Shown: positions 1 through 64,000 of the stretch, piece after piece | Layout of the letters: the number at the start of each line of letters is the position of its first letter | Numbering within the stretch: position 1 is the stretch's first letter | Source of the DNA: an uncultured Bacteroidales bacterium | Lineage (GTDB): Bacteria; Bacteroidota; Bacteroidia; Bacteroidales; ML635J-15 | Direction of reading: 5' to 3' | NCBI GenBank assembly: GCA_964511665.1 | Contig: CAZEHA010000001.1 | Span: 24,823 to 88,822, forward strand | DNA: 64,000 nt | Position numbers and translations under genes: made by a program | The notes under the pieces: generated by a model | The model's input: the letters and a program-made list of their open reading frames with translations, nothing else | Databases searched by the model: none | What the model was told of the DNA's origin: nothing

Positions 1-1185
1 TTGAATCTGGTAACCGGAAATACCGAGCCTTATGTAATTATGTGGAGTACCGGAACAACAGGAATGACTACCAATGTGCGCCCACTCACCGACAGTATCT
101 TTACTGCCGTAGTGGTAGATTTTAACAACTGTATCAGCAATCCTGTTCCCATTTCGGTAACAGTACACGACCCAATTGCAATTGCAGTAGAAAGCAACAC
201 AAACTTGGTTTGTCCGGGCGAAACGGTTAGTTTCGATGTGAATATTACAGGTGGTGGTGTTGAAGGTAATCTGGTTTCTATCAATGGTGTTGATTATACT
301 TTACCCGTAAGCTTCATTGTAAATCAAGATACCACGTTTGAGTTTATAGCATGGGATGCTTGTAATTATCAATTTGCAAGAGTGGTTGAACACATCAACA
401 CACATCCCCTGCCGCCAATAAACATTACTGCCGATAAAACCAACGGATGTGCTCCCCTTACAGTATCCTTCCGCGAAAACAGCCCTCATGTAGGTCAAAG
501 TTATATTTGGAACTTCGACGATGGCGATTTCGAAAATCTTTCGTTCGATAAATATCCGGTTCATACTTTTATGAATGCCACAACCTATCATGTAAACCTA
601 CAGGTTACCAACGGCGAAGGCTGCAGCAACGACACCACTATAGGAATTGTTGTATTTCCTGTTCCTGAAGCCGATTTCCGTGCTTCCTCAACAAAAGTAC
701 ACATTGCAAGCCCTGCTGTAAGCTTTACCAACTTTACTGTAGGAGGCTTCTACTTTAACTGGAATTTTGGCGATGGTGCTGCCAGCACACAGGCAAATCC
801 ACAGCATAAGTTTACAATGCCGGGAGTTTATCACGTTACCCTACACACAGAATCGCTATATGGTTGCGTCGACAGTACAGGAGTTGACATTACCGTTACT
901 AACGAAACCATGATATATGCCCCTACAGCCTTTACTCCGAACTACGACCTTATTAACGAAAACTTCAGAATAATTGGCGACGGCATCGACGAGCGCACAT
1001 TTAAAATGGAAATTTACAATCGCTGGGGCGAGAAAATATTCGAAACCACAGAATACGAAACCGGCTGGGATGGCCGATCGAACCTGAAAGAATGTCCTCA
1101 GGGAGTGTATTCGTGGATTATCTATTTCTACGATCCTTTCGGGAATCTCTACACACAAAGCGGGCAGGTAACGCTACTGCGTTAA
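1..1185 (+). CDS. Surface protein fragment (5' end outside the window): PKD repeats plus a T9SS type B (gliding-motility CHU_C-like) C-terminal sorting domain
   Basis: The frame is open from base 1 to the stop at 1183-1185. There are two PKD-like repeats (WNFDDGD..YHVNLQVTNGEGC and WNFGDGA..YHVTLHTESLYGC). The C-terminal IYAPTAFTPN..INE.F...IYNRWGEKIF..GWDG pattern is typical of type B sorting domains. Confidence 0.75.
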   Translation: MNLVTGNTEPYVIMWSTGTTGMTTNVRPLTDSIFTAVVVDFNNCISNPVPISVTVHDPIAIAVESNTNLVCPGETVSFDVNITGGGVEGNLVSINGVDYTLPVSFIVNQDTTFEFIAWDACNYQFARVVEHINTHPLPPINITADKTNGCAPLTVSFRENSPHVGQSYIWNFDDGDFENLSFDKYPVHTFMNATTYHVNLQVTNGEGCSNDTTIGIVVFPVPEADFRASSTKVHIASPAVSFTNFTVGGFYFNWNFGDGAASTQANPQHKFTMPGVYHVTLHTESLYGCVDSTGVDITVTNETMIYAPTAFTPNYDLINENFRIIGDGIDERTFKMEIYNRWGEKIFETTEYETGWDGRSNLKECPQGVYSWIIYFYDPFGNLYTQSGQVTLLR

Positions 1186-1206
1186 CAGAGAATTAATATG
1201 TAATCG

Positions 1207-1245
1207 ATGCGCTGTGTCATATAAAGATGCAGCGCATTTATTTTA
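1207..1245 (+). terminator. Hairpin terminator after the PKD/T9SS gene
   Basis: ATGCGCTG (1207-1214) pairs with CAGCGCAT (1230-1237), followed by TTATTTT. The loop is rather long at about 15 nt. Confidence 0.4.
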
Positions 1246-1314
1246 AACAGAGGCTGTTGATATAATACCGTCACAGCAATATTGATGAAATGTGTTATTT
1301 CAAAAAAATAAATA

Positions 1315-1322
1315 TATATTTG
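1315..1322 (+). promoter_or_regulatory. Bacteroidota -7 box (TAnnTTTG) for the TonB-dependent receptor gene
   Basis: TATATTTG lies 24 nt upstream of the ATG at 1346 and matches the Bacteroidetes sigma-A -7 consensus TAnnTTTG. Confidence 0.45.
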
Positions 1323-1345
1323 CCGCGTAACCAACACACACATTT

Positions 1346-3808
1346 ATGGTAAAGTTATTACCTGTATTGGCTCTATCACTCCTTTTATCAACCACAGTAT
1401 TCTCTCAATCGGCAAAAATCAACGGAACCATTAAAGATCAGGCTAACAATGAATTGTTGTTTGGCGTGAATGTAATTGTTACCGGCGATGCCGATACCGT
1501 TTCGGTGAAAACCGGAGCGACCACCGACTTCGATGGTAAGTATTTTTTTGAAATACCGGCCGGGTCTTACACCATCACCTATCAGTATGTAGGGTATCAG
1601 CGCGAGCGCATTAAACTTACCGTTAAAGCCGGCGAGAACAAAACTATCGACATGGCTCTGAAGCAACGGGCCGAGCTGATAGACGAAGTGGTAATAAGTG
1701 CCGGTAAGTTTGAGCAAAAGCTATCTGACGTTACGGTAACCATGGAGGTTATTAAACCCAAAATGATTGAAAACACCAATACTATTAGTATGGAGACAGC
1801 TGTCAACCAAATTGTTGGCGTTGATGTTTCCGATCAGCAACTCAGTATCCGTAGTAGTGCAGGGTGGAGTTATGGAGCAGGTACGCGAGTTATCATGCTT
1901 ATGGACGACCTGCCCATTGTTTCGGCCGATGCCGGCGATATCAAATGGAATTATATTCCGGTTGAAAACATTTCGCAGGTTGAAATTGTAAAAGGCGCGT
2001 CGTCGGCATTGTTCGGATCATCGGCACTTAGTGGGGTAATAAATGTGCGTTCGGCCTATCCTACCGACAAACCACAAACCTCTGTTTCTTATTTTATAGG
2101 TATCTACGACAATCCCAAAACCGAGAAATACAAATGGTGGGACAACGACTTTTATGTTGACGACAGTTTGTTTTATCAAACAATACCCTTGCGAAACGGC
2201 TTATATTATTTCGTAAGAAACCCAATGTATTCGGGCTTAAGCCTGTCGCATTCTCAGCAATTTGGCAACCTCGACCTTACGATGGGCGGAAATCATTTTG
2301 TTGACGAAGGCTATCGCCAAAAGGAATACGAAATACGCAGCCGTTTTAATGTAAACTGGAGGTATCGCTTCAAGAAAGTTGACGGATTGGCTGTTGGTAT
2401 GAATTCTAATTTTATGGCTGTTGATAAATCTGATTTCTTTTTCTGGCACTCCGATTCGTTACCCTACAATGTTCCCGTCCCCGATAAATTGTATGCACCA
2501 TCGCAGGGATTTCGCATGAATATAGACCCCTACCTCTATTATTATAAACCCAACGGCTCAAAATATAAAATCCGCACCCGGTACTTTGGCACCTCGCAGT
2601 TTATTCCTAACGATACTGCCAAAAACAGTGGTGGCGAAACCTATTATGTTGAATATACCTATTCTACGGTTATTAACGATGATGTAAACATTACTGCAGG
2701 GGGTGTTAACTCTTACAGCGAAGTGCACTCAAATTTATTTGGAGATCATTATAGCAATAATTTTGCCCTCTATGCCCAGTTCGATTACCGCATAGGCCGG
2801 TTGAAAGCATCGTTTGGAGCACGTGGCGAGTACTATCGAGTCGATTCAGCGCAAACCGAATCGCTGGTAACCATCCGCAACTTCGAGTTGCCTTTTAAAC
2901 CTGTGTTCCGCGCCGGTCTCAATTACCAATTGTTTGAATACACATTTTTAAGGGCTTCGTTCGGGCAGGGCTGTCGTTTCCCTTCAATCAGCGAAAAATT
3001 TACTGCTTCCGATTTAGGCGGCTTAATCAATCTGATGCCCAATCCGTATCTGCAACCCGAAACCGGATGGAGTGCCGAAATTGGTGTTAAACAAGGCATT
3101 AAACTTTGGGAGGGCTGGAAAGGATTTGTCGATTTGTCGTTCTTTGTTCAGGAGATTTACGAGATGATAGAGTTTACCATTGGGTTTTACGACCCCGAAA
3201 CTTTCTTACCTATGCCTTTAAGTCAGGGTGTATTTGGTTTTCAGGCACGCAATATGGCCGATGCACGCATTACCGGATCGGAACTGTCGGTAGTTACCAA
3301 TGGCAATATTGGCCCACTTAAAACAACAGTGATGATGGGATATACCTACAACAATCCCGTGAATCTTGCCGGTGCCGATTCAACAGCTTCATCTGACAAT
3401 CCGGTGTTGAAGTATCGGTACGTTCATTCGTTTAAAGGAGACCTCGACTTTGAAGCCAAACGCTTTACTTTTGGATTCAACTGGATATACAATAGCCCGA
3501 TGAAAAACGTTGACCGACTTTTCTGCGATGAACGCGACCCCGAACAAATGGACGCAGTTGAAGCGGATATGTATCAATTCTACTTCCTGATGAGCGATTT
3601 ATTTCTGTTACCCGGATACTGGAACTATCGGATAGCGAATGCAAATATGCCTTTTGTTTCGTTTGATGCCCGTTTTGGGTTCAAGTTCAACGAGCACATC
3701 AGGGCTTCGTTCCTCATGAAAAACGTATTTAATACCGAGTATGTAGGACGTCCCGGCGACATGCGTCCTCCGCGTCGATTCGAATTACAACTTTCGGCAA
3801 AATTTTAA
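1346..3808 (+). CDS. TonB-dependent outer-membrane receptor with an N-terminal carboxypeptidase-regulatory-like domain
   Basis: 820 aa with a signal peptide. INGTIKD...GVNVIV is a CarboxypepD_reg-like motif. The plug region reads IEVVKGASSALFGSSALSGVINV. The C-terminal beta-barrel ends in an aromatic residue (..LQLSAKF). Confidence 0.85.
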   Translation: MVKLLPVLALSLLLSTTVFSQSAKINGTIKDQANNELLFGVNVIVTGDADTVSVKTGATTDFDGKYFFEIPAGSYTITYQYVGYQRERIKLTVKAGENKTIDMALKQRAELIDEVVISAGKFEQKLSDVTVTMEVIKPKMIENTNTISMETAVNQIVGVDVSDQQLSIRSSAGWSYGAGTRVIMLMDDLPIVSADAGDIKWNYIPVENISQVEIVKGASSALFGSSALSGVINVRSAYPTDKPQTSVSYFIGIYDNPKTEKYKWWDNDFYVDDSLFYQTIPLRNGLYYFVRNPMYSGLSLSHSQQFGNLDLTMGGNHFVDEGYRQKEYEIRSRFNVNWRYRFKKVDGLAVGMNSNFMAVDKSDFFFWHSDSLPYNVPVPDKLYAPSQGFRMNIDPYLYYYKPNGSKYKIRTRYFGTSQFIPNDTAKNSGGETYYVEYTYSTVINDDVNITAGGVNSYSEVHSNLFGDHYSNNFALYAQFDYRIGRLKASFGARGEYYRVDSAQTESLVTIRNFELPFKPVFRAGLNYQLFEYTFLRASFGQGCRFPSISEKFTASDLGGLINLMPNPYLQPETGWSAEIGVKQGIKLWEGWKGFVDLSFFVQEIYEMIEFTIGFYDPETFLPMPLSQGVFGFQARNMADARITGSELSVVTNGNIGPLKTTVMMGYTYNNPVNLAGADSTASSDNPVLKYRYVHSFKGDLDFEAKRFTFGFNWIYNSPMKNVDRLFCDERDPEQMDAVEADMYQFYFLMSDLFLLPGYWNYRIANANMPFVSFDARFGFKFNEHIRASFLMKNVFNTEYVGRPGDMRPPRRFELQLSAKF

Positions 3809-3857
3809 CCCTCTTTATTGTTTAAACGTGTTGTGAATTTAGTATTAAAATAAAATT

Positions 3858-3865
3858 TAAATTTG
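3858..3865 (+). promoter_or_regulatory. -7 box TAAATTTG
   Basis: Matches TAnnTTTG and lies 26 nt upstream of the ATG at 3891. Confidence 0.4.
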
Positions 3866-3890
3866 TATTGAAACTCAAAAACAGAAAATT

Positions 3891-4883
3891 ATGAAAAAAC
3901 TACTATTATCATTTGTTGGCCTAATGGCTTTTGTTGCCTTAATGGCTCAACCCTGTACACCTGATGCGGGATGTATGGATGTAGAAAACCCGGGTGAAAT
4001 ATGCCCCATGGCATTCGACACCGGATATGTGAATGTACCTTACGAGCAGGTTATTACTTTTATTCCACCTGCTACCTACAATTACAATGGACAAAACCTT
4101 ACCGTTCAAAAGATTGTTATTAATTCTGTTACCGGTCTTCCTAACGAAATCTCGTGGGACACCGATGCCGATGAATTTATTCCAACCAATCCGATTACCC
4201 GCTACTGTGGTGTTATGTTTGGAACTCCGTTAACAACCGGGGAGTATACTTTTGGGTTCTCGGCAACTGTTTACATACAGCTATCACAATTTGTTGTGAT
4301 TCCCGTACCTGTTACCGAAGAAGACCTCAACTACACACCTTTGCTGGTTATTCAAGCTGAGAACATGGCTCCGCCGGTAGCTGAGTTTTCGGCATCTGCT
4401 ACTTCTGTTCCGGGTGGAGAGGTTATTAACTTCACCGATGAAAGTTTTAATGCTACCACATGGCAATGGACATTTGAAGGTGCCAACAATCCGACCAGTA
4501 CCGACCAAAATCCAAGTGCAACATGGAACACACAAGGTACCTACGATGTTACCCTAACCGTAACCAATACCAACTGCACACCTCCCAAAACCGACACTTA
4601 TGTAGCCGAAGATTACATTACCATTACATCAACAGTATTTATTAACCCGAATTTTGCTAAAATTTGCAGCATTTATCCGAATCCGTCGCAAGGTATTGTA
4701 AACATCGAAGGTACCGAAATTCAATCGGTGAGTGTTTATAATAGTCTGGGGCAAGTTGTTCACGAAATACAACCTAATGCATCGCGTGTTACACTCGATA
4801 TCAGCCACTTACAAAAAGGCGCTTATATCGTAAGTGTTATTACCGAAAAAGGCATAGCTCGCACCGGAATTACTCTCGAGTAA
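3891..4883 (+). CDS. Secreted PKD-domain protein with a T9SS type A C-terminal sorting domain
   Basis: Has a signal peptide and a PKD repeat (FTDES..WQWTFEGA..GTYDVTLTVTN). The C-terminus is YPNPSQGIVNIEG....VYNSLGQVV....LQKGAYIVSV. Confidence 0.75.
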   Translation: MKKLLLSFVGLMAFVALMAQPCTPDAGCMDVENPGEICPMAFDTGYVNVPYEQVITFIPPATYNYNGQNLTVQKIVINSVTGLPNEISWDTDADEFIPTNPITRYCGVMFGTPLTTGEYTFGFSATVYIQLSQFVVIPVPVTEEDLNYTPLLVIQAENMAPPVAEFSASATSVPGGEVINFTDESFNATTWQWTFEGANNPTSTDQNPSATWNTQGTYDVTLTVTNTNCTPPKTDTYVAEDYITITSTVFINPNFAKICSIYPNPSQGIVNIEGTEIQSVSVYNSLGQVVHEIQPNASRVTLDISHLQKGAYIVSVITEKGIARTGITLE

Positions 4884-4907
4884 CAAATAAACCTATATAT
4901 TATAAAA

Positions 4908-4936
4908 CTGCCTTCTTTCTGAGGCAGTTTTTTTTA
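4908..4936. terminator. Rho-independent terminator between convergent genes
   Basis: CTGCCT (4908-4913) pairs with AGGCAG (4922-4927), followed by T9. An A-run precedes the hairpin, so it could act in both directions. Confidence 0.65.
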
Positions 4937-4980
4937 TTAATTCTAATCGCTCTACGAATAGAACACAAACAAAGATTTTC

Positions 4981-5709
4981 TTAAAGATTGAATACATCGT
5001 GCAACACCGGCAACGACTTCAGGCCTCCGAAGTTTGCAAGGTGTATAGCGTAGTAATCGCTGATTTTTTGTGTCAGAAGAGAACGCTGATTTCGCAACAA
5101 TGGCAACTGCCAATAGTTATTTTCGTCGGTTTGCATCATACGATATAGTATCTGCGACTCTTCGAGAGAAACCGTATCGGAATCGGTGGTAAACACCGGC
5201 ATAAATAGTCCTTCGCGAATATTGAAGAAAGGTGTGTGCTCCGAATAATTATCACCCGGTTTAAAACCCAAATACGGCAATAACTTCAAAGCAAAAAACA
5301 ACGGAAAGTTTGCAACAGACTGACTACTATTATCGAGATGCAAGACCATGCGATGCAGAAACCCGAACAAATCCTCCTGCGGTCCCTCTTCTCTGATCGA
5401 TCGCATCAGAACTTCGCATACAAACAGCGCCACACTGCATCGTGCCATGTCGGAATTTAATTGTTGAAATGGCTTTTCGATATTCACCTCGCGCAACGAA
5501 TGCAAACTGCGGGTCTCCTTAAAATCGATTTCGCATTCAATTAGTGCCAGTGGCTGAAACAGAGCTATCCGCATCCGGCTGTTGCGGTTTCGGCTTCCTT
5601 TTACCATTACTGCCTGGCGACCCAATTGTGCTGTAAACAGATGCACTATAAAAGCCGAATCGCTATAAGGAATTCTATTTAAAACTATGGCATGGGTCTT
5701 AACAATCAT
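4981..5709 (-). CDS. recO: DNA repair protein RecO
   Basis: 242 aa. The N-terminal OB-fold pattern (THAIVLNRIPYSDSAFIVHLFT...G) and overall length fit RecO. Confidence 0.85.
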   Translation of the reverse strand: MIVKTHAIVLNRIPYSDSAFIVHLFTAQLGRQAVMVKGSRNRNSRMRIALFQPLALIECEIDFKETRSLHSLREVNIEKPFQQLNSDMARCSVALFVCEVLMRSIREEGPQEDLFGFLHRMVLHLDNSSQSVANFPLFFALKLLPYLGFKPGDNYSEHTPFFNIREGLFMPVFTTDSDTVSLEESQILYRMMQTDENNYWQLPLLRNQRSLLTQKISDYYAIHLANFGGLKSLPVLHDVFNL

Positions 5710-5713
5710 ACTG

Positions 5714-8062
5714 CTATTTCATGAACATAATTTTGGTAACATTTTTCTTAGAACCATCTTCGTTCGACGAAAACACCAGATATATTCCTGAACTTACGCG
5801 ATTTCCGTTAATATCGTTTCCATCCCAAATAGCCTGACCACCAAGCGAGCGCATTTCGGTAACCAGGTTTCCCGAAATATCGGTAATTTTAACATACGAG
5901 CCTGCCACCAATCCGTGTATGGTGATATTTCCGCTGTAACCGGGATGCACCGGATTGGGGAATGCATACACTTGAGTAAAATCGGGAGCACCCTGAGTAG
6001 CCTCACCTCGAAACGAAATAAGGCCTTTTTCGGTGCCAAAAAAGACTTCGCCGCTTTCGGGAATAATTGCAATACTGTATATGTTGTTGGCCAGCAATGG
6101 ACTGTTGTCGGTACTGAAATGATGTATTTGTTGCAGGCCGTCGCTACTGGTGAGGAAAACACCTCCGCTCTGGGTACCAAACCATTTACGGTTGGCTCCG
6201 TCAACAGCAATAGCAGTAACGGTTTCTGATCCCAAGAGTAAGTCAGCATCATCGGTGCCATCGTTACGGGGAATTTTCACCTGTTGTCCGTAGAAACTGC
6301 CCTGATCGAAAACCCTGTCGGGGTTATAATACACCACCACTCCGGCATTGGTCCCTACCCAGATTGAACCGTTAAGGTCTTCGGCTATCGAAAACACTTC
6401 ATTGCTAATTACCTGTCCGTATTCGTCAACAACACTTAATTTGCGATAGTCGTCGTCGCTTTTATTGTCGGGGGTACCTTTGTCGTCGAAAACAAACAGT
6501 CCGCCTCCACGAGGCAACACCACCCATTTCTTTCCAGTTTTGGTAACAATAATTTGCCTTACATTCAAGGCATTCATTTCGGCTTTGTAGTTTATTGCAT
6601 GCCATGTGCCGTTGGCCATTTTTACCACAATGGGCATGTTGTTGTCGGAACATGTTATCCACAAATTCCCCAAAGCATCAAAGGCCAATCCTCCGATTCG
6701 CATCAATGTGGTGTTTGGTATCAATTCAAGGGGACTGTTGGTTTCGTTGTACACCTGTGTTAACGAAAAGTTGGTAAACTCAAGTAAACCCTTTGTCCAC
6801 GACCCGGCAAACACCTGTGATGGATTCAATGGATTAACCGCAACCGAGACCAAATCGGTGATACCCTGCATATCAGACTGGTTACCCGGGTAACGGGTGT
6901 CCCAGATGTCGGTGAAACGGAACAACATAGGCTGGTTGTAGGTAGGGGTAAGCGACAGGTTGAAGCCGCCGCCTACGCCATACATGGTATTTGCATTGGC
7001 TGCCATTCCAAAAAACACATAATTCATGGGGCCGTTCAGTGTTTTCTTCTCGAAATACCACAAATCGCTGCTGGTAACCAAACCATAGTTGCGGTCGGCA
7101 ACCCACAATGTATTGCTGCTTCCATACAAGGCATACTGAGGATACATAGTTGGCGTATCGAAATTATAGGTCCAAACATGATGGTAATTCTCAAAAGAAC
7201 TATTGTAAAGTTTAATAAAATACTGGCTGGTTACCACCAACACTTCATCGGTTGCCGTAATAGAGTTGGTCATGGTAACCACATTATCGAAATAGCTCCA
7301 GTTTCCATCATCATACACCATTAGGGTATCGGCATTAAACTGGGTGGGATGCTTATAGTTAGCTATAAGTTTTCCGTTGAAACACTCAATAGTATTGAAA
7401 TTTTTGTCGCGCATCCACGAAAATGGGGTACCGGATGGCAAATCGGTAATCCGTGTCCAATTGGCAAAATTAATCAGATCGCTCGATAGTAAGCCCATAT
7501 ATATACCTTCGCTGGTTGCTGCATACAAATGGGTGCCATCGGTGGTAGTTTCGTTTACATATACATAAGATCCATTCTCGCCAATAAGGTAGGTGCTGTT
7601 AATTTCCATTCGCCTCATATCGAATACAACAATACCAAAGCCACACGACAGATAGGCATTATCGCCAAGAAACATAAAATGCTTAATGTTTTTTGATGCG
7701 GTCATTGGCTTTCGCTTTATGTCGGGCACATTAATAATGCGATTGTTGCCAATTATGTCGATGTTGCCATTGCTATAGCCAACAAACAACAAGTCGAAGT
7801 AGTTGTTGTAGCCCACCGAGAGAACTCCGGCGTCGGACAATCCGTTTACCTTCGACCATTTTTCGAGCTCAGCATTGTTTTTATTATAACTAAACAAGCC
7901 CACATTGGTAACCACAAACACCTTATCGCGTGTTTCGGCAAGCATGGTTCCATAATAATAGGGCAAATGGTCGCGCCACTGACCTACGGCAATCTGGCCA
8001 CTGGCCAGCAACGAAAGCACAAGTAATGCATTTAGCACCACATATTTTTGAAATCGGTTCAT
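5714..8062 (-). CDS. Two-beta-propeller protein with a T9SS C-terminal domain; PorZ-like (T9SS anionic-LPS delivery component)
   Basis: 782 aa with a signal peptide. Repeated two-component-regulator-propeller-like blades are present. The C-terminus FPNPVHPG...GIYLVF..KIMFMK is a T9SS CTD. Size and architecture match PorZ, but no alignment was run. Confidence 0.55.
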   Translation of the reverse strand: MNRFQKYVVLNALLVLSLLASGQIAVGQWRDHLPYYYGTMLAETRDKVFVVTNVGLFSYNKNNAELEKWSKVNGLSDAGVLSVGYNNYFDLLFVGYSNGNIDIIGNNRIINVPDIKRKPMTASKNIKHFMFLGDNAYLSCGFGIVVFDMRRMEINSTYLIGENGSYVYVNETTTDGTHLYAATSEGIYMGLLSSDLINFANWTRITDLPSGTPFSWMRDKNFNTIECFNGKLIANYKHPTQFNADTLMVYDDGNWSYFDNVVTMTNSITATDEVLVVTSQYFIKLYNSSFENYHHVWTYNFDTPTMYPQYALYGSSNTLWVADRNYGLVTSSDLWYFEKKTLNGPMNYVFFGMAANANTMYGVGGGFNLSLTPTYNQPMLFRFTDIWDTRYPGNQSDMQGITDLVSVAVNPLNPSQVFAGSWTKGLLEFTNFSLTQVYNETNSPLELIPNTTLMRIGGLAFDALGNLWITCSDNNMPIVVKMANGTWHAINYKAEMNALNVRQIIVTKTGKKWVVLPRGGGLFVFDDKGTPDNKSDDDYRKLSVVDEYGQVISNEVFSIAEDLNGSIWVGTNAGVVVYYNPDRVFDQGSFYGQQVKIPRNDGTDDADLLLGSETVTAIAVDGANRKWFGTQSGGVFLTSSDGLQQIHHFSTDNSPLLANNIYSIAIIPESGEVFFGTEKGLISFRGEATQGAPDFTQVYAFPNPVHPGYSGNITIHGLVAGSYVKITDISGNLVTEMRSLGGQAIWDGNDINGNRVSSGIYLVFSSNEDGSKKNVTKIMFMK

Positions 8063-8112
8063 CTGTACAAAATAGTAAAATAATATAACTAAAAAACCGT
8101 CAGAATATTTTA

Positions 8113-8694
8113 TTAATCAACACTATTCAGATAATTTACCAATGCAGCCATTGCCATTGCCCTATGCGAAATGCTGTTTTTAATTCCGGATGGCATTTCG
8201 GCAAAGGTGTCTTCATAACCATCGGGCACGAACACCGGATCGTAACCAAAGCCGGATGTACCACGCAAATTATCAATAATTTTACCGGGAACAAGGCCTT
8301 CGAACAGCAAGATTTTTCCATTGATTGATAGTGCAATAATTGTTCTAAAACGTGCATTCCTATTTTCGTGCTGTTGTAATTCGCGAAGCAGCTTCTCGAT
8401 ATTATCGCTTGAATTGCGTCCGGGGCCGGCATATCTGGCCGAATGCACACCGGGTTGCATATCAAGGGCTTCCACTTCAAGCCCTGTGTCGTCGGCAAAG
8501 CAATCGACTCCATATTTTTCGGCCACATATCGGGCTTTTTCTATGGCATTTGCCTCAAGGGTATCTCCATTTTCGCGAATATCTTCGTTACAGCCTATTT
8601 CGGTTAAACTTTTAATGTGAAAGCGATTGCCTAATATTTCTCTAATCTCGGCGAGCTTGTGAGGGTTATTGGTTGCAAAAACAAGTTCTTTCAT
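8113..8694 (-). CDS. rdgB: Non-canonical purine NTP pyrophosphatase (RdgB/HAM1 family)
   Basis: The protein starts MKELVFATNNPHKLAEIREIL and contains FGYDPVF. I chose the ATG at 8694; the ORF-track start at 8709 is a TTG 5 codons upstream. Confidence 0.85.
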   Translation of the reverse strand: MKELVFATNNPHKLAEIREILGNRFHIKSLTEIGCNEDIRENGDTLEANAIEKARYVAEKYGVDCFADDTGLEVEALDMQPGVHSARYAGPGRNSSDNIEKLLRELQQHENRNARFRTIIALSINGKILLFEGLVPGKIIDNLRGTSGFGYDPVFVPDGYEDTFAEMPSGIKNSISHRAMAMAALVNYLNSVD

Positions 8695-8717
8695 GAGACA
8701 TGATTTCAAAAAAAATA

Positions 8718-9533
8718 CTAATACGAAAAATGGAAGTTGTAAATTATTTGTCGAATAGCCGGTGGAAAATACTCGCCCACCAACACATCTTTATCGTAGA
8801 GGTGAAAAGGGACATCCACCTCGGCATAGCTTCCGTGAACCAGTTCGCCCAAATTATCGTAGATACTGAAGTGTACTTTAAAACTACGACTAAAATCGGA
8901 ACGTCCCGATGCATACGGATCGCTATAATTGCCTTTGATTTCGAACTGATTGATAAACAGGAAGAAATCAATGTTGCGTCGTTGCGCCAGTTGCTGCAGA
9001 AAAGTAGTATCGGTAAAGGCTATATGAAAATAGCGGTTCTCGTGTGTTTGCCTTCGGCTAATTATTTCACCATCACTGCGTTCGCCACCAACATAAATAT
9101 CGTCGGACACCTGTTTTTTCTTTTTTGGGAACATTTTACGAAACCACGACTGTTCTTCGGGCTGTTCGGGCTTATTCTGCATTTTGGTTTTCATCTCGTA
9201 GCGAATGATGGTGTACAACCCATCGAGATCGTCGCGGGCTTCGCGTGTGTTGTCGGTAAGCAAATCGACTGTGTAGCAAGAGTCGAGAAAAGCCATGTGC
9301 AAATGGCGATTCCATTCCATGCGGAAAAACATCATCAATTCGTCGTGAGTCATATTGTATCGTGTAGCCATTTCGGGGGTAGCATCGTTCAAATAGATGC
9401 GTGTGTCGAATGGAACTATCAACATGCGAAATTCGTGTGCCGGCCGTGTTTTAAAAACAGGTTCAATTTGTGCCTGAAGCAGACCTGGCAACAGCACTAC
9501 AAACAGAATCCATAATGTAATCCTGTTTTTCAT
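8718..9533 (-). CDS. Secreted hypothetical protein
   Basis: 271 aa with the signal peptide MKNRITLWILFVVLLPGLLQAQ. Its ATG overlaps the rseP stop (ATGA), implying co-translation. The equally long plus-strand ORF 8700-9515 is judged a shadow ORF. Confidence 0.6.
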   Translation of the reverse strand: MKNRITLWILFVVLLPGLLQAQIEPVFKTRPAHEFRMLIVPFDTRIYLNDATPEMATRYNMTHDELMMFFRMEWNRHLHMAFLDSCYTVDLLTDNTREARDDLDGLYTIIRYEMKTKMQNKPEQPEEQSWFRKMFPKKKKQVSDDIYVGGERSDGEIISRRQTHENRYFHIAFTDTTFLQQLAQRRNIDFFLFINQFEIKGNYSDPYASGRSDFSRSFKVHFSIYDNLGELVHGSYAEVDVPFHLYDKDVLVGEYFPPAIRQIIYNFHFSY

Positions 9534-10834
9534 CGGAACAAATTCACAATATCGTTGCCAATTATAAATGTCATCAACAGCATAATAATTACCAAGCCTA
9601 TATATTGTGTTATTTCCATAAATCTATCGGAAAACTTTCGGCGGGTAACAGCTTCAATCAACAAGAAAGTAGCATGCCCACCATCGAACGCAGGGATTGG
9701 TAAAATATTGATAAAAGCAAGAATGAACGACAACAAGCCTGTGATATACCAAAATCTGGCCCAATCCCAGGTTGCCCCATACACTTTGGCAATTCCAATG
9801 GGTCCGGCCAAGTCGCGGGCTTTTTCGGTACCCTTAAACACCATTTTAAAACCTTTTATATTGGAATAAATAGCTTCGAAACCATCGGAATAGGCATAAC
9901 GCATAGCCGAGAAGAAGGTGTAGTCCTTTGTAATATAATTGGGTTTGCTTATTAATATACCAATAACGCCATCACTGCTCACAGGTATTTCCAGCGATAA
10001 TGACTCACTCTGGCGATTAATCAAACATTGAATCGTATCGCCCGCTTTCGATTTCAGAATTTCTCGAAAATTACCATATGTACTCACCGGAATATTCTCA
10101 ATCAAAACCATACTATCGCCAGTACGCAAACCAGCATTCCAGGCATTCATGCTATCAGGAACCGACTCAATATGTAACGGATAATTATCGTAACCAATAA
10201 ACAGGTTTCCCCTGCCAATGTATTTATACACGGTGTCGGGAACATCAACCACCACCCTTTCGCCATTGCGCAACACGGTAACCTCTCCCCCGAAATACAA
10301 ACGTGTCGACAACACTTCTTCAGCGCGCTTCACTTCTTTTCCGTTTATTTCGATGATATGGTCGCCGGTTTTAAAGCCCACAACGCGAGCAAATTCGTAG
10401 GCATGAATGCCATCGGTAGCGTTCTCTACGGGTAAATATTGTTTGGTAAACACCAGGTGCGACATAGTAAAAATCAGAATTCCGAGAACAATGTTCAACA
10501 CCACTCCGGCAATCATCACCACAAGGCGTTGCCAGGCAGGCTTAGAACGAAACTCCCAGGGCTGTGGGTCTTGTTTCATCTGCTCTTTGTCCATCGATTC
10601 GTCGATCATACCTGCAATTTTGCAATAACCTCCAAAAGGCAACCAGCCAATTCCAAACTCGGTATCGCCAATTTTGCGGCTCCATATTTTGAACTTTCCT
10701 ATGTCGAAAAATATGTAAAACTTATCGACCCTGATTTTGAACATTCGAGCTGCAATATCGTGACCAAATTCATGAACCAGCACCAAAATCGCCAGCCCGA
10801 GTATCAGTTGCGCCGCCATTACCAATCCATTCAT
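9530..10834 (-). CDS. rseP: RIP metalloprotease RseP (site-2 protease, M50 family)
   Basis: Has the HEFGH zinc motif in TM1, PDZ-like middle region(s), and a C-terminal NILPIPAFDGGH motif. Confidence 0.85.
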   Translation of the reverse strand: MNGLVMAAQLILGLAILVLVHEFGHDIAARMFKIRVDKFYIFFDIGKFKIWSRKIGDTEFGIGWLPFGGYCKIAGMIDESMDKEQMKQDPQPWEFRSKPAWQRLVVMIAGVVLNIVLGILIFTMSHLVFTKQYLPVENATDGIHAYEFARVVGFKTGDHIIEINGKEVKRAEEVLSTRLYFGGEVTVLRNGERVVVDVPDTVYKYIGRGNLFIGYDNYPLHIESVPDSMNAWNAGLRTGDSMVLIENIPVSTYGNFREILKSKAGDTIQCLINRQSESLSLEIPVSSDGVIGILISKPNYITKDYTFFSAMRYAYSDGFEAIYSNIKGFKMVFKGTEKARDLAGPIGIAKVYGATWDWARFWYITGLLSFILAFINILPIPAFDGGHATFLLIEAVTRRKFSDRFMEITQYIGLVIIMLLMTFIIGNDIVNLFR

Positions 10835-10837
10835 ATT

Positions 10838-11998
10838 CTATAGTTTATTAATAATTTCTTCGCTAATAATTCTTGCTTGTGCATCGGTTTCGATATAATC
10901 GCATAATTCGGGCGATGCAATATACTGTGTTTTTTCGATGGCTTTTTCAATCACTACGGGCATTTTTACAAAGGGAAGCCGTTTTTCGAGAAAGCGTGCC
11001 ACCGCCACTTCGTTGGCTGCATTCATAGCACAGGGAACATTCCCTCCAGCACGCAATGCAGCATAAGCAATGTTCAGATTCCGAAAAGCCTCGGTGTCGG
11101 GCTTTTCAAAACTGAGATGCAGATTGTTCGCGAAGTCGACACGGGGAACATCTGAAAATATCCTTTCGGGAAACGAAAATGCATAATGAATTGGCATTTT
11201 CATATCGGGTAAACTCATCTGGGCTTTCACCGAGCCATCGATAAACTGCACCATAGAATGCACAATACTTTGCGGATGAATTACAACATCTATATTATCG
11301 GGAGCCAATCCAAACAACCAATGGGCTTCTATCACCTCAAGTCCTTTATTCATAAGGCTTGCCGAATCGATGGTAACCTTTGGTCCCATGTTCCACTTAG
11401 GGTGGTTCAGTGCCATTTCGGGTGTGACCGATAACAGGTATTCCATATTTTTACCCCTGAAAGGTCCTCCCGAAGCGGTAAGAATAAGTTTCTCTACCGA
11501 TTTCATATTCTCGCCCACTATGCACTGAAAAATTGCCGAATGCTCAGAATCGACCGGTATGATAGGAGCTTTATACATTTTCGACAAACGGGTAATCAAT
11601 TCTCCTGCCACCACCAGGGTCTCTTTATTGGCCAGCGCAATTACCTTTCCGGCTTCAATCGCTGCTATAGTAGGCTCCAGACCGGCAAAGCCGACCATTG
11701 CCGTAAGCACAATATCGACAGCTCCGCTGGCAGCAGCGTATTTCACCGAATCGCGTCCGGCAAACACTTTAATAGGGAGGTGCGACAGCGCATTTTTTAC
11801 TTCTGAATATTTAGCCTCATCGGCTATTACTACCATATTGGGTTCCAAAGCCACAGCTTGCTCAATAAGAAGTTTGCTGTTACTGTGGGCAACCAGTACT
11901 TCGGCAACAAAACGACCATGACTTTTCATGATAATCTCAACCGCCTGAGTACCAATCGACCCGGTAGATCCCAACAAAGCTATACGCTTGGAGTCCAT
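10838..11998 (-). CDS. dxr: 1-deoxy-D-xylulose 5-phosphate reductoisomerase
   Basis: Motifs LLGSTGSIGTQA, LANKE, DSEHSAIFQC and NAANE are present; 386 aa. Confidence 0.9.
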   Translation of the reverse strand: MDSKRIALLGSTGSIGTQAVEIIMKSHGRFVAEVLVAHSNSKLLIEQAVALEPNMVVIADEAKYSEVKNALSHLPIKVFAGRDSVKYAAASGAVDIVLTAMVGFAGLEPTIAAIEAGKVIALANKETLVVAGELITRLSKMYKAPIIPVDSEHSAIFQCIVGENMKSVEKLILTASGGPFRGKNMEYLLSVTPEMALNHPKWNMGPKVTIDSASLMNKGLEVIEAHWLFGLAPDNIDVVIHPQSIVHSMVQFIDGSVKAQMSLPDMKMPIHYAFSFPERIFSDVPRVDFANNLHLSFEKPDTEAFRNLNIAYAALRAGGNVPCAMNAANEVAVARFLEKRLPFVKMPVVIEKAIEKTQYIASPELCDYIETDAQARIISEEIINKL

Positions 11999-11999
11999 A

Positions 12000-12830
12000 T
12001 CAGAATTGAGTATAATTTTCGGGGTTCATGGCTTTGCCATCGATCCAAATTTCAAAATGCAGGTGATTGCCTGTGCTAAATTCTCCGGTATTGCCCATTA
12101 CCGCAATAGCTTGGCCGCTACCAACAATATCGCCGGTTTTCACCATAATGCTTTCGGCATGCCGATACACTGTGATGATTCCTGACTCGTGTTGCAGAAC
12201 AATAGTGTATCCGGTTTCAACTGTATAATTAGCCAGAATAACCGTTCCCTGAAGGGCTGCTTTTATCGTATTGTCGCTGTGGGCAACCACATCGGTGCCA
12301 TAGTGATTTCGTGCCGGATCGAAAGCATTGCTTACCATTCCTTTTATAGGCGGATAAACAGCCAGCATGGCTTTGGGAGCCAGATTCAGTTTAAATGAAT
12401 GATTCACCCAAATACCTCCCTTGCCTTCGGAAAGGGTTTTGGGAATACTGTCGGATGCACTTGCATGGCTTGCAAACAAGAAGGTGTTGTCAACCGAATC
12501 GATTCCCAGCAGGATATTCCTTATGGCCTCCAGATATTGGTCGCGTATTCGCAATTCTTCTTCGAGACTATCAATTCGTACTTTATTGCTATACATGTGC
12601 TTTTTTACCGTAGCATCGGGATATCCCGGCATACGTTCGCGCAGCGAGGTATTACTTATCAGCAACCAGAAACCGAAGAACAAAACTGCAATCAAACTGA
12701 GTTGCAGGATAATAATGCCAAGCCTGTTGAAGCGAAATGTCCACCGGGCTTCGAGACTCTCCGAAAGGTACAATACCAATCGATACTTACGCTTTAGCCA
12801 TTTGCCAAGATGAAATTTCTTCTTCTCCAT
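12000..12830 (-). CDS. M23 family metallopeptidase (membrane-anchored)
   Basis: Has an N-terminal TM helix. The C-terminal GNTGEFSTGNHLHFEI and HYGTD motifs belong to LytM/M23 peptidases. Confidence 0.8.
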   Translation of the reverse strand: MEKKKFHLGKWLKRKYRLVLYLSESLEARWTFRFNRLGIIILQLSLIAVLFFGFWLLISNTSLRERMPGYPDATVKKHMYSNKVRIDSLEEELRIRDQYLEAIRNILLGIDSVDNTFLFASHASASDSIPKTLSEGKGGIWVNHSFKLNLAPKAMLAVYPPIKGMVSNAFDPARNHYGTDVVAHSDNTIKAALQGTVILANYTVETGYTIVLQHESGIITVYRHAESIMVKTGDIVGSGQAIAVMGNTGEFSTGNHLHFEIWIDGKAMNPENYTQF

Positions 12831-12869
12831 GTATCTATATCGTTTTACACACGCTTATAGTATCTGATG

Positions 12870-14051
12870 TCAGATTTTATTTAATGCTTGTTCCAGATCT
12901 TCCAACAAATCCTCTACATTTTCGATTCCCACCGAATAACGCACCAGTCCGTCGGTAATACCGGCAGTCAGTCGGTTTTCGCGACTTACTCCGGCATGTG
13001 TCATTGAGGCAGGATGCTGAATTAACGATTCAACGCCTCCCAGCGATACGGCCAACATAGCAACATGAACGTTATTCATGAGTACTTCTCCGGCTTTAAT
13101 TCCACCTTTCAATTCGAAACTAATCATTGCTCCGGATCCGTCCATTTGCTGTTTTGCCAGATGGTATTGTGGATGTGATTTTAATCCGGGATATTTAACC
13201 CATTCAACCTTAGGATGCTTTTCGAGGTATTCTGCTATCAGCATTGCCGATTGCTGCGAACGATCCATGCGCAACGACAATGTTTTCAGGCCTCTTATTA
13301 CCAGATAAGCCTGATGCGGATCCATGTTACCCCCCATATATACCATTGTCTGGCGTAGTTTTTTGTGAACCTCATGATTTCCTGCTATCAATGCACCACC
13401 AACAATATCGGCATGGCCATTGATAAACTTGGTAAGCGAATGCAACACAATATCGGCACCGTGTTCAAGGGGTCGTTGCAGATAAGGAGAACTAAAGGTA
13501 TTGTCGACACAAACAATAATATTGTGTTTGTGGGCCAGTTCGCTGGCGGCTTTAATGTCGGTAATCTGCATGGTTGGATTGGCCGGTGTTTCAAGATATA
13601 ATAATTTGGTATTTGGCCTGATATGTTTTTCGATATTTGTGATATCGGCAGTGTCGATAAAATCGAAGCTAACGCCAAAACGGGAGAAATCGCGTTCCAT
13701 TACTCCACGGCTGGGACCGTATATAGCACTGGTTCCTATCATGTGGGCATTGTTCCCGAGCAGGGCCATATATACTGTTGAAACAGCTGCCATGCCCGAA
13801 GCAAGCGCTATACAGCCAACACCTCCTTCGAGAGCATTTATCTTATCTTCGAGAGCATTTATCGTGGGGTTACCAATGCGGGTATAGATGTAACCCGGGT
13901 CTTTTCCGGCAAAGCAGTCGGCACCATGCTGTGCATTTCTGAATTTAAAGGTTGAGGTTTGATAAATTGGCGTTACAGCGCTTCCGTATGCATCTTCGTA
14001 ATCGCCGGCATGAATGAGTTTTGTGTTAAAACCTTTTTTTGAAGTATCCAT
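12870..14051 (-). CDS. PLP-dependent Cys/Met-metabolism enzyme, methionine gamma-lyase / O-acetylhomoserine sulfhydrylase-like
   Basis: The [16 protein letters not shown] motif includes the PLP lysine, and the protein has trans-sulfuration family length. The start is set at the ATG at 14051 (MDTSKKGF...). The ORF-track extension to 14159 runs through a terminator and into the tRNA-Ala gene. Confidence 0.8.
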
Positions 14052-14071
14052 AAGCATTAATAATTTAAAAT

Positions 14072-14100
14072 AACAAAAAAGGAGTTCTTGCTGAACTCCT
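14072..14100 (-). terminator. Terminator downstream of tRNA-Ala
   Basis: On the minus strand, AGGAGTTC-agcaa-GAACTCCT is followed by TTTTTTG. It lies only about 20 nt upstream of the next start codon. Confidence 0.6.
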
Positions 14101-14113
14101 TCGAAAAAATTAG

Positions 14114-14187
14114 TGGAGCATAGCGGGGTCGAACCGCTGACCTCGTGACTGCCAGTCACGCGCTCTAGCCAACTGAGCTAATGCCCC
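14114..14187 (-). tRNA. tRNA-Ala (anticodon GGC)
   Basis: Minus-strand sequence GGGGCATTAGCTCAGTTGGCTAGAGCGCGTGACTGGCAGTCACGAGGTCAGCGGTTCGACCCCGCTATGCTCCA. It folds as a cloverleaf with anticodon loop CT-GGC-AG, the G3:U70 Ala identity pair and a GGTTCGA T-loop. CCA is not encoded. Confidence 0.9.
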
Positions 14188-14201
14188 GATATTTTAAAGA
14201 A

Positions 14202-15362
14202 CTATCTCACAACCTGAAACTTACCACTTTCTCTTGCGCCACTATCTTGCGAAACAATTTCGTAGAGATAAAGGCCATCGCGTAAATTTCGGGTGTCAAA
14301 GATATAAATATCTGAAGAAATATCTATATTATGAATAACTTTTCCGTCGATACTGTAAATTTTTATTTGTGCATCGTGTGCCGAAGCATTCTTAAAATGT
14401 ATGATATCGGTAACCGGATTGGGATACACATTCCAAGAAACCGGCATGCTAGTGTTTTCGCTTCCCAGAAATTCGCCGTTATAGTATTTCACATTGTATG
14501 CTGTTTGACGGTCGGGGCTCACCTGCATCGAAACCAAAGGGATACTCAGACTATATGCCCAGTAATGAATGCTATAGGTGGAGTCGAGCATAGGTAATTC
14601 TATCGGCAGCATATCACCAATAAATGGGGCTTCCTGCAATGGGAAATATTCACCCGTAAACTTCGACCTGATAAAAATATTGGTAACGGTTCTTTCTTCG
14701 CGCAATTCGCGCAACACTTCGCGGGTTGCATTGTATGAATTGGTATCGGCAATGGTGATGCTGGTGTTCAAATCGAATTCCGACATCTGGTACATGCTCA
14801 GTGCAATTTGTATTGTGTCGTACAACGAAGCTATGGGCTGATAGTAGTCGGGGGGAATAATCTCCTGAAATTCGCTGATATGAAATTTTTGGGCAACCGT
14901 GCCTTCTTCGTTCAAACTATATGGGGCAGCAATAGGAAAGTGCATAACGGCAAGTGAGTCGGTGGCTTTCATCACCGCCGGCACACCCATCATAGGCATT
15001 TCTCCGGCCATTCCGATAATATTGGCTTCGGTCCACGATATTTTCATAAACACCGTAAAACCCATATCGTTGATAAATGCCACCGTAGCTCCGGGAAAGT
15101 CACCGGCAAGGTCATACACCGAGGGGGCAACAAAACGCACCGTATCGAGAATGCATTGCTCGTAGGTAAAAACACCAAACACCAATTCGTCTTCGGGGCC
15201 AAAGGAAGTAAGAGGCATACCCGTATTGGGATCGGTATTAGAATATATCGCCACAGGGATTTCATCGTTCACATGGATATAGTCGGGGCGGTTATACACA
15301 ACCTGAGCTTGAGTAAACGCCCATAATATCAGCATTGATAAAAGAAGTACATTTCTTTTCAT
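14202..15362 (-). CDS. Secreted hypothetical protein with a T9SS type A C-terminal sorting domain
   Basis: Has a signal peptide. The C-terminus reads VYPNPVTDIIHF....IYSIDGKVI.....LRDGLYLYEIV. Confidence 0.6.
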   Translation of the reverse strand: MKRNVLLLSMLILWAFTQAQVVYNRPDYIHVNDEIPVAIYSNTDPNTGMPLTSFGPEDELVFGVFTYEQCILDTVRFVAPSVYDLAGDFPGATVAFINDMGFTVFMKISWTEANIIGMAGEMPMMGVPAVMKATDSLAVMHFPIAAPYSLNEEGTVAQKFHISEFQEIIPPDYYQPIASLYDTIQIALSMYQMSEFDLNTSITIADTNSYNATREVLRELREERTVTNIFIRSKFTGEYFPLQEAPFIGDMLPIELPMLDSTYSIHYWAYSLSIPLVSMQVSPDRQTAYNVKYYNGEFLGSENTSMPVSWNVYPNPVTDIIHFKNASAHDAQIKIYSIDGKVIHNIDISSDIYIFDTRNLRDGLYLYEIVSQDSGARESGKFQVVR

Positions 15363-15401
15363 ACGATTGAATTTAGTTATTTAATAAACTGCAAAGGAAT
15401 T

Positions 15402-15815
15402 CTAGTTAAATACCGTTTGAGTGTTGATGGTGATGGTCTCAACATAGGTTTTGTCTTCTTCGAGCATAAGAACACCCATACCCCTGCGAACAAACGGATT
15501 GTCGCGGTCGGTACCCTTGGTAACTTCTACTTTATAAATAGAAACGTATTTAAAGTCGTAACTAACCCGACCATCTTCCCCTGTCCACGAAGTATCGGCC
15601 ACCAACTTAGGCCCGCTAAGTAAGTACACAACGGTGTGTGAACTATCGGAAGGAGCGGCTTTCACTATCACCATGGCTCCTTCAACAGGCTGCCCTGCTT
15701 CATCTTTAACAATTACAATTGCTTTGGGATTAATCGGTTCTTTGCACGAAAAAACCAGTAATATTAAGCCTGCCAGAAGGCTTGTCGAAATCAGAGTGTA
15801 GAAACGTTTATTCAT
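15402..15815 (-). CDS. Small lipoprotein, function unknown
   Basis: The start is set at the ATG at 15815 (MNKRFYTLISTSLLAGLILLVFSC, a lipobox). The body is beta-rich. Confidence 0.5.
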   Translation of the reverse strand: MNKRFYTLISTSLLAGLILLVFSCKEPINPKAIVIVKDEAGQPVEGAMVIVKAAPSDSSHTVVYLLSGPKLVADTSWTGEDGRVSYDFKYVSIYKVEVTKGTDRDNPFVRRGMGVLMLEEDKTYVETITINTQTVFN

Positions 15816-15887
15816 TGTGAAGAAATTTATTAACTTTGTAACCCACAATTATACGAACTATTTTAATTATTTCAAAATTTTATTGTG

Positions 15888-16775
15888 ATGTATAAGTCTT
15901 TTGTTTTAATACTCCTCGGCATTCTCGTTCTTGCGTCGGGCTGCGCCCTGCCATCGAAGAAGCTGGCCATGAAAAATTATGTGCTGATAACCACCGACAT
16001 GGGCGAAATGGTGCTGGGTTTGTACGAAAGCACTCCGCTTCATCGCGATAACTTCATAAATAACAGCAAAACCGGTGTGTACGATAGTTTGTTAATTCAT
16101 AAGGCCACCCATAAAGGCTTAATTAGTGCCGGTCATCCTGATTCAAAAAATGCTGCCAGCGAAGTGGTTCTCGACAAAATTCCCGTTGACACCTTGCTCT
16201 CTCCCGAGATACACAAGGAACTCATGCATCGCAGGGGGGCTGTTGGAGCTGTTAGGGCCGAAGACAAGCTAAATCCTTCGGCGAAATCGCATCCAACAAT
16301 GTTTTACATTGTTTTTGGTGAACGTTTTTCCGATAATACCCTCAACAAGGTAGAAAGCCTGCGCAATGTTCATGTGATACGCAATTATGTTGATATATAT
16401 ATATCGGAACCGGGCAATGAAGCACTGCGCGACAGTATGAATTTTTATCAGCAAAACCGAATGAGTAAAGACTACGCACGACTATATCAACAAGCTGCCG
16501 AAAAAGTGAAGCCCAGAATTACTGCAGATGGTATCACGCTGTTTTCGCTCAACAAAAAACAACGCCAGGTGTATTGCACCGATGGTGGACTTCCAACAAT
16601 GGACGGCGATTACACCATTTTCGGGCATGTGGTTTACGGCATCGACAATCTTGAGGCCATCACCCGTGTGAAAACAGGGCTGGGGTTTCGGCCACGTAAC
16701 AACATATATATTTTAAGCACTCGGGTTATGGATAAAAAAGAGTGGAAAAAATTTCGAAAAACACACCAACCATAA
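15888..16775 (+). CDS. Cyclophilin-type peptidyl-prolyl cis-trans isomerase (lipoprotein)
   Basis: Lipobox LASGC is present. Cyclophilin signatures are present (LYESTPLHRDNF, YTIFGHVVYG.DNLEAI). An alternative GTG start lies at 15885. Confidence 0.8.
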   Translation: MYKSFVLILLGILVLASGCALPSKKLAMKNYVLITTDMGEMVLGLYESTPLHRDNFINNSKTGVYDSLLIHKATHKGLISAGHPDSKNAASEVVLDKIPVDTLLSPEIHKELMHRRGAVGAVRAEDKLNPSAKSHPTMFYIVFGERFSDNTLNKVESLRNVHVIRNYVDIYISEPGNEALRDSMNFYQQNRMSKDYARLYQQAAEKVKPRITADGITLFSLNKKQRQVYCTDGGLPTMDGDYTIFGHVVYGIDNLEAITRVKTGLGFRPRNNIYILSTRVMDKKEWKKFRKTHQP

Positions 16776-16787
16776 CATAAACACTGC

Positions 16788-16795
16788 TATTTTTG
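16788..16795 (+). promoter_or_regulatory. -7 box TATTTTTG upstream of pheS
   Basis: Matches TAnnTTTG, 46 nt upstream of the ATG at 16841. Confidence 0.35.
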
Positions 16796-16840
16796 CTGCG
16801 AAAAAACTTCGCTTTTGCCAATAATTATTCGATTTACATC

Positions 16841-17860
16841 ATGAAAGAACTGATAAATAAAATAGCCGAAGAAATTTTGTTGTTCACGGCAGGCAGCCAC
16901 AACGACGCTGAAGCATTCAGATTAAAATATCTCTCGAAAAAAGGTATTATTCCAACCCTGTTCGACGATTTCAGATTGCTGCCACCCGAACAGAAGCGCG
17001 AAACAGGGCAACTGCTGAACAGCTTAAAAGTACTTGCCAACGAAAAATTAATTACCCTTCAGGAAGCGGTAAAAGGCGAAGAAAAAACATGCTGCCCCAA
17101 CGACCTCAGTCTGCCCGGCGACGCGTTGAACCGAGGCTCGAGACATCCTGTTTCGCTGCTTATCAACGAAATTTGCGGTGCATTCATGCGTATCGGCTAC
17201 ACCATAAGTCATGGGTTCGAAATAGAAGATGATGAACATAATTTTTCGCTGCTGAATTTTGCGCCCGATCATCCGGCCCGCGATATGCAGGATACGTTTT
17301 TTATTACACCCGATTTGAACATCCTACTGCGCACGCACACCTCTTCGGTACAGGCACGCGAAATGCAGAAGAACCGGTTACCCATAAGAACCATTTCTCC
17401 GGGTCGCGTATATCGCAACGAGGCCATTTCGGCACGTTCGCATTGCCAGTTCCATCAGGTAGAGGGGCTGTATATCGACGAGAACGTATCGTTTGCCGAT
17501 TTGAAACAAACCTTACTGTATTTTGCCAGAGAGATGTTTGGTGAGCAAACCAGCATCAGGCTTAGGCCATCGTATTTCCCATTTACCGAACCCTCGGCCG
17601 AAATGGATGTGAGCTGTAGCTTATGCGAAGGTAAAGGGTGCCGCGTGTGTAAATACACCGGTTGGCTCGAAGTGCTGGGCTGTGGAATGGTAGACCCAAA
17701 CGTATTGGATGCTGCCGGAATTGACTCGGAAAAATATACCGGATTTGCTTTTGGAATTGGTGTCGAAAGAATGGCAATGCTAAAATATGGCGTAAACGAC
17801 ATCAGGCTCTATTTCGAAAACGACATTCGTTTTCTGAAACAGTTCTCAAGTATATATTAA
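16841..17860 (+). CDS. pheS: Phenylalanine--tRNA ligase alpha subunit
   Basis: Contains HPARDMQDTF, class II motif 2/3 (FRPSYFPFTEPS, GFAFGIGVERMAML). The start is at the ATG at 16841 (MKELINKI). Confidence 0.9.
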   Translation: MKELINKIAEEILLFTAGSHNDAEAFRLKYLSKKGIIPTLFDDFRLLPPEQKRETGQLLNSLKVLANEKLITLQEAVKGEEKTCCPNDLSLPGDALNRGSRHPVSLLINEICGAFMRIGYTISHGFEIEDDEHNFSLLNFAPDHPARDMQDTFFITPDLNILLRTHTSSVQAREMQKNRLPIRTISPGRVYRNEAISARSHCQFHQVEGLYIDENVSFADLKQTLLYFAREMFGEQTSIRLRPSYFPFTEPSAEMDVSCSLCEGKGCRVCKYTGWLEVLGCGMVDPNVLDAAGIDSEKYTGFAFGIGVERMAMLKYGVNDIRLYFENDIRFLKQFSSIY

Positions 17861-17911
17861 AATCCTGACCGCGACCAATGCTTCCGGTTTCGGTACGCAT
17901 CGAAATAAAAA

Positions 17912-18715
17912 ATGGAACTATTCTCTCGCATAGTTGGTAACCGGTCGGAACATTTAATTGTATTGCACGGTCTGTATGGCAGTGGCAACAACTGGCTGAG
18001 CATTGCCCGAAAGTTAAGCAATACCTTCACCGTTCATTTGCCCGATATGCGCAACCATGGAAAATCGCCGCATCATTACTCGCATACCTACCACGACATG
18101 GTAAACGACGTAATTGAATATGCCAACACACAGCAACTAGAAACATTCTATTTGGCTGGGCACAGTATGGGCGGAAAAACAGCAATGTTTCTTGCGGCAC
18201 TGCACCCCGATAGGGTAAAAAAACTTATTGTTCTTGATATTTCGCCGCGAAACTATCACTACCTGAACGATGCGTCGCAACACACCCTATTTCACATGAA
18301 TTTAATAAGCTTTCTTATTAACTCAGGGCTGGAATCGGCCAAAAGCCTGTTGGAGGCCGATGCTATACTGGCTCAGGGCATCGAAGACCAGCGTTTGCGC
18401 AGGTTCATGCTTAAGAATGTGTTTAAATCGGGGAACACCCTTCGGTGGCGGCTCAACCTCGAAGCCTTACTAAACAACTTAAACAACACACTTAGCGGTT
18501 TGAGCCCCGACGATTTTATCGATAAAAAAATCAGCCTGCCAACTCTATTTTTGCGCGGTACTCTATCCGATTATCTGCCCGAAAACGACCGTAAGCTCAT
18601 CGATTTTATTTTCGACAATGCAGCTATTGTTGATATCGAAGGAGCAGGGCACTGGTTGCATGCCGAGAACCCCAATGCGGTAATTCGTAACATCGCTTTG
18701 TTTTTGTTGAAATAA
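17912..18715 (+). CDS. Alpha/beta-fold hydrolase (YbfF-like esterase)
   Basis: Has the HGLYGS oxyanion region, the GHSMGG nucleophile elbow and a C-terminal GHW.H motif. Confidence 0.75.
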   Translation: MELFSRIVGNRSEHLIVLHGLYGSGNNWLSIARKLSNTFTVHLPDMRNHGKSPHHYSHTYHDMVNDVIEYANTQQLETFYLAGHSMGGKTAMFLAALHPDRVKKLIVLDISPRNYHYLNDASQHTLFHMNLISFLINSGLESAKSLLEADAILAQGIEDQRLRRFMLKNVFKSGNTLRWRLNLEALLNNLNNTLSGLSPDDFIDKKISLPTLFLRGTLSDYLPENDRKLIDFIFDNAAIVDIEGAGHWLHAENPNAVIRNIALFLLK

Positions 18716-18761
18716 TTTGGCAAATATTTCATATCGCTGTTATTACCCAAACTAATATTCC

Positions 18762-18769
18762 TAACTTTG
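18762..18769 (+). promoter_or_regulatory. -7 box TAACTTTG
   Basis: Matches TAnnTTTG, 25 nt upstream of the ATG at 18794. Confidence 0.4.
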
Positions 18770-18793
18770 CAGCTCTATTTAAGATGTGTTGTG

Positions 18794-21310
18794 ATGAATA
18801 AGAAACTAATTATTTTTCTCTCGGCGGCACTGTTGTCGGCTACGCTTGCTGCTCAGCCTGTTGAAGACAGTATCCCTTCAGAAGCCAAACTCACCAATAT
18901 TCCTGTTATTTCGCTTTCTGATTCCGATATTCAAAACGATGCACAGTCGCAGGATATCAGCGGCTTACTGCAATCGTCGTCCGATGTATATGTGTCGCTT
19001 TCAGGATATACATTCGGGCAGGTTTTCTACCGCATCAGAGGATACGATAGCGATAATTATTCGGTATTGATTAATGGTGTTTCGGCCAACGACCCTCAAA
19101 CAGGCAGGGCTTTTTACAGTACCTGGGGAGGCTTAAACGATGCCACACGCAGCACCATCAACTACAATGGAGTGGGTTTTTCGGGAGAAGGCTTTGGCAA
19201 CATAGGAGGCATGACCAATATTATCACTCGTGCATCGGGCTATCAGGCACAAACCAAAATATCGTATTCTATCGGAAATAAAAGCTATCGACATCGTGTA
19301 ATGTTTACACACGCCACCGGGCTCACCCAAAATGGTTGGGCATTGGCTGTTTCGGGATCACGACGTTGGGCATATCAAGGCTACAGTCCCGGAACCTTCT
19401 ACGACGCCTGGGCTTATTTTGTGAGTGCCGAGAAAGTATTTAACAAAAAACACAGCCTGAATTTCACCGGATTTGCCTCACCCAACCGCAGGGGCAGAAA
19501 CAGTGTTTCTACACAGGAAGTATACGATTTAACAGGAACAAACTACTATAACAGCAACTGGGGTTATCAAGACGGCAAAGTAAGAAACGCACGGGTAAAC
19601 AACTATCATCAGCCCAATTTAATGCTAACCCATTACTGGAATATCGACGAAAAAAGCAAACTTACCAGCTCGATAAATTATATGTTTGGCCGCGGCGGTG
19701 CCACTTCGCTGAACTGGTACGATGCAGCCGATCCCCGACCCGATTACTATCGCTACCTGCCCAGTTATTACGTGAGCGAAAACGAAGACATGGCAAATAT
19801 ATTAACATCGCAGTGGCAAAACGATGAAAGCTTCCGCCAACTCGACTGGGATTCGTTTTATAATGCCAACCGCCGTAACCTGTTCACCATACAAGATGTA
19901 AACGGCATCGATGGACAAAACCTTAGCGGCAACCGATCGAAATACATTATCGAAGAACGCCGCTCCGACGTTAGCAAGCTATCAATCAACTCGGTGTATA
20001 ACCGCCAGATAAACGACAACATCAGGCTTTCGGCAGGGTTAAATGCCATTGCCTATACGGGTGAACACTTTAAAGTAGTAAACGACCTACTGGGTGGAGA
20101 CTGGTGGCTCGATATTGACCAGTTTGCCGAAAGAGATTTTGAAGATGAATACGCTGCTCAAAGCGACCTCGACAATTACAACCGCCCAGTGGGCGTTGGC
20201 GACATTTTTGGATATCACTACAAAGCCAACATTCGCACTGCCGATGCATTCAGTCAAGCGTATTTCACCTATAAAAGAATAGAATTTTATGCCGGTGCCA
20301 GTATCAGTTATACCGATTTCTTCAGAACAGGAATGATGAAAAACGGACGCTTCCCCGATAATTCGAAAGGCGACTCGGAACACAATAATTTTGTGAATTA
20401 CCAAACCAAAGCGGGAATCACCTTAAAACTCGACGGCAGAAACTTCATTGTGCTTAACGGTGCTTATCTCACCCGCGCACCTTACTTCGACAACGCTTAC
20501 ATATCGCCTCGCACACGCGATCATGTAGCCGATGGCCTTTCTTCAGAAACCATATATACCGGAGACATTGGTTATGTGTACCGTTCGCCGGTAGTTAAAG
20601 CCCGCATAACAGGCTTTTACGCCGATTTCTCGAACCAAACCGAAATTAAAAGTTTCTATCACGATGAGTTACGCACATTTGTAAACTATTTGATGACCGG
20701 CGTAGGTAAAAGGCATTTTGGCCTTGAATTCGGTGCCGAGGTAAAACTAAACGCCACCATGGAACTGCAAGCCGGATTCGGCTACGGAAAATATCTCTAC
20801 AACGGACGTCCTTTGGTTTCGATAGCACAAGACAACGATGCCGAAATACTTGTAAGCAACCGACTGGTGTATCTGAACAATTATCACGTGGGCGGAGCAC
20901 CCGAACTGGCCGCTTCGGTGGGTTTTAAATATAATGCTCCCAAATATTGGTTTGTAGGGATAAATGCAAACTATTTTGGTGAAAACTATGTGGATGTTAA
21001 CCCCGAACGACGCACCGAAGAAGCCTTAGAAAGCTTTGTGGTTACCGACCCGCAATGGAGACAGATACTCGATCAGGAAAAACTGCCCGCGGCATATACC
21101 ATCGATTTATGGGGCGGAAAATCGTGGCGTATTCATGGCAAATATCTTGGTTTTAACCTGAGCGTCGATAATATTTTAAATAAAAAAGATGTGCTGACCC
21201 GGGGCTTTGAGCAATTGCGGTTCGACGATGGCAATGTTGACAAATATCCGGTAAAATATATGTATATGTATGGACGCACTTTTATGCTGAATGTGTATTA
21301 CAGGTTTTAA
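18794..21310 (+). CDS. TonB-dependent receptor (not an obvious SusC type)
   Basis: The start is at MNKKLIIFLSAALL (signal peptide). A plug-like N-terminus (YRIRGYDSDNYSVLINGV) is followed by a long beta-barrel ending in ..NVYYRF. Confidence 0.8.
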   Translation: MNKKLIIFLSAALLSATLAAQPVEDSIPSEAKLTNIPVISLSDSDIQNDAQSQDISGLLQSSSDVYVSLSGYTFGQVFYRIRGYDSDNYSVLINGVSANDPQTGRAFYSTWGGLNDATRSTINYNGVGFSGEGFGNIGGMTNIITRASGYQAQTKISYSIGNKSYRHRVMFTHATGLTQNGWALAVSGSRRWAYQGYSPGTFYDAWAYFVSAEKVFNKKHSLNFTGFASPNRRGRNSVSTQEVYDLTGTNYYNSNWGYQDGKVRNARVNNYHQPNLMLTHYWNIDEKSKLTSSINYMFGRGGATSLNWYDAADPRPDYYRYLPSYYVSENEDMANILTSQWQNDESFRQLDWDSFYNANRRNLFTIQDVNGIDGQNLSGNRSKYIIEERRSDVSKLSINSVYNRQINDNIRLSAGLNAIAYTGEHFKVVNDLLGGDWWLDIDQFAERDFEDEYAAQSDLDNYNRPVGVGDIFGYHYKANIRTADAFSQAYFTYKRIEFYAGASISYTDFFRTGMMKNGRFPDNSKGDSEHNNFVNYQTKAGITLKLDGRNFIVLNGAYLTRAPYFDNAYISPRTRDHVADGLSSETIYTGDIGYVYRSPVVKARITGFYADFSNQTEIKSFYHDELRTFVNYLMTGVGKRHFGLEFGAEVKLNATMELQAGFGYGKYLYNGRPLVSIAQDNDAEILVSNRLVYLNNYHVGGAPELAASVGFKYNAPKYWFVGINANYFGENYVDVNPERRTEEALESFVVTDPQWRQILDQEKLPAAYTIDLWGGKSWRIHGKYLGFNLSVDNILNKKDVLTRGFEQLRFDDGNVDKYPVKYMYMYGRTFMLNVYYRF

Positions 21311-21337
21311 TAATTAATTAAATTTAAGATACTCTTT

Positions 21338-22597
21338 ATGAAAAAATTTGCATTCCCTTTATCATTCGCTGGTTTAATTCTGTTGTTGAATGGCTGTATT
21401 CAAACCAATTTCGACGAACCACCACTGAATATTATTCCCGAGGGCAACGTAATCACCATTGGCGATTTAAAAGACATATATAACGACAGTGTAATATTAG
21501 GACCCTATCTGAGTTCCTACAAATTTACCGACGATTATTCGCTGTATGCTGTGGTTACTATCGACGATAAATCGGGAAATCTGTACAAGGCTGCCTACAT
21601 AGAAGATGCTACAGGCGCCATCAATATGCGATTGTTGTCGTCGGGAGGAGTTTACGAAGGCGATTCGGTGCGGGTGTATCTGAAAGGGCTGGTAATTAGC
21701 GTGTACAATGGTATGTTTCAGCTCGACTCGGTTGATGTTGATAAGAACGTGATTAAACAGGCAACGCTACGTAATCCTCAACCCACAGAAGTAAACATCA
21801 ATCAGATATTGGCCGGAGGATATCAGGGTAGACTGATAAAACTAAACAACGTTCAATTTCTCGAAAGCGAAATTGGCATGACTTACGCTGACCCCTTGAA
21901 TCTGACAACCATGAACCGAACCATAGAAGACTGCGATGGCAACCGCTTAATTGTGCGCACCAGCGGGTATGCAAAATTTGCCGGAGCCACAACCCCCGAA
22001 GGCAAAGGCAGCATTATCGGGGTGGTTGATCTCTATCGCGTAGGAAGCAATTCCACTTGGCAATTATATATTCGCAGAACTTCTGAAGTACTGATGAACG
22101 GCTTACGCTGCGGACAGTTTTTTGCGCTTCTCAACGAAGACTTTTCGTCGGTAAGCGACAATCAACCCATTGCATTAGATAATTGGATAAACCTTGCAAC
22201 AACTGGAACCGTGGTATGGCTTGGGTCGAACAACGGCATCGACACCAGAGCAAAAATTACCGGAACTGGCGATAATGTTTCGTGGCTAATAACGCCTGTG
22301 GTAAATTTGGATGATTCAGACAACGAATATCTCATTTTCAACACGCGGGCTCTTAATGTAGTGGGATCAGAGCTGAAGGTTTATATATCGACCAACTACG
22401 ACGGAGGCAACAATCCGGCATCGGCAACCTGGACAGAACTTGATGCCAACATTGCTTCGGGCAGCGACATTACCCAATCGGGTCAAATAGATATTTCGGG
22501 ATATTCGGGCAATGTTCGTATCGCGTTTAAATACTCGGCTTTATCGGGAGCCACCGGTAGTTTTTATCTCGACAATGTGGTGGTAGCACACGAATAA
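21338..22597 (+). CDS. Lipoprotein partner of the upstream TonB-dependent receptor (DUF5689-like, with a C-terminal choice-of-anchor-J-like domain; assigned from memory)
   Basis: Lipobox LLLNGC is present. It lies 27 nt downstream of the receptor gene. The C-terminus reads ..FKYSA.SGATGSFYLDNVVV. No run-time homology evidence. Confidence 0.5.
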   Translation: MKKFAFPLSFAGLILLLNGCIQTNFDEPPLNIIPEGNVITIGDLKDIYNDSVILGPYLSSYKFTDDYSLYAVVTIDDKSGNLYKAAYIEDATGAINMRLLSSGGVYEGDSVRVYLKGLVISVYNGMFQLDSVDVDKNVIKQATLRNPQPTEVNINQILAGGYQGRLIKLNNVQFLESEIGMTYADPLNLTTMNRTIEDCDGNRLIVRTSGYAKFAGATTPEGKGSIIGVVDLYRVGSNSTWQLYIRRTSEVLMNGLRCGQFFALLNEDFSSVSDNQPIALDNWINLATTGTVVWLGSNNGIDTRAKITGTGDNVSWLITPVVNLDDSDNEYLIFNTRALNVVGSELKVYISTNYDGGNNPASATWTELDANIASGSDITQSGQIDISGYSGNVRIAFKYSALSGATGSFYLDNVVVAHE

Positions 22598-22658
22598 ATT
22601 AATTGGTTTTTATCAATAAATTTATTGCTATTTTTGGAACAGATAATAATGGAATGTA

Positions 22659-23585
22659 ATGAATTTATTGCTGGTAATTGCAGGTTTAATTTTGTTATTG
22701 TTCGGTGGCGACTGGCTGGTGCGTAGTGGGGTATCGCTTGCTGCGCGCTTTCAAATTTCTCCGCTCATCATTGGATTGACCATTGTTTCGATGGGCACAT
22801 CAGCCCCCGAGCTTATGGTAAGTATTCGCGCTGCCCTCGAAGGTTACCCCGACATGGCCATGGGCAATGTTGTGGGTTCGAATATTGCTAATTTAACCCT
22901 TATTCTTGGGCTCACAGCCTTAGTGTTACCGATACCCGTTTCGCGCGAAACCATACGGATATCGTGGCCGGCTTTGTTTCTGGCATCGGCCATATTATTG
23001 GTTTTTGCACTGAATCATGAAATAGGACGCATCGAAGCATTTGTAATGCTGGCAGCATTGCTTGCTTTTATTTATGTACTGTATCGCCGTTCGAATAAGC
23101 ATGGCTATGTGCCCGACGATAAACCCAAAACCTATAATATATGGCTATCGCTGCTGATAATGGCCGGTAGCATTGCTGCGCTTGCTTTTGGTGCAACATT
23201 GCTTGTTGATGGTGCGGTGGCGTTAGCCTCAAAACTTGGAATAAGCGAACGCATTATTTCGATAACGGTTGTTGCTTTCGGAACCAGTGTTCCCGAGCTG
23301 GCAACTTCGCTGGTAGCAGCATTTCGTAAGCAATTAGACATTTCGGTTGGCAACTTGATTGGCTCCAATATCTTTAACATTCTGTGCATTTTGGGTATTA
23401 CTGCCGGCATTAAGCCCATGCAGGTTAGTTCTCAATTAATTCAATTCGATTTGCCGGTGGTGTTGGGCATAGTATTGCTGCTGGGGCTTTTCTTTATACC
23501 GCTGAAAAAGCCACGCATCACAGCCTGGAAAGGCATGGTGCTGATTGGGTGTTACTTTGCTTACTATTATTTTATTTTTAGCTGA
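22659..23585 (+). CDS. Ca2+/Na+ antiporter (CaCA/YrbG family)
   Basis: Polytopic membrane protein. It has two alpha-repeat motifs (GTSAPEL and GTSVPELATS) and GNLIGSNIFN. Confidence 0.8.
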   Translation: MNLLLVIAGLILLLFGGDWLVRSGVSLAARFQISPLIIGLTIVSMGTSAPELMVSIRAALEGYPDMAMGNVVGSNIANLTLILGLTALVLPIPVSRETIRISWPALFLASAILLVFALNHEIGRIEAFVMLAALLAFIYVLYRRSNKHGYVPDDKPKTYNIWLSLLIMAGSIAALAFGATLLVDGAVALASKLGISERIISITVVAFGTSVPELATSLVAAFRKQLDISVGNLIGSNIFNILCILGITAGIKPMQVSSQLIQFDLPVVLGIVLLLGLFFIPLKKPRITAWKGMVLIGCYFAYYYFIFS

Positions 23586-23689
23586 CAACACACCCTCGCT
23601 AATATATTTTTGCACCTTAGCACACAATGACCCAATAAACCCGGATTTTTTTTAATTTTGACCATTCAAATTAATAGTACTACTGTTCG

Positions 23690-24400
23690 ATGAATGTATT
23701 GTACACTTTAAAAAAGGCCTGGTATTTTTTGGTTAACCGCCCCATTTACATAAGCGAACCGGGTCTCAACCGCATGCTGCCCAGTATTCCGGGATGGCTC
23801 GACAAAGGCCATATTTACTGTTTCGACTATGCCATTAAAAACCTTCCCGACAACAATCCTATTGTCGAAATTGGAACTTTCGCCGGGCTATCGACCAATG
23901 TAATTCTGTATTTTTTACATAAGCACGGCAAGCCCAACAAACTGATAAGCACCGATTGGTTTTTGCAGGATATTGATGCCGGCGAAACCATTGCAATGCT
24001 AAAAAACCCCAAAGACTTATCGCGGTATATTAAAGAATTATTCGTGAAAAATGTCAGGTTTTTCAGCCCCGAAGCCAATATTGCAGCTTTCGACATGGCA
24101 TCCGACGATTTTTTTAAAGCATGGGCAGAGCAGCGCGAAACGAAAGACTTATTTGGTAACAGCCAACGCATTGGCGGCTCCATATCGTTTGCCTATATCG
24201 ACGGCAATCATGTGTATGAATATGCGCGACGTGATTTCGAAAATGTTGACAAATACCTTGTTACGGGTGGGTTCATTTTGTTCGACGACTCGGCCGGATA
24301 TACCTGCTGGGGTTCAAAAAAAGTGGCACAAGAAGCATTAAAGTCGGGCAAATATCGTTTGGTGAAAAAGAACCCACATTATTTTATTCAAAAGAAATAG
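23690..24400 (+). CDS. Class I SAM-dependent methyltransferase (Methyltransf_24-like)
   Basis: Contains VEIGTFAGLST (motif I) and FAYIDGNH.YEYARRDFE......GGFILFDD, typical of the O-methyltransferase/Methyltransf_24 group. Confidence 0.6.
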   Translation: MNVLYTLKKAWYFLVNRPIYISEPGLNRMLPSIPGWLDKGHIYCFDYAIKNLPDNNPIVEIGTFAGLSTNVILYFLHKHGKPNKLISTDWFLQDIDAGETIAMLKNPKDLSRYIKELFVKNVRFFSPEANIAAFDMASDDFFKAWAEQRETKDLFGNSQRIGGSISFAYIDGNHVYEYARRDFENVDKYLVTGGFILFDDSAGYTCWGSKKVAQEALKSGKYRLVKKNPHYFIQKK

Positions 24401-24401
24401 C

Positions 24402-25259
24402 ATGAACAAACGGCTGTCGAAATGCATCGAAACATTGCAAGGAATAGTTAAACTATTGTTTTTTTCGAGCTGGAAGAAGAACAGGTTTACAGCAAGTGCC
24501 ACTGAGGTTGTAATACTTGGTAACGGACCTTCGTTGGCATCGATGCTCGAAAACAACTCTCATTTTTTATCAGAAAAAGAGCTAATTGCTGTTAATTATT
24601 TTGCACTTAGCGATGTTTTCTTCTCGCTGAAGCCCCGGCATTATGTTCTGATAGACTTTGCATTTTATCATGAACCCTTCGACGACAACGAAACGCTGGC
24701 AAAGCGAAAAACCATGTGGGAAAACATAGCGCGGGCCAATTGGGAGATTCACCTCTACCTACCCCATTCAGCTAAAAAGCATACCCGATGGCAACAGATT
24801 ATTGGCAACAACAAGCATGTTGATGTACACTATATAAATGTAACCGCCATCGAAGGCTACTCTTGCTTCAGGCACTGGTGCTACAAAAAAATGCTGGGGA
24901 TGCCCCGCCCTCACAATGTTATTGTGCCCGCACTCATGATTGCGCTGAAAATGCAATTCAAAAAAATATACCTGTGGGGCGTCGATCACTCATGGCTTTC
25001 GCAAATTAGCGTTGACGACAACAACCGGGCTTTGGTAAACAACCGGCATTTTTACGACACCAACGGTTCGAAACCATCGCGTTTCATTGTAAAAACACAT
25101 GCCTCGGCACCCTTGCACGTGATATTATATACCATGATGACTGCATTCGAAAGCTATTTTATTATTGCAGAATATGCACGAAAATGCCAATCGCTGATAT
25201 TGAATCAAACCCGCGGAAGTATGATCGATGCTTTTGAGCGCGACTATCTTTCTGAATAA
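24402..25259 (+). CDS. MptE-like/DUF115-type protein (putative glycan-modifying transferase)
   Basis: The VVILGNGPSL motif and length resemble DUF115 (Maf/sialyltransferase-like) proteins. It starts 1 nt after the methyltransferase stop. Confidence 0.4.
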   Translation: MNKRLSKCIETLQGIVKLLFFSSWKKNRFTASATEVVILGNGPSLASMLENNSHFLSEKELIAVNYFALSDVFFSLKPRHYVLIDFAFYHEPFDDNETLAKRKTMWENIARANWEIHLYLPHSAKKHTRWQQIIGNNKHVDVHYINVTAIEGYSCFRHWCYKKMLGMPRPHNVIVPALMIALKMQFKKIYLWGVDHSWLSQISVDDNNRALVNNRHFYDTNGSKPSRFIVKTHASAPLHVILYTMMTAFESYFIIAEYARKCQSLILNQTRGSMIDAFERDYLSE

Positions 25260-25320
25260 AAGTAATACAATAGGGTGCAGAGCAACAGGCATTGTTCGTG
25301 CAATTTTCGTAATTTGCCGA

Positions 25321-25380
25321 TGCAAACATACAACTCACCGATACGCAATAGCTGAGGCAAATTAAGTCATGTATGTTTGC
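25321..25380. promoter_or_regulatory. 11-bp inverted repeat upstream of the LiaF-like/HK/LytTR operon
   Basis: TGCAAACATAC (25321-25331) and GTATGTTTGCA (25370-25380) lie 27 nt upstream of the ATG at 25407. Confidence 0.3.
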
Positions 25381-25406
25381 AGCGTAAACGATAAAACAAA
25401 GAAAAA

Positions 25407-26168
25407 ATGAGAACACATGTTAAAATTCACACCGACTGCAACAACAACAAGAGCCGTTGTTCGTCGTCGAGCCGTAAGAAAGTTACCCTCGGGCTTTTTC
25501 TGGTAGCCGCAGGCATATTGCTTATTCTGGGCCGCAGTGGCCTTATCGAGCCCAAACACATGGAATACATATTCAGCTGGCAATCGCTGCTGGTAGCCTT
25601 AGGAGTACTTTTTCTGATTTCGAACCCCCGTTCGGCGGTTTTCAGCCTAACGCTGATGTTTATAGGCGGCTTTTTTCTGTATTCCGAAATTGTGAACCTT
25701 CCCATAGAAACCCGTAACATTTTCTGGCCGATAATTCTGGTTCTGGTGGGCCTGGTTATGATATTCAAGCGTTTTTCGCACAAAACTCCCAAAAAACCCT
25801 TCGATCATGTAGAGTCGTTTTCCGACGAATATGTCGACAAGAACATAGTATTTGGCGGCTGCAAAACCGTTGTAACATCAAAAAACTTCAGGGGTGGCAG
25901 CATATCGACAGTGTTTGGCGGCTGCGAACTGATTCTTACCGAAGCCGGCCTTGCCGAAGGCGATAATGTGCTGAACATAAACGCAGTGTTTGGCGGCATA
26001 AGTATTGTAGCGCCACGCAGTTGGGATATAGTAATAGAAGTAGATGGCATTATGGGAGGTTTTAAAGACGACCGCAGTTTTGTGAACCCCGACAACATTG
26101 ACCGTAGTCGCAGGCTAATCATAAAAGGGTCGGCAGTGTTTGGTGGCGGCGAAATAAAAAATGTGTAA
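25407..26168 (+). CDS. LiaF-like membrane protein (cell-wall stress module, DUF2154-type C-terminus)
   Basis: Has 4 TM helices, then repeated VFGG motifs (VFGGCELILTEA, NAVFGGISIVAP, SAVFGGGEIKN). Confidence 0.6.
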   Translation: MRTHVKIHTDCNNNKSRCSSSSRKKVTLGLFLVAAGILLILGRSGLIEPKHMEYIFSWQSLLVALGVLFLISNPRSAVFSLTLMFIGGFFLYSEIVNLPIETRNIFWPIILVLVGLVMIFKRFSHKTPKKPFDHVESFSDEYVDKNIVFGGCKTVVTSKNFRGGSISTVFGGCELILTEAGLAEGDNVLNINAVFGGISIVAPRSWDIVIEVDGIMGGFKDDRSFVNPDNIDRSRRLIIKGSAVFGGGEIKNV

Positions 26169-27221
26169 ATGAGTCATCCTTTTTCGAAAAATCGCAGGGT
26201 AATTCTTGCCTATGCCATTTGCTGGCTTCTGGTTTCGGGAGCCCATTTGGCATTGTTGCTCAGCATTGCCCGTGCCGATGTGGCTGTGGCTATCACCGAC
26301 GCGCTGGTGTACAACACCGTGTTTGCCCTTATAGGCATGGCCATATTCTATGCCACGGCTTATACCGGCCTCGACAAACGCTTTGGCGACATTATATTCA
26401 ACCATATTCTGGCTGCCGTTGCTTTTGTTGGCATATGGCTGCTTACGTCGTATCTGCTAAGCGAAATGCTTTTCTCTATTTTCAACATTGCTTCGCCCGA
26501 TAATGCTTCATGGCTCAGGGTGCGCATACCCATTGGGCTGGCTTACTACATAGTGCTTTCGCTGATGTTTTACCTGATTAAAAGCAACGAAACCGGAAAA
26601 GCAGCAAAGCAAGACATTCTGAAAATGGAATCACAGCTTCGCGAAAGTCAGTTGCAGGCTCTTAAATCGCAAATAAACCCACACTTTTTGTTCAACAGCC
26701 TCAACAGTATTTCGTTTTTGGTAAAATCGAATCCCGACAAGGCCCGCGAAATGCTGTCGGTGCTGTCGGAATATTTCCGCTACAGCCTGAAGCAGCAGTC
26801 GAACACGGCCTTACTGGGCGACGAACTGAACCACTGCCGCAAATATCTCGAAATAGAGAAAATACGTTTTGGCAATAAGCTGCTGTGGACCGAAACCATC
26901 GAAAACAACACCGATGCCATTCCGGTTCCGGCCATGATATTGCAACCTATTTACGAAAACGCCGTGAAACATGGTGTTTACGAAAGCGAGATACCCGTAA
27001 GCATCAATACACACATCAGCCTGCACACAGGCTATGCACTTATCGAAATTGAAAACAATTTCGACCCCGAAGCTCCGGTGCGCAAAGGCGAGGGAGTGGG
27101 GTTGAAAAATGCAGGTGAGCGCCTGAAACTCATGTTTGGTGCCGACGACCTGCTCGAAACCTCGATTACCAACAGTGTTTTTACCGTAAAAATTAGCATT
27201 CCAATACCCCGAATAGTATGA
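26169..27221 (+). CDS. Sensor histidine kinase, LytS/YehU family (His_kinase + HATPase)
   Basis: Multi-TM N-terminus. The INPHFLFNSLNSI H-box is followed by ..ENAVKHG.. and ..GVGLKN... The start abuts the previous stop. Confidence 0.8.
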   Translation: MSHPFSKNRRVILAYAICWLLVSGAHLALLLSIARADVAVAITDALVYNTVFALIGMAIFYATAYTGLDKRFGDIIFNHILAAVAFVGIWLLTSYLLSEMLFSIFNIASPDNASWLRVRIPIGLAYYIVLSLMFYLIKSNETGKAAKQDILKMESQLRESQLQALKSQINPHFLFNSLNSISFLVKSNPDKAREMLSVLSEYFRYSLKQQSNTALLGDELNHCRKYLEIEKIRFGNKLLWTETIENNTDAIPVPAMILQPIYENAVKHGVYESEIPVSINTHISLHTGYALIEIENNFDPEAPVRKGEGVGLKNAGERLKLMFGADDLLETSITNSVFTVKISIPIPRIV

Positions 27222-27955
27222 TACGCTGCATTATTATCGACGACGAAGAACCGGCCCGTATGCTTATAGAAGAATATCTTGAAGCACACGGTGATATTGT
27301 GATAGCTGCCCGTTGTGCCAATGGATTCGAAGGCCTGAAAGCCATACACGAGTTGAAACCCGATTTAGTGTTTCTCGACATACAAATGCCCAAGCTTACC
27401 GGATTCGAAATGCTCGAATTGCTCGAACACCACCCGGCCATAGTGTTTACCACCGCCTTCGACACCTATGCCATGAAAGCTTTCGACAACCATGCCATCG
27501 ACTATCTGCTGAAACCGTTTACGCCCGGGCGCTTTGGCGAAGCACTCGAAAAAACCCGAAAAATTTTGTCGGCCAACACGGCAGCCAACAACAACCAATT
27601 GTTTCTGCAAAGCATGAAAGAATCGAAAGAGATGCTTGAACGCATTGTGGTGAAATCGGGTAAAAAAATTAAGGTACTGCCGGTCGATAGTGTGGTTGCA
27701 ATTGAAGCTGCCGACGACTATGTGCTGATACATACCCGCGACGAACAGTTTGTGAAAAGCGACACCATGAATTACTACGAACAGCACTTGCCTGCCAACG
27801 ATTTTATTAGGGTACACCGTTCGTTTCTCGTTGCTGTGTCGTGCATCGAAAGCATGGAAGCCTATACCAAAGAAACCCATGTGCTAAAGATGAGCAACGG
27901 CATGCAAATAAAAACCAGCCGCAGCGGTTCACAAAAACTGCGACAGATGTTGTAA
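27218..27955 (+). CDS. LytTR-family response regulator
   Basis: REC domain (IIIDDE...DLVFLDIQMP) plus a C-terminal LytTR DNA-binding domain (..DDYVLIHT......FIRVHRSF). There is an ATGA overlap with the kinase gene. Confidence 0.85.
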   Translation: MIRCIIIDDEEPARMLIEEYLEAHGDIVIAARCANGFEGLKAIHELKPDLVFLDIQMPKLTGFEMLELLEHHPAIVFTTAFDTYAMKAFDNHAIDYLLKPFTPGRFGEALEKTRKILSANTAANNNQLFLQSMKESKEMLERIVVKSGKKIKVLPVDSVVAIEAADDYVLIHTRDEQFVKSDTMNYYEQHLPANDFIRVHRSFLVAVSCIESMEAYTKETHVLKMSNGMQIKTSRSGSQKLRQML

Positions 27956-27975
27956 TTGAAAATATTGCATTATTC

Positions 27976-28081
27976 AGCCAGCGTGGTGATTCAACAACCG
28001 CAAAACTGAGGACACTGAGGACACTGAGGACACTGAGGCTCTCGAAGTGCCGAAGTGCCGAAGTGTCGAAGTGTCGAAGCG
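27976..28081. repeat. Left composite arm: terminal CAGCCAGCGTGG, then a 9-mer array (ACTGAGGAC x3 + ACTGAGGCT) and an 8-mer array (CGAAGTG-type x5)
   Basis: Read directly from the sequence. 28005-28040 is four 9-mers. 28042-28081 is TCGAAGTG, CCGAAGTG, CCGAAGTG, TCGAAGTG, TCGAAGCG. Confidence 0.9.
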
Positions 28082-28173
28082 ACAAAACAACATAGCGCTG
28101 ATGAAAAGATTTAGCAGCAACTAAATAGTTTTCATTGCTCTTTTCCATCTGGCACCTTATCTCTGTATGCTAT

Positions 28174-28440
28174 TTATAATTCAGGAAGAATATCAGCAAT
28201 TCCATCTATCAATGCTTTTTTCTTTTTTCGACTCCACCCCTGTATTTGTTTCTCACGGATAAATGCTTCATCAATTCGTTGAAATTCTTCAAAATATACT
28301 AATTTCACTGGCAGGTGTTTCTTGGTATAATTTGCTCCCTCACCATTTTGATGTTGTGCTAATCTCATCTCAATATTTTTTGTGCTTCCTGTATAATAAT
28401 TTCCATTTGCACATTCTAAAATATACACAAATCCCTTCAT
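28174..28440 (-). CDS. GIY-YIG nuclease family protein (small UPF0213/YhbQ-like class)
   Basis: 88 aa. Contains GFVYILEC.NG.YYTGST.N...RL.QH and a C-terminal E...K..GWSR.KK pattern. Confidence 0.85.
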   Translation of the reverse strand: MKGFVYILECANGNYYTGSTKNIEMRLAQHQNGEGANYTKKHLPVKLVYFEEFQRIDEAFIREKQIQGWSRKKKKALIDGIADILPEL

Positions 28441-28523
28441 TTTACCGAATATGAATTAACACCATAAAAATAAAAGATTTTATCAACAACAGGTGGCTCT
28501 ATGCATAATTTTCAATCGACGAG

Positions 28524-28628
28524 GGTTCTTCGGACACTGGGGATTCGTAAAAACAATGGTTGCTTCGAGTGCTTCGAGAGCCTCAGCAACCTCAGCAACC
28601 TCAGCAACTTTAGCGTCCACGCTGGCTG
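28524..28628. repeat. Right composite arm (mirror image of the left arm)
   Basis: Contains GCTTCGAG x2 (28562-28579), CCTCAGCAA x3 (28581-28607) and then ..AGCGTCCACGCTGGCTG. One additional plus-oriented unit, GGTTCTTCGGACACTGGGGATTCG, lies at about 28524-28547. Confidence 0.9.
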
Positions 28629-28675
28629 CATAAAAAGCATATTCCAATTCCATATCCCTTTTTTTTGTTTACTTT

Positions 28676-29938
28676 GTGAAAGAATTAAACCATGATGTAG
28701 TGGATAGTTTTGTATTTGTAGTGTGCGGAGCAAAAGCTTTTATTAGCGAATTGAATTTCTCGCTTCGGTTTTTGCGGCACTTCAGTCAACACCGCATTGT
28801 GGTTCTCACCGACAGCCGCCGCAACGAAATTCCCATCGATCACAACGATATCATCGACGTTGAAACCCCACAGCATCTGGCACACCATCAGGCACACCTC
28901 TGGCTCGAAACACGCCTGCCCGAATATATGAACCTGCAAGCCGGCGACCGCTGCTGCTATCTCGACTCGGATGTGGTAGCCATCAACGAAAAGGTAAACC
29001 ACATATTCTCTCACTATCATGCCCCCATCACTGCAGCATACGACCATTGCAGCATCGACTATTTCAGCGTGGGCGTGGTAAATTGCCAATGTCGCAGCGA
29101 ATTCCAAGAGATAGAAGCACAATTTGCCATGATGCTGAACTATTTCCCCAATATTCAACTAAACGAAGCCCACATACAGCAGCAACACGCAATGCTGAAA
29201 TCGGTATTCCGAAAAATGAAATTCAACCCGTTTGCCGATAAATGCAAAGGTATAGGCTACCTAAAAAAACGCTATCTAAAAAAACACAGCGATATAGTGT
29301 TGAACAACCAATTCCGTTTTTCGTTTGCCGACCACTGCTGGCGCAACATGCAAGGCGACATTATCGATTTCGATTACCCCTATTACTACGGCAAACTAAA
29401 GAAAGAGCACGGCATATACATACGCAACGCCAAATGGTTTCACCGCAGCGGCCGCGAACTGGCGCCTGTTACGCCGCATTGCAGCCACCTGCGGCAGTAT
29501 CTGAAAAAAAACTACGCGGTGAGCATTCCCAACAATTGGCAACACCGCAACGGAGGCGTGTTTTTGTTCGGGCACGAATCGAAAGATTTCTTCGCACAAT
29601 GGCACCAATACACCTTGGCCGAAATAGCAAAAGGCTATATTAAACCCTACGACGACCAGGCCACACTGGCCGTGTGCATGTGGCAACAAGGCATCGAAAA
29701 CAGTAATATATTGCCCGAGGACTTCAATTTTATTGCCGACCACGGCAACAAAAGCATTGGGTACTGCAGCACTAGAGGCTATACACGCAATGCTTTTGCC
29801 ACAAGCTGCAAGCCTGCGCTGCTGCATGTGTACAACGAATGGGGAAACCAAAGCTGGGATATCTGGCAATCGGTGTTGGAAACCGGACGAAAAAACGGCA
29901 TATTGCCAACAAACACCAAAAACTACAACAAGCTATGA
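28676..29938 (+). CDS. Uncharacterised DxD-motif protein, probable GT-A-fold (GT8-like) glycosyltransferase; paralog 1
   Basis: Motifs CYLDSDVVAI (DxD), NGGVFLF and DDQATLAV mimic the GT8 order YLDxD / NsGvll / DQD.LN. It is about 40% identical by eye to the next gene. The start is uncertain: GTG at 28676 or GTG at 28700 (VDSFVFVVCG aligns with MKAFVFVVCG of the paralog). Confidence 0.45.
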   Translation: MKELNHDVVDSFVFVVCGAKAFISELNFSLRFLRHFSQHRIVVLTDSRRNEIPIDHNDIIDVETPQHLAHHQAHLWLETRLPEYMNLQAGDRCCYLDSDVVAINEKVNHIFSHYHAPITAAYDHCSIDYFSVGVVNCQCRSEFQEIEAQFAMMLNYFPNIQLNEAHIQQQHAMLKSVFRKMKFNPFADKCKGIGYLKKRYLKKHSDIVLNNQFRFSFADHCWRNMQGDIIDFDYPYYYGKLKKEHGIYIRNAKWFHRSGRELAPVTPHCSHLRQYLKKNYAVSIPNNWQHRNGGVFLFGHESKDFFAQWHQYTLAEIAKGYIKPYDDQATLAVCMWQQGIENSNILPEDFNFIADHGNKSIGYCSTRGYTRNAFATSCKPALLHVYNEWGNQSWDIWQSVLETGRKNGILPTNTKNYNKL

Positions 29939-31146
29939 AAGCATTTGTATTTGTGGTATGCGGAAGCCGCGAGCATGTCGATACGCTGAACTACAGCCTC
30001 AGGTTCATCAGGCACTTCAGCCGCTACCCCATTGTGGTGCTTACCGACCCCAAACGCAACGAAGTTCCCATAGTGCACAACACAATAATTGAAGTAGAAA
30101 CACCCGAACACTTCGACCACCACCAGGCTAGCATATATCTGAAAACCGGAATTCATAAGTTTCTCGACATGGCGCCGGGTAACATGTACTGCTACCTCGA
30201 CAGCGACATAGTAGCCATAAGCCCCGAAATAAACAGCATATTCGACTACTTTGCCGAGCCGATAATTTTTGCGCCCGACCACTGCCTTTTCGACGAATTC
30301 AGTCCCCACGCCATGAACTGCGGATGCCTGGCCGATACCATCAGGCGCAACAATCAATACAAAGAAGTGGATGCATTTTTTGCTCAAGAATTTTTTAAAA
30401 AACCCTGCAACGAAGAAAAAAAACAAGAACTCGACAGTTTGTTTGCTACCATGAACAAGCCGGGCATTACAAACACATTATACCGATTCATCTACGCTTT
30501 CAAACGATATCTGTTGCCTTTTGCATCGTTTCGGTTTGGTAGTTTCGTATTCAGGCGCAACACACGCATGTGGTTTACAGCACAAGGCGAGTATGTGGGT
30601 TTCGATTTCAAATATTATGCCCGCCAGTTGCGCCGCACTACAGGTCTTCATTTCGATGCCGGTACGGCAACATGGTTCAACTCAGCAGGCGAGAACATTA
30701 TGCCACGGGTAGCACAATGCGACCACCTCAGAAAATACTGCCTCGAAAAATACAACTGCAGCATTCCTGCCGATTGGAACCATTGCAACGGAGGCGTGTT
30801 TTTATTCAACCACCGGTCCATCGATTTTCTCGACTACTGGCACCGGCTTACTCTTGAGGAATTTGCCGACCCACGCACAAAAACACGCGACCAGGCTACA
30901 CTGGCCGTAAGCATGTGGAAATTTGGTCTGCAACACACGGCACGCCTAAAAAAAGAGTTTAATTTTATTACCGAATACGACAACACAAACACTGCCTGGC
31001 ATCCCGACAAAGGCTTCACATACAACGGCTTCAACACTGTGTTTACACCCTATTTTTTACACATCTACCACGAGTGGGGCCACAAGGGCTGGAGCATCTG
31101 GGATTATGTGGAGGAGCTGGTGAAGGAGAAACTTATGAAATTGTAA
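29935..31146 (+). CDS. Uncharacterised DxD-motif protein, probable GT-A-fold glycosyltransferase; paralog 2
   Basis: The ATG at 29935 overlaps the TGA of paralog 1 (ATGA). Shared blocks are FVFVVCG, LN.SLRF.RHFS, VVLTD, VETP.H..HHQA, CYLDSD.VAI, NC.C, C.HLR.Y, NGGVFLF, DQATLAV.MW, FNFI and Y.EWG..W.IW. Confidence 0.45.
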   Translation: MKAFVFVVCGSREHVDTLNYSLRFIRHFSRYPIVVLTDPKRNEVPIVHNTIIEVETPEHFDHHQASIYLKTGIHKFLDMAPGNMYCYLDSDIVAISPEINSIFDYFAEPIIFAPDHCLFDEFSPHAMNCGCLADTIRRNNQYKEVDAFFAQEFFKKPCNEEKKQELDSLFATMNKPGITNTLYRFIYAFKRYLLPFASFRFGSFVFRRNTRMWFTAQGEYVGFDFKYYARQLRRTTGLHFDAGTATWFNSAGENIMPRVAQCDHLRKYCLEKYNCSIPADWNHCNGGVFLFNHRSIDFLDYWHRLTLEEFADPRTKTRDQATLAVSMWKFGLQHTARLKKEFNFITEYDNTNTAWHPDKGFTYNGFNTVFTPYFLHIYHEWGHKGWSIWDYVEELVKEKLMKL

Positions 31147-31219
31147 CATTGGCGAAATAAATATTCCGAAGAACACACACAACATTTAAAACGTGGTGTC
31201 AAACAAATAATCTGGAGTC

Positions 31220-32395
31220 TTAGTATGGGGTGCCTGCAATATAGAACTCGATTTTAATTTCAGTTAACAATTTTGTCAAAACTTCTATTCTTTCATTAAC
31301 GGTGTCAATAGGAATTTTATTTTCGATTAAAGCGGAGTCAGAATTCTCTCCTTCATAATATTTAAGTAAAATAACGTGATTAAAATATTTCTGTTTCAGA
31401 ATTCTTTTAATACTGTTAATATCTTCAGTATCCTCGGTCGGAAATCCAATGATGAAATGTGTTTTTAAAAGGAACTTTGCATTAGCATCTCTAAATCTGG
31501 CAATGCATTTTTCAACATCTTCTACATTGTGTTTTCTCTTCATCAGCTTTAAAACTCTATTAGAAGCTGATTGTAGAGGCATCACTATTTCAACAATTGT
31601 TTTATTCTTAATATATTTAAGGAATGTATCTTGGTATTTTATTGCCCACATAGGGTGTAAGTTATCAATAACCCAACAGACCTTCCCAATTTTCAATTGT
31701 TCCTCGATATTATAACAGTAATCCAATAGGGTTTCAAAAGTTTGCCCACAATCAATCCCAAATGCACCTGTATCGTCGGCATTAAAAATGATCATATCAA
31801 ATCCATCTTCCCTCATTTTCTTGTAATTTCTACCTAAGTTCTCTAAAGAATAGCTCTTTACGGGACCTAAAGCTCTTCTCATTGTACAATAACTACAATT
31901 GTTATTACAGCCCTTGCTACTAATTAGAAGTGCCGGCTTCCTTTTAACTCTTTTGAAAATATTTTTTCGATCATATCTTTCAAACTGATTTAAATAGTAA
32001 TTACCGTATTGGTATTCTTTGTTAAATTCTGATGGTAATGGAATTTCGTTGAATTTAATTTTAAAATTTGGGAAAAGTGTATCGATTAAGTTTTCTAAAT
32101 CCTTTGTTGGAATCATTTCAAAACCAAATCTTTCCCTGAGTAAGTTTGGACTGATGCCTGGAGAACATCCAAGCAGTAGAATTCTTTTTCCTTTTCCTAA
32201 AATGGACTCAACAAAAGTTAAGGTTGATGCTTCAGTTTCGTCTACGACAGAACAAGTGAAAACAGAGACTACATTAGCCTCTTGAAGTGACGATTCTTTG
32301 TAACCATTAATAATAAAATAATCTTTTAACCGTTGCGCCTCAATTGCTCTCATCGGGCATCCTAATATTTCAATATAAAACTTTTGACACTCCAT
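31220..32395 (-). CDS. Radical SAM enzyme of the MiaB/RimO methylthiotransferase family, lacking a TRAM domain
   Basis: The N-terminal UPF0004-like domain has three Cys (LGCPMR, FTCSV, LLGCSP). The radical SAM site is GCNNNCSYC (CX3CX2C). The protein is 391 aa and ends right after the core, leaving no room for the ~60-aa TRAM domain. Confidence 0.65.
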   Translation of the reverse strand: MECQKFYIEILGCPMRAIEAQRLKDYFIINGYKESSLQEANVVSVFTCSVVDETEASTLTFVESILGKGKRILLLGCSPGISPNLLRERFGFEMIPTKDLENLIDTLFPNFKIKFNEIPLPSEFNKEYQYGNYYLNQFERYDRKNIFKRVKRKPALLISSKGCNNNCSYCTMRRALGPVKSYSLENLGRNYKKMREDGFDMIIFNADDTGAFGIDCGQTFETLLDYCYNIEEQLKIGKVCWVIDNLHPMWAIKYQDTFLKYIKNKTIVEIVMPLQSASNRVLKLMKRKHNVEDVEKCIARFRDANAKFLLKTHFIIGFPTEDTEDINSIKRILKQKYFNHVILLKYYEGENSDSALIENKIPIDTVNERIEVLTKLLTEIKIEFYIAGTPY

Positions 32396-32397
32396 AT

Positions 32398-33660
32398 CTA
32401 TTTTTTATTTATTTCCCAGGCCATAATTGGGTTTAATGGTCCAGGAAATGCATCTAACTTTGAAAATATCTGATGTTCTCTCATTTTTAAGTTATCTATC
32501 ATAAGAAAAGAAAATGCTGATTTTATATGTAAAGTTTCAAAATTTTCTTCGCAAGAAATAAAAACATCTGCGCTATATTCATTTGTATTGAAGAGAAATT
32601 TAGGAAATTCGACCGACACACTGTATTCACCTGACTCTTTAATATAAACTTGATCGGCGCTTGATTGTAAGGAATTGGTTGAAAGAAATACAAATCCCAT
32701 GTGAGCAAGATTAACACTTATATTAATTTTGAATTTGTCATTAAACTTCTGAAAAATAAAATCTATTTTAAAGTCTTTTTCCAATTCGATTGCACCTTCT
32801 GGAATTTTTCCATCTTGTGTTACCCCTATGCTAATAATTGAAACACCCATAGGAATAAGAGTTTCATTAATTCGTAATATATCCTTTGGGCTTAATTGCT
32901 TTGAATTTCTGACTATTTGGTGGGTTTCAATGCTTTTTAAATACATTGATATTGTTTGATTTATGTTTCCATTTGAAGAAATTTTACCATTTTCAAGATA
33001 AACAACCTTACTACAAAGTTGCATTATATCGTTTAAGTTATGACTTACAATAATTATTGTTTTTTTTGCAGAAAGCAATTCTAATATTTTTTTTGAGCTT
33101 TTTTGTTGAAAGGCACTATCCCCTACATTTAAAGCTTCGTCAAAAAGCATAATATCGGCATCAATATTAGAAACGAGAGAGAATGCCAATCTGATAAACA
33201 TTCCACTGGAGTAGTGTTTTACAGGAGTATCAATAAAATCGCCTATTTCACTAAATTCAACAATATGCTTAAATCGCTTTTGAATATGCTCTTTATTAAA
33301 ACCCAACAAACTTCCACTAAGAAACACATTTTCTCTACCTGTTAGGTCTGGGTGAAATCCCAGTCCGATTTCTAGGACCGATGCAATGCTTCCAAAAATT
33401 TCAACTTTTCCCGCAGTAGGTTTCGTAATTCCACTTAATATTTTCAGCAATGTACTTTTCCCTGCCCCATTAGGACCAATGATTCCCAAAGATTCTCCTT
33501 TTAAAATTTCTAAAGAAATACCTTCCAGCGCCCAAAACTTTTTTTTGTTTTTAATGTGCAGCAAACCAGTTAATGTAGTGACTTTATTAGTATCAACAAT
33601 CATGTATTGTTTTGAAACACCTGAAATCTTTATTGCAATATTTGAGTTTAGATTTTTCAA
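32398..33660 (-). CDS. Polysaccharide/O-antigen ABC exporter ATPase (Wzt/TagH type) with a ~170-aa C-terminal extension
   Basis: Contains WALEGISLEILKGESLGIIGPNGAGKSTLLK, YSSGMFIRLAFS and MLFDEALNVGDSAFQQK, the typical Wzt/KpsT/TagH signature. The C-terminal beta-rich domain is plausibly a Wzt_C-like glycan-binding module. Confidence 0.8.
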   Translation of the reverse strand: MKNLNSNIAIKISGVSKQYMIVDTNKVTTLTGLLHIKNKKKFWALEGISLEILKGESLGIIGPNGAGKSTLLKILSGITKPTAGKVEIFGSIASVLEIGLGFHPDLTGRENVFLSGSLLGFNKEHIQKRFKHIVEFSEIGDFIDTPVKHYSSGMFIRLAFSLVSNIDADIMLFDEALNVGDSAFQQKSSKKILELLSAKKTIIIVSHNLNDIMQLCSKVVYLENGKISSNGNINQTISMYLKSIETHQIVRNSKQLSPKDILRINETLIPMGVSIISIGVTQDGKIPEGAIELEKDFKIDFIFQKFNDKFKINISVNLAHMGFVFLSTNSLQSSADQVYIKESGEYSVSVEFPKFLFNTNEYSADVFISCEENFETLHIKSAFSFLMIDNLKMREHQIFSKLDAFPGPLNPIMAWEINKK

Positions 33661-34535
33661 ATTAAGTCAGCAATTTTATGTTCAATTTTCTTGAAGTAAA
33701 CAATCCCACTAATAAACAAAATTAATACAGGAATAAAACCAAGTAAATAACGAATATTGGGAACTGCCGAATTTGTAATTGACCATCTCAAACATTCTAA
33801 AACACCTGCCATTGGATTAAAATAAAGGAAAAAATTATATTCCTCAGGAATCATTGTTCCAGGGTAAAAAACAGGAGTAACAAACATACCAAAACCTATT
33901 ATATAGGGGATTATTTGAAAAAAGTCTCGATATCTTATACTGAGCGCGCTGACCCAAAATGTAATTGACAAACCAGTAACAAGTAACATAACAACAATTA
34001 AAGGAAGCATTAAAATATTCACCGTAACAGGAATTTGGTAAAATATCATTAAAACAATTATAATACTAAACCACACCATCAATTCAAACAAACTAACCAA
34101 TGCCTTAGACATGGGCAAAGCAATCTTTGGAAATGCTAGTTTTCTTATCAGATGTTGAGCATTTAATAGAGCCATACCTCCAAAACCTGTGAGATAACTA
34201 AAATTATACCATGCCATTAGGCCAATGCTACAAAAAATGATGTACGGTACTTCTCCAGTAGTAATATGCAGTAAATGACCAAAAAACAGGGTGAAAACAA
34301 TTATACTAACAAAAGCCTGCACATAACTCAGCAAGGGTCCTAGCAAAGTTTGAGCATATCGGCTCTTGAGTTCAATACGAGCAAAAAAGACAATTATCCT
34401 AAAATCGGATACCAAGTTCCTAATATAACACGTAAAAGACACTGGGGTGCTGTCATAAATAATATGATTGTTTTTTTCTTTCATTCTTTCAATCAAGAAA
34501 TGTAAAAATAACATTTTTTTGCGTTCATTTACCAA
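33657..34535 (-). CDS. ABC-2 type polysaccharide exporter permease (Wzm)
   Basis: Six TM helices, with ELKSRYAQTLLGPLLSYVQ typical of the Wzm/TagG N-terminus. There is a 4-nt overlap with wzt. The true start may be an internal Met (MLFLHF or MKEKNN). Confidence 0.75.
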   Translation of the reverse strand: MVNERKKMLFLHFLIERMKEKNNHIIYDSTPVSFTCYIRNLVSDFRIIVFFARIELKSRYAQTLLGPLLSYVQAFVSIIVFTLFFGHLLHITTGEVPYIIFCSIGLMAWYNFSYLTGFGGMALLNAQHLIRKLAFPKIALPMSKALVSLFELMVWFSIIIVLMIFYQIPVTVNILMLPLIVVMLLVTGLSITFWVSALSIRYRDFFQIIPYIIGFGMFVTPVFYPGTMIPEEYNFFLYFNPMAGVLECLRWSITNSAVPNIRYLLGFIPVLILFISGIVYFKKIEHKIADLI

Positions 34536-34637
34536 GATTTACTTCATAATTATTAAGAGGATCATGCAGTTAGATAATCCTCGAAAAACCATGTCTGAAT
34601 AAAGTAAGATAATACTTCATTTTGAATTCTCCCCCCC

Positions 34638-36068
34638 CTACTCCCCCATCACCCCCAAAATAAGTAGAGGTACATCGGTGTTGTCGATAAAGCGGCCAAA
34701 CACTTCGGCGCCTTTGCCTGCGGCAAACACCGGCACAGGGCTGGCTGTGTGGTAGTAGGTGCTGAACCCGATTCCGGCGCGCCGGGCTACAATACGAACG
34801 GCTTCGGCTGCTATGGCCTGGTTGCCGCCATACAATTCGCGCTCTTCGGCTTCGCTCAATTTGGTTTTTCCGGTAGCGTAGTTGTAGGCCGCTTGCAGTG
34901 CCTGCGTTTCGGCAGAACTAAGCTGTACATTTTCGGCAAAAAAATGCTTGCGTAAAAACTGCAACACCGCATCGAAACTATCGCCACGCTGCAACATGGT
35001 TTTCAGTTGCAATTCGGCATATCCTGCCGACATACGCTGCATGTCGAGATGCTGCAGGTGCAAATCGTATTCATACAAACTCATTCCCGGCGACAAGCCT
35101 CCGGTTTCGTGGTCAGAAGTAACCACAATCAAGGTTTCGTCGGGGTGTTTCTTCATAAATTCGAGCGCAACGCCTATGGCCTTGTCGAAATCGATAACTT
35201 CGTGAACTATTGAGGCGGCATCGTTGTAGTGTGCCGCCCAGTCGATAAGGCCGCTTTCGGCCATAATAAAAAAACCGTTGTCGCCATACAAGGCAGCAAT
35301 GGCAGCCTCAAGCAAATGGCTCATGCTATACCCGCCCAGCCTTGCGCGGTCGATACTCAGCGGCATTTCCGATTCGCTCAGCAGCACTTTGTTTATAAGA
35401 ATGCTTTTGTTCGAATAGGCATGCTTCTTTACATCCACCGAATCGCCAATCAGGCTGTAACCGTTGCGCGCAGCAATATCGAGCAAACTTTCCATATCGT
35501 TGTTGCGCCCTGTGTTATAGCGGAAGCCACCACCTGCAAAAAACGGAAAACCGCTTTCGCAGAGTTGCCGGCCTATATCGTAATAGCTGTTACGCTTATC
35601 GGAATGGGCATAAAAAGCAGCCGGAGTGGCGTGGTCGATGCTCACGGTGCTAACTATACCAACCGGGTAGCCTTTTTTGTGAAGTTTGCTAGCTATCGAC
35701 TCGAGGTCGGTCGATTTGTCGGAGCTTTTGCCAAGCACTCCAAATGCGGTTTTTTCACCGCTTGCCAAGGCCGTGCCGGCAGCAGCGCTGCATGTAATCA
35801 GATTGTTGTGGCAATAGGTGCGACACAGCCCCACCACCGGCAAGCTGCTCATAGCCAAAGGCTTCATCAGCGTATCGCCGGCGTTCAGGCCAAGATATGC
35901 CTCGGTAAGAGCCACATGAGTCAGCCCCATGCCATCGCCAATAAACAAAAACACATATTTAATTTTTGGCGCTTCGTCGGGTTGTTTTGCAGTGCACGAA
36001 GCCAAGCAAACCATGCCGATAGAAATAAGGGCAATAATTGCAAAAAAATGTTTTCGGGTTGTTTTCAT
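34638..36068 (-). CDS. Alkaline phosphatase (PhoA family), lipoprotein
   Basis: The start is at the ATG at 36068 (MKTTRKHFFAIIALISIGMVCLASC). Contains FIGDGMG, the SAAAGTALASG active-site region, and DWAAH....SDHETGG metal ligands. Confidence 0.85.
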   Translation of the reverse strand: MKTTRKHFFAIIALISIGMVCLASCTAKQPDEAPKIKYVFLFIGDGMGLTHVALTEAYLGLNAGDTLMKPLAMSSLPVVGLCRTYCHNNLITCSAAAGTALASGEKTAFGVLGKSSDKSTDLESIASKLHKKGYPVGIVSTVSIDHATPAAFYAHSDKRNSYYDIGRQLCESGFPFFAGGGFRYNTGRNNDMESLLDIAARNGYSLIGDSVDVKKHAYSNKSILINKVLLSESEMPLSIDRARLGGYSMSHLLEAAIAALYGDNGFFIMAESGLIDWAAHYNDAASIVHEVIDFDKAIGVALEFMKKHPDETLIVVTSDHETGGLSPGMSLYEYDLHLQHLDMQRMSAGYAELQLKTMLQRGDSFDAVLQFLRKHFFAENVQLSSAETQALQAAYNYATGKTKLSEAEERELYGGNQAIAAEAVRIVARRAGIGFSTYYHTASPVPVFAAGKGAEVFGRFIDNTDVPLLILGVMGE

Positions 36069-36168
36069 CAATCTCGCTCTTTGTTCATTGCAAATGTAAC
36101 TGATTTGGCCATGGTTTGTTGCCAAAAGCTTACTTTTTAAACAAAACATAACATTGCAGGTCTAATAT

Positions 36169-36250
36169 GCAACAAGCGTCCATGCATATGCAGCAAGCGT
36201 CCACGCTTGCTGCGAATCACCCTCTCATGAAGCAAGCACCACGCTTGCTG
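36169..36250. repeat. Three tandem copies of an AGCAAGCG-TCCA-CGCTTGCT-type hairpin module
   Basis: 36190-36213 is GCAGCAAGCG-TCCA-CGCTTGCTGC, a perfect 10-bp stem. 36231-36249 is AGCAAGC-ACCAC-GCTTGCT. A degenerate copy, CAACAAGCGTCCATGCA, lies at about 36170. The core is related to AGCGTCCACGCTGGCTG at 28612-28628. Confidence 0.85.
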
Positions 36251-36288
36251 CCCTGGCACAAGCCAACAGATGAAAAAATCAGCATATA

Positions 36289-36370
36289 GATACATTATGG
36301 ATATTTAAATAAAAAACATTATATTTGTATGGATAAATTATGGATACATTATGGATAAATATTTAAATAA
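36289..36370 (+). repeat. ~25-bp direct repeat duplicating the fic start-codon region
   Basis: GATACATTATGGATATTTAAATAAA (36289-36313) matches GATACATTATGGATAAATATTTAAATAAA (36343-36370). The second copy contains the fic ATG at 36351. Confidence 0.8.
36320..36327 (+). promoter_or_regulatory. -7 box TATATTTG for fic
   Basis: Matches TAnnTTTG, 24 nt upstream of the ATG at 36351. Confidence 0.4.
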
Positions 36371-37421
36371 ATTAAACTTTGACTTCCACACTAATCAGTT
36401 GATTATAAAATCAATAAGCTTCATTGACTCTTTCAAAGGAAAATGGAATGTTGTAGAAAGCAAAGAAAATATCTTTCTTAAAGAATTAAGGAAAATCGCC
36501 ACCATTGAAAGTATTGGGTCCTCAACTAGAATTGAAGGGGCTCAGCTAACCAACGAAGAGATAAAACAACTCCTCGATAATGTAAAAATAACAGAGTTAA
36601 AATCAAGGGATGAACAAGAAGTGGTGGGTTATTATGATGTGCTCGAAATTATCAATGAGAACTATGATAACATTAGCATATCGAAAAACTATATTCAACA
36701 ATTGCATCAGAATTTATTAAAGTATAGCACTAAAGATGATAGACATAGGGGAATTTACAAAAATTTGTCAAATAAAGTTGTTGCAAAATATCCCGATGGT
36801 ACCCAAAGGGTAATTTTTGACACAACTGAGCCTCACCTTGTTGAAAGTGAAACGAACTACCTGTTTGAGTGGATAAATGAACAGTTTAATTCAAAATCGC
36901 TTCACCCTTTAATTGTTATTGGATTATTTATTTATGAATTTTTATCGATACATCCCTTTCATGACGGGAATGGAAGGTTGTCAAGATTATTAACAAATCT
37001 CTTGCTACTTAAAAACGACTACGTATTCATTAAATATGTATCGTTTGAAAACTTAATTGAGCAGAAAAAAAAGACCTACTATGAAGCACTAATGGATGGA
37101 CAAAAGGATAGAAATTCTGAAAAAGAAAGAGTTGACAAATGGATGCTTTTCTTTTTACAATCCCTTGAAGCGTTAATCCACCGGTTGGAACAAAAATATG
37201 ATGTATTTAAAACTAAAGGTGGTTATCTGAATGAAAGACAAAAGAAAATAAAAGAATTTATAACAATCAATCAACCAATTAAATTATCTGACTTAATGAA
37301 CAGTATGCCCGATATTTCGATAAACACGCTAAAGAAAGATCTACAGTATATGAAGAATGAGCAAATAATTTTATCGATTGGCAAAAACAAGGGAACTATT
37401 TATGTATTGAACGACAATTAA
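36351..37421 (+). CDS. Fic family protein (class II, with an intramolecular inhibitory helix; probable AMP-transferase) and a C-terminal wHTH-like region
   Basis: The canonical Fic motif HPFHDGNGRLSR is present. An upstream STRIEG matches the inhibitory motif [ST]xxxE[GN]. The gene is AT-rich. Confidence 0.85.
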   Translation: MDKYLNKLNFDFHTNQLIIKSISFIDSFKGKWNVVESKENIFLKELRKIATIESIGSSTRIEGAQLTNEEIKQLLDNVKITELKSRDEQEVVGYYDVLEIINENYDNISISKNYIQQLHQNLLKYSTKDDRHRGIYKNLSNKVVAKYPDGTQRVIFDTTEPHLVESETNYLFEWINEQFNSKSLHPLIVIGLFIYEFLSIHPFHDGNGRLSRLLTNLLLLKNDYVFIKYVSFENLIEQKKKTYYEALMDGQKDRNSEKERVDKWMLFFLQSLEALIHRLEQKYDVFKTKGGYLNERQKKIKEFITINQPIKLSDLMNSMPDISINTLKKDLQYMKNEQIILSIGKNKGTIYVLNDN

Positions 37422-37463
37422 GCACGTGCCCTGACATGGGGAGTAGCCAATGCCCCTTCTGCA

Positions 37464-37508
37464 TTCGGGCACTGAGGTTCTTTCGGGCACTGAGGTTCTC
37501 GAAGTGCC
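37464..37508 (+). repeat. Direct repeat TTCGGGCACTGAGGTTC x2 followed by TCGAAGTGCC
   Basis: Copies lie at 37464-37480 and 37482-37498, then 37499-37508. These are the same CACTGAGG / CGAAGTGCC words as the arms around the GIY-YIG gene. Confidence 0.85.
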
Positions 37509-37580
37509 CCTCCCCCTCCAAGCCACCGGCACACAACTCGTAGCTAATTTGGGGCTAATATTTTACACTTCACTCTCGCT

Positions 37581-37670
37581 CCGAGTCACCGACACGGGAC
37601 TCGGAGCTAATTATGGCGAAGGCTTTAAGGAATACGCTTACACCCGAGTCCTCTGCGAGTGACTCGGGTG
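37581..37670. repeat. Two GC-rich hairpins sharing a CCGAGTC/GACTCGG core
   Basis: CCGAGTC (37581-37587) pairs with GACTCGG (37598-37604). CACCCGAGTC (37641-37650) pairs with GACTCGGGTG (37661-37670), a 10-bp stem with a 10-nt loop. Confidence 0.8.
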
Positions 37671-37751
37671 GGGACAGCGATCATATTCCACTCGTTTTCC
37701 GGTTGAGCTTGCGAAACTCCCACTATCATCCTGCCGGCAAAAAATTCTGTA

Positions 37752-37845
37752 TTCATTCGCGCATTCGCGGCCACCAAAAAGTTGAGCCCGCGAAACAAAA
37801 AAACTTCATTCGCGCATTCGCGGCCATCAAAACACTTAAGCCCGC
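37752..37845 (+). repeat. ~41-bp imperfect direct repeat (TTCATTCGCGCATTCGCGGCCAyCAAAA...AGCCCGC) x2
   Basis: Copies start at 37752 and 37805. The first 22 nt are identical and the remainder is similar with one indel. Confidence 0.8.
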
Positions 37846-37975
37846 ACCATAGCTGCAACCCCATCAAACCGAAAAGCCTTCCCAAAAAACCACATTACCA
37901 ATCACAAAAAAGCTGTTTCGCAGAATATCACTCTTTTTTTGAGCATCAAATACATCAGAATTGCCCGCAGTTTGT

Positions 37976-37983
37976 TATTTTTG
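37976..37983 (+). promoter_or_regulatory. -7 box TATTTTTG for cysS
   Basis: Matches TAnnTTTG, 25 nt upstream of the ATG at 38008. Confidence 0.4.
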
Positions 37984-38007
37984 GGGTTTCTTTTAAAACA
38001 AAACATC

Positions 38008-39480
38008 ATGAGCCTCGAGCATTCGCTGTATATTTACAACACCCTGAACCGAAAGAAAGAATTGTTTGTTCCGCTTCACACGCCCCATGTAGGCATGTAT
38101 GTGTGCGGCCCCACCGTGTATGGCGATGCCCATCTGGGGCATGCCCGCCCGGCGATTAACTTCGATTTACTCTTTCGTTTTCTGAAATATTCGGGCTACA
38201 AAGTTCGCTATGTGCGCAATATTACCGATGTGGGTCATCTCGAAAACGATGCCGACGATGGCGAAGACAAAATTGCCAAAAAGGCTCGCCTCGAAGCACT
38301 CGAGCCTATGGAAGTGGTGCAATATTACACCGACCGCTACCACATAAACATGGATGCGCTCAACGTGTTGCGCCCCAGCATCGAGCCCAGGGCATCGGGG
38401 CATATCATCGAACAAATCGAGCTCACAAAACGCATTATCGACAACGGATATGCATACGTGTTAAACGGCTCGGTATATTTCGACGTAGATGCTTTCAATA
38501 AAAAATTTAACTACGGCCGTTTGTCGGGTCGCGTAATCGAAGACCTGTATAGCACTACCCGTGAACTCGACGGCCAAAGCGAAAAACGCAAGAGCTACGA
38601 TTTTGCCTTATGGAAAAAAGCCGCGCCATCGCACATTATGCACTGGCCCTCGCCATGGAGCGAAGGCTTTCCGGGATGGCACATGGAATGCTCGGCCATG
38701 GGGATGAAATATCTCGGCGAAGAATTCGATATACACGGAGGCGGCATGGACTTGCTGTTTCCGCACCACGAATGCGAAGTGGCGCAAAGTGCTGCTGCTT
38801 TGGGTAAAGACACCGTGCGCTACTGGATGCACAACAACATGATAACCATAAACGGACAAAAAATGGGCAAGTCGCTGGGCAACTTTATTACCCTCGACGA
38901 AGTGTTCGGCGGTAAGCACGAATTGTTGGCTCAAGCCTACAGCCCCATGACCGTTCGGTTTTTCATACTGATGGCGCACTACCGCGGCACACTCGACTTT
39001 TCGAACGAAGCCCTGCAGGCTGCCGAAAAAGGGCTGAACCGCTTACTCAAAGGAATGGCCTTACTGCAAAAAATCAATGCTTCGGCCCAAACATCACACT
39101 TTAAACCCGAAGCATTCGAAACAAAACTAAAAGATGCACTTAACGACGACCTGAACAGCCCTGTGCTGATAGCTCACCTCTTCGACGGACTAAAAAGCAT
39201 CAACAATATAAATCAGGGTAGCGAAACCATCAGCGAAAGCGACCTCAACAGTTTGAAAAAGATATATCACACCTACGTTACCGATATTTTGGGCTTGCTG
39301 CCACAAGAAGAAAACAATCAGGAAATACTAAAAAACCTGGTTGATATGGTACTCAATATCCGCCTCGAGGCCAAACGAAACAAAGACTTTGCCCTTTCCG
39401 ACACCATCAGAAACCGGCTCGGTGAGTTGGGCATTGCGGTGCGCGACAGCAAAGACGGCTTTGAATGGGAAATACAATAA
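38008..39480 (+). CDS. cysS: Cysteine--tRNA ligase
   Basis: Has the HIGH motif ([10 protein letters not shown]), KMSKS as KMGKSLGN, and [19 protein letters not shown]. The start is set at [12 protein letters not shown]. Confidence 0.9.
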
Positions 39481-39497
39481 CACAAAAACAATGAGCT

Positions 39498-40076
39498 ATG
39501 AATAAGGAAGAATACTATGCACACCCCACTGCGGTAATCGACGAAAACTGCAGCATTGGCAACGGCACCAAAATATGGCATTTTTCGCATATTATGAGCC
39601 ATTGTGTTATTGGCCAAAACTGCAATATTGGTCAAAACGTAGTGGTATCGCCCGATGTAGTGCTCGGCAACAACGTAAAAGTGCAGAACAACGTATCGAT
39701 ATACACCGGCGTGGTTTGCGAAGACGATGTTTTTCTGGGCCCTTCGATGGTATTTACCAATGTGGTGAACCCACGCAGTGCGGTGAACCGCAGAGGGCAG
39801 TATGCAAAGACACTGGTAAAGCAGGGCGCCTCGATAGGAGCCAATGCTACCATAGTGTGTGGCCACGATATTGGCAAGTTTGCTTTTATAGGTGCCGGTG
39901 CCGTGGTAACCAAACATGTGCCCGATTATGCGCTGGTGGTGGGCAACCCTGCCCGTCAAGCAGGCTGGATGAGCGAATACGGTCACAAACTGACATTCGA
40001 CGATAGCGGTGTGGCAGTGTGCCCCGAAAGCGGAGAAAAGTATCAACTGACCCGGGGAGAGGTCAAAAAAATATAA
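39498..40076 (+). CDS. Left-handed beta-helix N-acetyltransferase, WbpD/WlbB-like (UDP-2-acetamido-3-amino-2,3-dideoxy-glucuronate N-acetyltransferase)
   Basis: 192 aa with hexapeptide repeats. The IWHFSHI...VFTNV.NPR....R......T.V..GASIGANATI..G...G..A.IGAGAVVT..VP.YALVVGNPA pattern is typical of WbpD/WlbB. Confidence 0.75.
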   Translation: MNKEEYYAHPTAVIDENCSIGNGTKIWHFSHIMSHCVIGQNCNIGQNVVVSPDVVLGNNVKVQNNVSIYTGVVCEDDVFLGPSMVFTNVVNPRSAVNRRGQYAKTLVKQGASIGANATIVCGHDIGKFAFIGAGAVVTKHVPDYALVVGNPARQAGWMSEYGHKLTFDDSGVAVCPESGEKYQLTRGEVKKI

Positions 40077-40081
40077 GTATA

Positions 40082-41044
40082 ATGAACGACACCAAAAATT
40101 TTGCCTTGGTAGGTGTAGCCGGCTACATTGCCCCCCGGCACGTGAAAGCCATTAAAGAAACCGGAAACCGTTTGGTTGCCTGTCTCGACAATTTCGATTG
40201 TGTGGGGTATCTCGACGCACACTTTCCCGAAGCCGACTTCTTTTACGAGTTCGAACGTTTCGAGCGCCACATCGATAAACTGCGCCGCAGTAATCAAAAA
40301 ATTGACTATGTGAGCATTTGCTCGCCCAATTACCTGCACGACTCTCATATCCGCTTTGCGCTGCGAAACCGCGCCCATGCCATCTGCGAAAAACCACTGG
40401 TGCTGAATCCGTGGAATGTAAATGCTCTGGTTGAAATGGAAAAAGAAACCGGTTGCAACATCTACAATATTTTGCAACTCCGACTGCACCCAGCGATAAT
40501 TGCACTAAAACAAAAAATCGACAGCGACTTCACCGACCGCATCTACGATATCGACCTGGCATACATTACCAGCCGTGGTAAATGGTACGATTACAGCTGG
40601 AAGGGCAATCCCGAAAAATCGGGAGGGGTGGCTACCAACATCGGAGTTCACTTTTTCGATATGTTACTCTGGATTTTTGGCGATATTGTTGAAAGCGTGG
40701 TTCACATCAGCGAAAAACATAAAGCGGCCGGTTTTCTACAACTAAAGCGAGCGCGGGTGCGTTGGTTCCTCAGCATCGACTACAACGACATTCCCGAAGC
40801 AATAAAAGCAAAGGGACAACGGACCTATAGGTCAATTACTATCGGAAGCGAAGAAATTGAATTTAGCGAAGGTTTTACCGATTTGCATACATTAAGTTAT
40901 CGTGAAATATTAAGCGGTAACGGATTTCGCGTGGCCGAAGCCATGCCCTGTATCGACGCTGCTTACAGCATCAGAAACGCAGCGCCCATCGGCTTAATCG
41001 GAAACTACCATCCCTTATGCCATGAAAAAAATCATGTTTTATGA
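40082..41044 (+). CDS. Gfo/Idh/MocA oxidoreductase, WbpB/WlbA-like (UDP-GlcNAcA 3-dehydrogenase)
   Basis: Blocks FALVGVAGYIAPRH, ICSPNYLH, YNILQLRLHPAIIALK, ITSRGKWY..SWKG.PEKSGGVATNIGVHFFDML and ARVRWFLS...TYRSIT..EE.EFSEGFTDLHT match WbpB as I remember it. Confidence 0.75.
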   Translation: MNDTKNFALVGVAGYIAPRHVKAIKETGNRLVACLDNFDCVGYLDAHFPEADFFYEFERFERHIDKLRRSNQKIDYVSICSPNYLHDSHIRFALRNRAHAICEKPLVLNPWNVNALVEMEKETGCNIYNILQLRLHPAIIALKQKIDSDFTDRIYDIDLAYITSRGKWYDYSWKGNPEKSGGVATNIGVHFFDMLLWIFGDIVESVVHISEKHKAAGFLQLKRARVRWFLSIDYNDIPEAIKAKGQRTYRSITIGSEEIEFSEGFTDLHTLSYREILSGNGFRVAEAMPCIDAAYSIRNAAPIGLIGNYHPLCHEKNHVL

Positions 41045-41058
41045 ACAAAATTATTTAT

Positions 41059-41066
41059 TAGATTTG
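41059..41066 (+). promoter_or_regulatory. -7 box TAGATTTG
   Basis: Matches TAnnTTTG, 40 nt upstream of the ATG at 41106. Confidence 0.3.
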
Positions 41067-41105
41067 CGCAATAATCTCATTTGTTAATTGTTTAACAGCA
41101 ACTTT

Positions 41106-42395
41106 ATGTATCAGGAAATCATCAACAAACAAAAAAAGATCTCGGTTATTGGGCTGGGATATGTAGGGCTACCCATTGCTCTTGAATTTGCAAAACATGT
41201 AAAAGTGGTTGGCTTCGACATTAAGCCCGACCGCGTTGAAATGATGAAAAACCGCATTGACCCCAGCAACGAACTGCCACCCGAGGCTTTCGACAACTGC
41301 GATATCGAGTTCACTGCCAATGCCGAAGACCTGAAACAGTGTCATTTTCACATAGTTGCCGTTCCCACTCCTATCGACGAACACAATCTCCCCGATCTTA
41401 CACCGGTAATAAAAGCCAGCGAAACCGTGGGTAAAATTCTGAAAAAGGGCGATTACGTGGTTTATGAATCAACCGTGTATCCGGGATGCACCGAAGAAGA
41501 CTGTGTACCGGTTCTCGAACAAATGAGCGGACTAAAATACATCGACGATTTCAAAGTGGGATATTCACCCGAGCGTATCAATCCGGGCGACAAAGAACAC
41601 ACTCTAACCACCATTAAAAAAGTGAGCTCGGGCTGCGATGCCGAATCGGCCGAAGAAATAGCCCTGGTTTACGAAATTGTAATTACCGCCGGCGTACACC
41701 GTGCTTCGAGTATAAAAGTAGCCGAAGCAGCCAAGATTATCGAAAACACCCAACGCGATGTGAATATTGCCTTGATGAACGAGCTTTCGATGATATTCAA
41801 TATTATGGGCATTAATACCTACGAAGTGCTGGAAGCTGCCGGAACCAAGTGGAACTTTCTGAAGTTTGTACCGGGGCTGGTAGGTGGGCATTGCATTGGC
41901 GTTGACCCCTACTACCTGCTACACAAAGCCAAAGAACTCGGGTACCATGCACGCATGATTAATTCGGGTCGTGGCATCAACGATGGCATGGGAGCTTATG
42001 TTGCCGAGCAAACTGTGAAAAAAATTATTGCTCAGGGTAAAGAAATTACCAGTAGCAGAGTTCTGATTATGGGTATTACCTTTAAAGAAGATGTTACCGA
42101 TATCAGAAACTCTCGTGTTGTAGATATTTTGAACGAACTCAGCAAATACAACGTGAAATACGATGTTGTCGACTGCCATGCCAACATGCATGAGGTGGAA
42201 GAAGAATACGGCCTAAAAATGATTACACAACCCGAAGGAAAATACGACGCCGTGATTGTTGCCGTGAACCATCGGCGCTACAAAGAACTCGACGAAAGCT
42301 ATTTTGCCGGCATTCTGAAAGATCGCGGTTTGATTATGGACATTAAAGGGATATACAGAGGTAAAATCAAAAACACAGCCTACTGGACCCTCTAA
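41106..42395 (+). CDS. UDP-N-acetyl-hexosamine 6-dehydrogenase (TviB/WbpA/WbpO family nucleotide-sugar dehydrogenase)
   Basis: Contains GLGYVGLP, VPTPI, LTP.IKASETVG..L.KGD.VVYESTVYPGCTEE.CVP, GYSPERINPGDK, KVAEAAK.IENTQRD.NIAL.NE and LVGGHCIGVDPYYL. Confidence 0.85.
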   Translation: MYQEIINKQKKISVIGLGYVGLPIALEFAKHVKVVGFDIKPDRVEMMKNRIDPSNELPPEAFDNCDIEFTANAEDLKQCHFHIVAVPTPIDEHNLPDLTPVIKASETVGKILKKGDYVVYESTVYPGCTEEDCVPVLEQMSGLKYIDDFKVGYSPERINPGDKEHTLTTIKKVSSGCDAESAEEIALVYEIVITAGVHRASSIKVAEAAKIIENTQRDVNIALMNELSMIFNIMGINTYEVLEAAGTKWNFLKFVPGLVGGHCIGVDPYYLLHKAKELGYHARMINSGRGINDGMGAYVAEQTVKKIIAQGKEITSSRVLIMGITFKEDVTDIRNSRVVDILNELSKYNVKYDVVDCHANMHEVEEEYGLKMITQPEGKYDAVIVAVNHRRYKELDESYFAGILKDRGLIMDIKGIYRGKIKNTAYWTL

Positions 42396-42425
42396 ACAAA
42401 CAAAAATTCATAAAGCACACACAGA

Positions 42426-42456
42426 AGCATTCCATTGGAGTGCTTTTGTTTTTTAT
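42426..42456 (+). terminator. Rho-independent terminator
   Basis: AGCATTCC (42426-42433), loop ATT, GGAGTGCT (42437-42444, one G:U pair), then TTTTGTTTTTT. Confidence 0.7.
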
Positions 42457-42552
42457 TACCACCCGTGCTTCAGACTTTTTTAACCATTTCTTTCAGCATA
42501 CACAATAAACATGTATTTTTAGGCATTTAACAATTGTATTAAACCTTTTTCG

Positions 42553-43584
42553 ATGACGAAGACAAAAATTCTGGTAACAGGTGGTACGGGATATATCGGA
42601 TCGCATACGGTAGTTACACTGCTGCAATCGGGCTACGATGTGGTAATTATCGATAACCTGAGTAATTCCGATACAGATGTTCTTGATGGCATAGCTCAAA
42701 TTTCGGGAACAAAACCTGTTTTTTTCGAAGGAGATATCTGCAAAAAAGATGATGTTCGTATGGTTTTCGCCGCGCATCGCGATATTGAGGCCATCATTCA
42801 CTTTGCCGCACTGAAAGCAGTAGGCGAATCGGTTGAATTCCCGCTGAAATACTACTACAACAATGTGGGCGGTTTAATTAGCCTTCTCGATGAAAGCGTT
42901 AACAATAATGTGAAAGCATTTGTGTTTTCGTCGAGTTGCACTGTGTATGGCCAACCCGATAGGTTGCCGGTTGACGAAACAGCGGCTATTCGCCCCGAAT
43001 CGCCTTATGGCAACACCAAATGGGTGAACGAAGAAATACTCAAACACACCGTTGCCTCCGGTATTGGAATGAAAGCACTTTCGCTTAGGTATTTCAACCC
43101 TATTGGAGCTCACCCTTCGGCGCTTATCGGAGAATTGCCATTGGGAGTTCCCAACAATCTGCTGCCTTTTATTACCCAAACGGCCTGTGGAGTGCGCGAT
43201 AAGCTAACGGTGTTTGGAAGCAACTACAACACACCCGACGGCACCTGCATTCGCGATTACATCGATGTGAACGATTTGGCCGAAGCCCATGTTAAGGCTC
43301 TCGAATATCTTTTAAAACCCGAATCGGAGCCGTATGATGTGGTGAATTTAGGAACAGGGAAAGGAGTATCGGTACTCGAAATTGTTTCGGCTTTCGAAAA
43401 TTCGACCGGCGAAAAACTGAATTATACTATTGGCAATCGCCGACCCGGAGATGTAGAACAAGTTTGGGCAAGCACTTCGAAAGCCGAAGCCATGCTACAC
43501 TGGAAAGCAACACGCAGCCTGAAAGACACCGTGCTTTCGGCCTGGAATTGGGAAAAGCATTATAGAAGTAAAAGTGCAACATGA
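42553..43584 (+). CDS. galE: UDP-glucose 4-epimerase
   Basis: Contains VTGGTGYIGSH, SSSCTVYG, the YxxxK region YGNTKW, RYFNPIGAH and DGTCIRDYI.V.DLA.AH. Confidence 0.85.
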   Translation: MTKTKILVTGGTGYIGSHTVVTLLQSGYDVVIIDNLSNSDTDVLDGIAQISGTKPVFFEGDICKKDDVRMVFAAHRDIEAIIHFAALKAVGESVEFPLKYYYNNVGGLISLLDESVNNNVKAFVFSSSCTVYGQPDRLPVDETAAIRPESPYGNTKWVNEEILKHTVASGIGMKALSLRYFNPIGAHPSALIGELPLGVPNNLLPFITQTACGVRDKLTVFGSNYNTPDGTCIRDYIDVNDLAEAHVKALEYLLKPESEPYDVVNLGTGKGVSVLEIVSAFENSTGEKLNYTIGNRRPGDVEQVWASTSKAEAMLHWKATRSLKDTVLSAWNWEKHYRSKSAT

Positions 43585-43616
43585 GAAACTCATAATCTAC
43601 AACATTCGTGAGTTTC
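43585..43616 (+). other. Hairpin immediately after the galE stop
   Basis: GAAACTCA (43585-43592) pairs with TGAGTTTC (43609-43616). There is no U-tract, so it is possibly an RNA processing or attenuation element rather than a terminator. Confidence 0.3.
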
Positions 43617-43654
43617 GGCAGAAAAATGTATTTTAGCCAAAATTTATACCTACA

Positions 43655-44710
43655 ATGAAGAAAACCATTATTATTACCGGAGGAGCCGGATTTATCGGAT
43701 CGCATGTAGTGCGTCTGTTTGTGAATAAATACCCCGATTATCTGATTGTAAATCTTGATAAACTCACCTATGCCGGCAATCTTGCCAATCTTACTGATAT
43801 AGAAGATAAGCCAAACTATCGTTTCGAACGTGCCGACATTGTGGATGGCGATGCCATCATGAATATTTTTGAACAGTATCGCCCCGATGGAGTGATACAT
43901 TTAGCCGCCGAAAGTCATGTTGACCGAAGCATTTCGAATCCCACCGAATTTATTTATACCAATATTGTGGGAACAGTAAACCTCTTGAATGCTGCCCGTA
44001 GTATTTGGGGCAACGCCATCGAAGATAAGCTGTTTTACCATATCAGCACCGACGAGGTATACGGCTCGCTGGGTGACGAAGGTTTTTTTACCGAAGAAAC
44101 CGCCTACGATCCGCGCTCGCCCTATTCGGCATCGAAAGCCAGCAGCGATCATTTGGTGAGAGCCTATCATCACACTTTCGCCTTACCTGTAGTTATTTCG
44201 AATTGCTCGAACAACTACGGACCCAATCATTTTCCCGAAAAACTGATTCCCCTGGCCATCAATAACATTAAAAACATGAAACCCATTCCGGTGTATGGCA
44301 AAGGCGAAAATGTGCGCGACTGGCTGTATGTGCTCGACCATGCCCGTGCTATTGATACCATTTTTCATAACGGGAAAAACGGAGAAACCTATAATATCGG
44401 TGGAAACAACGAGTGGAAAAACATCGATTTAATACGACTTCTCTGCAGCATTATGGACAATAAACTGGGGCGCACCCCGGGCACAAGCGCATCGCTGATT
44501 AGCTTTGTGAAAGACCGCGCCGGACACGATTTGCGTTATGCCATCGATTCCACAAAATTACAGCAGGAACTCGGATGGAAGCCCTCGTTGCAATTCGAAG
44601 AAGGACTGGAACGCACCGTTGACTGGTATCTGGTAAACGAAGAATGGCTCACAAACATTGTTTCGGGCGATTACATGCAGTATTATGAGCAACAATATGT
44701 AAAACGTTAA
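43655..44710 (+). CDS. rfbB: dTDP-glucose 4,6-dehydratase
   Basis: Contains ITGGAGFIGSH, HLAAESHVDRS, STDEVYG, YSASKA.SDHLVRAY, SNCSNNYGP..FPEKLIP and DRAGHD.RYAID. Confidence 0.9.
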   Translation: MKKTIIITGGAGFIGSHVVRLFVNKYPDYLIVNLDKLTYAGNLANLTDIEDKPNYRFERADIVDGDAIMNIFEQYRPDGVIHLAAESHVDRSISNPTEFIYTNIVGTVNLLNAARSIWGNAIEDKLFYHISTDEVYGSLGDEGFFTEETAYDPRSPYSASKASSDHLVRAYHHTFALPVVISNCSNNYGPNHFPEKLIPLAINNIKNMKPIPVYGKGENVRDWLYVLDHARAIDTIFHNGKNGETYNIGGNNEWKNIDLIRLLCSIMDNKLGRTPGTSASLISFVKDRAGHDLRYAIDSTKLQQELGWKPSLQFEEGLERTVDWYLVNEEWLTNIVSGDYMQYYEQQYVKR

Positions 44711-44716
44711 ACATTC

Positions 44717-45055
44717 ATGAACGAAGAAATATTCCGGGCCTTAGCTTTTGCTGTTACAGCATGCAATACCGAAGGTATTATAGTTTACATGAACGAAAAA
44801 TCGAAAGCAACATTCGAGAAAGACAGCAATGTTTCGTTGATAGGCAAATCATTGTTCGACTGCCATAGCCCGGCCTCATCCGAAACAATCAGGGAATTGT
44901 TGCAAACAGGGGGCACCAATGCATATACAATAGAAAAGAATGGGCAGAAAAAGCTGATTTATCAATGTGCGTGGTTTAAAGACGGGCAAATAGCAGGTCT
45001 GGTTGAGATTTCGCTACCCATACCGGTCGAGATGCCGCATTATTTTAGGGGGTAA
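44717..45055 (+). CDS. Stand-alone PAS-like domain protein
   Basis: 112 aa. A PAS-like pattern is present (..EGIIVYMNEKS...F......GKSL.DCH.......I). It starts 7 nt after rfbB. Confidence 0.45.
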   Translation: MNEEIFRALAFAVTACNTEGIIVYMNEKSKATFEKDSNVSLIGKSLFDCHSPASSETIRELLQTGGTNAYTIEKNGQKKLIYQCAWFKDGQIAGLVEISLPIPVEMPHYFRG

Positions 45056-45150
45056 AATATCCAATACAACATATCGGTAAGCATTCCATGTTTCGGTTCA
45101 AGAAATGCAGAATAGGACAGCAATTTTTCGAATTTACTACCATATTTATA

Positions 45151-45199
45151 TAAATTTGGCAAGTTGTATTGCTATATTAAATTAAATATGGTAACTTTG
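45151..45199 (+). promoter_or_regulatory. Two candidate -7 boxes (TAAATTTG at 45151-45158, TAACTTTG at 45192-45199)
   Basis: Both match TAnnTTTG. They lie 52 nt and 11 nt upstream of the ATG at 45210. Confidence 0.3.
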
Positions 45200-45209
45200 C
45201 AAGAAAACT

Positions 45210-46340
45210 ATGAATTGGATTACGCGTTATCTCGAAGAAACCGGAGATTTTTTAACAATAGGGAAAGTTAACTTATTATACGGTCCACGTCGTGTGGGAA
45301 AAACAATGCTTATACAGAAACTATTGTCAGAATTAAATGTCAAGGTCTTTGTTGGAGACGGTGATGATATTGAATTGCGAAGAATTTTGGGATCAGAGAA
45401 CAAAACATTGATATTGTCGGTTTTTGGCTTATACAACTACATTTTTATTGATGAAGCACAGCGGATTCCAAACATTGGCTGGGGTTTAAAAATACTGTCT
45501 GACAACTTGCCTCAATGCACTATTGTTGCCAGTGGATCGTCATCTTTTTCTTTATCAAGCCAGGTTGGTGCCCCATTAACCGGTAGAAGTCGTACACACA
45601 TGTTGCTCCCTATTTCGGTTATCGAGCTCAATAAGCAATTTGGAGGAATGTATATATATCAACACCTACACGAATTTTTAGTATACGGCATGTACCCCGA
45701 AGTGCTGGTTGCCAACGACTTGAACAGTAAAACACGCTATTTGAATGAATTGCGAAACTCGTATTTGCTAAAAGATATTCTCGAAATGGAGAAAATCAGA
45801 AATTCCAATAAGCTGTTTGATTTGCTTAGGCTACTCGCATTTCAGATTGGAAACGAAGTTTCGCTTAATGAACTGGGAAATTCGCTTGAACTTTCGAAAC
45901 AAACCGTTTCGCGGTATATCGATTTACTTGAAAAAGCCTTTGTGATAATTAAGCTTGGTGGATTTTCGCGAAATCTCAGGAAAGAGGTTACCAAAACCAA
46001 TCGCTACTATTTTTACGACAATGGCCTGCGAAATTCAATCATTAATAATTTCAATTTTATCGAAAACCGTAACGATATAGGCATGTTGTGGGAAAATTTC
46101 GTGGTTACAGAGCGTATAAAAAAACAGCATTACACTAATATAATAAGCAATAATTATTTTTGGCGTACTTACGACCAAAAAGAAGTAGACTGGGTTGAAG
46201 AACGAAATGGATGTTTGTGTGGATACGAAATTAAATGGGACAATCGTAAGCACAAGCTTCAGAAAACATGGCTCGAAACTTACAACAATGCAAGTCTAGA
46301 AATTATTCATAAAGACAATTTCCTGGATTTTGTGAGTTGA
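45210..46340 (+). CDS. AAA-family ATPase with a C-terminal DUF4143-like domain
   Basis: Has a Walker A-like motif (YGPRRVGKT) and Walker B (IFIDEAQ). The C-terminal region carries YF.D.GLRN and EVDWV motifs typical of AAA_14/DUF4143 proteins. The gene is AT-rich. Confidence 0.7.
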   Translation: MNWITRYLEETGDFLTIGKVNLLYGPRRVGKTMLIQKLLSELNVKVFVGDGDDIELRRILGSENKTLILSVFGLYNYIFIDEAQRIPNIGWGLKILSDNLPQCTIVASGSSSFSLSSQVGAPLTGRSRTHMLLPISVIELNKQFGGMYIYQHLHEFLVYGMYPEVLVANDLNSKTRYLNELRNSYLLKDILEMEKIRNSNKLFDLLRLLAFQIGNEVSLNELGNSLELSKQTVSRYIDLLEKAFVIIKLGGFSRNLRKEVTKTNRYYFYDNGLRNSIINNFNFIENRNDIGMLWENFVVTERIKKQHYTNIISNNYFWRTYDQKEVDWVEERNGCLCGYEIKWDNRKHKLQKTWLETYNNASLEIIHKDNFLDFVS

Positions 46341-46408
46341 TTTCCGCTTGATATAATTTCACCATACATTCTTTGGCTCAACCAACAGCAAATTGTATAT
46401 TGCAGGCC

Positions 46409-47335
46409 ATGAGAAATGTAAATCAGCTTCGAATATTATTGCCGGTACTTCTGATACTATGGTTGACACTTCCTATACCCCTTGCAGCCCAACAAGCCGA
46501 CCCCCCGCCGAACAATCAGCTTAAAATACTCAGTTGGAACATCTACATGCTTCCATTGGTTGCCGACCTTAGTCCGTCGATAGAACCCAGCAAACGAAAA
46601 GAGCGTGCCCGCCAGATTGGCGAAATCATTAATCAATCCGACTATCATATTGTAGTGTTGCAGGAAGCATTCTATCGCCCGGCGCGCAAAATAATTACAA
46701 AGCTTACGCGTGCAAATTTCCCATACCGCTATGGCCCCGTGAATTACAAGCAGGGAATTAAAACCAGCAGCGGTGTGTGGATTCTCAGCCGCATTCCCCT
46801 CGAAAAACTGGGATGTGTGCGTTTTAACGAATGCGGTGGTGCCGACTGCTATGCACGCAAAGGAGCAGGTTTGTATAAAGGCAGTTGGAACAATAAAGAC
46901 TTTCAGATACTGGGCACTCACATTCTTGCCGACGGCAAACGATGGCAGCGCGAAACACAGTTTGTGCATATCAGGCGCGAGCTGCTCGACAGATACCTTG
47001 AAGAGGGAGTGGCTCAAATTATTTGTGGCGACATGAACACCCGCATGAGCTACGATGATGCCTATAGGTTTATGCTCGAAACACTGGGTGCCGAAGACCA
47101 TAAAGTAAATACCGAACAGCCTTCGACCATACCCTGCGAACCGATACAAAGCCACAGAAAGAGTGAAGAAAACTTAATTTGCATCGACTATATTTTTCAT
47201 CGCAACAACAATTCGGGAATTCGCATAATAGAAAAAAATATAGTGAGTTTTATTGCCAATCCGCAAATTGCAGTCAAAAAATTTCACGGAACCTTATCGG
47301 ACCATTTAGCTGTTGAAATTACAATTGAATTGTAA
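46409..47335 (+). CDS. Secreted endonuclease/exonuclease/phosphatase-fold enzyme, sphingomyelinase C-like
   Basis: Has a signal peptide. LKILSWNIYMLP......VVLQEAF parallels the Bacillus SMase N-terminus (..NVYML......VILNEVF). The C-terminal SDHLAV is an EEP catalytic His motif. The start is set at the ATG at 46409. Confidence 0.65.
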   Translation: MRNVNQLRILLPVLLILWLTLPIPLAAQQADPPPNNQLKILSWNIYMLPLVADLSPSIEPSKRKERARQIGEIINQSDYHIVVLQEAFYRPARKIITKLTRANFPYRYGPVNYKQGIKTSSGVWILSRIPLEKLGCVRFNECGGADCYARKGAGLYKGSWNNKDFQILGTHILADGKRWQRETQFVHIRRELLDRYLEEGVAQIICGDMNTRMSYDDAYRFMLETLGAEDHKVNTEQPSTIPCEPIQSHRKSEENLICIDYIFHRNNNSGIRIIEKNIVSFIANPQIAVKKFHGTLSDHLAVEITIEL

Positions 47336-47340
47336 TCTGA

Positions 47341-48147
47341 TTACCCGATTGTTGACGTAACTATTCCCATTTTATGGTATATGCCGGCAATAGCACTCCT
47401 GTAATAATCGGGTGTTTGCTGTGCTGGCAGTTCTTGTAAATGCGTTGCAAGCTCGCTTATAAATGTGTCGTTCGAAAAACCGTTGCAGAACGAAAGAAGA
47501 GCTTGCAGCAGTTCGAAATGTTTGTTAACGACATCATCGTATATTTCTATTTGCGTAGTATTTGATGCAACAATACGCAAGGTTTCAAGCCATAAACCTG
47601 CCGACATAATACATGCAATTCCATACATTTCCGATTCCGACAAATACTCGGCAGTGCCAATCATCAGCGAATCGACCAGCCCAAACAGCATATCGTTGTT
47701 AAGCAGGGCTTCTTCGCCGGCAACAATACCGGCATTAAACATATCGGTGGGAATAGCAAGCCGTTCGCCGGCAAGCCTCAAGGCTTCGAGGTAATGCATG
47801 CAAACTTGTACTCGTTCAAAATATCGGGCATAGCCAAGATCGGCCATATAAACACCGCTTAAAAACGCCGCCGACTTCACCGACATATCGCGGCTGTTTT
47901 CGCCCAAGGGCCATAGGGCATCGCTTTCAAAGCCCGATGTGTGTTGCAAAGGAGCCGTGAATGTGTTGTAATCGGGAAGAGTGGCCAACAACGAATCGAT
48001 TTCGGGAATGCTGTCAGCAATCTCGGTGTGCTTAAATGCCTCCTGTACATCACGGTAATTGCGCGATTGCTTACACGACACAATGCTAACAACCAATACA
48101 ATTAAAAGAAATTCTGGTTTAAAATATCTCATACCGGTGCTTCGCAT
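47341..48147 (-). CDS. Hypothetical helical lipoprotein
   Basis: Has a lipobox (..VVSIVSC). An alternative ATG lies at 48132. It sits downstream of the ceramidase gene on the same strand. Confidence 0.5.
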   Translation of the reverse strand: MRSTGMRYFKPEFLLIVLVVSIVSCKQSRNYRDVQEAFKHTEIADSIPEIDSLLATLPDYNTFTAPLQHTSGFESDALWPLGENSRDMSVKSAAFLSGVYMADLGYARYFERVQVCMHYLEALRLAGERLAIPTDMFNAGIVAGEEALLNNDMLFGLVDSLMIGTAEYLSESEMYGIACIMSAGLWLETLRIVASNTTQIEIYDDVVNKHFELLQALLSFCNGFSNDTFISELATHLQELPAQQTPDYYRSAIAGIYHKMGIVTSTIG

Positions 48148-48224
48148 ACATCAACAATAAAATATGGGTGAAGATAGCAAATTTTGATTTGTAACAATCT
48201 ATCTACCAATAACAACAATATTTT

Positions 48225-50081
48225 TTATTGTAGATTCGGATAGGTTTTATATTGAGCCGGAGCATAAGCGCGCCGTTGAAGTACATAGTCGGGAAATACG
48301 GGAGGGAGCAATTCCCTGTTGAATCGATTACTTGTTGAATCAGCAGCAAAATCCTCGGCAAGTTGACAATACTTCAGAATATACGCATCGAGTGTGTACT
48401 TGCCATATAGGGTATGGCCCCCTTCGTAGCACTGCGCAGTATATTCTTCTGGGGTGGTTACGTATCCACTGTAATCGTTGGCATAGCTGCTTATGATGAT
48501 TTCGCTGATTCCTTTTGCAGCCAATATTCTTTGCAAACTATTCGAAAGACGCTTTGCCGCAGTAGTGGTAATTTCGGCAGGAAAGGCAATTATGCCGAGG
48601 CAGCCAATTTGTATTATCTGTAGTGGAACAATTTGGGGCGACCATGTTAGGGTATCGAGGCTGCGCTTGCGATATTGCTTTTTAAACTCATCGATAGTGG
48701 GGTCGATAAAGCCGGGTAGTATTACCTTATCAACACGTCGTGCTCCTATGAGACGCCGATATCCCCCGCCTATGATGCGCTTTTTGGGATAATGCATCCG
48801 GTGCATGGTTTTTATCAACCTACGTGTTTCCTTCGTGCGAAAAACCTGCATCATCCGGTGATACCCCATGGCTGCATCTGCCATACGATTACCCATAAAA
48901 ACAACTACCGGTGAAATACCTCCCCCTTCGTTTTTGGTCCCGGCCAAAAACGACATCCCCAGCGATGGCGGCGCGGTTCTTATGTTTTTCGCCGTATCGA
49001 TAATAACATTGCCCATATCAACATATACAAGGCAATAGTCAATCTGAGCCTGCAATACTCTATTGCCCCCACCTTGATGTAAAATTTCGAATCCTGCTTC
49101 ATACAACATTCTTCCATTGTTTTCGGAAAACGCAATGCTTTCGGCAAAGTTTGCCTTAGGTCTTCGCTTTTCTCCATCTGTAAGCCAATACGGAGAAACA
49201 TCGCCTGCCGACGATTGCAGAAAACTGCATACCGCATTATGTGTTTTACCTGCAAGATGTATTTCGGCCATCTCGGCAGCATACCCCATGTTTTCGTACG
49301 AAAGGGCTGTGTTATATTGCCCAAAACATGTGGGATGCACTCCAAACCAACTACACAATGCCACAATATCGCCATGCGATTGCATGCACAGGAGCTGTAT
49401 TTTTCGGTCAACCGCCTTGTAGGCTTCAGCTTGCGAAACGGGAACTATATCAATGTTTTTATTATACGCTTTCAGGCTGCGGTTAAAAGCCAGTGGAATA
49501 CTGTCGTTCACCATACCAGAAAGGTATTCGAGTTGACCTTCGCATAAGTTTTGCCTGGCTAAGAGCATACTTCGGCACACTGCTTCGGTAATGCTGTCGA
49601 GGGTAGCTTCGCGATAGCCGGGTACCGGCAAATTATACACCGGATAATGGTCGTAACCGGCAGGGCCGGCGTGTGTGTGAGTAGCCAGCAATACAAATTG
49701 TTCGCTTTTCAAATTATATTGGGGAGCCAGTTCATTAAAGCGCTCCAACACCTGCCTTCGCAATGAATAAGTGATAAAACACAAATCGCAGCTAACCAGA
49801 TACAGCGATTTCGTGTGATTGATATCGGCAATATAATATGCTCTAACGTAAAGAGGAGTGCTTTGGCTCAGCATTTTCTGCTTTGCATCGCCATAGCCCA
49901 GCATCCCCAGACCTTCTACAAATACATTCATCTCAACTTTTGCCGTACCCAGTTGAAATAACGTGGATGTGTCGGTAATCGGGATTGTATTTTCTGTTTT
50001 TGCATTTGAACCTGAGTAAATTACCGCCAAAATAGCCAATAAAAACCGATAGATTTTTACGCTTGTACCTCTTCGATGCAT
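48225..50081 (-). CDS. Neutral/alkaline non-lysosomal ceramidase
   Basis: GMLGYGDAKQK....STPLYVRAYYI and ATHTHAGPAGY match the neutral ceramidase N-terminal domain signatures (GY...Q...G...L.aRAf, HTHsGP). The start is set at the ATG at 50081, 7 nt after the GH92 stop. Confidence 0.8.
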   Translation of the reverse strand: MHRRGTSVKIYRFLLAILAVIYSGSNAKTENTIPITDTSTLFQLGTAKVEMNVFVEGLGMLGYGDAKQKMLSQSTPLYVRAYYIADINHTKSLYLVSCDLCFITYSLRRQVLERFNELAPQYNLKSEQFVLLATHTHAGPAGYDHYPVYNLPVPGYREATLDSITEAVCRSMLLARQNLCEGQLEYLSGMVNDSIPLAFNRSLKAYNKNIDIVPVSQAEAYKAVDRKIQLLCMQSHGDIVALCSWFGVHPTCFGQYNTALSYENMGYAAEMAEIHLAGKTHNAVCSFLQSSAGDVSPYWLTDGEKRRPKANFAESIAFSENNGRMLYEAGFEILHQGGGNRVLQAQIDYCLVYVDMGNVIIDTAKNIRTAPPSLGMSFLAGTKNEGGGISPVVVFMGNRMADAAMGYHRMMQVFRTKETRRLIKTMHRMHYPKKRIIGGGYRRLIGARRVDKVILPGFIDPTIDEFKKQYRKRSLDTLTWSPQIVPLQIIQIGCLGIIAFPAEITTTAAKRLSNSLQRILAAKGISEIIISSYANDYSGYVTTPEEYTAQCYEGGHTLYGKYTLDAYILKYCQLAEDFAADSTSNRFNRELLPPVFPDYVLQRRAYAPAQYKTYPNLQ

Positions 50082-50088
50082 CGGAATT

Positions 50089-53000
50089 TTACTTTTTAAT
50101 TTGAATATCGATTTCATCAGCAAACAACCACGACTCATATCCTGCACCGAGATGCCATGCAGGTAGTTTTCCGTAGTATCGGGCAAACATTTTTACATAC
50201 CGTGTTTTGTAGTTTCCGGGTTCATACCTGAATTGATGTACCACAGCATCAGGCTCATTGTCGGCAATGTTGTGGGTGAGATGTTGCATTTTTACAAAAT
50301 GTACCCCATCAACCGAAAAATAATATTCAACAAACAGAGGCATCATAATCCATGAGCGCATATCCTGAATAAAGCCCGTTTCAACCGATGCCACAGGCAA
50401 TATCTGCCCCAAATCGACCACCACCTCAACGTCCTGAGCCCTGAAACCCTGCCAGTCGCCCGACCTGAAGTCGTTGTTTCCGCGCAAGCGATTAATCAGT
50501 GCATCATCGCCACCGGCTGTGTACAAACTGCTGTATTGCGATTTAAGATTGATGCTTCTGCTTTCATCTATTTTAACATAGGCAGCCTTTATCGGTTTAG
50601 AAGGAAGCCAGGATTGCTTTTGGGCATATATCCATATTTCGCAATCGTTGCTTATGACTATGGGTACGGAATAAGGCTTATAGCCGGCTCCTTTATCTAA
50701 CGAATAGAATATTTCGCTTCCTTCAACCAGGCCTTGCAGGTTGATAAGTAAGCTGTCGCGAAATGTTCTGGCGGGTGTGCCGGTAACCGGTGCCGGAGTG
50801 ATCAGGTTTTCGGTAATTGCTGAAGCATACACATCTTTTTCGGATACGCCCACTGTTTTGCCGGGTAAGGGTCCCATAAAGAACTCGATTCTACCACCCT
50901 TTGCAATATCCGAATGCAAAAGATATGATTTTTTATATTCACTACCATTTAGCAGTATGCGCTGAATATACATGTTTTTTTCGCTGTTGTTGTGGGCTAT
51001 AATTTCGAATCGTCGGCCATTCTCAAGCTGTATGATTGCCTTATCGAACAGGGGGCTTCCAATATCATACACTCCGTTGGCCGGATTAACCGGATAAAAG
51101 CCTAATGCACTGAGCACATACCACGCCGACATTTGTCCGCAATCTTCGTTGCCGCAGTTGCCGGCCGGCCCCGAATGATACATTTCGGCCATGATATTGC
51201 GAACCATTTGCTGGGTTTTTTCGGGTTTGCGGCAGTAGTTGTACAAATAGGCGATGTGATGACTGGGTTCGTTGCCATGCGCATATTGACCGATGAGCCC
51301 GGTGATGTCTTTCAGGTCTTTTCCGTGGGTTTCGCTGCCTGTCGAAAACAGTTCGTCGAGTTTTTGTTCAAACGCCTTTTCGCCTCCCATAAACTCAATC
51401 AAACCAAGAATGTCGTGTGGTACATAGAAGCTATACTGCCACGAGTTGGCTTCGGTAAAGTTATGGTCAACCTCTTTGGGGTCGAAAGGTTCTTTCCATG
51501 CACCGTTCACACGGGGCCGCATAAAGCCGCTGCCCGGGTCGAATATGTGTTTCCAGGCCTGCGAGCGTATGGTATATTCGCGATATACATCGGTGTTGCC
51601 CAACGAAAGTGCAAACTGGGCAATACACCAGTCGTTATAGGCATATTCAAGGGTTTTCGACACCGACTCGTGTTCCGATTCCACGGGCAAAAAGCCATAT
51701 TTCATATAATCGCGTTTGCCCAGCTCGTCGGCCTCTGCCCTATGCATCATGGCTTCGAGAGCCAGATTAGCATCAAAATTGTTTATGCCTTTCAGATAGG
51801 CATCTACCATGGGGGGGACGGCATGGTAACCAATCATACAGCCTGTTTCGTTGGCCGACAATTCCCACATCGGAAGTTGTCCGCCATAGCGGTATTGCAC
51901 CAGAAATGTTTGTATAAAATCGAGACTGCGCTGTTGCTGCACAATGGTAAACAACGGATGCACAGCCCTATAGGTGTCCCACAACGAAAAAACCGTATAG
52001 TTGGTAAACGAACTATCGCGATATACGTTGAGGTCGGTGGTGCGATACCGGCCATCGACATCGTGAGCCAGACTGGGATGAATAAAACTGTGATACAGTG
52101 CTGTGTAGAAAACCTTTCGCTGTTCTTCGCTTCCTCCCGAAACCAGAATTCGGCTGAGTTCGACATTCCAGGCTTCCGTTGCTTTATTTTTTATCGTCTC
52201 GAAATCCCATCCGGCGTTTTCGGTTTCCATATTTTTGATAGCCCCTTCAACGCTTACCGGCGATAAAGCAACTTTAACCAGTACTTCGTCAACATCTCTT
52301 TTTTGTACTTTTAAGGCCATCACCAAATTATCGCCACTATATTTTTTCAAGCTATAATCACTCTGTTCGGGCTTACTCCAATCGGCTACTACCGTAACTT
52401 CGGTATTAAAATCGATAGCAAAAAACACATATTGTTCTTCGGCCCATGCTTTACTTTTTCTCATACCAACAAGCCGTGTTGCGCTTACTTGTTGCACCCA
52501 TGCATCAAGAACCAAATCGCGATGTTTCAGGTCGAGAATAACATATCGCTGACCACTTTTATTGAATGTATATTTATGCATTCCTGTTCTCTCGGTTACA
52601 GTAAGGCTAACATGAACATCGGGCTCGTTAAGGTGCACCGAATAAAAACCCGGAGAAGCCGTTTCGGTATTATGGCTAAATGACGAAGAATACGGAAACA
52701 GAAAACCCGGAGCATCCTCATATAGTACATCGGTTTGGTTTAGAAGCGAATATTTGTTACTCATAGGCATAAGTAAAATATCGCCATAGTCGCTGCACCC
52801 TGTGCCACTAAGATGTGTGTGCGAAAACCCATAAATAACAGAATCGGTGTAATGATATCCGCTACAGCCATCCCAGCCGTCGAGGCGGGTATCGGGGCTA
52901 AGCTGCACCATTCCAAACGGATATACAGCACCCGGAAAGGTGTGCCCATGCGCATCGGTGCCTACCATAGGGTTTACCCATGCCGACAAATCATGTACTT

Positions 53001-53091
53001 CGAACTGATGCTTTTTTGATTGAAACAGGGGGTAAAGCAACAGCAACAGCATAGCAACAACCAAAACCGAGAAAACAATATATCGATTCAT
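50089..53091 (-). CDS. GH92 family alpha-mannosidase with a C-terminal F5/8 type C (discoidin)-like domain
   Basis: The NPMVGTDAHGHTFPGAVYPFGMVQLSPDT signature and GNEP.HH are present. The C-terminal YTAGGDDALINRLRG..DFRSGDWQGF segment looks like a discoidin-type CBM. The start is set at MNRYIVFSVL (53091), because the ORF-track extension overlaps rlmN. Confidence 0.85.
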   Translation of the reverse strand: MNRYIVFSVLVVAMLLLLLYPLFQSKKHQFEVHDLSAWVNPMVGTDAHGHTFPGAVYPFGMVQLSPDTRLDGWDGCSGYHYTDSVIYGFSHTHLSGTGCSDYGDILLMPMSNKYSLLNQTDVLYEDAPGFLFPYSSSFSHNTETASPGFYSVHLNEPDVHVSLTVTERTGMHKYTFNKSGQRYVILDLKHRDLVLDAWVQQVSATRLVGMRKSKAWAEEQYVFFAIDFNTEVTVVADWSKPEQSDYSLKKYSGDNLVMALKVQKRDVDEVLVKVALSPVSVEGAIKNMETENAGWDFETIKNKATEAWNVELSRILVSGGSEEQRKVFYTALYHSFIHPSLAHDVDGRYRTTDLNVYRDSSFTNYTVFSLWDTYRAVHPLFTIVQQQRSLDFIQTFLVQYRYGGQLPMWELSANETGCMIGYHAVPPMVDAYLKGINNFDANLALEAMMHRAEADELGKRDYMKYGFLPVESEHESVSKTLEYAYNDWCIAQFALSLGNTDVYREYTIRSQAWKHIFDPGSGFMRPRVNGAWKEPFDPKEVDHNFTEANSWQYSFYVPHDILGLIEFMGGEKAFEQKLDELFSTGSETHGKDLKDITGLIGQYAHGNEPSHHIAYLYNYCRKPEKTQQMVRNIMAEMYHSGPAGNCGNEDCGQMSAWYVLSALGFYPVNPANGVYDIGSPLFDKAIIQLENGRRFEIIAHNNSEKNMYIQRILLNGSEYKKSYLLHSDIAKGGRIEFFMGPLPGKTVGVSEKDVYASAITENLITPAPVTGTPARTFRDSLLINLQGLVEGSEIFYSLDKGAGYKPYSVPIVISNDCEIWIYAQKQSWLPSKPIKAAYVKIDESRSINLKSQYSSLYTAGGDDALINRLRGNNDFRSGDWQGFRAQDVEVVVDLGQILPVASVETGFIQDMRSWIMMPLFVEYYFSVDGVHFVKMQHLTHNIADNEPDAVVHQFRYEPGNYKTRYVKMFARYYGKLPAWHLGAGYESWLFADEIDIQIKK

Positions 53092-53161
53092 AGCAATAAA
53101 TATTTTACGATAAAGATATGAAATTATGGAAATAACTCCATGAAATCGAAGTCGACCTATC

Positions 53162-54232
53162 TCAACCGGGTTTTCTTGTAAACTGCAGCATTTTCGGAAC
53201 TTTTCCGGCCAACTGCCCACACGCTGCATCAATATCGCCGCCCTTCGACCTACGTATATTTACTATCAGGTTTTTGCTTTCGAGAAAAGCCACAAAGGCA
53301 TCGCGATGCGCAGGGTTTGAGGCCTGAAAACGTCCGCTTCCGGTACTGTTGTATTCGATAATATTAATTTTGCACGGCGATATTTTACAGAACTCGGCCA
53401 GTTCGCGGGCGTGCTCTTCGGTGTCGTTCAGGCCACCAAACAAAATATATTCGTAGGTAATGCGCATACCGGTTTTTTGGTGGTAATACCTAATGGCATC
53501 GCGCAATTGCTTCATTTTGTGTTTTTTTGCTGCCGGTATCATGCCTATTCTCAAATTTTCGTTGGCTGCATGCAACGAAAGAGAAAGATTTATTTTAGTG
53601 TTTGAATCGGCAAAAGCCCGAATTCCTTCGGTAATGCCAACCGTTGAAATAGTAATGCGCGATGGCGAAAAATTGATACCTTCAGGGTCTGTAATTTTGC
53701 TCAAGGCAAGCATCACATTGGTGAAGTTCAAAAAGGGTTCGCCCATGCCCATTACTACCACATTCGACAAGGAGCGCTGATAATAGTTTTCACTGCGGCG
53801 ATTCAGAATAATAAACTGGTCGAAAATTTCGCCTACACTCAAATTACGGATAAAACCCATAGCCCCTGTAGCACAAAACCCGCAGTTCATGGCGCATCCC
53901 ACCTGTGTAGATATGCAGGCAGTAACCCTATCGGCCGAAGGAATGAGAACTCCTTCGATTAGATGGCGGTCAACAAGGCGAAAGGCTGTTTTTACTGTAG
54001 CATCGCGACTTTGCAGCTCGAGTTCTGATACTATGGTATTAAAACTGAAATCTTGCTTCAGGCTTTCGCGCAGTGTTTTCGACAACGAAGTCATGTCGTC
54101 GAAACTGTGTACTCCTTTCACCCAAAGCCATTGGTTTATCTGGCCCAAGCGGAAAGCCTTTTCTCCTCTGTCGGCAAGCCATTGCAGCAGTATTTCGGTT
54201 GATGTTTCTCTGATATCGGGTTTATCAGCCAT
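53162..54232 (-). CDS. rlmN: 23S rRNA (adenine2503-C2)/tRNA methyltransferase RlmN (radical SAM)
   Basis: Contains GCAMNCGFCATG (CX3CX2C), MGMGEPF and the downstream Cys ..DIDAACGQL. Confidence 0.9.
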   Translation of the reverse strand: MADKPDIRETSTEILLQWLADRGEKAFRLGQINQWLWVKGVHSFDDMTSLSKTLRESLKQDFSFNTIVSELELQSRDATVKTAFRLVDRHLIEGVLIPSADRVTACISTQVGCAMNCGFCATGAMGFIRNLSVGEIFDQFIILNRRSENYYQRSLSNVVVMGMGEPFLNFTNVMLALSKITDPEGINFSPSRITISTVGITEGIRAFADSNTKINLSLSLHAANENLRIGMIPAAKKHKMKQLRDAIRYYHQKTGMRITYEYILFGGLNDTEEHARELAEFCKISPCKINIIEYNSTGSGRFQASNPAHRDAFVAFLESKNLIVNIRRSKGGDIDAACGQLAGKVPKMLQFTRKPG

Positions 54233-54244
54233 TGTAGATGTTGC

Positions 54245-55471
54245 TTATCCGGCATTGCGTAAAGTAGTGGCCAGGTCGATGTTGAGCTTCTCGCGTGCAA
54301 ACTTAAGGTCGATCACAAATTTTTTCTTTTTCTTTCCGGGCATTTCAAACATGGCATCGAGCATGATGTTTTCGCATATAGAACGCAAGCCACGCGCGCC
54401 CAGTTTAAATTCTATGGCTTTGTCGACCACAAAATCGAGGGCCTCATCGCTAAACTCGAGTTCGATGCCATCCATTTCGAACAGCTTAATATATTGCTTG
54501 GTAATGGCATTTTTGGGTTCTGTAAGAATGCTGCGTAAAGCCTCCCGATTGAGCGGTTCCAGATACGCCACCACCGGTAACCTTCCCACAATTTCGGGAA
54601 TTAATCCGAATGCTCTCAGGTCTTGTGGAGCTATGTATTTGAGAAGATTATCACGATCGATGGCTTCGGTTTTTTCGCGGGTTCCATAGCCAACCACTTT
54701 GGTGTTCAGCCTGCGACCAATAATTTTTTCGATACCCTCGAAAGCTCCTCCACAAATAAACAATATATTTTTGGTATCGACCGGTATCATTTTTTGCTCG
54801 GGATGCTTGCGGCCACCCTGTGGCGGAACATTCACAATGCTACCCTCGAGTAATTTCAGCAAGCCCTGCTGCACCCCTTCGCCCGACACATCGCGTGTGA
54901 TGCTGGGGTTATCGCCCTTACGGGCAATTTTGTCGATTTCGTCGATAAACACAATACCCCGTTCGGCAGCAGACACATCGTAGTCGGCAGCCTGTAGCAA
55001 ACGGGTAAGCAGGCTTTCGATATCTTCGCCCACATAGCCGGCCTCAGTAAGAACGGTAGCATCTACAATAGTGAAAGGCACCTTCAACATTTTAGAAATA
55101 CTGCGAGCCAACAGTGTTTTTCCGGTTCCGGTCTCACCGGTTAAAATGATATTCGACTTTTCTATTTCAACCTCATCGTTGCGCTCGCGGTGCATCAATC
55201 GCTTATAATGGTTATACACGGCTACCGAAAGCACCTTTTTGGCGTGATCCTGACCAATAACATAATCGTCGAGAAAAGCTTTTATTTCGATGGGCTTTTT
55301 CAACTCGATATTTCCAAATTTTGAATTCGCATTGCTGCGTAATTCTTCGCCAATAATCTGGTGTGCACGTTCAACACAGTCGTTGCAAATGTGCGCATCG
55401 ATACCACTTAGCAATAACTCGAGTTCGTCTTCTTTTCTACCGCAAAACGAACATTTATTTGTGTTTTTCAT
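54245..55471 (-). CDS. clpX: ATP-dependent Clp protease ATP-binding subunit ClpX
   Basis: Has a zinc ribbon (CSFCGR...CNDC), Walker A (GETGTGKT), Walker B (IVFIDEIDK) and the GYVG pore loop. Confidence 0.95.
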
Positions 55472-55624
55472 TTTTTTTCGATTTGTTGTTGCACTCTGTT
55501 GAGAAAGCTATATGCCAAATTTAGCATGTTGTGGTTGCCAATAGGTATTTGCCGTTCACTCCCCAAAAACCGTAAGCTGCATGCACGTTTATAAATGTTT
55601 GCCGGCAACCGATAATGCGCAAAA

Positions 55625-56308
55625 TTATTTATCGCCGTTTTCGCGAACCAGCACTTCATCAATCATTCCATATATCTTTGCTTCCGCCGATGTCATCCAG
55701 TAGTCGCGATCGGAATCGGCAGCTACTTTTTCGAAAGTGTTTCCGCTATGAACAGCAATAATATCGTAGAGTTCGTTTTTAAGTTTCATAATCTCGCGGG
55801 CAGTAATTTCGATATCGGATGCCTGACCTTCGGCTCCTCCCATAGGTTGGTGAATCATAATGCGGCTGTGCTTCAGCGCAGTACGTTTGCCTTTGGCCCC
55901 TGCACACAGCAACACAGCCCCCATCGAAGCTGCAATACCCGTACAGATGGTAGCTACATCGCAACCAATATATTGCATGGTGTCGTAAATACCCAAACCG
56001 GCATATACCGAACCTCCTGGTGTGTTCAAATAAATTTGAATGTCTTTGTGCGGATCGGTTGAGTCGAGGTACAGCAACTGCGCTTGAATGATATTGGCCA
56101 CATAGTCGTCGATAGGCAGGCCCAAAAAGATAATGCGGTCCATCATTAGGCGCGAAAACACGTCCATGGTGGCAATATTTAGCTGACGCTCTTCGATAAT
56201 GGTAGGCGAAATATAGCTGTTGTACACCGATGTTATTTTATCGTAAGTGGTGCTGTTGATGCCCATGTGCTTTGTGGCATACTTGCGAAAATCGTTGTTT
56301 GATGACAT
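55625..56308 (-). CDS. clpP: ATP-dependent Clp protease proteolytic subunit ClpP
   Basis: Contains RIIFLG, GGSVYAGLGIYDTMQ, GIAASMGA (catalytic Ser) and IMIHQP. Confidence 0.95.
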   Translation of the reverse strand: MSSNNDFRKYATKHMGINSTTYDKITSVYNSYISPTIIEERQLNIATMDVFSRLMMDRIIFLGLPIDDYVANIIQAQLLYLDSTDPHKDIQIYLNTPGGSVYAGLGIYDTMQYIGCDVATICTGIAASMGAVLLCAGAKGKRTALKHSRIMIHQPMGGAEGQASDIEITAREIMKLKNELYDIIAVHSGNTFEKVAADSDRDYWMTSAEAKIYGMIDEVLVRENGDK

Positions 56309-56320
56309 AGTAATCAGTTT

Positions 56321-57667
56321 TTAGGCAAACAATTTATCAAATTCTTCGGAGCTAACCAAATTTTCTTCAAGTTTTACCGAATTTTTCACAAACTCAAGTA
56401 CTTTTTGTTCTGCCACCGCTTCGTAGATACGTTTCACGTCTTTTTCGCGCTGCAGCATTTCGCCGGCATATTTCTCCAGTGTTTCGTTGGGAACATTCGC
56501 AAGGCCGTATTGCCTGAATTGGTATAACATCTCGTTTTTGGCTTGTTGCAGCATATCATCGTCTTGTATTTCGAGACTGTTTTCTTTCATAATTTTGTTG
56601 ATGATAAGCGTCCATCGCAAATCGTCGGCGAAAAGCTCGAAATCGCGGTCTAACTGCTCCTGTGTTAGTTCTTTGTTGGCGTAGAGTAACCAGCGCTTCA
56701 GAAATTCTTCGGGCAGGCTCAGGTTCAGTTTTGTAAGTAATTTTTTCTTGGCGTCGATTTTAAAGCGGAAGTTACTTTCGGCAACGAGGGCTTGCTCAAT
56801 TTCCTCTTTCACAAAGTCTCTAAAATCTTGTTCCGTTTGCACTTCTTCGTTACCACTAACACGTTGAAAAAAATCGGCATTCATTTCGGCATCGGCAAAA
56901 TCGCGAATCATTTCCAGGGTAAACCTGAAGTTACTGCTCATTGTTTCTACCTGTTTTTTATCGATTTCGAGCATCGACGAAAGTTCGCTTTCGTTAGGGA
57001 AGGCCTTCTTTATGTCGAAAGCCAGGTTTGTGCCGATTTCCATTTGCAGCAATTGTGCTTTGATATCATCGTCTTTTACCGATCCCAGATAGAAGCTGGC
57101 ATCTTCTTTTACTACACCGTTTTCTTTCGGGTTCATTTCGTCGTCGGCTTCTATCATCAACCCGCGAAACATGCTTTTTTCGCCGGGAACACTTGCTTCT
57201 ACAAAAGAACCGTGACGCTGACGATGCTGCGCAATTTGCTTGTCGATCATTTCATCATCGACCTTGATTTTATAGTAGTTTACTTTGTCGCGTTTTGTAA
57301 GTTTCACTTCGAATTGTGGTGTTAGACCTATGTCGAACAGAAAGTTATAATCGTCGGTTGCGTTAAAATCGATGGGTTCCTGCTGTTCATTTGGCATAGG
57401 GTCGCCCAGCACATTAATGCTTTCGTTGCTGAGGAATTCGTTGAGGCTGTCAGAAATTTTCTTATTCAATTCTTCGGCCATAATGGCATCGCCATACATT
57501 TTCTTAATAAGCCCCATGGGAACCATACCCGGGCGGAATCCGGGAACCTGTGCCTTGCGTTTGTAGTCGCGCATGGTTTTTTCCACATTTTCGGCAATGT
57601 CTTCTTTTTTAATGTTCACTGTAATCACCGCATTCAAATCGTCGGTGTTTTGCAAGCTGATGTTCAT
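56321..57667 (-). CDS. tig: Trigger factor
   Basis: 448 aa. The N-terminal ribosome-binding motif GFRPGMVP is present, and the gene follows the tig-clpP-clpX order. Confidence 0.9.
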   Translation of the reverse strand: MNISLQNTDDLNAVITVNIKKEDIAENVEKTMRDYKRKAQVPGFRPGMVPMGLIKKMYGDAIMAEELNKKISDSLNEFLSNESINVLGDPMPNEQQEPIDFNATDDYNFLFDIGLTPQFEVKLTKRDKVNYYKIKVDDEMIDKQIAQHRQRHGSFVEASVPGEKSMFRGLMIEADDEMNPKENGVVKEDASFYLGSVKDDDIKAQLLQMEIGTNLAFDIKKAFPNESELSSMLEIDKKQVETMSSNFRFTLEMIRDFADAEMNADFFQRVSGNEEVQTEQDFRDFVKEEIEQALVAESNFRFKIDAKKKLLTKLNLSLPEEFLKRWLLYANKELTQEQLDRDFELFADDLRWTLIINKIMKENSLEIQDDDMLQQAKNEMLYQFRQYGLANVPNETLEKYAGEMLQREKDVKRIYEAVAEQKVLEFVKNSVKLEENLVSSEEFDKLFA

Positions 57668-57747
57668 AGTTTTACGATACGTTATTTTTTACAATTCTTA
57701 AAATAAAAACCGCCCCGGCAGCAAGCCGAAGCAGAATTTAATTTTTG

Positions 57748-57829
57748 TGCGGATGAAGGGACTCGAACCCCCAAGCCTTGCGGCACCAGATCCTAAGTCT
57801 GGCGCGTATACCAATTCCGCCACATCCGC
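57748..57829 (-). tRNA. tRNA-Leu (anticodon TAG)
   Basis: Minus-strand sequence GCGGATGTGGCGGAATTGGTATACGCGCCAGACTTAGGATCTGGTGCCGCAAGGCTTGGGGGTTCGAGTCCCTTCATCCGCA. It has a long variable arm and anticodon loop CT-TAG-GA. Confidence 0.9.
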
Positions 57830-57908
57830 AAAATTGCCGCAAATTTAGTTATTTTTTTTAAACACCTACGGTTTTTCTCCGAAATTAGCGTTTCTGTTCC
57901 ACTGCCGG

Positions 57909-58829
57909 TTAAATACTGTGGTTTTTTAAGTCGTCGGAATATTCTTGTGCATATTCGGCCAGACAAATTTTCCAGTCGCGCATGTAGTTTATCCCACGCA
58001 TGTTCAGTTTCAGATTTACCAATTTTTCGGAATAGGGACGTGGAGCAAAATATTCGTTTTCGAAATAATCGGACTCTACCTTTTCTACTGTTATCTTGTT
58101 TTCGAGACCCAGCAGTTTAACGAGTTCAATGGCCACATCGTAGCGACTGCACGAGCCTTCGCAAACCTGATTGTATAATCCGTAGTATCCGGTTTCGATA
58201 ACCCGCGATATGGCCGAGGCAAAGTCTAATGTATAGGTGGGTGTGCCAAGCTTGTCGTCGACCACATGCAGCCGGGTTTTTCCGGCAACAATTTGCTTGT
58301 AAATTTTATTGATGAATTTTTTGTCTTTCGAAGGCCCGCCACCCATCATCCAACCGGGGCGAAACACAAAGCATTTCGAAACCCTTTCGAGCACAAAACG
58401 TTCGCCGTAGTATTTTCCTTTAGCGTAATGGCTCAATGGGTTGGGAGCATCGAAGTCGGTAAAAAACTCCTGCTCGCCTCCAAATATGCCGGCAGTTGAT
58501 ATATACACCATAGTGCATTGATATTTTTCGGAAAGCAAGGCAATGTTCTCGGTTCCCAAGGCGTTGGTACACCACGAGTCTTCGTGATGGGTTTCGCAAT
58601 ATTCCAAGTCGGTGTGGGCAGCCAGATGCAACACAATATCGGGTTGAAATTGCTCAAAAACCTGAACACAGGCCGCAAAGTCTCTCACATCGAGATACCC
58701 AAGCCAGGACTCGTTGCAGTCGATATCGGTGGCCTTAACGTCAGCGTATTTTTCTACGAAAACACGGTACATCGATTTGCCCAACATTCCTCCGCAACCG
58801 GTTATCAGTACTTTTTGGTTTTTCTTCAT
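57909..58829 (-). CDS. NAD(P)-dependent sugar-nucleotide reductase/epimerase (RmlD-like SDR)
   Basis: Has a Rossmann motif (ITGCGGMLG), the YxxxK region YAKGKY, and a length of 306 aa. Confidence 0.65.
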   Translation of the reverse strand: MKKNQKVLITGCGGMLGKSMYRVFVEKYADVKATDIDCNESWLGYLDVRDFAACVQVFEQFQPDIVLHLAAHTDLEYCETHHEDSWCTNALGTENIALLSEKYQCTMVYISTAGIFGGEQEFFTDFDAPNPLSHYAKGKYYGERFVLERVSKCFVFRPGWMMGGGPSKDKKFINKIYKQIVAGKTRLHVVDDKLGTPTYTLDFASAISRVIETGYYGLYNQVCEGSCSRYDVAIELVKLLGLENKITVEKVESDYFENEYFAPRPYSEKLVNLKLNMRGINYMRDWKICLAEYAQEYSDDLKNHSI

Positions 58830-58980
58830 GGTTTCAAAAATATTTCAATAAACTTTACATTTCTGTTCTTTTTCCGACGAAGAAGCCGGTTTTTTGTTCT
58901 CTTATAATTGCCAAAACGGCTACGCCGAAAACACTACAAATATCAATAAAAAAACAGAAAATCAAGCTGTTTTTTTTGCA

Positions 58981-60072
58981 TCAGCCTTTTTTTGCCACTT
59001 CATTTAAAATGTTCAGGTACTTGGGGGCATTGGCCTGTACCGAAAAATGTTTCATCACGTTTTCGCGGCCGGCTCGGCCTATTTTCTCGCGCAGGGCTTG
59101 GCTGTCGATAAGTGTGATGATATATTCGACCCATTCGTCGGTGCTTGAAACCAAAAATCCATTCACGCCATGCTCTATGTTTTCGAGATTCGACCCGAAT
59201 GACGTAGCAACGCACGGAATGCCGCACGACTGATAGGTCAATGCCTTGAGACCGCTTTTACCGAGAACCCATTCTTCGGTGGGTGTGGGGTACAAGCCTA
59301 TGTGTATGCCGTGCAGGTCGGCAACTTCGTTTTCTTCGGTCCACCTTATGTTTTCGACTTCAACACCCGCCAGTTCGAAATCGCGATCGCATATTACCCG
59401 TAGTTTGATGCTGCGCAGTTGCGCCACGCGCTGTAAGGCTTCGTCGAGCAAATGCAGAAACGGAATGGTACTGTGGCTGCCTGTCCAGCCTAAGGTAATG
59501 GTATCGGCAACATCGTAACGGGTTAGTGCCGTAAAGCGTTCGGTGTCGAAGGTTGACGAAATATCGGTAACACGCTTGTTGTGCTTCAGGGCTTCTTCTT
59601 CGAGGTATTTGGTGCACACTATCACATGGCCAGCCATTTTCATGAGCGAAAAAATTTTCTTTTTGCCCTTGAGCCATGCCACAAACCAGTTCATACGGCT
59701 TTTGTGTCCTTTGAATACGGCATCGTCGATATCGTACACCATGTGCCTGTTGGTTAGCTTCAGCATGTACTCGAACAAGGATGTGCCAAACGGAGTTACC
59801 CACAGGTGAACATATACAACATCGTATGCCGGAGCACGTAAAATGTCGTACAATCGCCTGAGGTATCCAAAAATAGTATAGAATAGTTTTGCTGCAAAAT
59901 GTCCGTCTTTATAAAGAATTTTCCAAAATGCGTGATTCATAAAAGGGGCTACCACTATTTGGTAGCCATTATCGCGCCAATGTCCGAAGTATTGCTCATA
60001 TTTGAGGCGCTGGCTTGGGTACACATTTTCGGGAGCAGGGCAAATTACCAGTATTTTTTTCTTAGGCTTCAC
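58981..60072 (-). CDS. Glycosyltransferase family 4 (GT-B)
   Basis: The C-terminal E-x7-E-type region (..KALTYQSCGIPCVATSFGSNLENIEHGVNGFLV..) is typical of group 1 glycosyltransferases. Confidence 0.75.
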   Translation of the reverse strand: MKPKKKILVICPAPENVYPSQRLKYEQYFGHWRDNGYQIVVAPFMNHAFWKILYKDGHFAAKLFYTIFGYLRRLYDILRAPAYDVVYVHLWVTPFGTSLFEYMLKLTNRHMVYDIDDAVFKGHKSRMNWFVAWLKGKKKIFSLMKMAGHVIVCTKYLEEEALKHNKRVTDISSTFDTERFTALTRYDVADTITLGWTGSHSTIPFLHLLDEALQRVAQLRSIKLRVICDRDFELAGVEVENIRWTEENEVADLHGIHIGLYPTPTEEWVLGKSGLKALTYQSCGIPCVATSFGSNLENIEHGVNGFLVSSTDEWVEYIITLIDSQALREKIGRAGRENVMKHFSVQANAPKYLNILNEVAKKG

Positions 60073-61282
60073 GGCACAGTTGTTTGTAAATTTTATGATA
60101 CGATTCTATACCGGTTTTCAGGTCGAGTATTTGGGCTGCCGCATGGCGAATTTCGTTGCGGTCGAGTTGGAGCAAAGCGGGTATTTTGTTAATCACTGCG
60201 TTGAATGCTTCCGGCTTCATTTTATATAGTATGGCTCCCGATTGTGTTTGAAGCACAATTTCGTCAACATCGCCCACGCCGCTGTTCACAATCATGGGTA
60301 TGCCCATTGCCAGCATTTCGCCTTGTTTTGTAGGGCTGCTGCTTTTTTTGGAATAGGAGGGCTTAATAAAAGAAATGCCGATATCGACAGCACTGAGCAA
60401 TTGAGGCACTTCGCTTCTCGAAGCAGCCATATACTGAATGTTTTCGGGAGATATACCGGCATTTTCGGCTTGAACACCCGGAGTATCGCGGGTAATTATC
60501 AGCAGTTTTGCTTGTGGATAAGCTTGTTGCACGGCTGCAAAAAACTGCATCATTTCGTCGATGAGATACCAGGTTCCCAACGAACCCAGATAGGCAAAAA
60601 CCAGGTTTTCGGGTGTGTAGCCCAGGGCACTGCGGCTCAGTTGCCGTTGCCGGTTGTCGGGAATCTGAAACAACGCAAAATCGGCGCAGCATGGAATCAC
60701 ATTGATGCTTTCGGGATTAAAGCGAACTTTTACCCAGCGGTACATTTCGGCTTTGGCTGCATGGGTAAGTGCTACTGTGGCATCGGCCATTTCGAGGTAG
60801 TGCTTCTCTTTTTGCTTGAAGAACCTGTAAACCGCATTAAAAACCGGATTTTTCAGGTTCCATAAACCACCATCGACACGTTCGTCGGCCCAAAAACCGC
60901 GCATATCGAACAGTAAGCCTGCTGCCTGTTTGCGTTTTACGAGCAATCCGGCCATAGGCGTAATGTAACTGCGGCAATGCACCAGATGGAACTGAGTGGT
61001 TTTCATCAATTGCCTTACGGCGCGACGCAGTGCAAACACATCGGAAATGGTCGACAACACCGGTGGCTTTTTGGTGTAAAACACAGTTTTCCATGCAATG
61101 CCGGCATCATCGAGAATCGCCTGTATGTGCGAAGCATGATTCTGATAAGCCTGCTTTTTTTCGGCACTGAGAATGGTAATGCTATAGCCATGCGCAGCAA
61201 GACCCTGCAAATAGGGTATCACCTGCGACTGCCCCAGCGGGTCGGTCATCCCATCGTATGATATGTACAATACCGAAGGCAT
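60062..61282 (-). CDS. Glycosyltransferase family 4 (GT-B)
   Basis: The N-terminus reads YISYDGMTDPLGQSQV. The C-terminus reads ..SPTKQGEMLAMGIPMIVNSGVGDVDEIV. The start is set at the ATG at 61282. There is an 11-nt overlap with the downstream GT gene. Confidence 0.75.
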   Translation of the reverse strand: MPSVLYISYDGMTDPLGQSQVIPYLQGLAAHGYSITILSAEKKQAYQNHASHIQAILDDAGIAWKTVFYTKKPPVLSTISDVFALRRAVRQLMKTTQFHLVHCRSYITPMAGLLVKRKQAAGLLFDMRGFWADERVDGGLWNLKNPVFNAVYRFFKQKEKHYLEMADATVALTHAAKAEMYRWVKVRFNPESINVIPCCADFALFQIPDNRQRQLSRSALGYTPENLVFAYLGSLGTWYLIDEMMQFFAAVQQAYPQAKLLIITRDTPGVQAENAGISPENIQYMAASRSEVPQLLSAVDIGISFIKPSYSKKSSSPTKQGEMLAMGIPMIVNSGVGDVDEIVLQTQSGAILYKMKPEAFNAVINKIPALLQLDRNEIRHAAAQILDLKTGIESYHKIYKQLCREA

Positions 61283-61346
61283 GCAACACAAATTTTGTTG
61301 CAAATTTTACAAAATAAAACGGAATAGCGAAATAATATCATCGATT

Positions 61347-61435
61347 CCCCGTAGAGACGCGATTTATCGCGTCTCAAACCAACCCAACAATTATTATCCG
61401 TTTAATCAGACGCGATAAATCGCGTCTCTACGGGG
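61347..61435. repeat. Perfect 28-bp inverted repeat with nested palindromes (REP/MITE-like)
   Basis: CCCCGTAGAGACGCGATTTATCGCGTCT (61347-61374) and its exact reverse complement (61408-61435) are separated by 33 nt. Each arm contains its own palindrome, GAGACGCGAT-TT-ATCGCGTCTC. Confidence 0.9.
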
Positions 61436-61451
61436 TTTTGTTCAAAAACCA

Positions 61452-63560
61452 TCATTCAACAACCACCTTCCCAAAAACATTCGTATTTCTCATCTTTACC
61501 AAATACATCCCCGCTTCCAGCCCAAAAATACCAATCCTGTTTGTTCCAACCCCAACATTTTGCAGCCACACCAAACTGCCATTTGTTGAATAAATTTCCA
61601 ATACATCATTATCAATACCTTGCGGCAATTCAACAAAAAACTCATTTGTTGCCGGGTTTGGGTAAACCTGTAGGTTTTCCTTTATGCGACTGAAGGGTTC
61701 AATTTCTTCAAAACCATAATGCAAATGCGACAGACTCAGGCTTCCGCAAAACCAGAGGTTATAGCTATTATCTTCCCGGATTGTATAAATCGCTTGTTCT
61801 ACTCCACCGGGATAAACATACTCCGGCTGATCCCCTAAAATACTGACTGCGCTTTTGCGATTGCCTGCCCAAATCTTCCCGTTCCTGTCGGCATACACCG
61901 TATAATAATCGCTGTATCCGGATGAATAGGTAGAATCGTTGCAAATGAAATTCAATTCATTATTGTACATGAGTGCCAGACCGTGTCGGGTAGCAAACCA
62001 GGTGCTGTCGCCGGCAAAGGTGATATCATTAATTACTTCCGCTGTCGGAAATCCATAACTTGTATTGAGGTCTGTCCAATTTCCTGACTGGTACCGGTAT
62101 GCTTTCCCTCCAGTTACAAACCATAAATCGTTTTCGTCCCCGACAAGCAAGCGGGTTGCCCATTTTAAGCTAATATTTTCCGGTACATTCAGTTTGTTCC
62201 ATTCGCTGCCACTGTATTCATACAGCCTGCTCAGCGAGTCGCTGAGCCATATTTTGTCGCCCGAAACGGCAAGGCAGTTCACTCGTCCGAGCGAATCACC
62301 GCAGAGACTGTCAATGCGATGCATCTGGTTCTGGGGGTCGATACGGTACAAGGTATCTGCACCGATCCAGATGTTCCCATGACTGTCGATGGCCACTGCA
62401 TTGGTGTTCTGATTGTAAAATCCCTCCCCGAATTTCTCAATGTTCCAAGTTTCACCATCGTAAACCGTGAGTGGTGTTTGGCTTCCTGCATAACCGTATG
62501 TATATGTGTGGTTTCCATTAAACAAAATATTTCTAGGTATACCTATGTAAGAATTAGGGAAAAAATGTTCGAAAACTCCATTGTTCAAGCGGCTAAGACC
62601 ACCGAGTCGCGGATCATCGTCACTATCATTGTTGCTACAAACAACCCACAAATTTCCCTGCGTGTCGCAATCGGCGTCCATTATGAAATTGAACGGCAGT
62701 TCGTCGCTAAGGCCATATTGTTGCCAATTGTTGCCGAAGCCAACATACAACTTTGAACTCGTTGCCAATACCATATCGCCATTGGTATTTTGGCTAATTG
62801 CACAATAGGAATTGCTGGCATTGAAAACCTCATTCTGCGCTTCATTATGCCATGTGGTCCCATCAAAACGATATAAACTATTGTAGCACCCACCGAACCA
62901 TACATGGTTGTTACTGTCGAGAAACGATGAATGCCTGCAACTAACCTGAAAATTTGAATTAAGATAGTTATAAATTACAGTATCATTGTTATTTATGGCT
63001 ACCACTCCATAAGTCCAAGATGTACCTCCGTTAACAGATATTCCTATAAAAACAGTATTTGAACTGTCAACAACAATCTCGTTGGTATAGTAAATGGCAA
63101 TGGTGTCGCCGAAACCGTATATTTCCGTCCAATTAATACCGTCATATTTTACGATGCGGGCAGGATTGCCCATACTAAGCCATAGACAGTTGTTGTGGTC
63201 GTAAGCCAACGACACAATTTCACCTTGAGGCAAACCATCGTCGTGTGTAAACTGCGACCATTCCTGCCCGTTGAAAATGGCCAGACAGCCGCTTTCATTG
63301 CCTGAAACTCCGAAAACCATACGACCTAAGGTGTCTTTGGTTATTGAATATACCGAACCGGGCACATAGTGGCTTTCCACAAAAGAGCCGTCGTTACGGA
63401 AAACGTTAATCAGGTTTGTGCAGCCTTCAAAAATCAGTGTGTCGTCGGCATATACCGAAAGCGGATACTTATATCCTCCGTAAATGTTTTCAAAATTCTG
63501 GGCAAACAACGAGAATCCGACAATACAGCCTAAGCAGACTCCAAGAATTTTATTTTTCAT
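61452..63560 (-). CDS. Beta-propeller (two-component regulator propeller-like) protein with a T9SS type A C-terminal sorting domain
   Basis: The start is set at MKNKILGVCLGCIVGFSLFAQ. Repeated W/G-rich blades are present. The C-terminus reads VYPNPATNEFFVE....IYSTNGSLV.....LEAGMYLVKM. Confidence 0.65.
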   Translation of the reverse strand: MKNKILGVCLGCIVGFSLFAQNFENIYGGYKYPLSVYADDTLIFEGCTNLINVFRNDGSFVESHYVPGSVYSITKDTLGRMVFGVSGNESGCLAIFNGQEWSQFTHDDGLPQGEIVSLAYDHNNCLWLSMGNPARIVKYDGINWTEIYGFGDTIAIYYTNEIVVDSSNTVFIGISVNGGTSWTYGVVAINNNDTVIYNYLNSNFQVSCRHSSFLDSNNHVWFGGCYNSLYRFDGTTWHNEAQNEVFNASNSYCAISQNTNGDMVLATSSKLYVGFGNNWQQYGLSDELPFNFIMDADCDTQGNLWVVCSNNDSDDDPRLGGLSRLNNGVFEHFFPNSYIGIPRNILFNGNHTYTYGYAGSQTPLTVYDGETWNIEKFGEGFYNQNTNAVAIDSHGNIWIGADTLYRIDPQNQMHRIDSLCGDSLGRVNCLAVSGDKIWLSDSLSRLYEYSGSEWNKLNVPENISLKWATRLLVGDENDLWFVTGGKAYRYQSGNWTDLNTSYGFPTAEVINDITFAGDSTWFATRHGLALMYNNELNFICNDSTYSSGYSDYYTVYADRNGKIWAGNRKSAVSILGDQPEYVYPGGVEQAIYTIREDNSYNLWFCGSLSLSHLHYGFEEIEPFSRIKENLQVYPNPATNEFFVELPQGIDNDVLEIYSTNGSLVWLQNVGVGTNRIGIFGLEAGMYLVKMRNTNVFGKVVVE

Positions 63561-63730
63561 AAGCTGATTCTTTAATACCGTGTTGCGTTCCTTCACTAGC
63601 ATTTTCAATGCAATTTAACAATTTTGTCAAGTTCTTTTTTATTACACTATTTTTCACGATTAAGATATGTACATTTGGTTTTCGATTATATATTTATCTC
63701 CTTAAAATGTGTAAAGCTAAGGAATATATA

Positions 63731-63755
63731 TTGAATTGAATTGAATTGAATTGCA
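63731..63755. repeat. Pentanucleotide tract (TTGAA)x4 + TTGCA
   Basis: Read directly from the sequence. It lies about 170 nt upstream of the start of the minus-strand propeller gene. Confidence 0.85.
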
Positions 63756-63924
63756 TTACAAATACTTATTGTAAATGCAACCACATTGTAAACAGGTCGG
63801 GATAGGCTTACAAGCCCCGTGCTCTTTTTTGTTTTGTTCAATTCGATACGTATAATGTAACTTATACGCAAATCATTTGGTTATGGTTGCATCACAAAGC
63901 GGTTTTTGTTATATTTATTTCAAC

Positions 63925-63953
63925 AAAAAAGGCTTGCCGAAGCAAGCCTTTTA
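63925..63953. terminator. Bidirectional hairpin terminator
   Basis: An A6 run is followed by GGCTTGC-cgaa-GCAAGCC and then TTTTAA. Confidence 0.55.
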
Positions 63954-64000
63954 ATAATTTGTGCACACTGATTATTTCAGGTTGTGTTTTTTTACGAAAT

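Follow-up and report, generated by a model that had tools for sequence, protein, structure and literature searches.

Small GIY-YIG proteins of the Ssn family have been shown by experiment to bind the hairpin repeats that flank their genes and to cut single-stranded DNA (ssDNA) only (Chenal et al., 2025, Nat Commun, PMC11893778). Beyond this study, our search found no GIY-YIG literature linking the domain with hairpin repeats. An earlier note on the DNA considered here had described the small GIY-YIG proteins as lacking an established role, a statement that is out of date, since the related Ssn family cuts ssDNA beside hairpin repeats (PMC11893778). Here we describe a locus, in a 64-kb stretch of DNA (the window, meaning the whole stretch analysed), in which a gene for a GIY-YIG protein of 88 residues lies between two mirrored copies of one hairpin DNA repeat. 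The closest known system is Ssn/SRM, with which the locus shares a single-domain GIY-YIG protein of ~90 aa (<150 aa), a repeat-gene-repeat layout in which the hairpin repeats on both sides recur as many dispersed copies elsewhere in the genome, a wide spread across phyla, and the catalytic residues Tyr, Tyr, Arg, His and Glu. We consider it probable (at roughly 0.65) that the locus represents a module of the Ssn/SRM type, pairing a nuclease with its cognate hairpin.

The window protein is 33% identical to a gonococcal SsnA orthologue with canonical NTS flanks (L096:1501-1782; 45.8 bits, 80/94 residues), and the tblastn comparison with SsnA in a plasmid collection gave 5e-4. Ssn proteins, which are assigned to the CDD model cd10448 (GIY-YIG_unchar_3), have been delimited by proteome searches with BLASTP, in which a match to Neisseria SsnA had to reach E <= 1e-10 and cover 75% or more of the query (PMC11893778); we estimate that the window protein would reach about E 1e-6 in a proteome-sized search, which lies outside that limit. 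It scores higher against structures of UPF0213 proteins than against SsnA, its best matches of solved structure being 1ZG2 (4.1e-14) and 1YWL (4.6e-10), and its identity to UPF0213 proteins is 36-40%. Members of that family (B. subtilis YazA, E. coli YhbQ, BH0048, which is PDB 1ZG2, and EF2693, which is PDB 1YWL) have the same size and a single domain. Although structures of UPF0213 proteins have been solved, we know of no function for them. In the one record of B. subtilis yazA considered, the gene lies between trmNF and rsmI, and no hairpin units occur among the matches listed; unlike yazA, the window gene sits in a repeat cluster and has a composition apart from that of its flanks. A homologue search yielded 5173 members at E <= 1e-5, and the nearest relatives outside the protein's own clade form an alphaproteobacterial group with 49-50% identity. 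The catalytic residues Y6, Y16, G18, R26, H30 and E63 are intact and show no variation across an alignment in which SsnA and YazA are included.

Two further types of system bear a resemblance to the locus. Free-standing homing endonucleases (I-TevI, Seg proteins) have the same GIY-YIG catalytic domain and likewise occupy different sites in different genomes; unlike them, the window protein is without a DNA-binding domain and its gene lies outside introns and phage genes. It scores 24.4 bits with the NCBIfam group I intron endonuclease model TIGR01453, for which the cut-off is 56, and a collection of viral contigs contained no relatives of it. With REP/REPIN-RAYT systems the locus has in common a single gene flanked by inverted hairpin repeats, which are dispersed and mostly solo or clustered, and hairpins that are presumably recognised as ssDNA. 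The hairpin family is a different one, however, and the window enzyme is a GIY-YIG protein rather than an HUH tyrosine transposase, so that covalent strand transfer is not expected. No relevant paper treating GIY-YIG together with RAYT/REPIN was present among the literature matches listed.

Repeat anatomy of the locus

The gene is set in a REP/hairpin cluster with a LytTR operon on one side and two unannotated genes on the other (Table 1). The repeats, 12-nt inverted ends, AT-rich core and ORF that the earlier note had described were all found, about one base from where it had placed them. The AT-rich interior with an 88-aa GIY-YIG ORF stands as described there: GC content is 0.32-0.34 over 28100-28500 as against 0.45-0.50 in the flanks (0.32 in the gene, with 0.46 for its flanks), and 28174-28440 is the sole credible ORF inside the arms. 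A 56-aa ORF on the minus strand (28483-28653) is a mere translation of the right arm (VAEVAEVAEALEALEA). Scanning for promoters returned weak sigma-70-like matches alone, in numbers near the shuffle expectation (4 vs 2.3), and the promoter/terminator scan found no terminator-like site.

Table 1. Features of the GIY-YIG locus and related repeats, in window coordinates.
Feature	Position	Strand	Evidence or remark
REP 5′ half with GG loop (family GCAGCCAGCGT-SS-ACGCTGGCTGC)	27975..27986	+	Left copy of 12-nt repeat
625-bp cassette	27987..28611	.	Spacer, left arm, GIY-YIG gene, AT-rich upstream region, right arm; missing in L108
Left-arm micro-tandem (ACTGAGGAC)x3.8; minus-strand reading (GTCCTCAGT)n	28005..28040	-	TRF: period 9, 100% matches
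Left-arm hairpin unit GGCAC-TTCGAGAGCCTCA-GTGTC	28023..28056	-	Model R1: 32.7 bits, E 3.6e-8
Left-arm micro-tandem (CGAAGTGC)x4.6; minus-strand reading (GCACTTCG)n	28043..28082	-	TRF: period 8, 96% matches
Stand-alone GIY-YIG nuclease gene, 88 aa	28174..28440	-	Pfam PF01541, 6e-20, residues 2-74
AT-rich region upstream of GIY-YIG gene	28441..28560	-	Presumed promoter and leader
Right-arm micro-tandems (TGCTTCGAG)x2 + (CCTCAGCAA)x3.1	28561..28608	+	TRF; two halves of one unit expanded
Right-arm hairpin unit GGTTGC...TTCGAGAGCCTCA-GCAACC	28563..28596	+	Model R1: 30.7 bits, E 1.7e-7
REP 3′ part AGCGT-CC-ACGCTGGCTGC	28612..28629	+	Includes right 12-nt copy; 17/18 positions match 36196-36213
Complete REP hairpin GCAGCAAGCGT-CC-ACGCTTGCTGC	36190..36213	+	Family supplying halves of outer repeat
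Solo hairpin unit, same family as arm units	37480..37513	-	R1 35.5 bits, E 4.6e-9, top match in window

On the left, the outer repeat is followed by an 18-nt spacer and then by the two micro-tandem runs, (ACTGAGGAC)x3.8 at 28005-28038 before (CGAAGTGC)x4.6 at 28043-28079. The period-9 run is an expansion of the half of the hairpin unit comprising CTCAG and the 3′ stem, and its register agrees with that of the unit located by the covariance model, while the period-8 run is an expansion of the half comprising the 5′ stem and TTCG; folded as ssDNA, the latter forms staggered alternative stems (-14.2 kcal/mol, z -2.5). On the right, the run of TGCTTCGAG occupies 28561-28578 and that of CCTCAGCAA 28581-28608. 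Both arms with their mirrored modules are as the earlier note had reported them, except that this first right-arm run has a period of 9 and not 8. The junction CTGAGGCTCTCGAAG is common to the two arms in mirror orientation (33 nt, 82%), and CTGAGGNNNCTGAGG occurs 6 times where 0.07 occurrences are expected. Relative to the gene, the left-arm unit lies downstream in forward orientation and contains the exact core TTCGAGAGCCTCAG, and the right-arm unit, in which the exact core is also present, lies upstream and is reversed. Half-unit micro-tandem expansions like these set the window locus apart from Ssn/SRM. Each arm amounts to one unit with tandem duplications of its two halves, and replication slippage presumably produced the runs of 8 and 9 nt.

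A covarying hairpin family beside one clade of GIY-YIG genes

The hairpin repeat consists of a conserved core, C-TTCGA-N4-CTCA-G, within a variable, covarying stem. A covariance model of the family, R1, was composed of 90 units, all from other organisms, and its significant matches in the 64-kb window number exactly three, comprising the two arms and one solo unit. The last of these lies at a distance of 9 kb from the gene, where other hairpin repeats form an intergenic mosaic around it. Covariation in the stem scores 0.426, compared with 0.113 +/- 0.011 for shuffled sequences (0/500 reach it) and 0.06-0.11 when the pairing partners are slid. At pair 9-25 the model units have CG (38), GC (30) and AU (15), and at the inner pair CG (41), GC (38) and UA (8). 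The type of inner pair is uniform within a locus (0.96 vs 0.76 shuffled). Co-evolution of the protein with these hairpin subtypes found no support, protein identity being 0.623 within and 0.607 between inner-pair types (p = 0.12).

These units are not canonical SRMs. The SRM pattern HGTCWYN(0-2)YYVSBRHN(0-5)WNVSBRGN(0-2)RNCYNB, which as a positive control gave 9 matches in a 3.2-kb Neisseria locus, has 0 matches in the whole window, from which it follows that the arms fall outside that class; all 80 homologous loci together contain 2. In the Neisseria NTS, the prototype of the SRM, conservation falls on the stem and a 5′ GTC tag, with a dispensable loop, whereas in the family described here it falls on the 15-nt loop, around which the stem varies. 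Because the conserved part is the loop here and the stem in NTS, the mode of recognition may differ. Our literature search did not encounter the core sequences of the hairpin, and an Rfam search of positions 27000-39000 at E <= 1 returned nothing relevant. The hairpin differs from the SRM and is apparently undescribed.

Examination of 80 homologous GIY-YIG loci, drawn from many phyla and including Flavobacterium isolates, revealed R1 units adjoining the gene in at least 72, and proteins 67-83% identical to the window protein occur with the same flanking hairpins in many phyla. Among control loci (Neisseria ssnA, the alphaproteobacterial relatives and B. subtilis yazA), no R1 units were present in the best 300 of 308 matches. 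Within the 80 homologous loci, the exact core TTCGA-N4-CTCAG is concentrated within ~300 bp on either side of the gene, with almost none beyond, and units approach both ends of the gene, start and stop, to within ~50 nt. Where an exact-core unit occurs on both sides, the mirrored layout of the window locus, with the upstream unit reversed and the downstream unit forward, is the commonest (16/30 loci), and the nearest downstream unit is forward relative to the gene in 35 of 44 loci. Some units abut the stop codon, and homologues read through them to acquire tails such as FDKL.., FENLS.. and LSLSKG. The view put forward in the earlier note, that the arms belong with the GIY-YIG family, is borne out by these observations. 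As a separate observation, intergenic hairpins of this kind break short-read assemblies and inflate gene calls through read-through tails and spurious ORFs.

Most units nevertheless occur away from any such gene: loci selected by the motif contain the GIY-YIG gene in 3 of 80 cases overall and in 0 of 41 within 1 kb, and the units are mostly solo and dispersed. This distribution would suit an alternative in which both the units and the REPs are host repeats spread by other means, in whose recombination-prone arrays GIY-YIG genes accumulate although the hairpin is not their substrate. We regard that alternative as unlikely, given that one hairpin family tracks one protein clade across phyla that otherwise share nothing, and, among the matches listed, is missing next to the genes for SsnA, YazA and the alphaproteobacterial relatives. 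The non-random orientation of the nearest downstream units and the read-through of units that abut the stop codon also argue against it.

The hairpin arrays might instead act as RNA, either terminating or stabilising the GIY-YIG transcript or restraining the nuclease through a repeat-encoded RNA of the kind known from type III toxin-antitoxin systems. Tandem arrays of 18-45 nt placed directly beside a small nuclease gene, covarying stems and the closeness of the units to the start and stop of the gene would all be in keeping with such a role. It is nonetheless very improbable, as the units are found on either side of the gene in either orientation, and mostly at a distance from such genes, and are accompanied here by neither a terminator-like site nor an Rfam match. 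Mismatches in the stem are G.T in 24 cases and A.C in 40; as G.T is not the commoner of the two, the mismatches give no hint of an RNA strand. In addition, SsnA does not bind RNA (PMC11893778).

Replacement within a REP cluster

The outer repeat CAGCCAGCGTGG occupies 27975-27986, one base before the start assigned to it in the earlier note, and its exact reverse complement occupies 28617-28628; with flanks, the inverted repeat extends to 17 nt at 94%. The 12-mer has 5 matches in the window at up to one mismatch, where 0.11 are expected. It is composed of halves of two hairpins that belong to a separate REP cluster outside the GIY-YIG cassette. The outermost 12 nt are perfect inverted copies, as the earlier note had stated, but they are not the ends of the unit, being REP halves of which L108, a relative with 90.6% nucleotide identity, has several copies. 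An outer inverted repeat was also rejected as a trait of the family: with units masked, the longest one between the two flanks of a locus does not surpass that found in mismatched locus pairs (4 of 73 loci, compared with 4.2% in controls).

Comparison of the window with L108 by blastn aligned 24888-27986 with 920-4023 and 28612-31120 with 4914-7421, both at 90.6% identity. Homology stops at 27986 and resumes at 28612, and the segments between the two blocks are unrelated. At the cassette site, L108 contains a Y1_Tnp (RAYT-like) transposase-like gene and REPs, so that a RAYT-like gene with its own REPs holds the identical site; no Y1_Tnp homologue is present in the window. Several copies of the REP occur in L108, with full REPs at the position of the left breakpoint and REP halves at both breakpoints, and homology resumes at 28612 inside the last of them, GCAGTCAGCGTCCACGCTGGCTGC. 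L108 also retains one arm-type unit at the orthologous site, where no GIY-YIG gene is present; at the place that matches the right arm, L108 has the unexpanded form, TGCTTCGAGTGCCTCAGCAAC. The cassette in the window and a solo unit in L108 both start right after AGCGTGG in a REP loop. The polymorphism is a replacement, and not a clean empty site.

The REP cluster at the site differs between the two relatives seen whole. In another, more distant relative, whose response regulator is 64% identical, a Y1 transposase gene lies immediately downstream of the regulator. In L100, whose response regulator is 97% identical, the contig ends 30 nt past the gene at GCAGACAGCGTC, which resembles a REP in the other orientation; a third haplotype at the site is suggested by this contig end only. 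The 90% cluster to which the downstream 412-aa protein belongs contained members of the same population only.

These comparisons bear on the proposal, made in the earlier note, of a self-propagating cassette. Under such a scheme, an autonomous miniature element would move its gene and composite arms together, the arms with their 12-nt ends serving as terminal inverted repeats cut by its own nuclease. The presence/absence polymorphism predicted there does exist, in that the 625-bp cassette is missing from L108, and the low GC content of the gene, the commonness of the mirrored arms, the close proteins with the same hairpins across many phyla, and the shared starting point of cassette and solo unit after AGCGTGG could each be expected of a mobile element. 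We nonetheless hold it to be unlikely. No clear target-site duplication was found, the sole candidate, AGCGT, being part of the REP; the search for a transposase was likewise negative, and the 64-kb window contains no second copy of the GIY-YIG gene. Terminal inverted repeats specific to the element, as in an IS or MITE, are lacking, as the outer repeat is made up of REP halves shared with L108, and other loci have an outer inverted repeat no more often than by chance. Furthermore, no strand-transfer activity is known for GIY-YIG enzymes, the relative shows a replacement, and the gene accompanies few of the motif-selected units. One arm without the gene at the orthologous locus, an outcome that the earlier note had named beforehand as telling against its own scheme, is what is seen in L108.

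The alternative reading offered there, a recombination hot spot for cassettes, also fits a REP cluster that differs between two relatives. For a landing pad of host repeats, whose low probability was noted above, the same variability, the Y1 transposase-like gene standing in place of the cassette, its counterpart downstream of the 64%-identical response regulator and the unit at a site without the gene would all be favourable. As L108 keeps a unit without the gene, proximity alone is no proof that gene and hairpin are cognate. Also counting against the nuclease-plus-cognate-hairpin module are the low identity of the protein to SsnA and its greater closeness to UPF0213 proteins, the near-complete lack of SRM matches, the exchanged conservation of loop and stem, and the failure of protein similarity to follow the inner-pair subtype.

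A candidate nuclease and its hairpin

In the module that we favour, the 88-aa enzyme would most likely recognise the C-TTCGA-N4-CTCA-G hairpin, with its variable stem, in ssDNA, and would cut at or beside it, by analogy with Ssn. Occasions on which the DNA might be single-stranded include replication, DNA uptake and repair. The two hairpins stand as mirror images around the gene, with the TTCGA side towards it, and the hairpin itself is a dispersed REP-like repeat existing mostly as solo copies. The module lies inside an unrelated REP cluster, of which it may be either an insertion or the older occupant, and the perfect 12-nt inverted ends are REP halves left at the two breakpoints. We infer that the gene spread by recombination or repair at hairpin-bearing sites and not by a transposase-like reaction.

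A broader reading, which we put forward tentatively and consider possible but doubtful, is that the locus belongs to a second large nuclease-hairpin partnership beside Ssn/SRM. A UPF0213-like clade would here read a conserved loop and would create, spread or police a dispersed hairpin found in many phyla, with units and gene entering the loops of other hairpins. If true, this would provide new natural cutters of ssDNA with specificity for a loop sequence, and would account for a very common class of intergenic repeat and for the spurious ORFs that contain such repeats.

If the enzyme does cut the hairpin, a second clade, with thousands of members and a different recognition logic in which the loop is conserved and the stem is free, would join the site-specific ssDNA nucleases recognised in 2025. 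The proposal offers a testable function for relatives of UPF0213 and an origin for a widespread repeat. At one intergenic site in near-identical genomes, two unrelated hairpin-plus-enzyme systems, one with a GIY-YIG protein and the other RAYT-like, replace each other.

Hairpin units in the arms of the cassette

The sole credible open reading frame in the interior of the 625-bp cassette lies on the minus strand and encodes the 88-aa GIY-YIG protein (Pfam, 6e-20), and the GC content of this interior is 0.32-0.34 versus 0.45-0.50 outside. Tandem repeats of (ACTGAGGAC)x3.8 and (CGAAGTGC)x4.6 make up the left arm and those of (TGCTTCGAG)x2 and (CCTCAGCAA)x3.1 the right arm, with CTGAGGCTCTCGAAG common to both in mirror orientation. 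The mirrored arms, AT-rich interior, and 88-aa reading frame described in the earlier note are thus all present in the sequence, although the structure starts one base before the position it had assigned, and the TTCGAG repeat of the right arm has a period of 9 rather than 8. A 56-aa open reading frame reported by gene callers on public contigs (28483-28653, minus) consists of translated right-arm sequence (VAEVAEVAEALEALEA) and is almost certainly not a genuine gene.

Tandem-repeat analysis of 80 homologous loci, whose encoded proteins are 67-83% identical to the window protein and which derive from Bacteroidota and no fewer than eight further phyla, revealed gene-adjacent arrays composed of the words TTCGA and CTCAG in most of them. 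The exact core TTCGA-N4-CTCAG is concentrated within ~300 bp of the gene on both sides, with nearly none beyond. Aligned instances form a hairpin in which a 5-9 bp stem surrounds the conserved sequence C-TTCGA-N-NN-N-CTCA-G, and the stem sequence varies between copies while complementarity is kept. The stem covariation score is 0.426, compared with 0.113 ± 0.011 for shuffled alignments (0/500 as high) and 0.06-0.11 with slid partners; pair 9-25, for example, occurs as CG (38), GC (30), and AU (15), and an inner pair as CG (41), GC (38), and UA (8). Among stem mismatches, G·T (24) is not commoner than A·C (40), and these therefore give no pointer to an RNA strand; that the hairpin arrays work as RNA is very improbable.

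A covariance model of this unit, built solely from sequences of other organisms, yields exactly three significant matches in the 64-kb window (see table). Because one match is scored per arm, each arm corresponds to one unit. The 8-mers of the arms are repeated copies of the 5′ stem plus TTCG, and the 9-mers are repeats of CTCA plus the 3′ stem, from which we infer that the two halves of the unit were expanded by replication slippage. Half-unit expansions are also found in L045, L049, L076, and L079. The contig of locus L049 (CAVERO010000152.1) was binned to a Methanomethylophilaceae archaeon; its GIY-YIG gene is 70% identical to that of the window and has micro-tandem arms much like the window's, which reflects either a binning error or cross-domain transfer. 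Three contigs from the same organism (L002, L007, L015) end within micro-tandem arrays, and our guess is that the array length was too much for a short assembly k-mer. JGI/Logan contigs L011, L012, and L107 break off at the start of the GIY-YIG gene, either inside its 5′ end or a short way upstream, hinting at a paralogue or strain variant in the community.

Coordinates of repeat units, REPs, collinear blocks, and transposase genes (L108, close relative without the cassette; L101, more distant relative)
Feature	Sequence	Coordinates	Strand	Remarks
Outer inverted repeat, left copy	CAGCCAGCGTGG	window 27975-27986		
Left-arm unit		window 28023-28056	minus	covariance model, 32.7 bits
Right-arm unit		window 28563-28596	plus	covariance model, 30.7 bits
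Outer inverted repeat, right copy	exact reverse complement of CAGCCAGCGTGG	window 28617-28628		
Complete REP	GCAGCAAGCGT-CC-ACGCTTGCTGC	window 36190-36213		
Solo unit		window 37480-37513	minus	covariance model, 35.5 bits
Collinear block, left		window 24888-27986 = L108 920-4023		
Collinear block, right		window 28612-31120 = L108 4914-7421		
L108 Y1 (IS200-like, RAYT-like) transposase gene		L108 4210-4734	minus	just downstream of LytTR response-regulator orthologue
L108 unit		L108 4796-4829		25.4 bits
L101 Y1 (IS200-like, RAYT-like) transposase gene		L101 7060-7497		directly after response regulator (64% identical to the window's)

Distribution of the gene and the hairpin

Model matches adjoin the GIY-YIG gene in at least 72 of the 80 homologous loci. 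Of 308 matches, the 300 listed include none in a control locus, the controls being Neisseria ssnA, B. subtilis yazA, L101, and two alphaproteobacterial relatives. Taking the unit closest to the gene on each side, the downstream one is forward in 35 of 44 loci and the upstream one reversed in 23 of 35; the mirrored layout of the window is the commonest, accounting for 16 of the 30 loci that have exact-core units on both flanks. The units adjoin the stop codon so closely that the annotations of many homologues include read-through tails (FDKL.., FENLS.., and LSLSKG, among others). The association does not run the other way: 80 metagenome loci picked solely for containing a unit usually hold one or two units each, but a GIY-YIG homologue occurs in 3 of these 80, and within 1 kb of the unit in none of the 41 with 1 kb or more of sequence to either side. 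Thus the hairpin is a dispersed repeat among whose copies the gene is nearly always found. Units that stand alone would also suit a passive landing pad, a reading that, set beside the constancy of the gene's company, we regard as unlikely.

At L038:33-6259, a GIY-YIG homologue and its units lie between ORFs that, by eye, resemble the hsdR and hsdS genes of a type I restriction-modification operon, and an ORF resembling hsdM (by eye) follows further downstream; at L058:2989-4677, the homologue is just upstream of an hsdS-like ORF (by eye). The solo unit of the window resides in an intergenic mosaic (37440-37700) that also contains two further hairpin repeats, GCTCCGAGTCACCGACACGGGACTCGGAGC and CCCGAGTCCTCTGCGAGTGACTCGGG. 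Unrelated metagenome contigs carry this combination as well (L145:1-420, directly after a gene resembling 5S rRNA by eye, and L132:4400-4620), and it looks like a composite, BIME-like element common to several organisms. The same intergenic region, upstream of cysS, contains two copies, 53 bp apart, of CATTCGCGCATTCGCGGCCA followed by an A-rich stretch (37754-37822).

A replacement polymorphism within a REP cluster

The orthologous locus of a close relative (L108, L109) was reached through the closest homologue (83% identity) of the 412-aa gene downstream of the cassette. This gene and an adjacent paralogue (28676-31146), the putative glycan gene pair of the earlier note, are called as 412 and 403 aa on source contigs, their longest reading frames being 420 and 435 aa; no Pfam domain was found in either protein, and homologues of the 412-aa protein number in the hundreds, several of them with a Bacteroidales annotation. 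L108 is collinear with the window at 90.6% nucleotide identity, and between the two blocks the window has its cassette (27987-28611) where the relative has 890 bp. This segment contains seven copies of a palindromic REP, GCAGCCAGCGT-SS-ACGCTGGCTGC, and encodes a 174-aa Y1 transposase-like protein (Pfam Y1_Tnp, 28.1 bits against a cut-off of 23) with the motifs NHIHLI and YIHQNPV. The 64-kb window itself lacks a Y1 transposase gene. The Y1 transposase genes of L108 and L101 each have their own palindromic repeats.

Both cassette breakpoints lie within REPs, the window retaining CAGCCAGCGTGG at the left one and AGCGT-CC-ACGCTGGCTGC at the right one. The perfect 12-nt inverted copies noted earlier as outermost are therefore halves of two REPs, which belong to an unrelated repeat family, and not ends of the cassette. 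With flanks included, this inverted repeat extends to 17 nt at 94%; the window contains five matches to CAGCCAGCGTGG with at most one mismatch, versus 0.11 expected, and in other loci an outer inverted repeat is no more frequent than chance. REPs of the same family as those around the L108 transposase-like gene, one complete and two partial, occur at window 36160-36260 between alkaline phosphatase and Fic genes.

L108 also possesses an unexpanded unit at the position of the window's right arm, identical to it in stem and core. This unit is nested in a REP loop (GCAGCCAGCGTGG|TGCTTCGAGTGCCTCAGCAAC|TAAGCTGGCTGC), with a predicted single-stranded DNA fold of -16.6 kcal/mol (z -5.2), and both it and the window cassette begin directly after AGCGTGG. 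Another strain, with a response regulator 97% identical to that of the window, is represented by a contig that terminates at GCAGACAGCGTC, which suggests yet another arrangement at the site.

The presence/absence polymorphism looked for after the earlier proposal of a miniature mobile unit thus exists, in the form of a replacement with no clean empty site. It fits the low GC content of the gene (0.32 versus 0.46 in the flanks; 0.37 ± 0.04 family-wide, with host flanks at 0.28-0.54). A true autonomous element is an improbable reading of this polymorphism: the cassette shows no clear target-site duplication, and the window contains neither a second copy nor a transposase. The site is a fast-changing hairpin-repeat cluster in which the GIY-YIG and RAYT-like modules are alternative occupants.

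Relation to Ssn/SRM systems

Our literature search yielded one directly relevant paper. The GIY-YIG protein SsnA of Neisseria meningitidis (94 aa, single domain; CDD family cd10448) binds the NTS hairpin repeat and cleaves single-stranded DNA just upstream of it, on one strand only, and cleaves neither duplex DNA nor RNA (PMC11893778). Among SsnA homologues, 71% have genes bordered by Ssn-related motifs (SRM), and Chenal et al. (2025, PMC11893778) themselves liken the NTS-ssnA-NTS layout to that of insertion sequences and REP/RAYT systems. REPs with RAYTs, and NTS repeats with ssnA, stand in the same relation as the hairpin and the GIY-YIG gene described above: a dispersed repeat with a gene sitting among its copies.

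The window protein shares its catalytic residues with SsnA. It is 33% identical (45.8 bits) to the gonococcal orthologue, taken from a chromosome filed among plasmids, where canonical NTS repeats flank the gene; we estimate that this match misses the published 1e-10 threshold. UPF0213 structures match it better (1ZG2, 4e-14; 1YWL, 4.6e-10; 36-40% identity), and the best match in these comparisons is an alphaproteobacterial group, at 49-50%. The published SRM pattern has no match in the window and two across all 80 loci, compared with nine in a 3.2-kb Neisseria control. Whereas the Neisseria NTS hairpin, the SRM prototype, conserves its stem and a 5′ GTC tag and has a dispensable loop (PMC11893778), the window family has a conserved loop and a free stem. 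Given these mixed results, we treat the locus as probably working in the manner of Ssn/SRM rather than counting it as a proven member. If the analogy with SsnA holds, the enzyme would recognize the hairpin in single-stranded DNA and cleave at or near it. The gene may persist, and move between sites that carry hairpins, by way of host recombination or repair, with slippage generating the micro-tandems.

The association is real, non-random, and biologically coherent, and its general principle was already published in 2025 (PMC11893778). The literature search found no paper containing the core sequences of the hairpin. The hairpin family, its associated protein clade, and the architecture with a conserved loop appear to be new. 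At this site, the same holds for the head-to-head replacement of the cassette, within a REP cluster, by a RAYT-like module.

Follow-up and report, generated by a model that had tools for sequence, protein, structure and literature searches.

Bacterial glycosyltransferases of family GT8 (Pfam PF01501, Glyco_transf_8) include the lipopolysaccharide α-glycosyltransferases WaaJ and WaaO of E. coli and LgtC of Neisseria, which are soluble GT-A enzymes. The GT8 members of CAZy are retaining enzymes, and some GT8 enzymes form heterocomplexes in which one subunit is inactive, as plant GAUT1 does with GAUT7. In WaaJ and WaaO, the motifs [Y]LDxD, N-x-G, DQ, and a C-terminal His follow one another in this order. 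The eukaryotic GT8 and GT24 enzymes glycogenin-1, XXYLT1, LARGE1 (xylosyltransferase domain), and UGGT have proteins or glycoproteins as their substrates and work in compartments of the eukaryotic cell. Multidomain glycosyltransferases are found in the O-antigen and capsule pathways that use the Wzm/Wzt transporter.

The window analyzed here, a stretch of 64,000 nucleotides from an uncultured Bacteroidales bacterium, carries two adjacent genes, A and B, whose products are an uncharacterized variant of this known kind of enzyme. Their family is most likely an unnamed branch of GT8, confined almost entirely to Bacteroidota; neither the family nor its gene cluster was found described in the literature. 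The two proteins most likely attach sugars to a glycan or glycolipid of the cell surface. It is probable that both are cytoplasmic, metal-dependent GT-A glycosyltransferases of a divergent GT8 branch, which use nucleotide sugars and serve an exported lipid-linked glycoconjugate.

Structure of the gene pair

The two genes and their junction are as follows.

28700–29938, + strand: gene A, A-type paralog, 412 residues (open reading frame opens at GTG 28676; likely start GTG 28700)
29935–31146, + strand: gene B, main-type paralog, 403 residues
29935–29938, + strand: ATGA overlap, start codon of B on the stop codon of A

The sequence-only reading had described A and B as tandem paralogs with a divergent middle third. 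Both open reading frames and their strand were confirmed, and the two proteins align over 396 residues with 40% identity (E = 1e-106), a likeness far past chance. The identity is 52% in the N-terminal third, 22% in the middle third, and 46% in the C-terminal third. The blocks that had been recognized as shared (FVFVVCG, LNxSLRF, VVLTD, VETPxH..HHQA, CYLDSD, NGGVFLF, DQATLAV, FNFI, and YxEWG..W.IW) are all present in both proteins. The span of 28676–31146 proposed for the pair is real, but gene A is likely to start at GTG 28700: with this start the protein begins with MDSFVFVVCG, which fits the family N-terminus MNxFVFVVCG, and the resulting 412-residue form exactly matches public gene calls.

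The overlap at 29935–29938 (...aagctATGAaagca) is also as had been read, and the same four-nucleotide overlap joins the pairs at three other loci (L001, L002, and L088). A and B are an old gene duplication, translationally coupled. A scan for sigma-70 promoters and terminators, which is ill-suited to Bacteroidota promoters, gave nothing above shuffled controls. Hydrophobicity in neither protein reaches the level expected of a signal peptide or a membrane-spanning helix, the strongest 19-residue Kyte-Doolittle means of the two being 1.53 and 0.83. This is consistent with the cytoplasmic location suggested earlier.

Overall fold and catalytic motifs

The AlphaFold model of B has a pLDDT of 94.4. 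In a Foldseek search of this model against the PDB, all 50 of the 50 matches listed were GT24 or GT8 enzymes, namely the UGGT catalytic domain (GT24), glycogenin, XXYLT1, and LARGE1 (GT8), with E values of 1e-5 to 5e-4 and probabilities of 0.96–1.0. These eukaryotic enzymes, the only kinds among the listed matches, share just 9–19% sequence identity with B and, unlike the present family, work in eukaryotic compartments. The TM-scores are modest (0.3–0.49) because of the insert described below.

No Pfam or NCBIfam model scored above its cutoff for A or B, and PF01501 matched neither protein. Among 42 family members, five matched GT8 and five matched GT34; P0115 alone of these 42 reached the PF01501 gathering threshold of 24.3 bits, with a score of 24.6 bits. 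Residues 11–118 of P0115 align to positions 32–133 of the GT8 profile, and residues 281–348 of a second relative, P0110, align to positions 156–222. The two matches are collinear with the profile, one on each side of the insert. Membership in GT34 (PF05637) was considered and rejected, since B scored 14.5 bits (E = 0.031, residues 274–324) against a gathering threshold of 23 bits; the matched stretch covers the NGG-DQ region, which is common to the same Pfam clan. Sequence and profile searches of the PDB gave nothing usable. In an hhalign comparison of the family profile with the single sequences of WaaJ and WaaO, no significant match was obtained; only the strand bearing the DxD motif was aligned (E = 0.011).

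The motifs corresponding to those of GT8 are located as follows.

28964–28972, + strand: DxD motif of A (D89-S-D91)
30199–30207, + strand: DxD motif of B (D89-S-D91)
30787–30801, + strand: NGGVF of B, counterpart of GT8 FNxG[VF] (in A, 29549–29563)
30886–30894, + strand: R-D-Q of B, counterpart of GT8 DQD (A has D-D-Q, 29651–29659)
31057–31068, + strand: L-H-I-Y of B with the invariant H376, counterpart of GT8 HYxGxxKPW (in A, 29822–29833)

The order in the family is YLDSD, NGGVF, DQ, and the C-terminal His, as in WaaJ and WaaO. Among the 260 relatives whose sequences extend over the DxD motif, all have D89 and 259 have D91. In an alignment of 269 sequences, D89, D91, D115, N285, G286, G287, D319, Q320, and H376 are essentially invariant; H376 is presumed to be the third metal ligand. 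The spacing from the N to the DQ is 34 residues in the family versus 36 in WaaJ and WaaO, and that from the DQ to the His is 57 versus 49. The C-terminal motif reads HIYHxWG...W..W, compared with HYxGxxKPW in GT8. The fold matches, the collinear partial Pfam matches, and the conservation of the DxD motif thus bear out the GT-A/GT8-like identity proposed earlier. That proposal had spoken of a mimicry of the GT8 motif order. The order is indeed kept, but A and B lie below the PF01501 threshold and few relatives match it; therefore, the family is better regarded as a divergent branch of GT8 than as a mimic or a routine member.

Inserted domain and the Cys/His quartet

The distance from the DxD motif to the N of NGG is 196 residues in the family, whereas it is 50 in WaaJ and WaaO. 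This difference from the bacterial lipopolysaccharide enzymes is accounted for by an inserted domain flanked by two Cys/His pairs.

30307–30717, + strand: inserted domain of B, approximately residues 125–261; three helices, then a β-meander
30316–30327, + strand: N-C-G-C of B (C129, C131), first half of the putative metal site (in A, 29081–29092)
30718–30726, + strand: C-D-H of B (C262, H264), second half of the putative metal site (in A, 29480–29488)

The insert comprises about 135–146 residues (approximately 146 relative to E. coli WaaJ and WaaO), and its length and sequence vary across the family. When modelled alone it has a pLDDT of 90. Foldseek found no PDB fold match for this insert-only model (best E = 1.5), and no eukaryotic GT8 or GT24 structure was matched by it. 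On the basis of the model, the insert is predicted to be a separate domain whose fold matches none in the PDB.

The CxC and CxH pairs on either side of the insert correspond to the NCxC and CxHLR pairs noticed before in both A and B, for which an extra metal site had been suggested. The quartet reads CCCH in 231 sequences; in four others a Cys takes the place of the His (CCCC). In approximately 20 sequences all four residues are gone together, while the catalytic residues are kept. This pattern of joint retention or loss, along with the His/Cys exchange, fits a structural metal site. The Cys3His quartet (C129, C131, C262, and H264), which is not a feature of the bacterial GT8 lipopolysaccharide enzymes, is thus a putative site of this type, and its metal would most likely be zinc.

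Distribution and gene neighborhoods

The family comprises 336 clusters at 50% identity from 391 species genomes, nearly all of them Bacteroidota metagenome-assembled genomes; one of the metagenome-assembled carriers (L057) is assigned to Chitinophaga pinensis. More than 1024 homologs of B were found, and every named one is annotated as "hypothetical protein". The Bacteroidota carrying the family's cluster come from gut, rumen, sediment, and digester samples. In some members the family domain is fused to GT4, GT32-like, GT8, AsnB, or UbiA domains.

Downstream of the pair in the window are three genes on the opposite strand.

31220–32395, − strand: MiaB/RimO-family radical-SAM gene, convergent, without a TRAM domain (GC 32%)
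32398–33660, − strand: Wzt-like ABC ATPase with a C-terminal extension (GC 31%)
33657–34535, − strand: Wzm-like ABC-2 permease (GC 32%)

The ABC-2 permease and ATPase genes (32398–34535) thus share the locus with A and B, and the permease is 47% identical to the representative of the cluster that includes the Wzm of L001. It had been suggested that A and B build a polymer exported by this neighboring transporter. The association of the family with Wzm/Wzt recurs elsewhere: both are in the family's cluster at L001, L007, L010, L035, L039, L063, and L088; in a 91%-identical relative the pair heads a co-directional operon that includes Wzm and Wzt. In the window itself, the link is circumstantial, because the block is convergent and has a GC content of 31–32%, versus 47–48% for A and B; it is a compositionally foreign cassette. 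The adjacent GIY-YIG cassette raised the question of a mobile-element or defence role for the pair, which was rejected: in a close relative a Y1 transposase stands in place of this cassette, which is an independent insertion.

Glycan-type partners are present in 32 of the 33 species loci for which 19 kb or more of sequence was available. The commonest partners in these loci are AsnB-like proteins (22 loci), twitch radical-SAM enzymes (20), GT2 (15), KAS (14), and UbiA (13), all of which are absent from the window. No initiating polyprenyl-phosphate glycosyl-phosphate transferase and no ligase or acceptor system was seen among the genes within approximately 10 kb of the pair. As in the Wzm/Wzt-dependent O-antigen and capsule pathways, the family shares a cluster with Wzm/Wzt in several genomes, and some of its members are large fusion proteins; A and B, unlike the multidomain enzymes of those pathways, are single-domain proteins. 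Described O-antigen loci do not usually contain the several twitch radical-SAM enzymes, the UbiA, or the fatty-acid module that occur in the family's clusters.

These last components lead to the main alternative, namely that the clusters are biosynthetic gene clusters for a small natural product of lipid nature, so that the pair would tailor a glycolipid and not a polysaccharide. The dedicated fatty-acid module and the UbiA prenyltransferase would then build a lipid scaffold to be glycosylated by the GT8-like enzymes, and the ABC-2 pair would be a DrrAB-type exporter. KAS (22 of 86 loci), FabZ/ApeI-like proteins (FabZ in 20 of 86), a 78-residue open reading frame that is possibly an ACP, and a 4′-phosphopantetheinyl transferase recur in the clusters. 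UbiA is found in 19 loci, and in P0194 and P0243 its domain is fused directly to that of the family. The PhyH dioxygenases, the methyltransferases, and the numerous radical-SAM enzymes are of types common in tailoring. However, the clusters are dominated by sugar-nucleotide genes (DegT, PglD-like, SDR epimerases, and NTP transferases) and GT2s, and the fusions with GT4, GT32-like, and GT8 domains, proteins of 900–1370 residues, resemble the multidomain polymerizing enzymes of ABC-dependent polysaccharide pathways. In addition, the Wzt of L001 has a weak Wzt_C match, and no lipid-module genes lie near the pair in the window. A glycolipid product of this kind seems rather unlikely.

Glycosylation of a protein or peptide, perhaps a radical-SAM-modified peptide (RiPP), might be considered, since the best fold matches are the protein-directed enzymes glycogenin, XXYLT1, and UGGT, and RiPP pathways, too, employ SPASM/twitch radical-SAM enzymes and AsnB homologs. 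There are indeed sub-threshold matches, between the AsnB-like neighbor and the model of the lasso cyclase and between the radical-SAM neighbor and several peptide-maturase models. The AsnB-like protein, however, has an intact glutamine amidotransferase domain and scores 480.7 bits against the glutamine-hydrolysing asparagine synthase model (cutoff 267.1), whereas its score of 248 for the lasso cyclase is far below the cutoff of 525; the radical-SAM neighbor falls into the generic twitch family NF033640 rather than a peptide-maturase equivalog. The exporter is of the ABC-2 type, and neither precursor-peptide genes nor peptidase-containing transporters were seen in the general neighborhood tables. 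Because both neighbors miss the peptide-maturase models, a peptide substrate is considered improbable.

Comparison of the A-type and B-type proteins

The A-type proteins form a separate clade of 16 members, which includes the upstream gene of the pairs at L002 and L022. Beside the catalytic motifs they have substitutions that reverse the charge (K70E and R318D), and they are without the near-invariant H379 and R318. These reversals and the 22%-identical insert suggest that A and B might add two different residues, or use two acceptors, in consecutive steps. The duplication had earlier been taken to mean two acceptor specificities; the separate clade makes this plausible from the sequences, and the claim stands in part. 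That one paralog is instead a non-catalytic partner of the other in an obligate heterodimer, in the manner of GAUT7 and GAUT1, is improbable as well, for although translational coupling suggests roughly 1:1 co-production and A lacks H379 and R318, it retains every invariant catalytic residue (D89, D91, D115, N284-G-G, D319-Q320, and H376), A-type genes are solitary in the locus at L046 and L063, and the single family copy in 78 of 86 loci argues that the family functions without a partner.

Proposed mechanism and implications

For A and B as glycosyltransferases of an exported lipid-linked glycoconjugate, the following model can be drawn. D89-x-D91 and H376 would hold an Mn2+ or Mg2+ ion that binds the diphosphate of the donor, and the sugar would sit in a pocket lined by N285-G-G and D319-Q320; the reaction would presumably be retaining, as in GT8. 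The Cys3His metal site might staple the base of the inserted domain, which would shape the acceptor site. The two enzymes would act consecutively, adding different residues or using different acceptors. Their substrate would most likely be a lipid-linked glycoconjugate built at the inner membrane, on its cytoplasmic side, and exported by a Wzm/Wzt-type ABC-2 transporter.

A broader proposal, put forward tentatively, is that mostly uncultured Bacteroidota share a conserved glycoconjugate pathway, as yet undescribed, and that the family is its signature transferase. Sugars or lipid-linked intermediates may be tailored by several twitch-domain radical-SAM enzymes and amidated by the AsnB-like enzyme, possibly with acylation and prenyl linkage (KAS/FabZ/PPTase and UbiA), before ABC-2 export. 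The insert stapled by the Cys3His site may then serve in acceptor recognition as a domain of a new kind; alternatively, the site may bind an Fe-S or redox-sensing center instead of zinc.

This analysis gives the first functional handle on a family of more than 1000 members, the named ones all annotated as "hypothetical protein". It identifies the family's catalytic residues together with a new domain, the insert, and what is probably a structural metal site, and it links the family to a recurrent, radical-SAM-rich gene cluster of Bacteroidota. For enzymology, GT8 would gain a metal-stapled insertion architecture. If the product of the cluster is a conserved surface glycoconjugate, the finding would bear on envelope biology, on phage and host recognition, and on the annotation of Bacteroidota metagenomes.

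Identification of the tandem genes A and B

The sequence-only reading had described translationally coupled tandem paralogs at 28676-31146, and this observation was borne out, apart from a slightly shifted start of the first gene. Two plus-strand ORFs, 28676-29938 and 29839-31146, were listed in the window. The internal ATG at 29935 of the second gives the N-terminus MKAFVFVVCG, in agreement with the family N-terminus MNxFVFVVCG, and at the junction (...aagctATGAaagca...) it overlies the TGA stop of the first gene. In the first ORF, an in-frame GTG at 28700 gives MDSFVFVVCG. The genes are as follows.

28700-29938 (+): gene A, upstream paralog, 412 aa
29935-31146 (+): gene B, downstream paralog, 403 aa

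Identical 412-aa and 403-aa proteins appear in public assemblies as called genes without a name, on contigs up to 177 kb, and the A ortholog in L088, the locus of a close relative, likewise has 412 aa. A and B share 40% identity over 396 residues (E 1e-106); split by region, the identity is 52% (residues 1-128), 22% (residues 129-261), and 46% (residues 262-395). In a hydrophobicity scan, no segment of A or B was sufficiently hydrophobic to form a transmembrane helix or to act as a signal peptide.

Resemblance to GT8 enzymes

Sequence and profile searches of the PDB with A and B were empty, NCBIfam gave no match, and Pfam gave only sub-threshold matches (GT34, E 0.031, B residues 274-324). The AlphaFold2 model of B, from a 42-sequence alignment, was confident (pLDDT 94.4, pTM 0.85). 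All 50 matches listed by Foldseek against the PDB were the UGGT GT24 catalytic domain or GT8 enzymes (glycogenin, XXYLT1, LARGE1), with probabilities of 0.96-1.0 and E values of 1e-5 to 5e-4. Among 42 family members, five matched GT8 and five matched GT34 in Pfam. Residues 11-118 of one protein (P0115) align with GT8 profile positions 32-133 (24.6 bits; cutoff 24.3), and residues 281-348 of another (P0110) align collinearly with positions 156-222.

The motifs YLDSD (87-91), NGGVF (284/285), DQ (319-320), and LH[IV]Y..WG (H376) of A and B correspond to YLDAD (129), FNSG (179-182), DQD (215-220), and HYxGxxKPW (264) of WaaJ/WaaO, characterised GT8 enzymes of E. coli. The spacings are similar with the sole exception of the DxD-to-N distance, which is 196 residues in A and B but 50 in WaaJ/WaaO; this means that approximately 146 residues are inserted there. 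D89, D91, D115, N285, G286, G287, D319, Q320, and H376 are essentially invariant in 269 sequences. The glycosyltransferase-like reading survived: the DxD is kept, the fold matches GT24/GT8, and none of the 50 listed matches is to another fold. From their fold and motifs, A and B, which lie below the Pfam GT8 threshold, are predicted to work like GT8 enzymes.

The inserted domain and the Cys/His quartet

In many distant relatives the profile match falls into two stretches, ~2-130 and 258-395; therefore, the middle of the family proteins is variable in sequence and length. When the insert was modelled by itself from a 27-sequence alignment (B residues 118-272, pLDDT 90), it had three long helices and, after them, a four-strand β-meander, a helix, and a hairpin. 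Foldseek found no match to it in the PDB (best E 1.5), and by this test the predicted domain is one without a solved relative.

C129-x-C131 and C262-x-H264 (B numbering) are located exactly at the two core/insert junctions. These four positions read CCCH in 231 of the 269 sequences and CCCC in four; all four are replaced in approximately 20, which retain every catalytic residue, and the remainder are fragments. A quartet that is kept or lost as a unit, with His at times replaced by Cys, is what one would expect of a tetrahedral metal site, so that the extra metal site suggested earlier gains support as a putative one. The metal would most likely be zinc; alternatively, the quartet may hold a Cys3His Fe-S centre. 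The matched GT8 and GT24 structures differ in having neither the insert domain nor this site.

Distribution and gene clusters of the family

A word-indexed search gave over 1024 relatives. In the top 120 listed, all those bearing a name are called "hypothetical protein", the majority of them from Bacteroidales MAGs. When 1.84 billion cluster representatives were searched exhaustively with an HMM, only 336 clusters at 50% identity were found. Scanning of 185,579 species genomes gave 391 carriers, and the 80 loci listed from these are nearly all from Bacteroidota MAGs. The family is small, tight, and phylogenetically restricted. A literature search found no paper describing the family or its gene cluster.

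ORFs were called and clustered in 86 loci, and the recurrent neighbours were named by Pfam and NCBIfam.

Table. Recurrent neighbours of the family (loci out of 86)
AsnB-like glutamine amidotransferase (above the asparagine synthase cutoff): 46
Twitch-domain radical-SAM enzyme (NF033640; 83 copies): 44
Unnamed ~490-aa protein, lipoprotein-like N-terminus (no Pfam match): 31
GT2: 28
KAS: 22
FabZ-like: 20
UbiA: 19
SDR sugar epimerase: 17
Wzt-like ATPase: 16
Wzm: 8

Other recurrent neighbours are further GT8-like, GT32-like, and GT4 enzymes, methyltransferases, PhyH dioxygenases, a phosphopantetheinyl transferase, and a sulfotransferase-like protein. Of the 33 species loci covered by 19 kb of sequence or more, 32 have at least one such partner. 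The family domain is also fused to GT4, GT32-like, second GT8-like, AsnB, or UbiA domains (the last with or without a methyltransferase). These partners and fusions point to complex glycoconjugate biosynthesis at the cytoplasmic membrane.

One recurrent Bacteroidota cluster (L001, L003, L007, L035, L039, L091, and others) has two to six twitch/SPASM radical-SAM genes per locus, together with the ~490-aa protein, AsnB-like, GT2, UbiA, and KAS/FabZ/PPTase genes. Some of these loci encode a ~1170-aa fusion of ribulose-phosphate 3-epimerase, aldolase, and kinase-like domains beside an NTP-transferase.

The locus in the window

The pair is surrounded by the following genes.

23690-25259 (+): Methyltransf_24 gene, then a gene for a 285-aa protein, weakly MptE-like (DUF115, Maf-type)
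25407-27955: LiaF-like, LytS-type histidine kinase, and LytTR regulator trio
28174-28440 (-): GIY-YIG gene, 88 aa, GC 32%
31220-34535 (-): MiaB/RimO-like radical-SAM, Wzt-like ATPase, and Wzm-like permease genes
39498-44710 (+): hexapeptide acetyltransferase, GFO/IDH/MocA oxidoreductase, UDP-sugar dehydrogenase, epimerase, and GDP-mannose 4,6-dehydratase-like genes

Only the pair, the MiaB/RimO-like gene, Wzt, and Wzm are common to the window and the family clusters. In L001 and L063, family genes show synteny with the order Wzm-Wzt-...-MiaB/RimO-like radical SAM. In the window this block is convergent to the pair and has a GC content of 31-32%; A and B have 47-48%, and the next gene, alkaline phosphatase, has 50%.

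L088 (91% DNA identity) shares the upstream methyltransferase, LiaF-like, histidine kinase, and LytTR genes and then the pair, and the homology stops at 31120, 26 nt short of the B stop. A co-directional operon follows there: the ~490-aa protein, Wzm, Wzt, AsnB-like, DegT, PglD-like acetyltransferase, SDR, FabA-like, and KAS. This means that the pair is a conserved locus head, and that the downstream part is exchanged between strains. Both downstream versions include an ABC-2 exporter, which supports a functional link of the pair to export. The next-door module of the window is shown to be a recent acquisition. The proposal that A and B build the polymer exported next door gains partial support; in the window it stays circumstantial, given the convergent orientation and low GC of the block.

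The 3' end of B is a recombination junction, followed in the window by the low-GC block. In the corresponding region of L088 (11126-12855), B is separated from a 61-bp copy (97% identical) of its own 3' end by the gene encoding the ~490-aa protein, which has a GC content of 30%; a remnant ORF of 46 aa is the result. The radical-SAM protein of the window (31220-32395, -) belongs to the MiaB/RimO methylthiotransferase family and has UPF0004 and radical-SAM domains; it scores 183 bits against TIGR00089, under the cutoff of 251, and lacks the TRAM RNA/protein-binding domain. A methylthiotransferase-like enzyme would be an unusual component of a glycan-export module.

The GIY-YIG gene is inside a 625-bp segment (27987-28611) bounded by inverted repeats (27970-27986 and 28617-28633, 94% complementary; 28015-28047 and 28572-28604), and 9-nt tandem units (ACTGAGGAC x3.8; CCTCAGCAA x3.1) occur inside these repeats. 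L088 has a 174-aa Y1 (IS200/RAYT-like) transposase in its place, and the slot (27955-28633) looks like a hairpin-flanked site taking different small mobile cargo. The LiaF-like/LytS/LytTR trio, just downstream of the 23690-25259 genes, directly precedes this slot and the pair. The arrangement from methyltransferase through the trio to the pair is kept in L088, and control of the pair by envelope stress is possible.

The run at 39498-44710, 8-13 kb beyond the pair on its downstream side, is one of nucleotide-sugar genes. Its first three genes resemble WbpD, WbpB, and WbpA, and it could supply donors, uronic acids included.

Proposed roles of A and B

A and B would probably act in succession, each catalysing a retaining, Mn2+/Mg2+-dependent transfer from a nucleotide sugar to a lipid-linked acceptor at the inner membrane face. 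The insert would recognize the acceptor, the Cys3His site would hold the insert in place, and the product would leave via Wzm/Wzt. GT8 includes uronic-acid transferases. Together with the fused or adjacent AsnB-like proteins, this makes a uronic-acid donor, with amidation afterwards, an attractive guess.

The main alternative, that A and B glycosylate a small lipid product, draws on the KAS, FabZ, PPTase, and UbiA genes of the clusters, and seems unlikely. Glycosylation of a protein or peptide ranks below both this and the transfer to a lipid-linked acceptor, and is quite improbable.

Neighbour-joining of 206 family proteins places A in a 16-member clade with the upstream genes of the L002 and L022 pairs and A-type genes single in their locus (L046, L063). 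The 4-nt A/B-type overlap is common to the L001, L002, and L088 pairs. Shared clade membership and overlap indicate a duplication older than the sampled species. Two copies occur in 8 of the 86 loci, and some of these look like independent duplications.

The systematic differences of the A-clade adjoin the catalytic motifs: HQAHLxLETxLP versus HQASIxLKTGLH in the others (K70E; E in 100% of the clade, K in 99% of the others), IxxDDQ versus TKTRDQ (R318D), and LHVYxxWG versus LHIYHxWG (loss of H379). A retains all invariant catalytic residues; that one paralog is a non-catalytic pseudo-enzyme partner, placed like peptide glycosylation below the two leading explanations, is the least probable reading of all. 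The retained catalytic residues and the clade-specific changes together fit, but do not prove, two active enzymes differing in donor or acceptor specificity, of which the sequence-only reading had named the acceptor.

The enzyme class is one to be expected in such loci; what is uncharacterised is the architecture and the conserved radical-SAM-rich cluster that the family marks.

Follow-up and report, generated by a model that had tools for sequence, protein, structure and literature searches.

Repetitive extragenic palindromes (REPs) are short selfish repeats that a RAYT (REP-associated tyrosine transposase) spreads. In the established RAYT/REP model, an HUH-Y1 enzyme cuts and rejoins hairpins of single-stranded DNA, and the repeat comes to lie in dispersed and tandem copies (PMC3333891, PMC2817692, PMC3116915). 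REPs are found mainly between convergent or co-directional genes, often clustered at regular spacing (PMC3733652), and elsewhere they act as terminators or stabilisers (PMC6006769). Other mobile DNA is also known to land or recombine at REP clusters (PMC1525189). The closest described enzymes are those of TnpA_REP subclass 2.6, a Bacteroidetes-specific group of ~179 aa with the motifs NH[LIV]H, WQ and YIH[QN]NP (Quentin et al. 2018, PMC6006769). On either side of genes of this subclass lie 'atypical secondary structures' that are also present as copies at other places in the genome (PMC6006769).

Here we describe three consecutive hairpins in a 64-kb stretch of DNA from an uncultured Bacteroidales bacterium; we call the whole of this analysed stretch the window. 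Very probably, this triple module is a small REP cluster of the lineage's own family, propagated by a RAYT/TnpA_REP (HUH-Y1) of the Bacteroidetes subclass 2.6 type.

The family resembles the proteobacterial REP/BIME and RAYT systems of E. coli, Pseudomonas and Stenotrophomonas in that its unit is short, GC-rich and palindromic and lies scattered over many extragenic sites. It also shares with proteobacterial REP/BIME the regularly spaced tandem clusters, the sub-families that differ by compensatory stem changes and the placement mostly behind genes, and with proteobacterial REPtrons the single-domain HUH-Y1 transposase gene between the same palindromes. It differs from REP/BIME in lacking the GTAG/GTGG foot, with flanks of the form AT-GCAG...CTGC-AT that extend the stem; in having a perfect stem of 10-12 bp and a 4-nt loop; and in a copy number that appears low (tens), in clusters that are mostly direct rather than alternating.

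The family also resembles TnpA_REP subclass 2.6 (RAYT group 5 of Bertels; PMC6006769). The RAYTs described below are 174-175 aa long against ~179, carry the three motifs listed above and come from the same host phylum, and the hairpins that flank them lack GTAG and have further copies at other sites of the genome; PMC6006769 offers no consensus comparable to the one given here. Unlike subclass 2.6 loci, the window has its RAYT slot filled by a GIY-YIG cassette.

Results

Three hairpins between phoA and fic

An earlier note on this DNA had reported three consecutive copies of a hairpin module, one of them a perfect 10-bp stem with a TCCA loop, and our reading of the sequence confirmed this. The cluster and the genes on either side of it are as follows.

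34638-36068, minus strand: phoA-like alkaline phosphatase gene (Pfam PF00245 and gene call)
36169-36187, plus strand: REP copy 1, decayed, GCAACAAGCGTCCA-TGCAT, read as GCAaCAAGCGTCCA and then TGCAT
36188-36215 (core 36190-36213), plus strand: REP copy 2, intact, GCAGCAAGCG-TCCA-CGCTTGCTGC, with a perfect 10-bp stem and a 4-nt loop
36229-36251, plus strand: REP copy 3, variant, GAAGCAAGC-ACCA-CGCTTGCTGC, with a changed loop and the stem shortened to 7 bp
36351-37421, plus strand: fic gene (Fic/DOC domain) of low GC (Pfam PF02661, 59.2 bits)

The three copies share one orientation and are irregularly spaced. Compared with the 30-nt family consensus nATGCAGCAAGCGTGGACGCTTGCTGCATn, copy 1 differs by one substitution and has lost 7 nt (CGCTTGC) from the 3' stem. 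Copy 2 has AT as its 5' flank, like the family consensus, and the first 18 nt of the reverse complement of copy 3 (GCAGCAAGCGTGGTGCTT) are the start of the 'stuffed REPs' of two relatives (L069/L099), described below. When folded as DNA, positions 36160-36262 formed three hairpins at -24.9 kcal/mol (z = -4.6), and 0/200 shuffles were as good.

A 20-mer search that allowed up to three mismatches found no site in the window besides the cluster (0.01 expected). Exact matches of AGCGTCCACGCT number two in the window, at 36196 and 28612 (0.10 expected; two were reached in 1/100 shuffles), so that the word which the earlier note had seen both at the hairpins and at the right arm end of a GIY-YIG unit is indeed the same. 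The half-site GCAGCAAGCGTGG, with up to two mismatches, has six matches in the window, five of them at the hairpin cluster and the GIY-YIG unit (shuffle mean 0.66). A likeness of GAATCACC...ACCACGCTTGCTG to the left-arm terminus, also proposed earlier, holds if a 16-nt insertion is granted and is lost without it.

Rfam searched at E <= 1 over window positions 27000-39000 returned no relevant match, and a tRNA/tmRNA scan found none near the cluster. A CRISPR array was considered and rejected: the spacing in the window is irregular, the 'spacers' of a relative's four-copy cluster (L026) are themselves repeated, and there was no Rfam/CRISPR-type match.

The junction of GC-rich and AT-rich DNA at which the hairpins had been placed, left of fic, is real, with a GC content of ~0.47-0.55 in phoA vs 0.30-0.33 in fic; the placement itself needed correcting to the divergent region upstream of both genes. 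phoA (minus) and fic (plus) are divergent, and the hairpins lie between them, upstream of both and behind neither, with 101 nt from the phoA start codon to REP copy 1. The hairpins are not terminators of the ordinary kind, in agreement with the earlier note: they have no T-run, and they precede both neighbouring genes. An intrinsic (rho-independent) terminator was rejected on the missing T-run and because both neighbours are transcribed away from the hairpins. By our own reading, the stretch from the hairpins to the phoA start contains a Bacteroidetes-type -7 box (TACATTTG), and this position suggests that the hairpins are outside the phoA transcript.

The repeat is dispersed in relatives of the window's organism

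We scanned one genome per species (185,579 species, 596 Gb, both strands) for the shared 18-mer GCAGCMAGCGTGGACGCT. Of the 56 stretches returned, 52 were single matches in unrelated, mostly high-GC taxa, which fits chance because ~35 would be expected by our own rough estimate. The MAG JAGOLH01 ('Bacteroidales bacterium Go_SlDig_bin_437') held seven exact matches on four contigs. With mismatches allowed it held 10 copies, again on four contigs, to be read as at least 10 given that the scan required the exact 18-mer. A palindrome scan of metagenomes gave 32 further stretches, nearly all on sludge or digester contigs of 36-49% GC; these counts are lower bounds from an incomplete collection, which did not return the window's own JGI contig. 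The stretches comprised the JAGOLH01 loci again, from other samples, and new loci with sub-families of the repeat (GCAGCCAGCG/CGCTGGCTGC, GCAGTAAGCG/CGCTTACTGC, GCAGACAGCG/CGCTGTCTGC and others). Hairpins identical to REP copy 2 were found beside RAYT genes in L045/L090/L094, and also in L026, L081, L082, L087, L098 and L099. The idea of one dispersed repeat family, put forward in the earlier note, is thus borne out in JAGOLH01 and ~20 metagenome loci.

Dispersal is observed in the related MAG JAGOLH01 and in metagenome contigs assigned by composition, the window itself holding one cluster and two halves in 64 kb. On compositional grounds, the family is probably dispersed in the window's own species too. 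Two contigs that carry the A- and C-variants (L069, L079), from sister samples of those containing the window's organism, correlate with the window in tetranucleotide profile at r = 0.965-0.970, and the two halves of the window correlate with each other at 0.963.

The consensus of the family is nATGCAGCAAGCG TGGA CGCTTGCTGCATn. The canonical 5' GTAG (GT[AG]G) foot of classical REPs is absent from it, which argues against membership of the canonical GTAG super-family and not against an association with a RAYT; given the 'atypical' structures of subclass 2.6, this absence is an expected exception. Among 39 distinct copies, compensatory changes were seen in six of the 12 stem pairs (27 cells), such as A:T to C:G in 12 copies. 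The stem covariation score was 0.164 vs 0.067 for shuffled sets, a value which 0/500 shuffles reached, and at most 0.042 with slid partners. The set had been filtered at >=8/10 stem matches, which inflates the 'percent paired' and does not create the compensatory types.

Over the window and the ~20 distinct loci in relatives, ~7 of the placements were convergent, ~5 co-directional and two to three divergent, and divergent placement was confined to the window and the RAYT loci. Most copies lie 12-250 nt behind the stop codons of ordinary genes, and no copy in these ~20 loci lies inside a gene of the lineage. Such placement is typical of REPs as described in PMC3733652, with the window copy an atypical, divergent case. 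Clusters with a period of 74-75 nt occur in L026/L078/L096, four copies following one another at this period behind an AraC-like gene in L026; other copies are single. Most of the sites in relatives are without a GC step. The proposal that the repeat marks the borders of low-GC cargo, or follows steps in GC content, is therefore not supported, since most loci lie between ordinary genes and show no such step.

RAYT genes lie beside the hairpins

In L045/L090/L094, a 175-aa ORF starts 85 nt from one hairpin and 211 nt from another. This ORF matches NCBIfam NF047646 'REP-associated tyrosine transposase' (equivalog) at 93.7 bits, above the cutoff of 80, and also Pfam Y1_Tnp. The L045 ORF carries SNHIHL, QFWQ and NYIHQNP; judged by its predicted protein, it agrees with subclass 2.6 in motifs, length and host phylum. 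A second RAYT (L071/L112) is 78% identical to that of JAGOLH01 and has REPs on both sides. In a third locus (L154), a RAYT at 74% identity has a REP-like palindrome upstream of the gene, at the contig start. There is thus a palindrome beside each of three diverged RAYT genes, and a RAYT flanked by the same palindromes, which defines a REPtron, was found in the relatives at L045/L090/L094, L071/L112 and L154. In addition, 3' remnants of RAYT genes adjoin REP triplets in L014 and L075. The source records label the RAYT homologues 'REP element-mobilizing transposase RayT'.

A tblastn search found no RAYT in the 64-kb window. For two of the homologues (P0186, P0188), none of the samples listed is also given for the contigs of the window.

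A GIY-YIG cassette lies where a relative has its RAYT

The second place in the window that carries the REP word is a unit with a GIY-YIG gene at its centre, laid out as follows.

27975-27986, plus strand: 5' half of a REP, C-variant CAGCCAGCGTGG, forming the outer left edge of the unit
28001-28090, plus strand: left arm proper, with tandem 9-mers CTGAGGACA three times and CGAAGTGYC four times around the module core CTGAGGCTCTCGAAG (28033-28047)
28174-28440, minus strand: GIY-YIG (UPF0213-type) nuclease gene, 88 aa (Pfam PF01541, 71.8 bits)
28560-28611, plus strand: right arm proper, the inverted counterpart of the left, with CTTCGAGNG twice and CCTCAGCAA three times; core CTTCGAGAGCCTCAG (28572-28586)
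28612-28629, plus strand: C-variant REP AGCG-TCCA-CGCTGGCTGC, short of its first 6 nt, forming the outer right edge of the unit

The protein falls in the UPF0213 group (PDB 1zg2, 1ywl). Counted with its terminus, the left arm starts CAGCCAGCGTGGTGATTC (27975-27992) and the right arm ends AGCGTCCACGCTGGCTGC (28612-28629). The arms proper consist of CTGAGG and CTCGAAG words and are copies of each other in inverse orientation (33-nt arms, 82% complementary).

The orthologous locus is present in a relative, L071, of which L112-L116 are longer contigs from other samples. Positions 2-993 of L071 align to window 29617-28625 at 87% identity, and L071 has the full GCAGCCAGCGTCCACGCTGGCTGCAT at the right outer REP; its positions 1845-2014 align to window 27984-27815 at 95% identity, the alignment ending inside the left half-REP. 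Between these flanks L071 has a REP, a second REP, a 'stuffed' REP, the RAYT gene and further REPs, and the window has arm, GIY-YIG gene, arm. The GIY-YIG cassette occupies the slot that holds the RAYT in the relative.

By position, window 27975-27986 is the orthologue of the REP that comes first after the LytTR gene in the REPtron of the relative, and 28612-28629 that of the outermost REP there. The outer words of the window also keep the orientation of the relative's outermost REPs, TGG on the left and TCCA on the right. Given this positional orthology and kept orientation, the 'arm termini' are REP relics and not the cassette's own ends. Of the kinship claimed earlier between the arm termini and the hairpins, the shared word stands; the termini do not stand as ends of the cassette, being leftover REP halves around a slot that in L071 holds the RAYT and its REPs. 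The change may have run from RAYT to GIY-YIG, or the reverse.

This arrangement is like that of the REP-targeting elements IS1397 and ISPpu9/10 (PMC1525189, PMC8450116) in that foreign DNA lies in or between REPs with split halves at its borders, both in the GIY-YIG unit and in the 'stuffed REPs'. Unlike those elements, the window insert encodes a GIY-YIG nuclease rather than a DDE or IS110 transposase, the unit took the place of the RAYT itself, and a target-site duplication is not evident.

The fic islet is extra DNA that the repeats do not bound

We compared the phoA-fic-cysS locus with three relatives (L100, L112, L101), of which L101 alone was informative. In this distant relative, whose PhoA is 57% identical, only 99 nt separate the divergent cysS and phoA, with no gene between them. 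In the window the distance is 1939 nt (36069-38007), which marks the ~1.9 kb of REP cluster, fic and repeat mosaic (590 nt) as extra DNA. In L100, a 93% relative by PhoA, homology upstream of phoA reaches window ~36161, after which the last letters of the contig, ...CTGCAT, are those of a REP end; a contig that ends inside a REP just upstream of phoA indicates that L100 and the window have a REP in common at that spot. L112, the relative with the RAYT, loses synteny before phoA. In other samples, contigs of the window's organism break off within the arm and mosaic repeats, as is to be expected of multi-copy sequence.

The extra ~1.9 kb that includes REPs and fic is what would be expected if the palindrome were an att-like integration or recombination site by which low-GC cargo (fic, GIY-YIG) is inserted. 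Both REP sites in the window adjoin low-GC inserted genes, fic in one case and GIY-YIG in the other, and the GIY-YIG cassette replaced DNA between two REPs. The REPs lie on the left of fic only, and no direct or inverted repeat bounds the gene: the best local alignment of 36150-36360 with 37400-37960 scored 20, where shuffles averaged 18 and had their 95th percentile at 23. A search for a target-site duplication around fic likewise gave no repeat beyond shuffle level. No integrase or recombinase was found in the scanned neighbouring ORFs or among the Pfam matches of called genes nearby, and most copies in relatives lie between ordinary genes without a GC step. The flanking of RAYT genes, moreover, accounts for the repeats without any cargo. 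REPs are documented as insertion sequence targets (PMC1525189), which would favour an att-like role. Overall we regard such a role as unlikely. The earlier note had favoured integration or recombination sites over a REP of the species; hairpins that flank RAYT genes reverse that preference in favour of a REP cluster. That REP clusters are known targets of mobile DNA is the part of the recombination-site idea that survives.

A second hairpin accompanies GIY-YIG genes

A different hairpin, with the core CTGAGS-NN-STCGAAG, occurs to the left and to the right of the GIY-YIG gene in the window, a single time to the right of fic, and nested in REP stems. The copy at fic stands apart from any GIY-YIG gene.

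37464-37509, plus strand: GIY-type hairpin module right of fic, GIY-YIG gene absent, GGGCA-CTGAGGTTCTCGAAG-TGCCC at 37485-37509

Just before this hairpin lies a truncated direct copy (37464-37481), and the loop of the module is that of the modules flanking GIY-YIG genes in L105 and L111. The 'stuffed REPs', in which a GIY-type module sits within a REP stem (for example GCAGCAAGCGTGGTG-CTTCGAGAACCTCAG-CAACTAAGCTTGCTGC), were found in L069, L071 and L099.

The GIY-YIG family comprises >5000 clusters at E <= 1e-10, with many proteins across phyla 74-83% identical to that of the window, an identity that spans Bacteroidota, Leptospirales and Ca. Kuenenia. We sampled six unrelated loci starting from the GIY-YIG gene (L103, L105, L111, L148, L149, L151). 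The module, or a variant with a 3-4-nt spacer, lay within ~100 nt of the gene in all six and on both sides of it in five, and two to three of the six loci were inside type I R-M operons. The RAYT-type palindrome was absent from 6/6. As a negative control, a profile query yielded 30 distant phage GIY-YIG genes (31-49%), and the 95 kb surrounding them contained no module; a single-protein GIY-YIG query of viral contigs found no relatives. The stems of the GIY-type module covary (0.483 vs 0.156 shuffled, with 0/500 reaching it, and <=0.20 when slid) in instances picked by the loop only.

As an observation in its own right, a conserved-loop hairpin accompanies UPF0213 GIY-YIG genes across phyla, nests in REP loops and, in the window, sits at the place of a relative's RAYT. 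We found no literature linking GIY-YIG/UPF0213 genes to REP-like repeats in the incomplete collection available.

Free-standing GIY-YIG homing endonuclease genes such as those of the phage T4 Seg proteins are comparable, being small extra inserts between or inside conserved gene sets. The window type is unlike them in consisting of the ~80-aa catalytic domain only (UPF0213), with no DNA-binding extension, and in having its own conserved-loop hairpin repeats on the flanks of the gene, which distant phage homologues are without. We tentatively suggest, as one possibility, that a UPF0213-type GIY-YIG gene and a CTGAGS-N2-4-STCGAAG hairpin with a freely varying stem may together form an undescribed selfish system of a nuclease and its cognate hairpin, either a GIY-YIG analogue of RAYT/REP or a hairpin-targeted homing element. 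Were this so, the system would move across phyla and land inside type I R-M operons and REP loops, leaving behind solo modules such as those of the 'stuffed REPs' and the module right of fic. It would also have evicted the resident RAYT from its own REPtron in the window, and the triple module with the flank of fic would be a contact zone of two competing hairpin-repeat systems.

A separate question is whether the RAYT-type palindrome itself belongs to the GIY-YIG element, as a terminal inverted repeat or as the target of the nuclease, rather than being a RAYT substrate. The window's unit does end in two inverted half-copies, and the nesting of GIY-type modules in REP stems (L069, L071, L099) would also suit such a role. 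The six loci chosen by their GIY-YIG gene carry the CTGAG..TCGAAG-type module and not the palindrome, and most REP copies have no GIY-YIG gene nearby; the palindrome is instead found beside each of the three diverged RAYT genes. Even with a 62%-identical GIY-YIG gene in L084 lying between two direct copies of REP plus flank, we consider it highly unlikely that the palindrome is part of the GIY-YIG element.

Discussion

We explain the triple module as a small REP cluster of a RAYT family. The palindrome would fold as a hairpin on single-stranded DNA, and the RAYT, by analogy with the established RAYT/REP model, would recognise this hairpin, cut it and rejoin it. Such cutting and rejoining would supply intergenic DNA with further copies and with tandem clusters. 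Of the copies between phoA and fic, one would then be intact and two decaying, together a passive selfish repeat that does not define the fic islet.

The GIY-YIG locus would formerly have been a REPtron, with REPs on both sides of their RAYT gene. Its interior, RAYT included, would have been replaced by a GIY-YIG cassette with its own, different hairpin module, and the outer REP halves would have remained; the same word stands at the ends of the GIY-YIG unit because the locus was a REPtron. One intact and two decayed copies, together with an identifiable RAYT slot that lacks its gene, are compatible with a family that may no longer be renewed in this genome.

The hairpins may have some effect on the expression of phoA or fic. 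That they are at bottom an RNA-level element (an intrinsic terminator or mRNA stabiliser) or a protein operator for either gene is scarcely credible, for all that the hairpin is strong (-24.9 kcal/mol for the cluster), that REPs elsewhere serve as terminators or stabilisers (PMC6006769) and that most family members, lying just behind stop codons, may have side effects of this kind: both phoA and fic lie downstream of the hairpins, there is no T-tract and no terminator-like site was called at 36169-36251, the -7 box between hairpins and phoA start suggests that they are outside the phoA transcript, and identical sequence at unrelated loci speaks against a locus-specific operator.

In all likelihood, then, the hairpin cluster is a commonplace element rather than a site specialised for integration. 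Seen as a REP cluster, it is routine, a further example of an already known kind. What it adds is an explicit consensus, with sub-families, for the poorly described 'atypical' REPs of the Bacteroidetes RAYT subclass 2.6. The multi-copy nature of the REP, arm and mosaic sequences also accounts for the places at which metagenome contigs of the window's organism break.

A REPtron in which the RAYT has been swapped for a GIY-YIG gene bears on the persistence or decay of REP families after loss of their RAYT. The association of GIY-YIG genes with a hairpin of their own is a more novel side lead than the REP cluster. If the two do form a mobile nuclease-hairpin system, this would bring a second, non-HUH class of enzyme into the biology of REP-like repeats and would assign a role to the large UPF0213 family.

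A hairpin module accompanies GIY-YIG nuclease genes

Across Bacteroidota, Leptospirales, Ca. Kuenenia and other organisms, UPF0213-type GIY-YIG genes are flanked by a hairpin module. The module carries a 15-nt conserved loop, CTGAGS-NN-STCGAAG, on a freely covarying 4-6-bp stem, and loop variants with a 3-4-nt spacer exist, such as CTTCGACTCCGCTCAG. It was also found solo, and was absent beside the distant phage GIY-YIG genes used as a negative control. Our search of the literature for this module found no description of it. Copies were located as follows:

Window 28001-28090 and 28560-28611, the two arms of the GIY-YIG unit; window 37464-37509
GIY-YIG loci of unrelated organisms: L103 2952-3433; L105 2763-3331; L111 2960-3378
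Gene flanks in further loci of this kind: L148, L149 and L151

In three unrelated organisms (L105, L111, L149) a type I restriction-modification operon houses the small GIY-YIG gene and its hairpin modules, the gene being positioned between hsdM/hsdS/hsdR; in L111 a Y1_Tnp/Bac_DnaA_C protein lies directly upstream as well. A different setting is seen in contig stretch L084 1-900 (Ga0334884_1001040), where a 62% identical GIY-YIG gene (221-484, - strand) stands between two direct copies of one segment, which is 125 nt or longer. These copies lie 772 nt apart and each includes a REP (78-99 and 850-871); the arrangement resembles a tandem duplication of a REP-plus-cassette unit.

REP families and their combinations

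The GIY-type module also occurs within the loop of the RAYT-type REP, producing 'stuffed REPs' (GCAGCAAGCGTGGTG-CTTCGAGAACCTCAG-CAACTAAGCTTGCTGC) that look as if one hairpin repeat had inserted into the other:

L069 7554-7600 and 7685-7731
L099 2276-2322
L071, a relative with a RAYT in the GIY-YIG slot, about 1107-1152

A second, canonical REP family is present at window 61346-61436 as two inverted copies of CCCC-GTAG-AGACGCGAT-TT-ATCGCGTCT, 33 nt apart, whose 28-nt arms are 100% complementary. This GTAG-footed, REPIN-like doublet is placed between two co-directional genes, and a related copy adjoins a GCAGTAAGCG-type REP at L074 205-232.

Flanks of fic and neighbouring regions

To the right of fic, window 37510-37850 is a mosaic of further hairpin repeats:

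37510-37670, 63-nt period unit with CCGAGTC-N10-GACTCGG hairpins
37752 and 37805, two copies of TTCATTCGCGCATTCGCGGCCAYCAAAA

The stretch 37568-37674 is found again in L078, L093 and L096 at about 75% identity. In L079 and L093, long arrays between genes are made up of related CGGACTTCGAG / CACCTCGATAC modules. Within window 36293-36360, (C/A)ATTATGGATA occurs four times with 10-43 nt spacing, on both sides of the annotated fic start. These copies supply alternative in-frame ATGs, which leaves doubt about where fic really starts and where its promoter lies.

A second low-GC block (window 31100-34600; GC 0.28-0.37) contains radical-SAM and ABC-transporter genes, with no REP observed at either border. 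The relative L112 has other genes at this position, indicating that this polysaccharide-type region varies between close relatives.

Finally, a 60-nt remnant of a RAYT 3' end adjoins a REP triplet at L014 1070-1135 and L075 54-116, with 95% protein-level identity over 21 aa. This suggests a second, degraded copy of the REPtron, the REP-flanked RAYT gene, in a genome of the type of JAGOLH01, a related Bacteroidales MAG.
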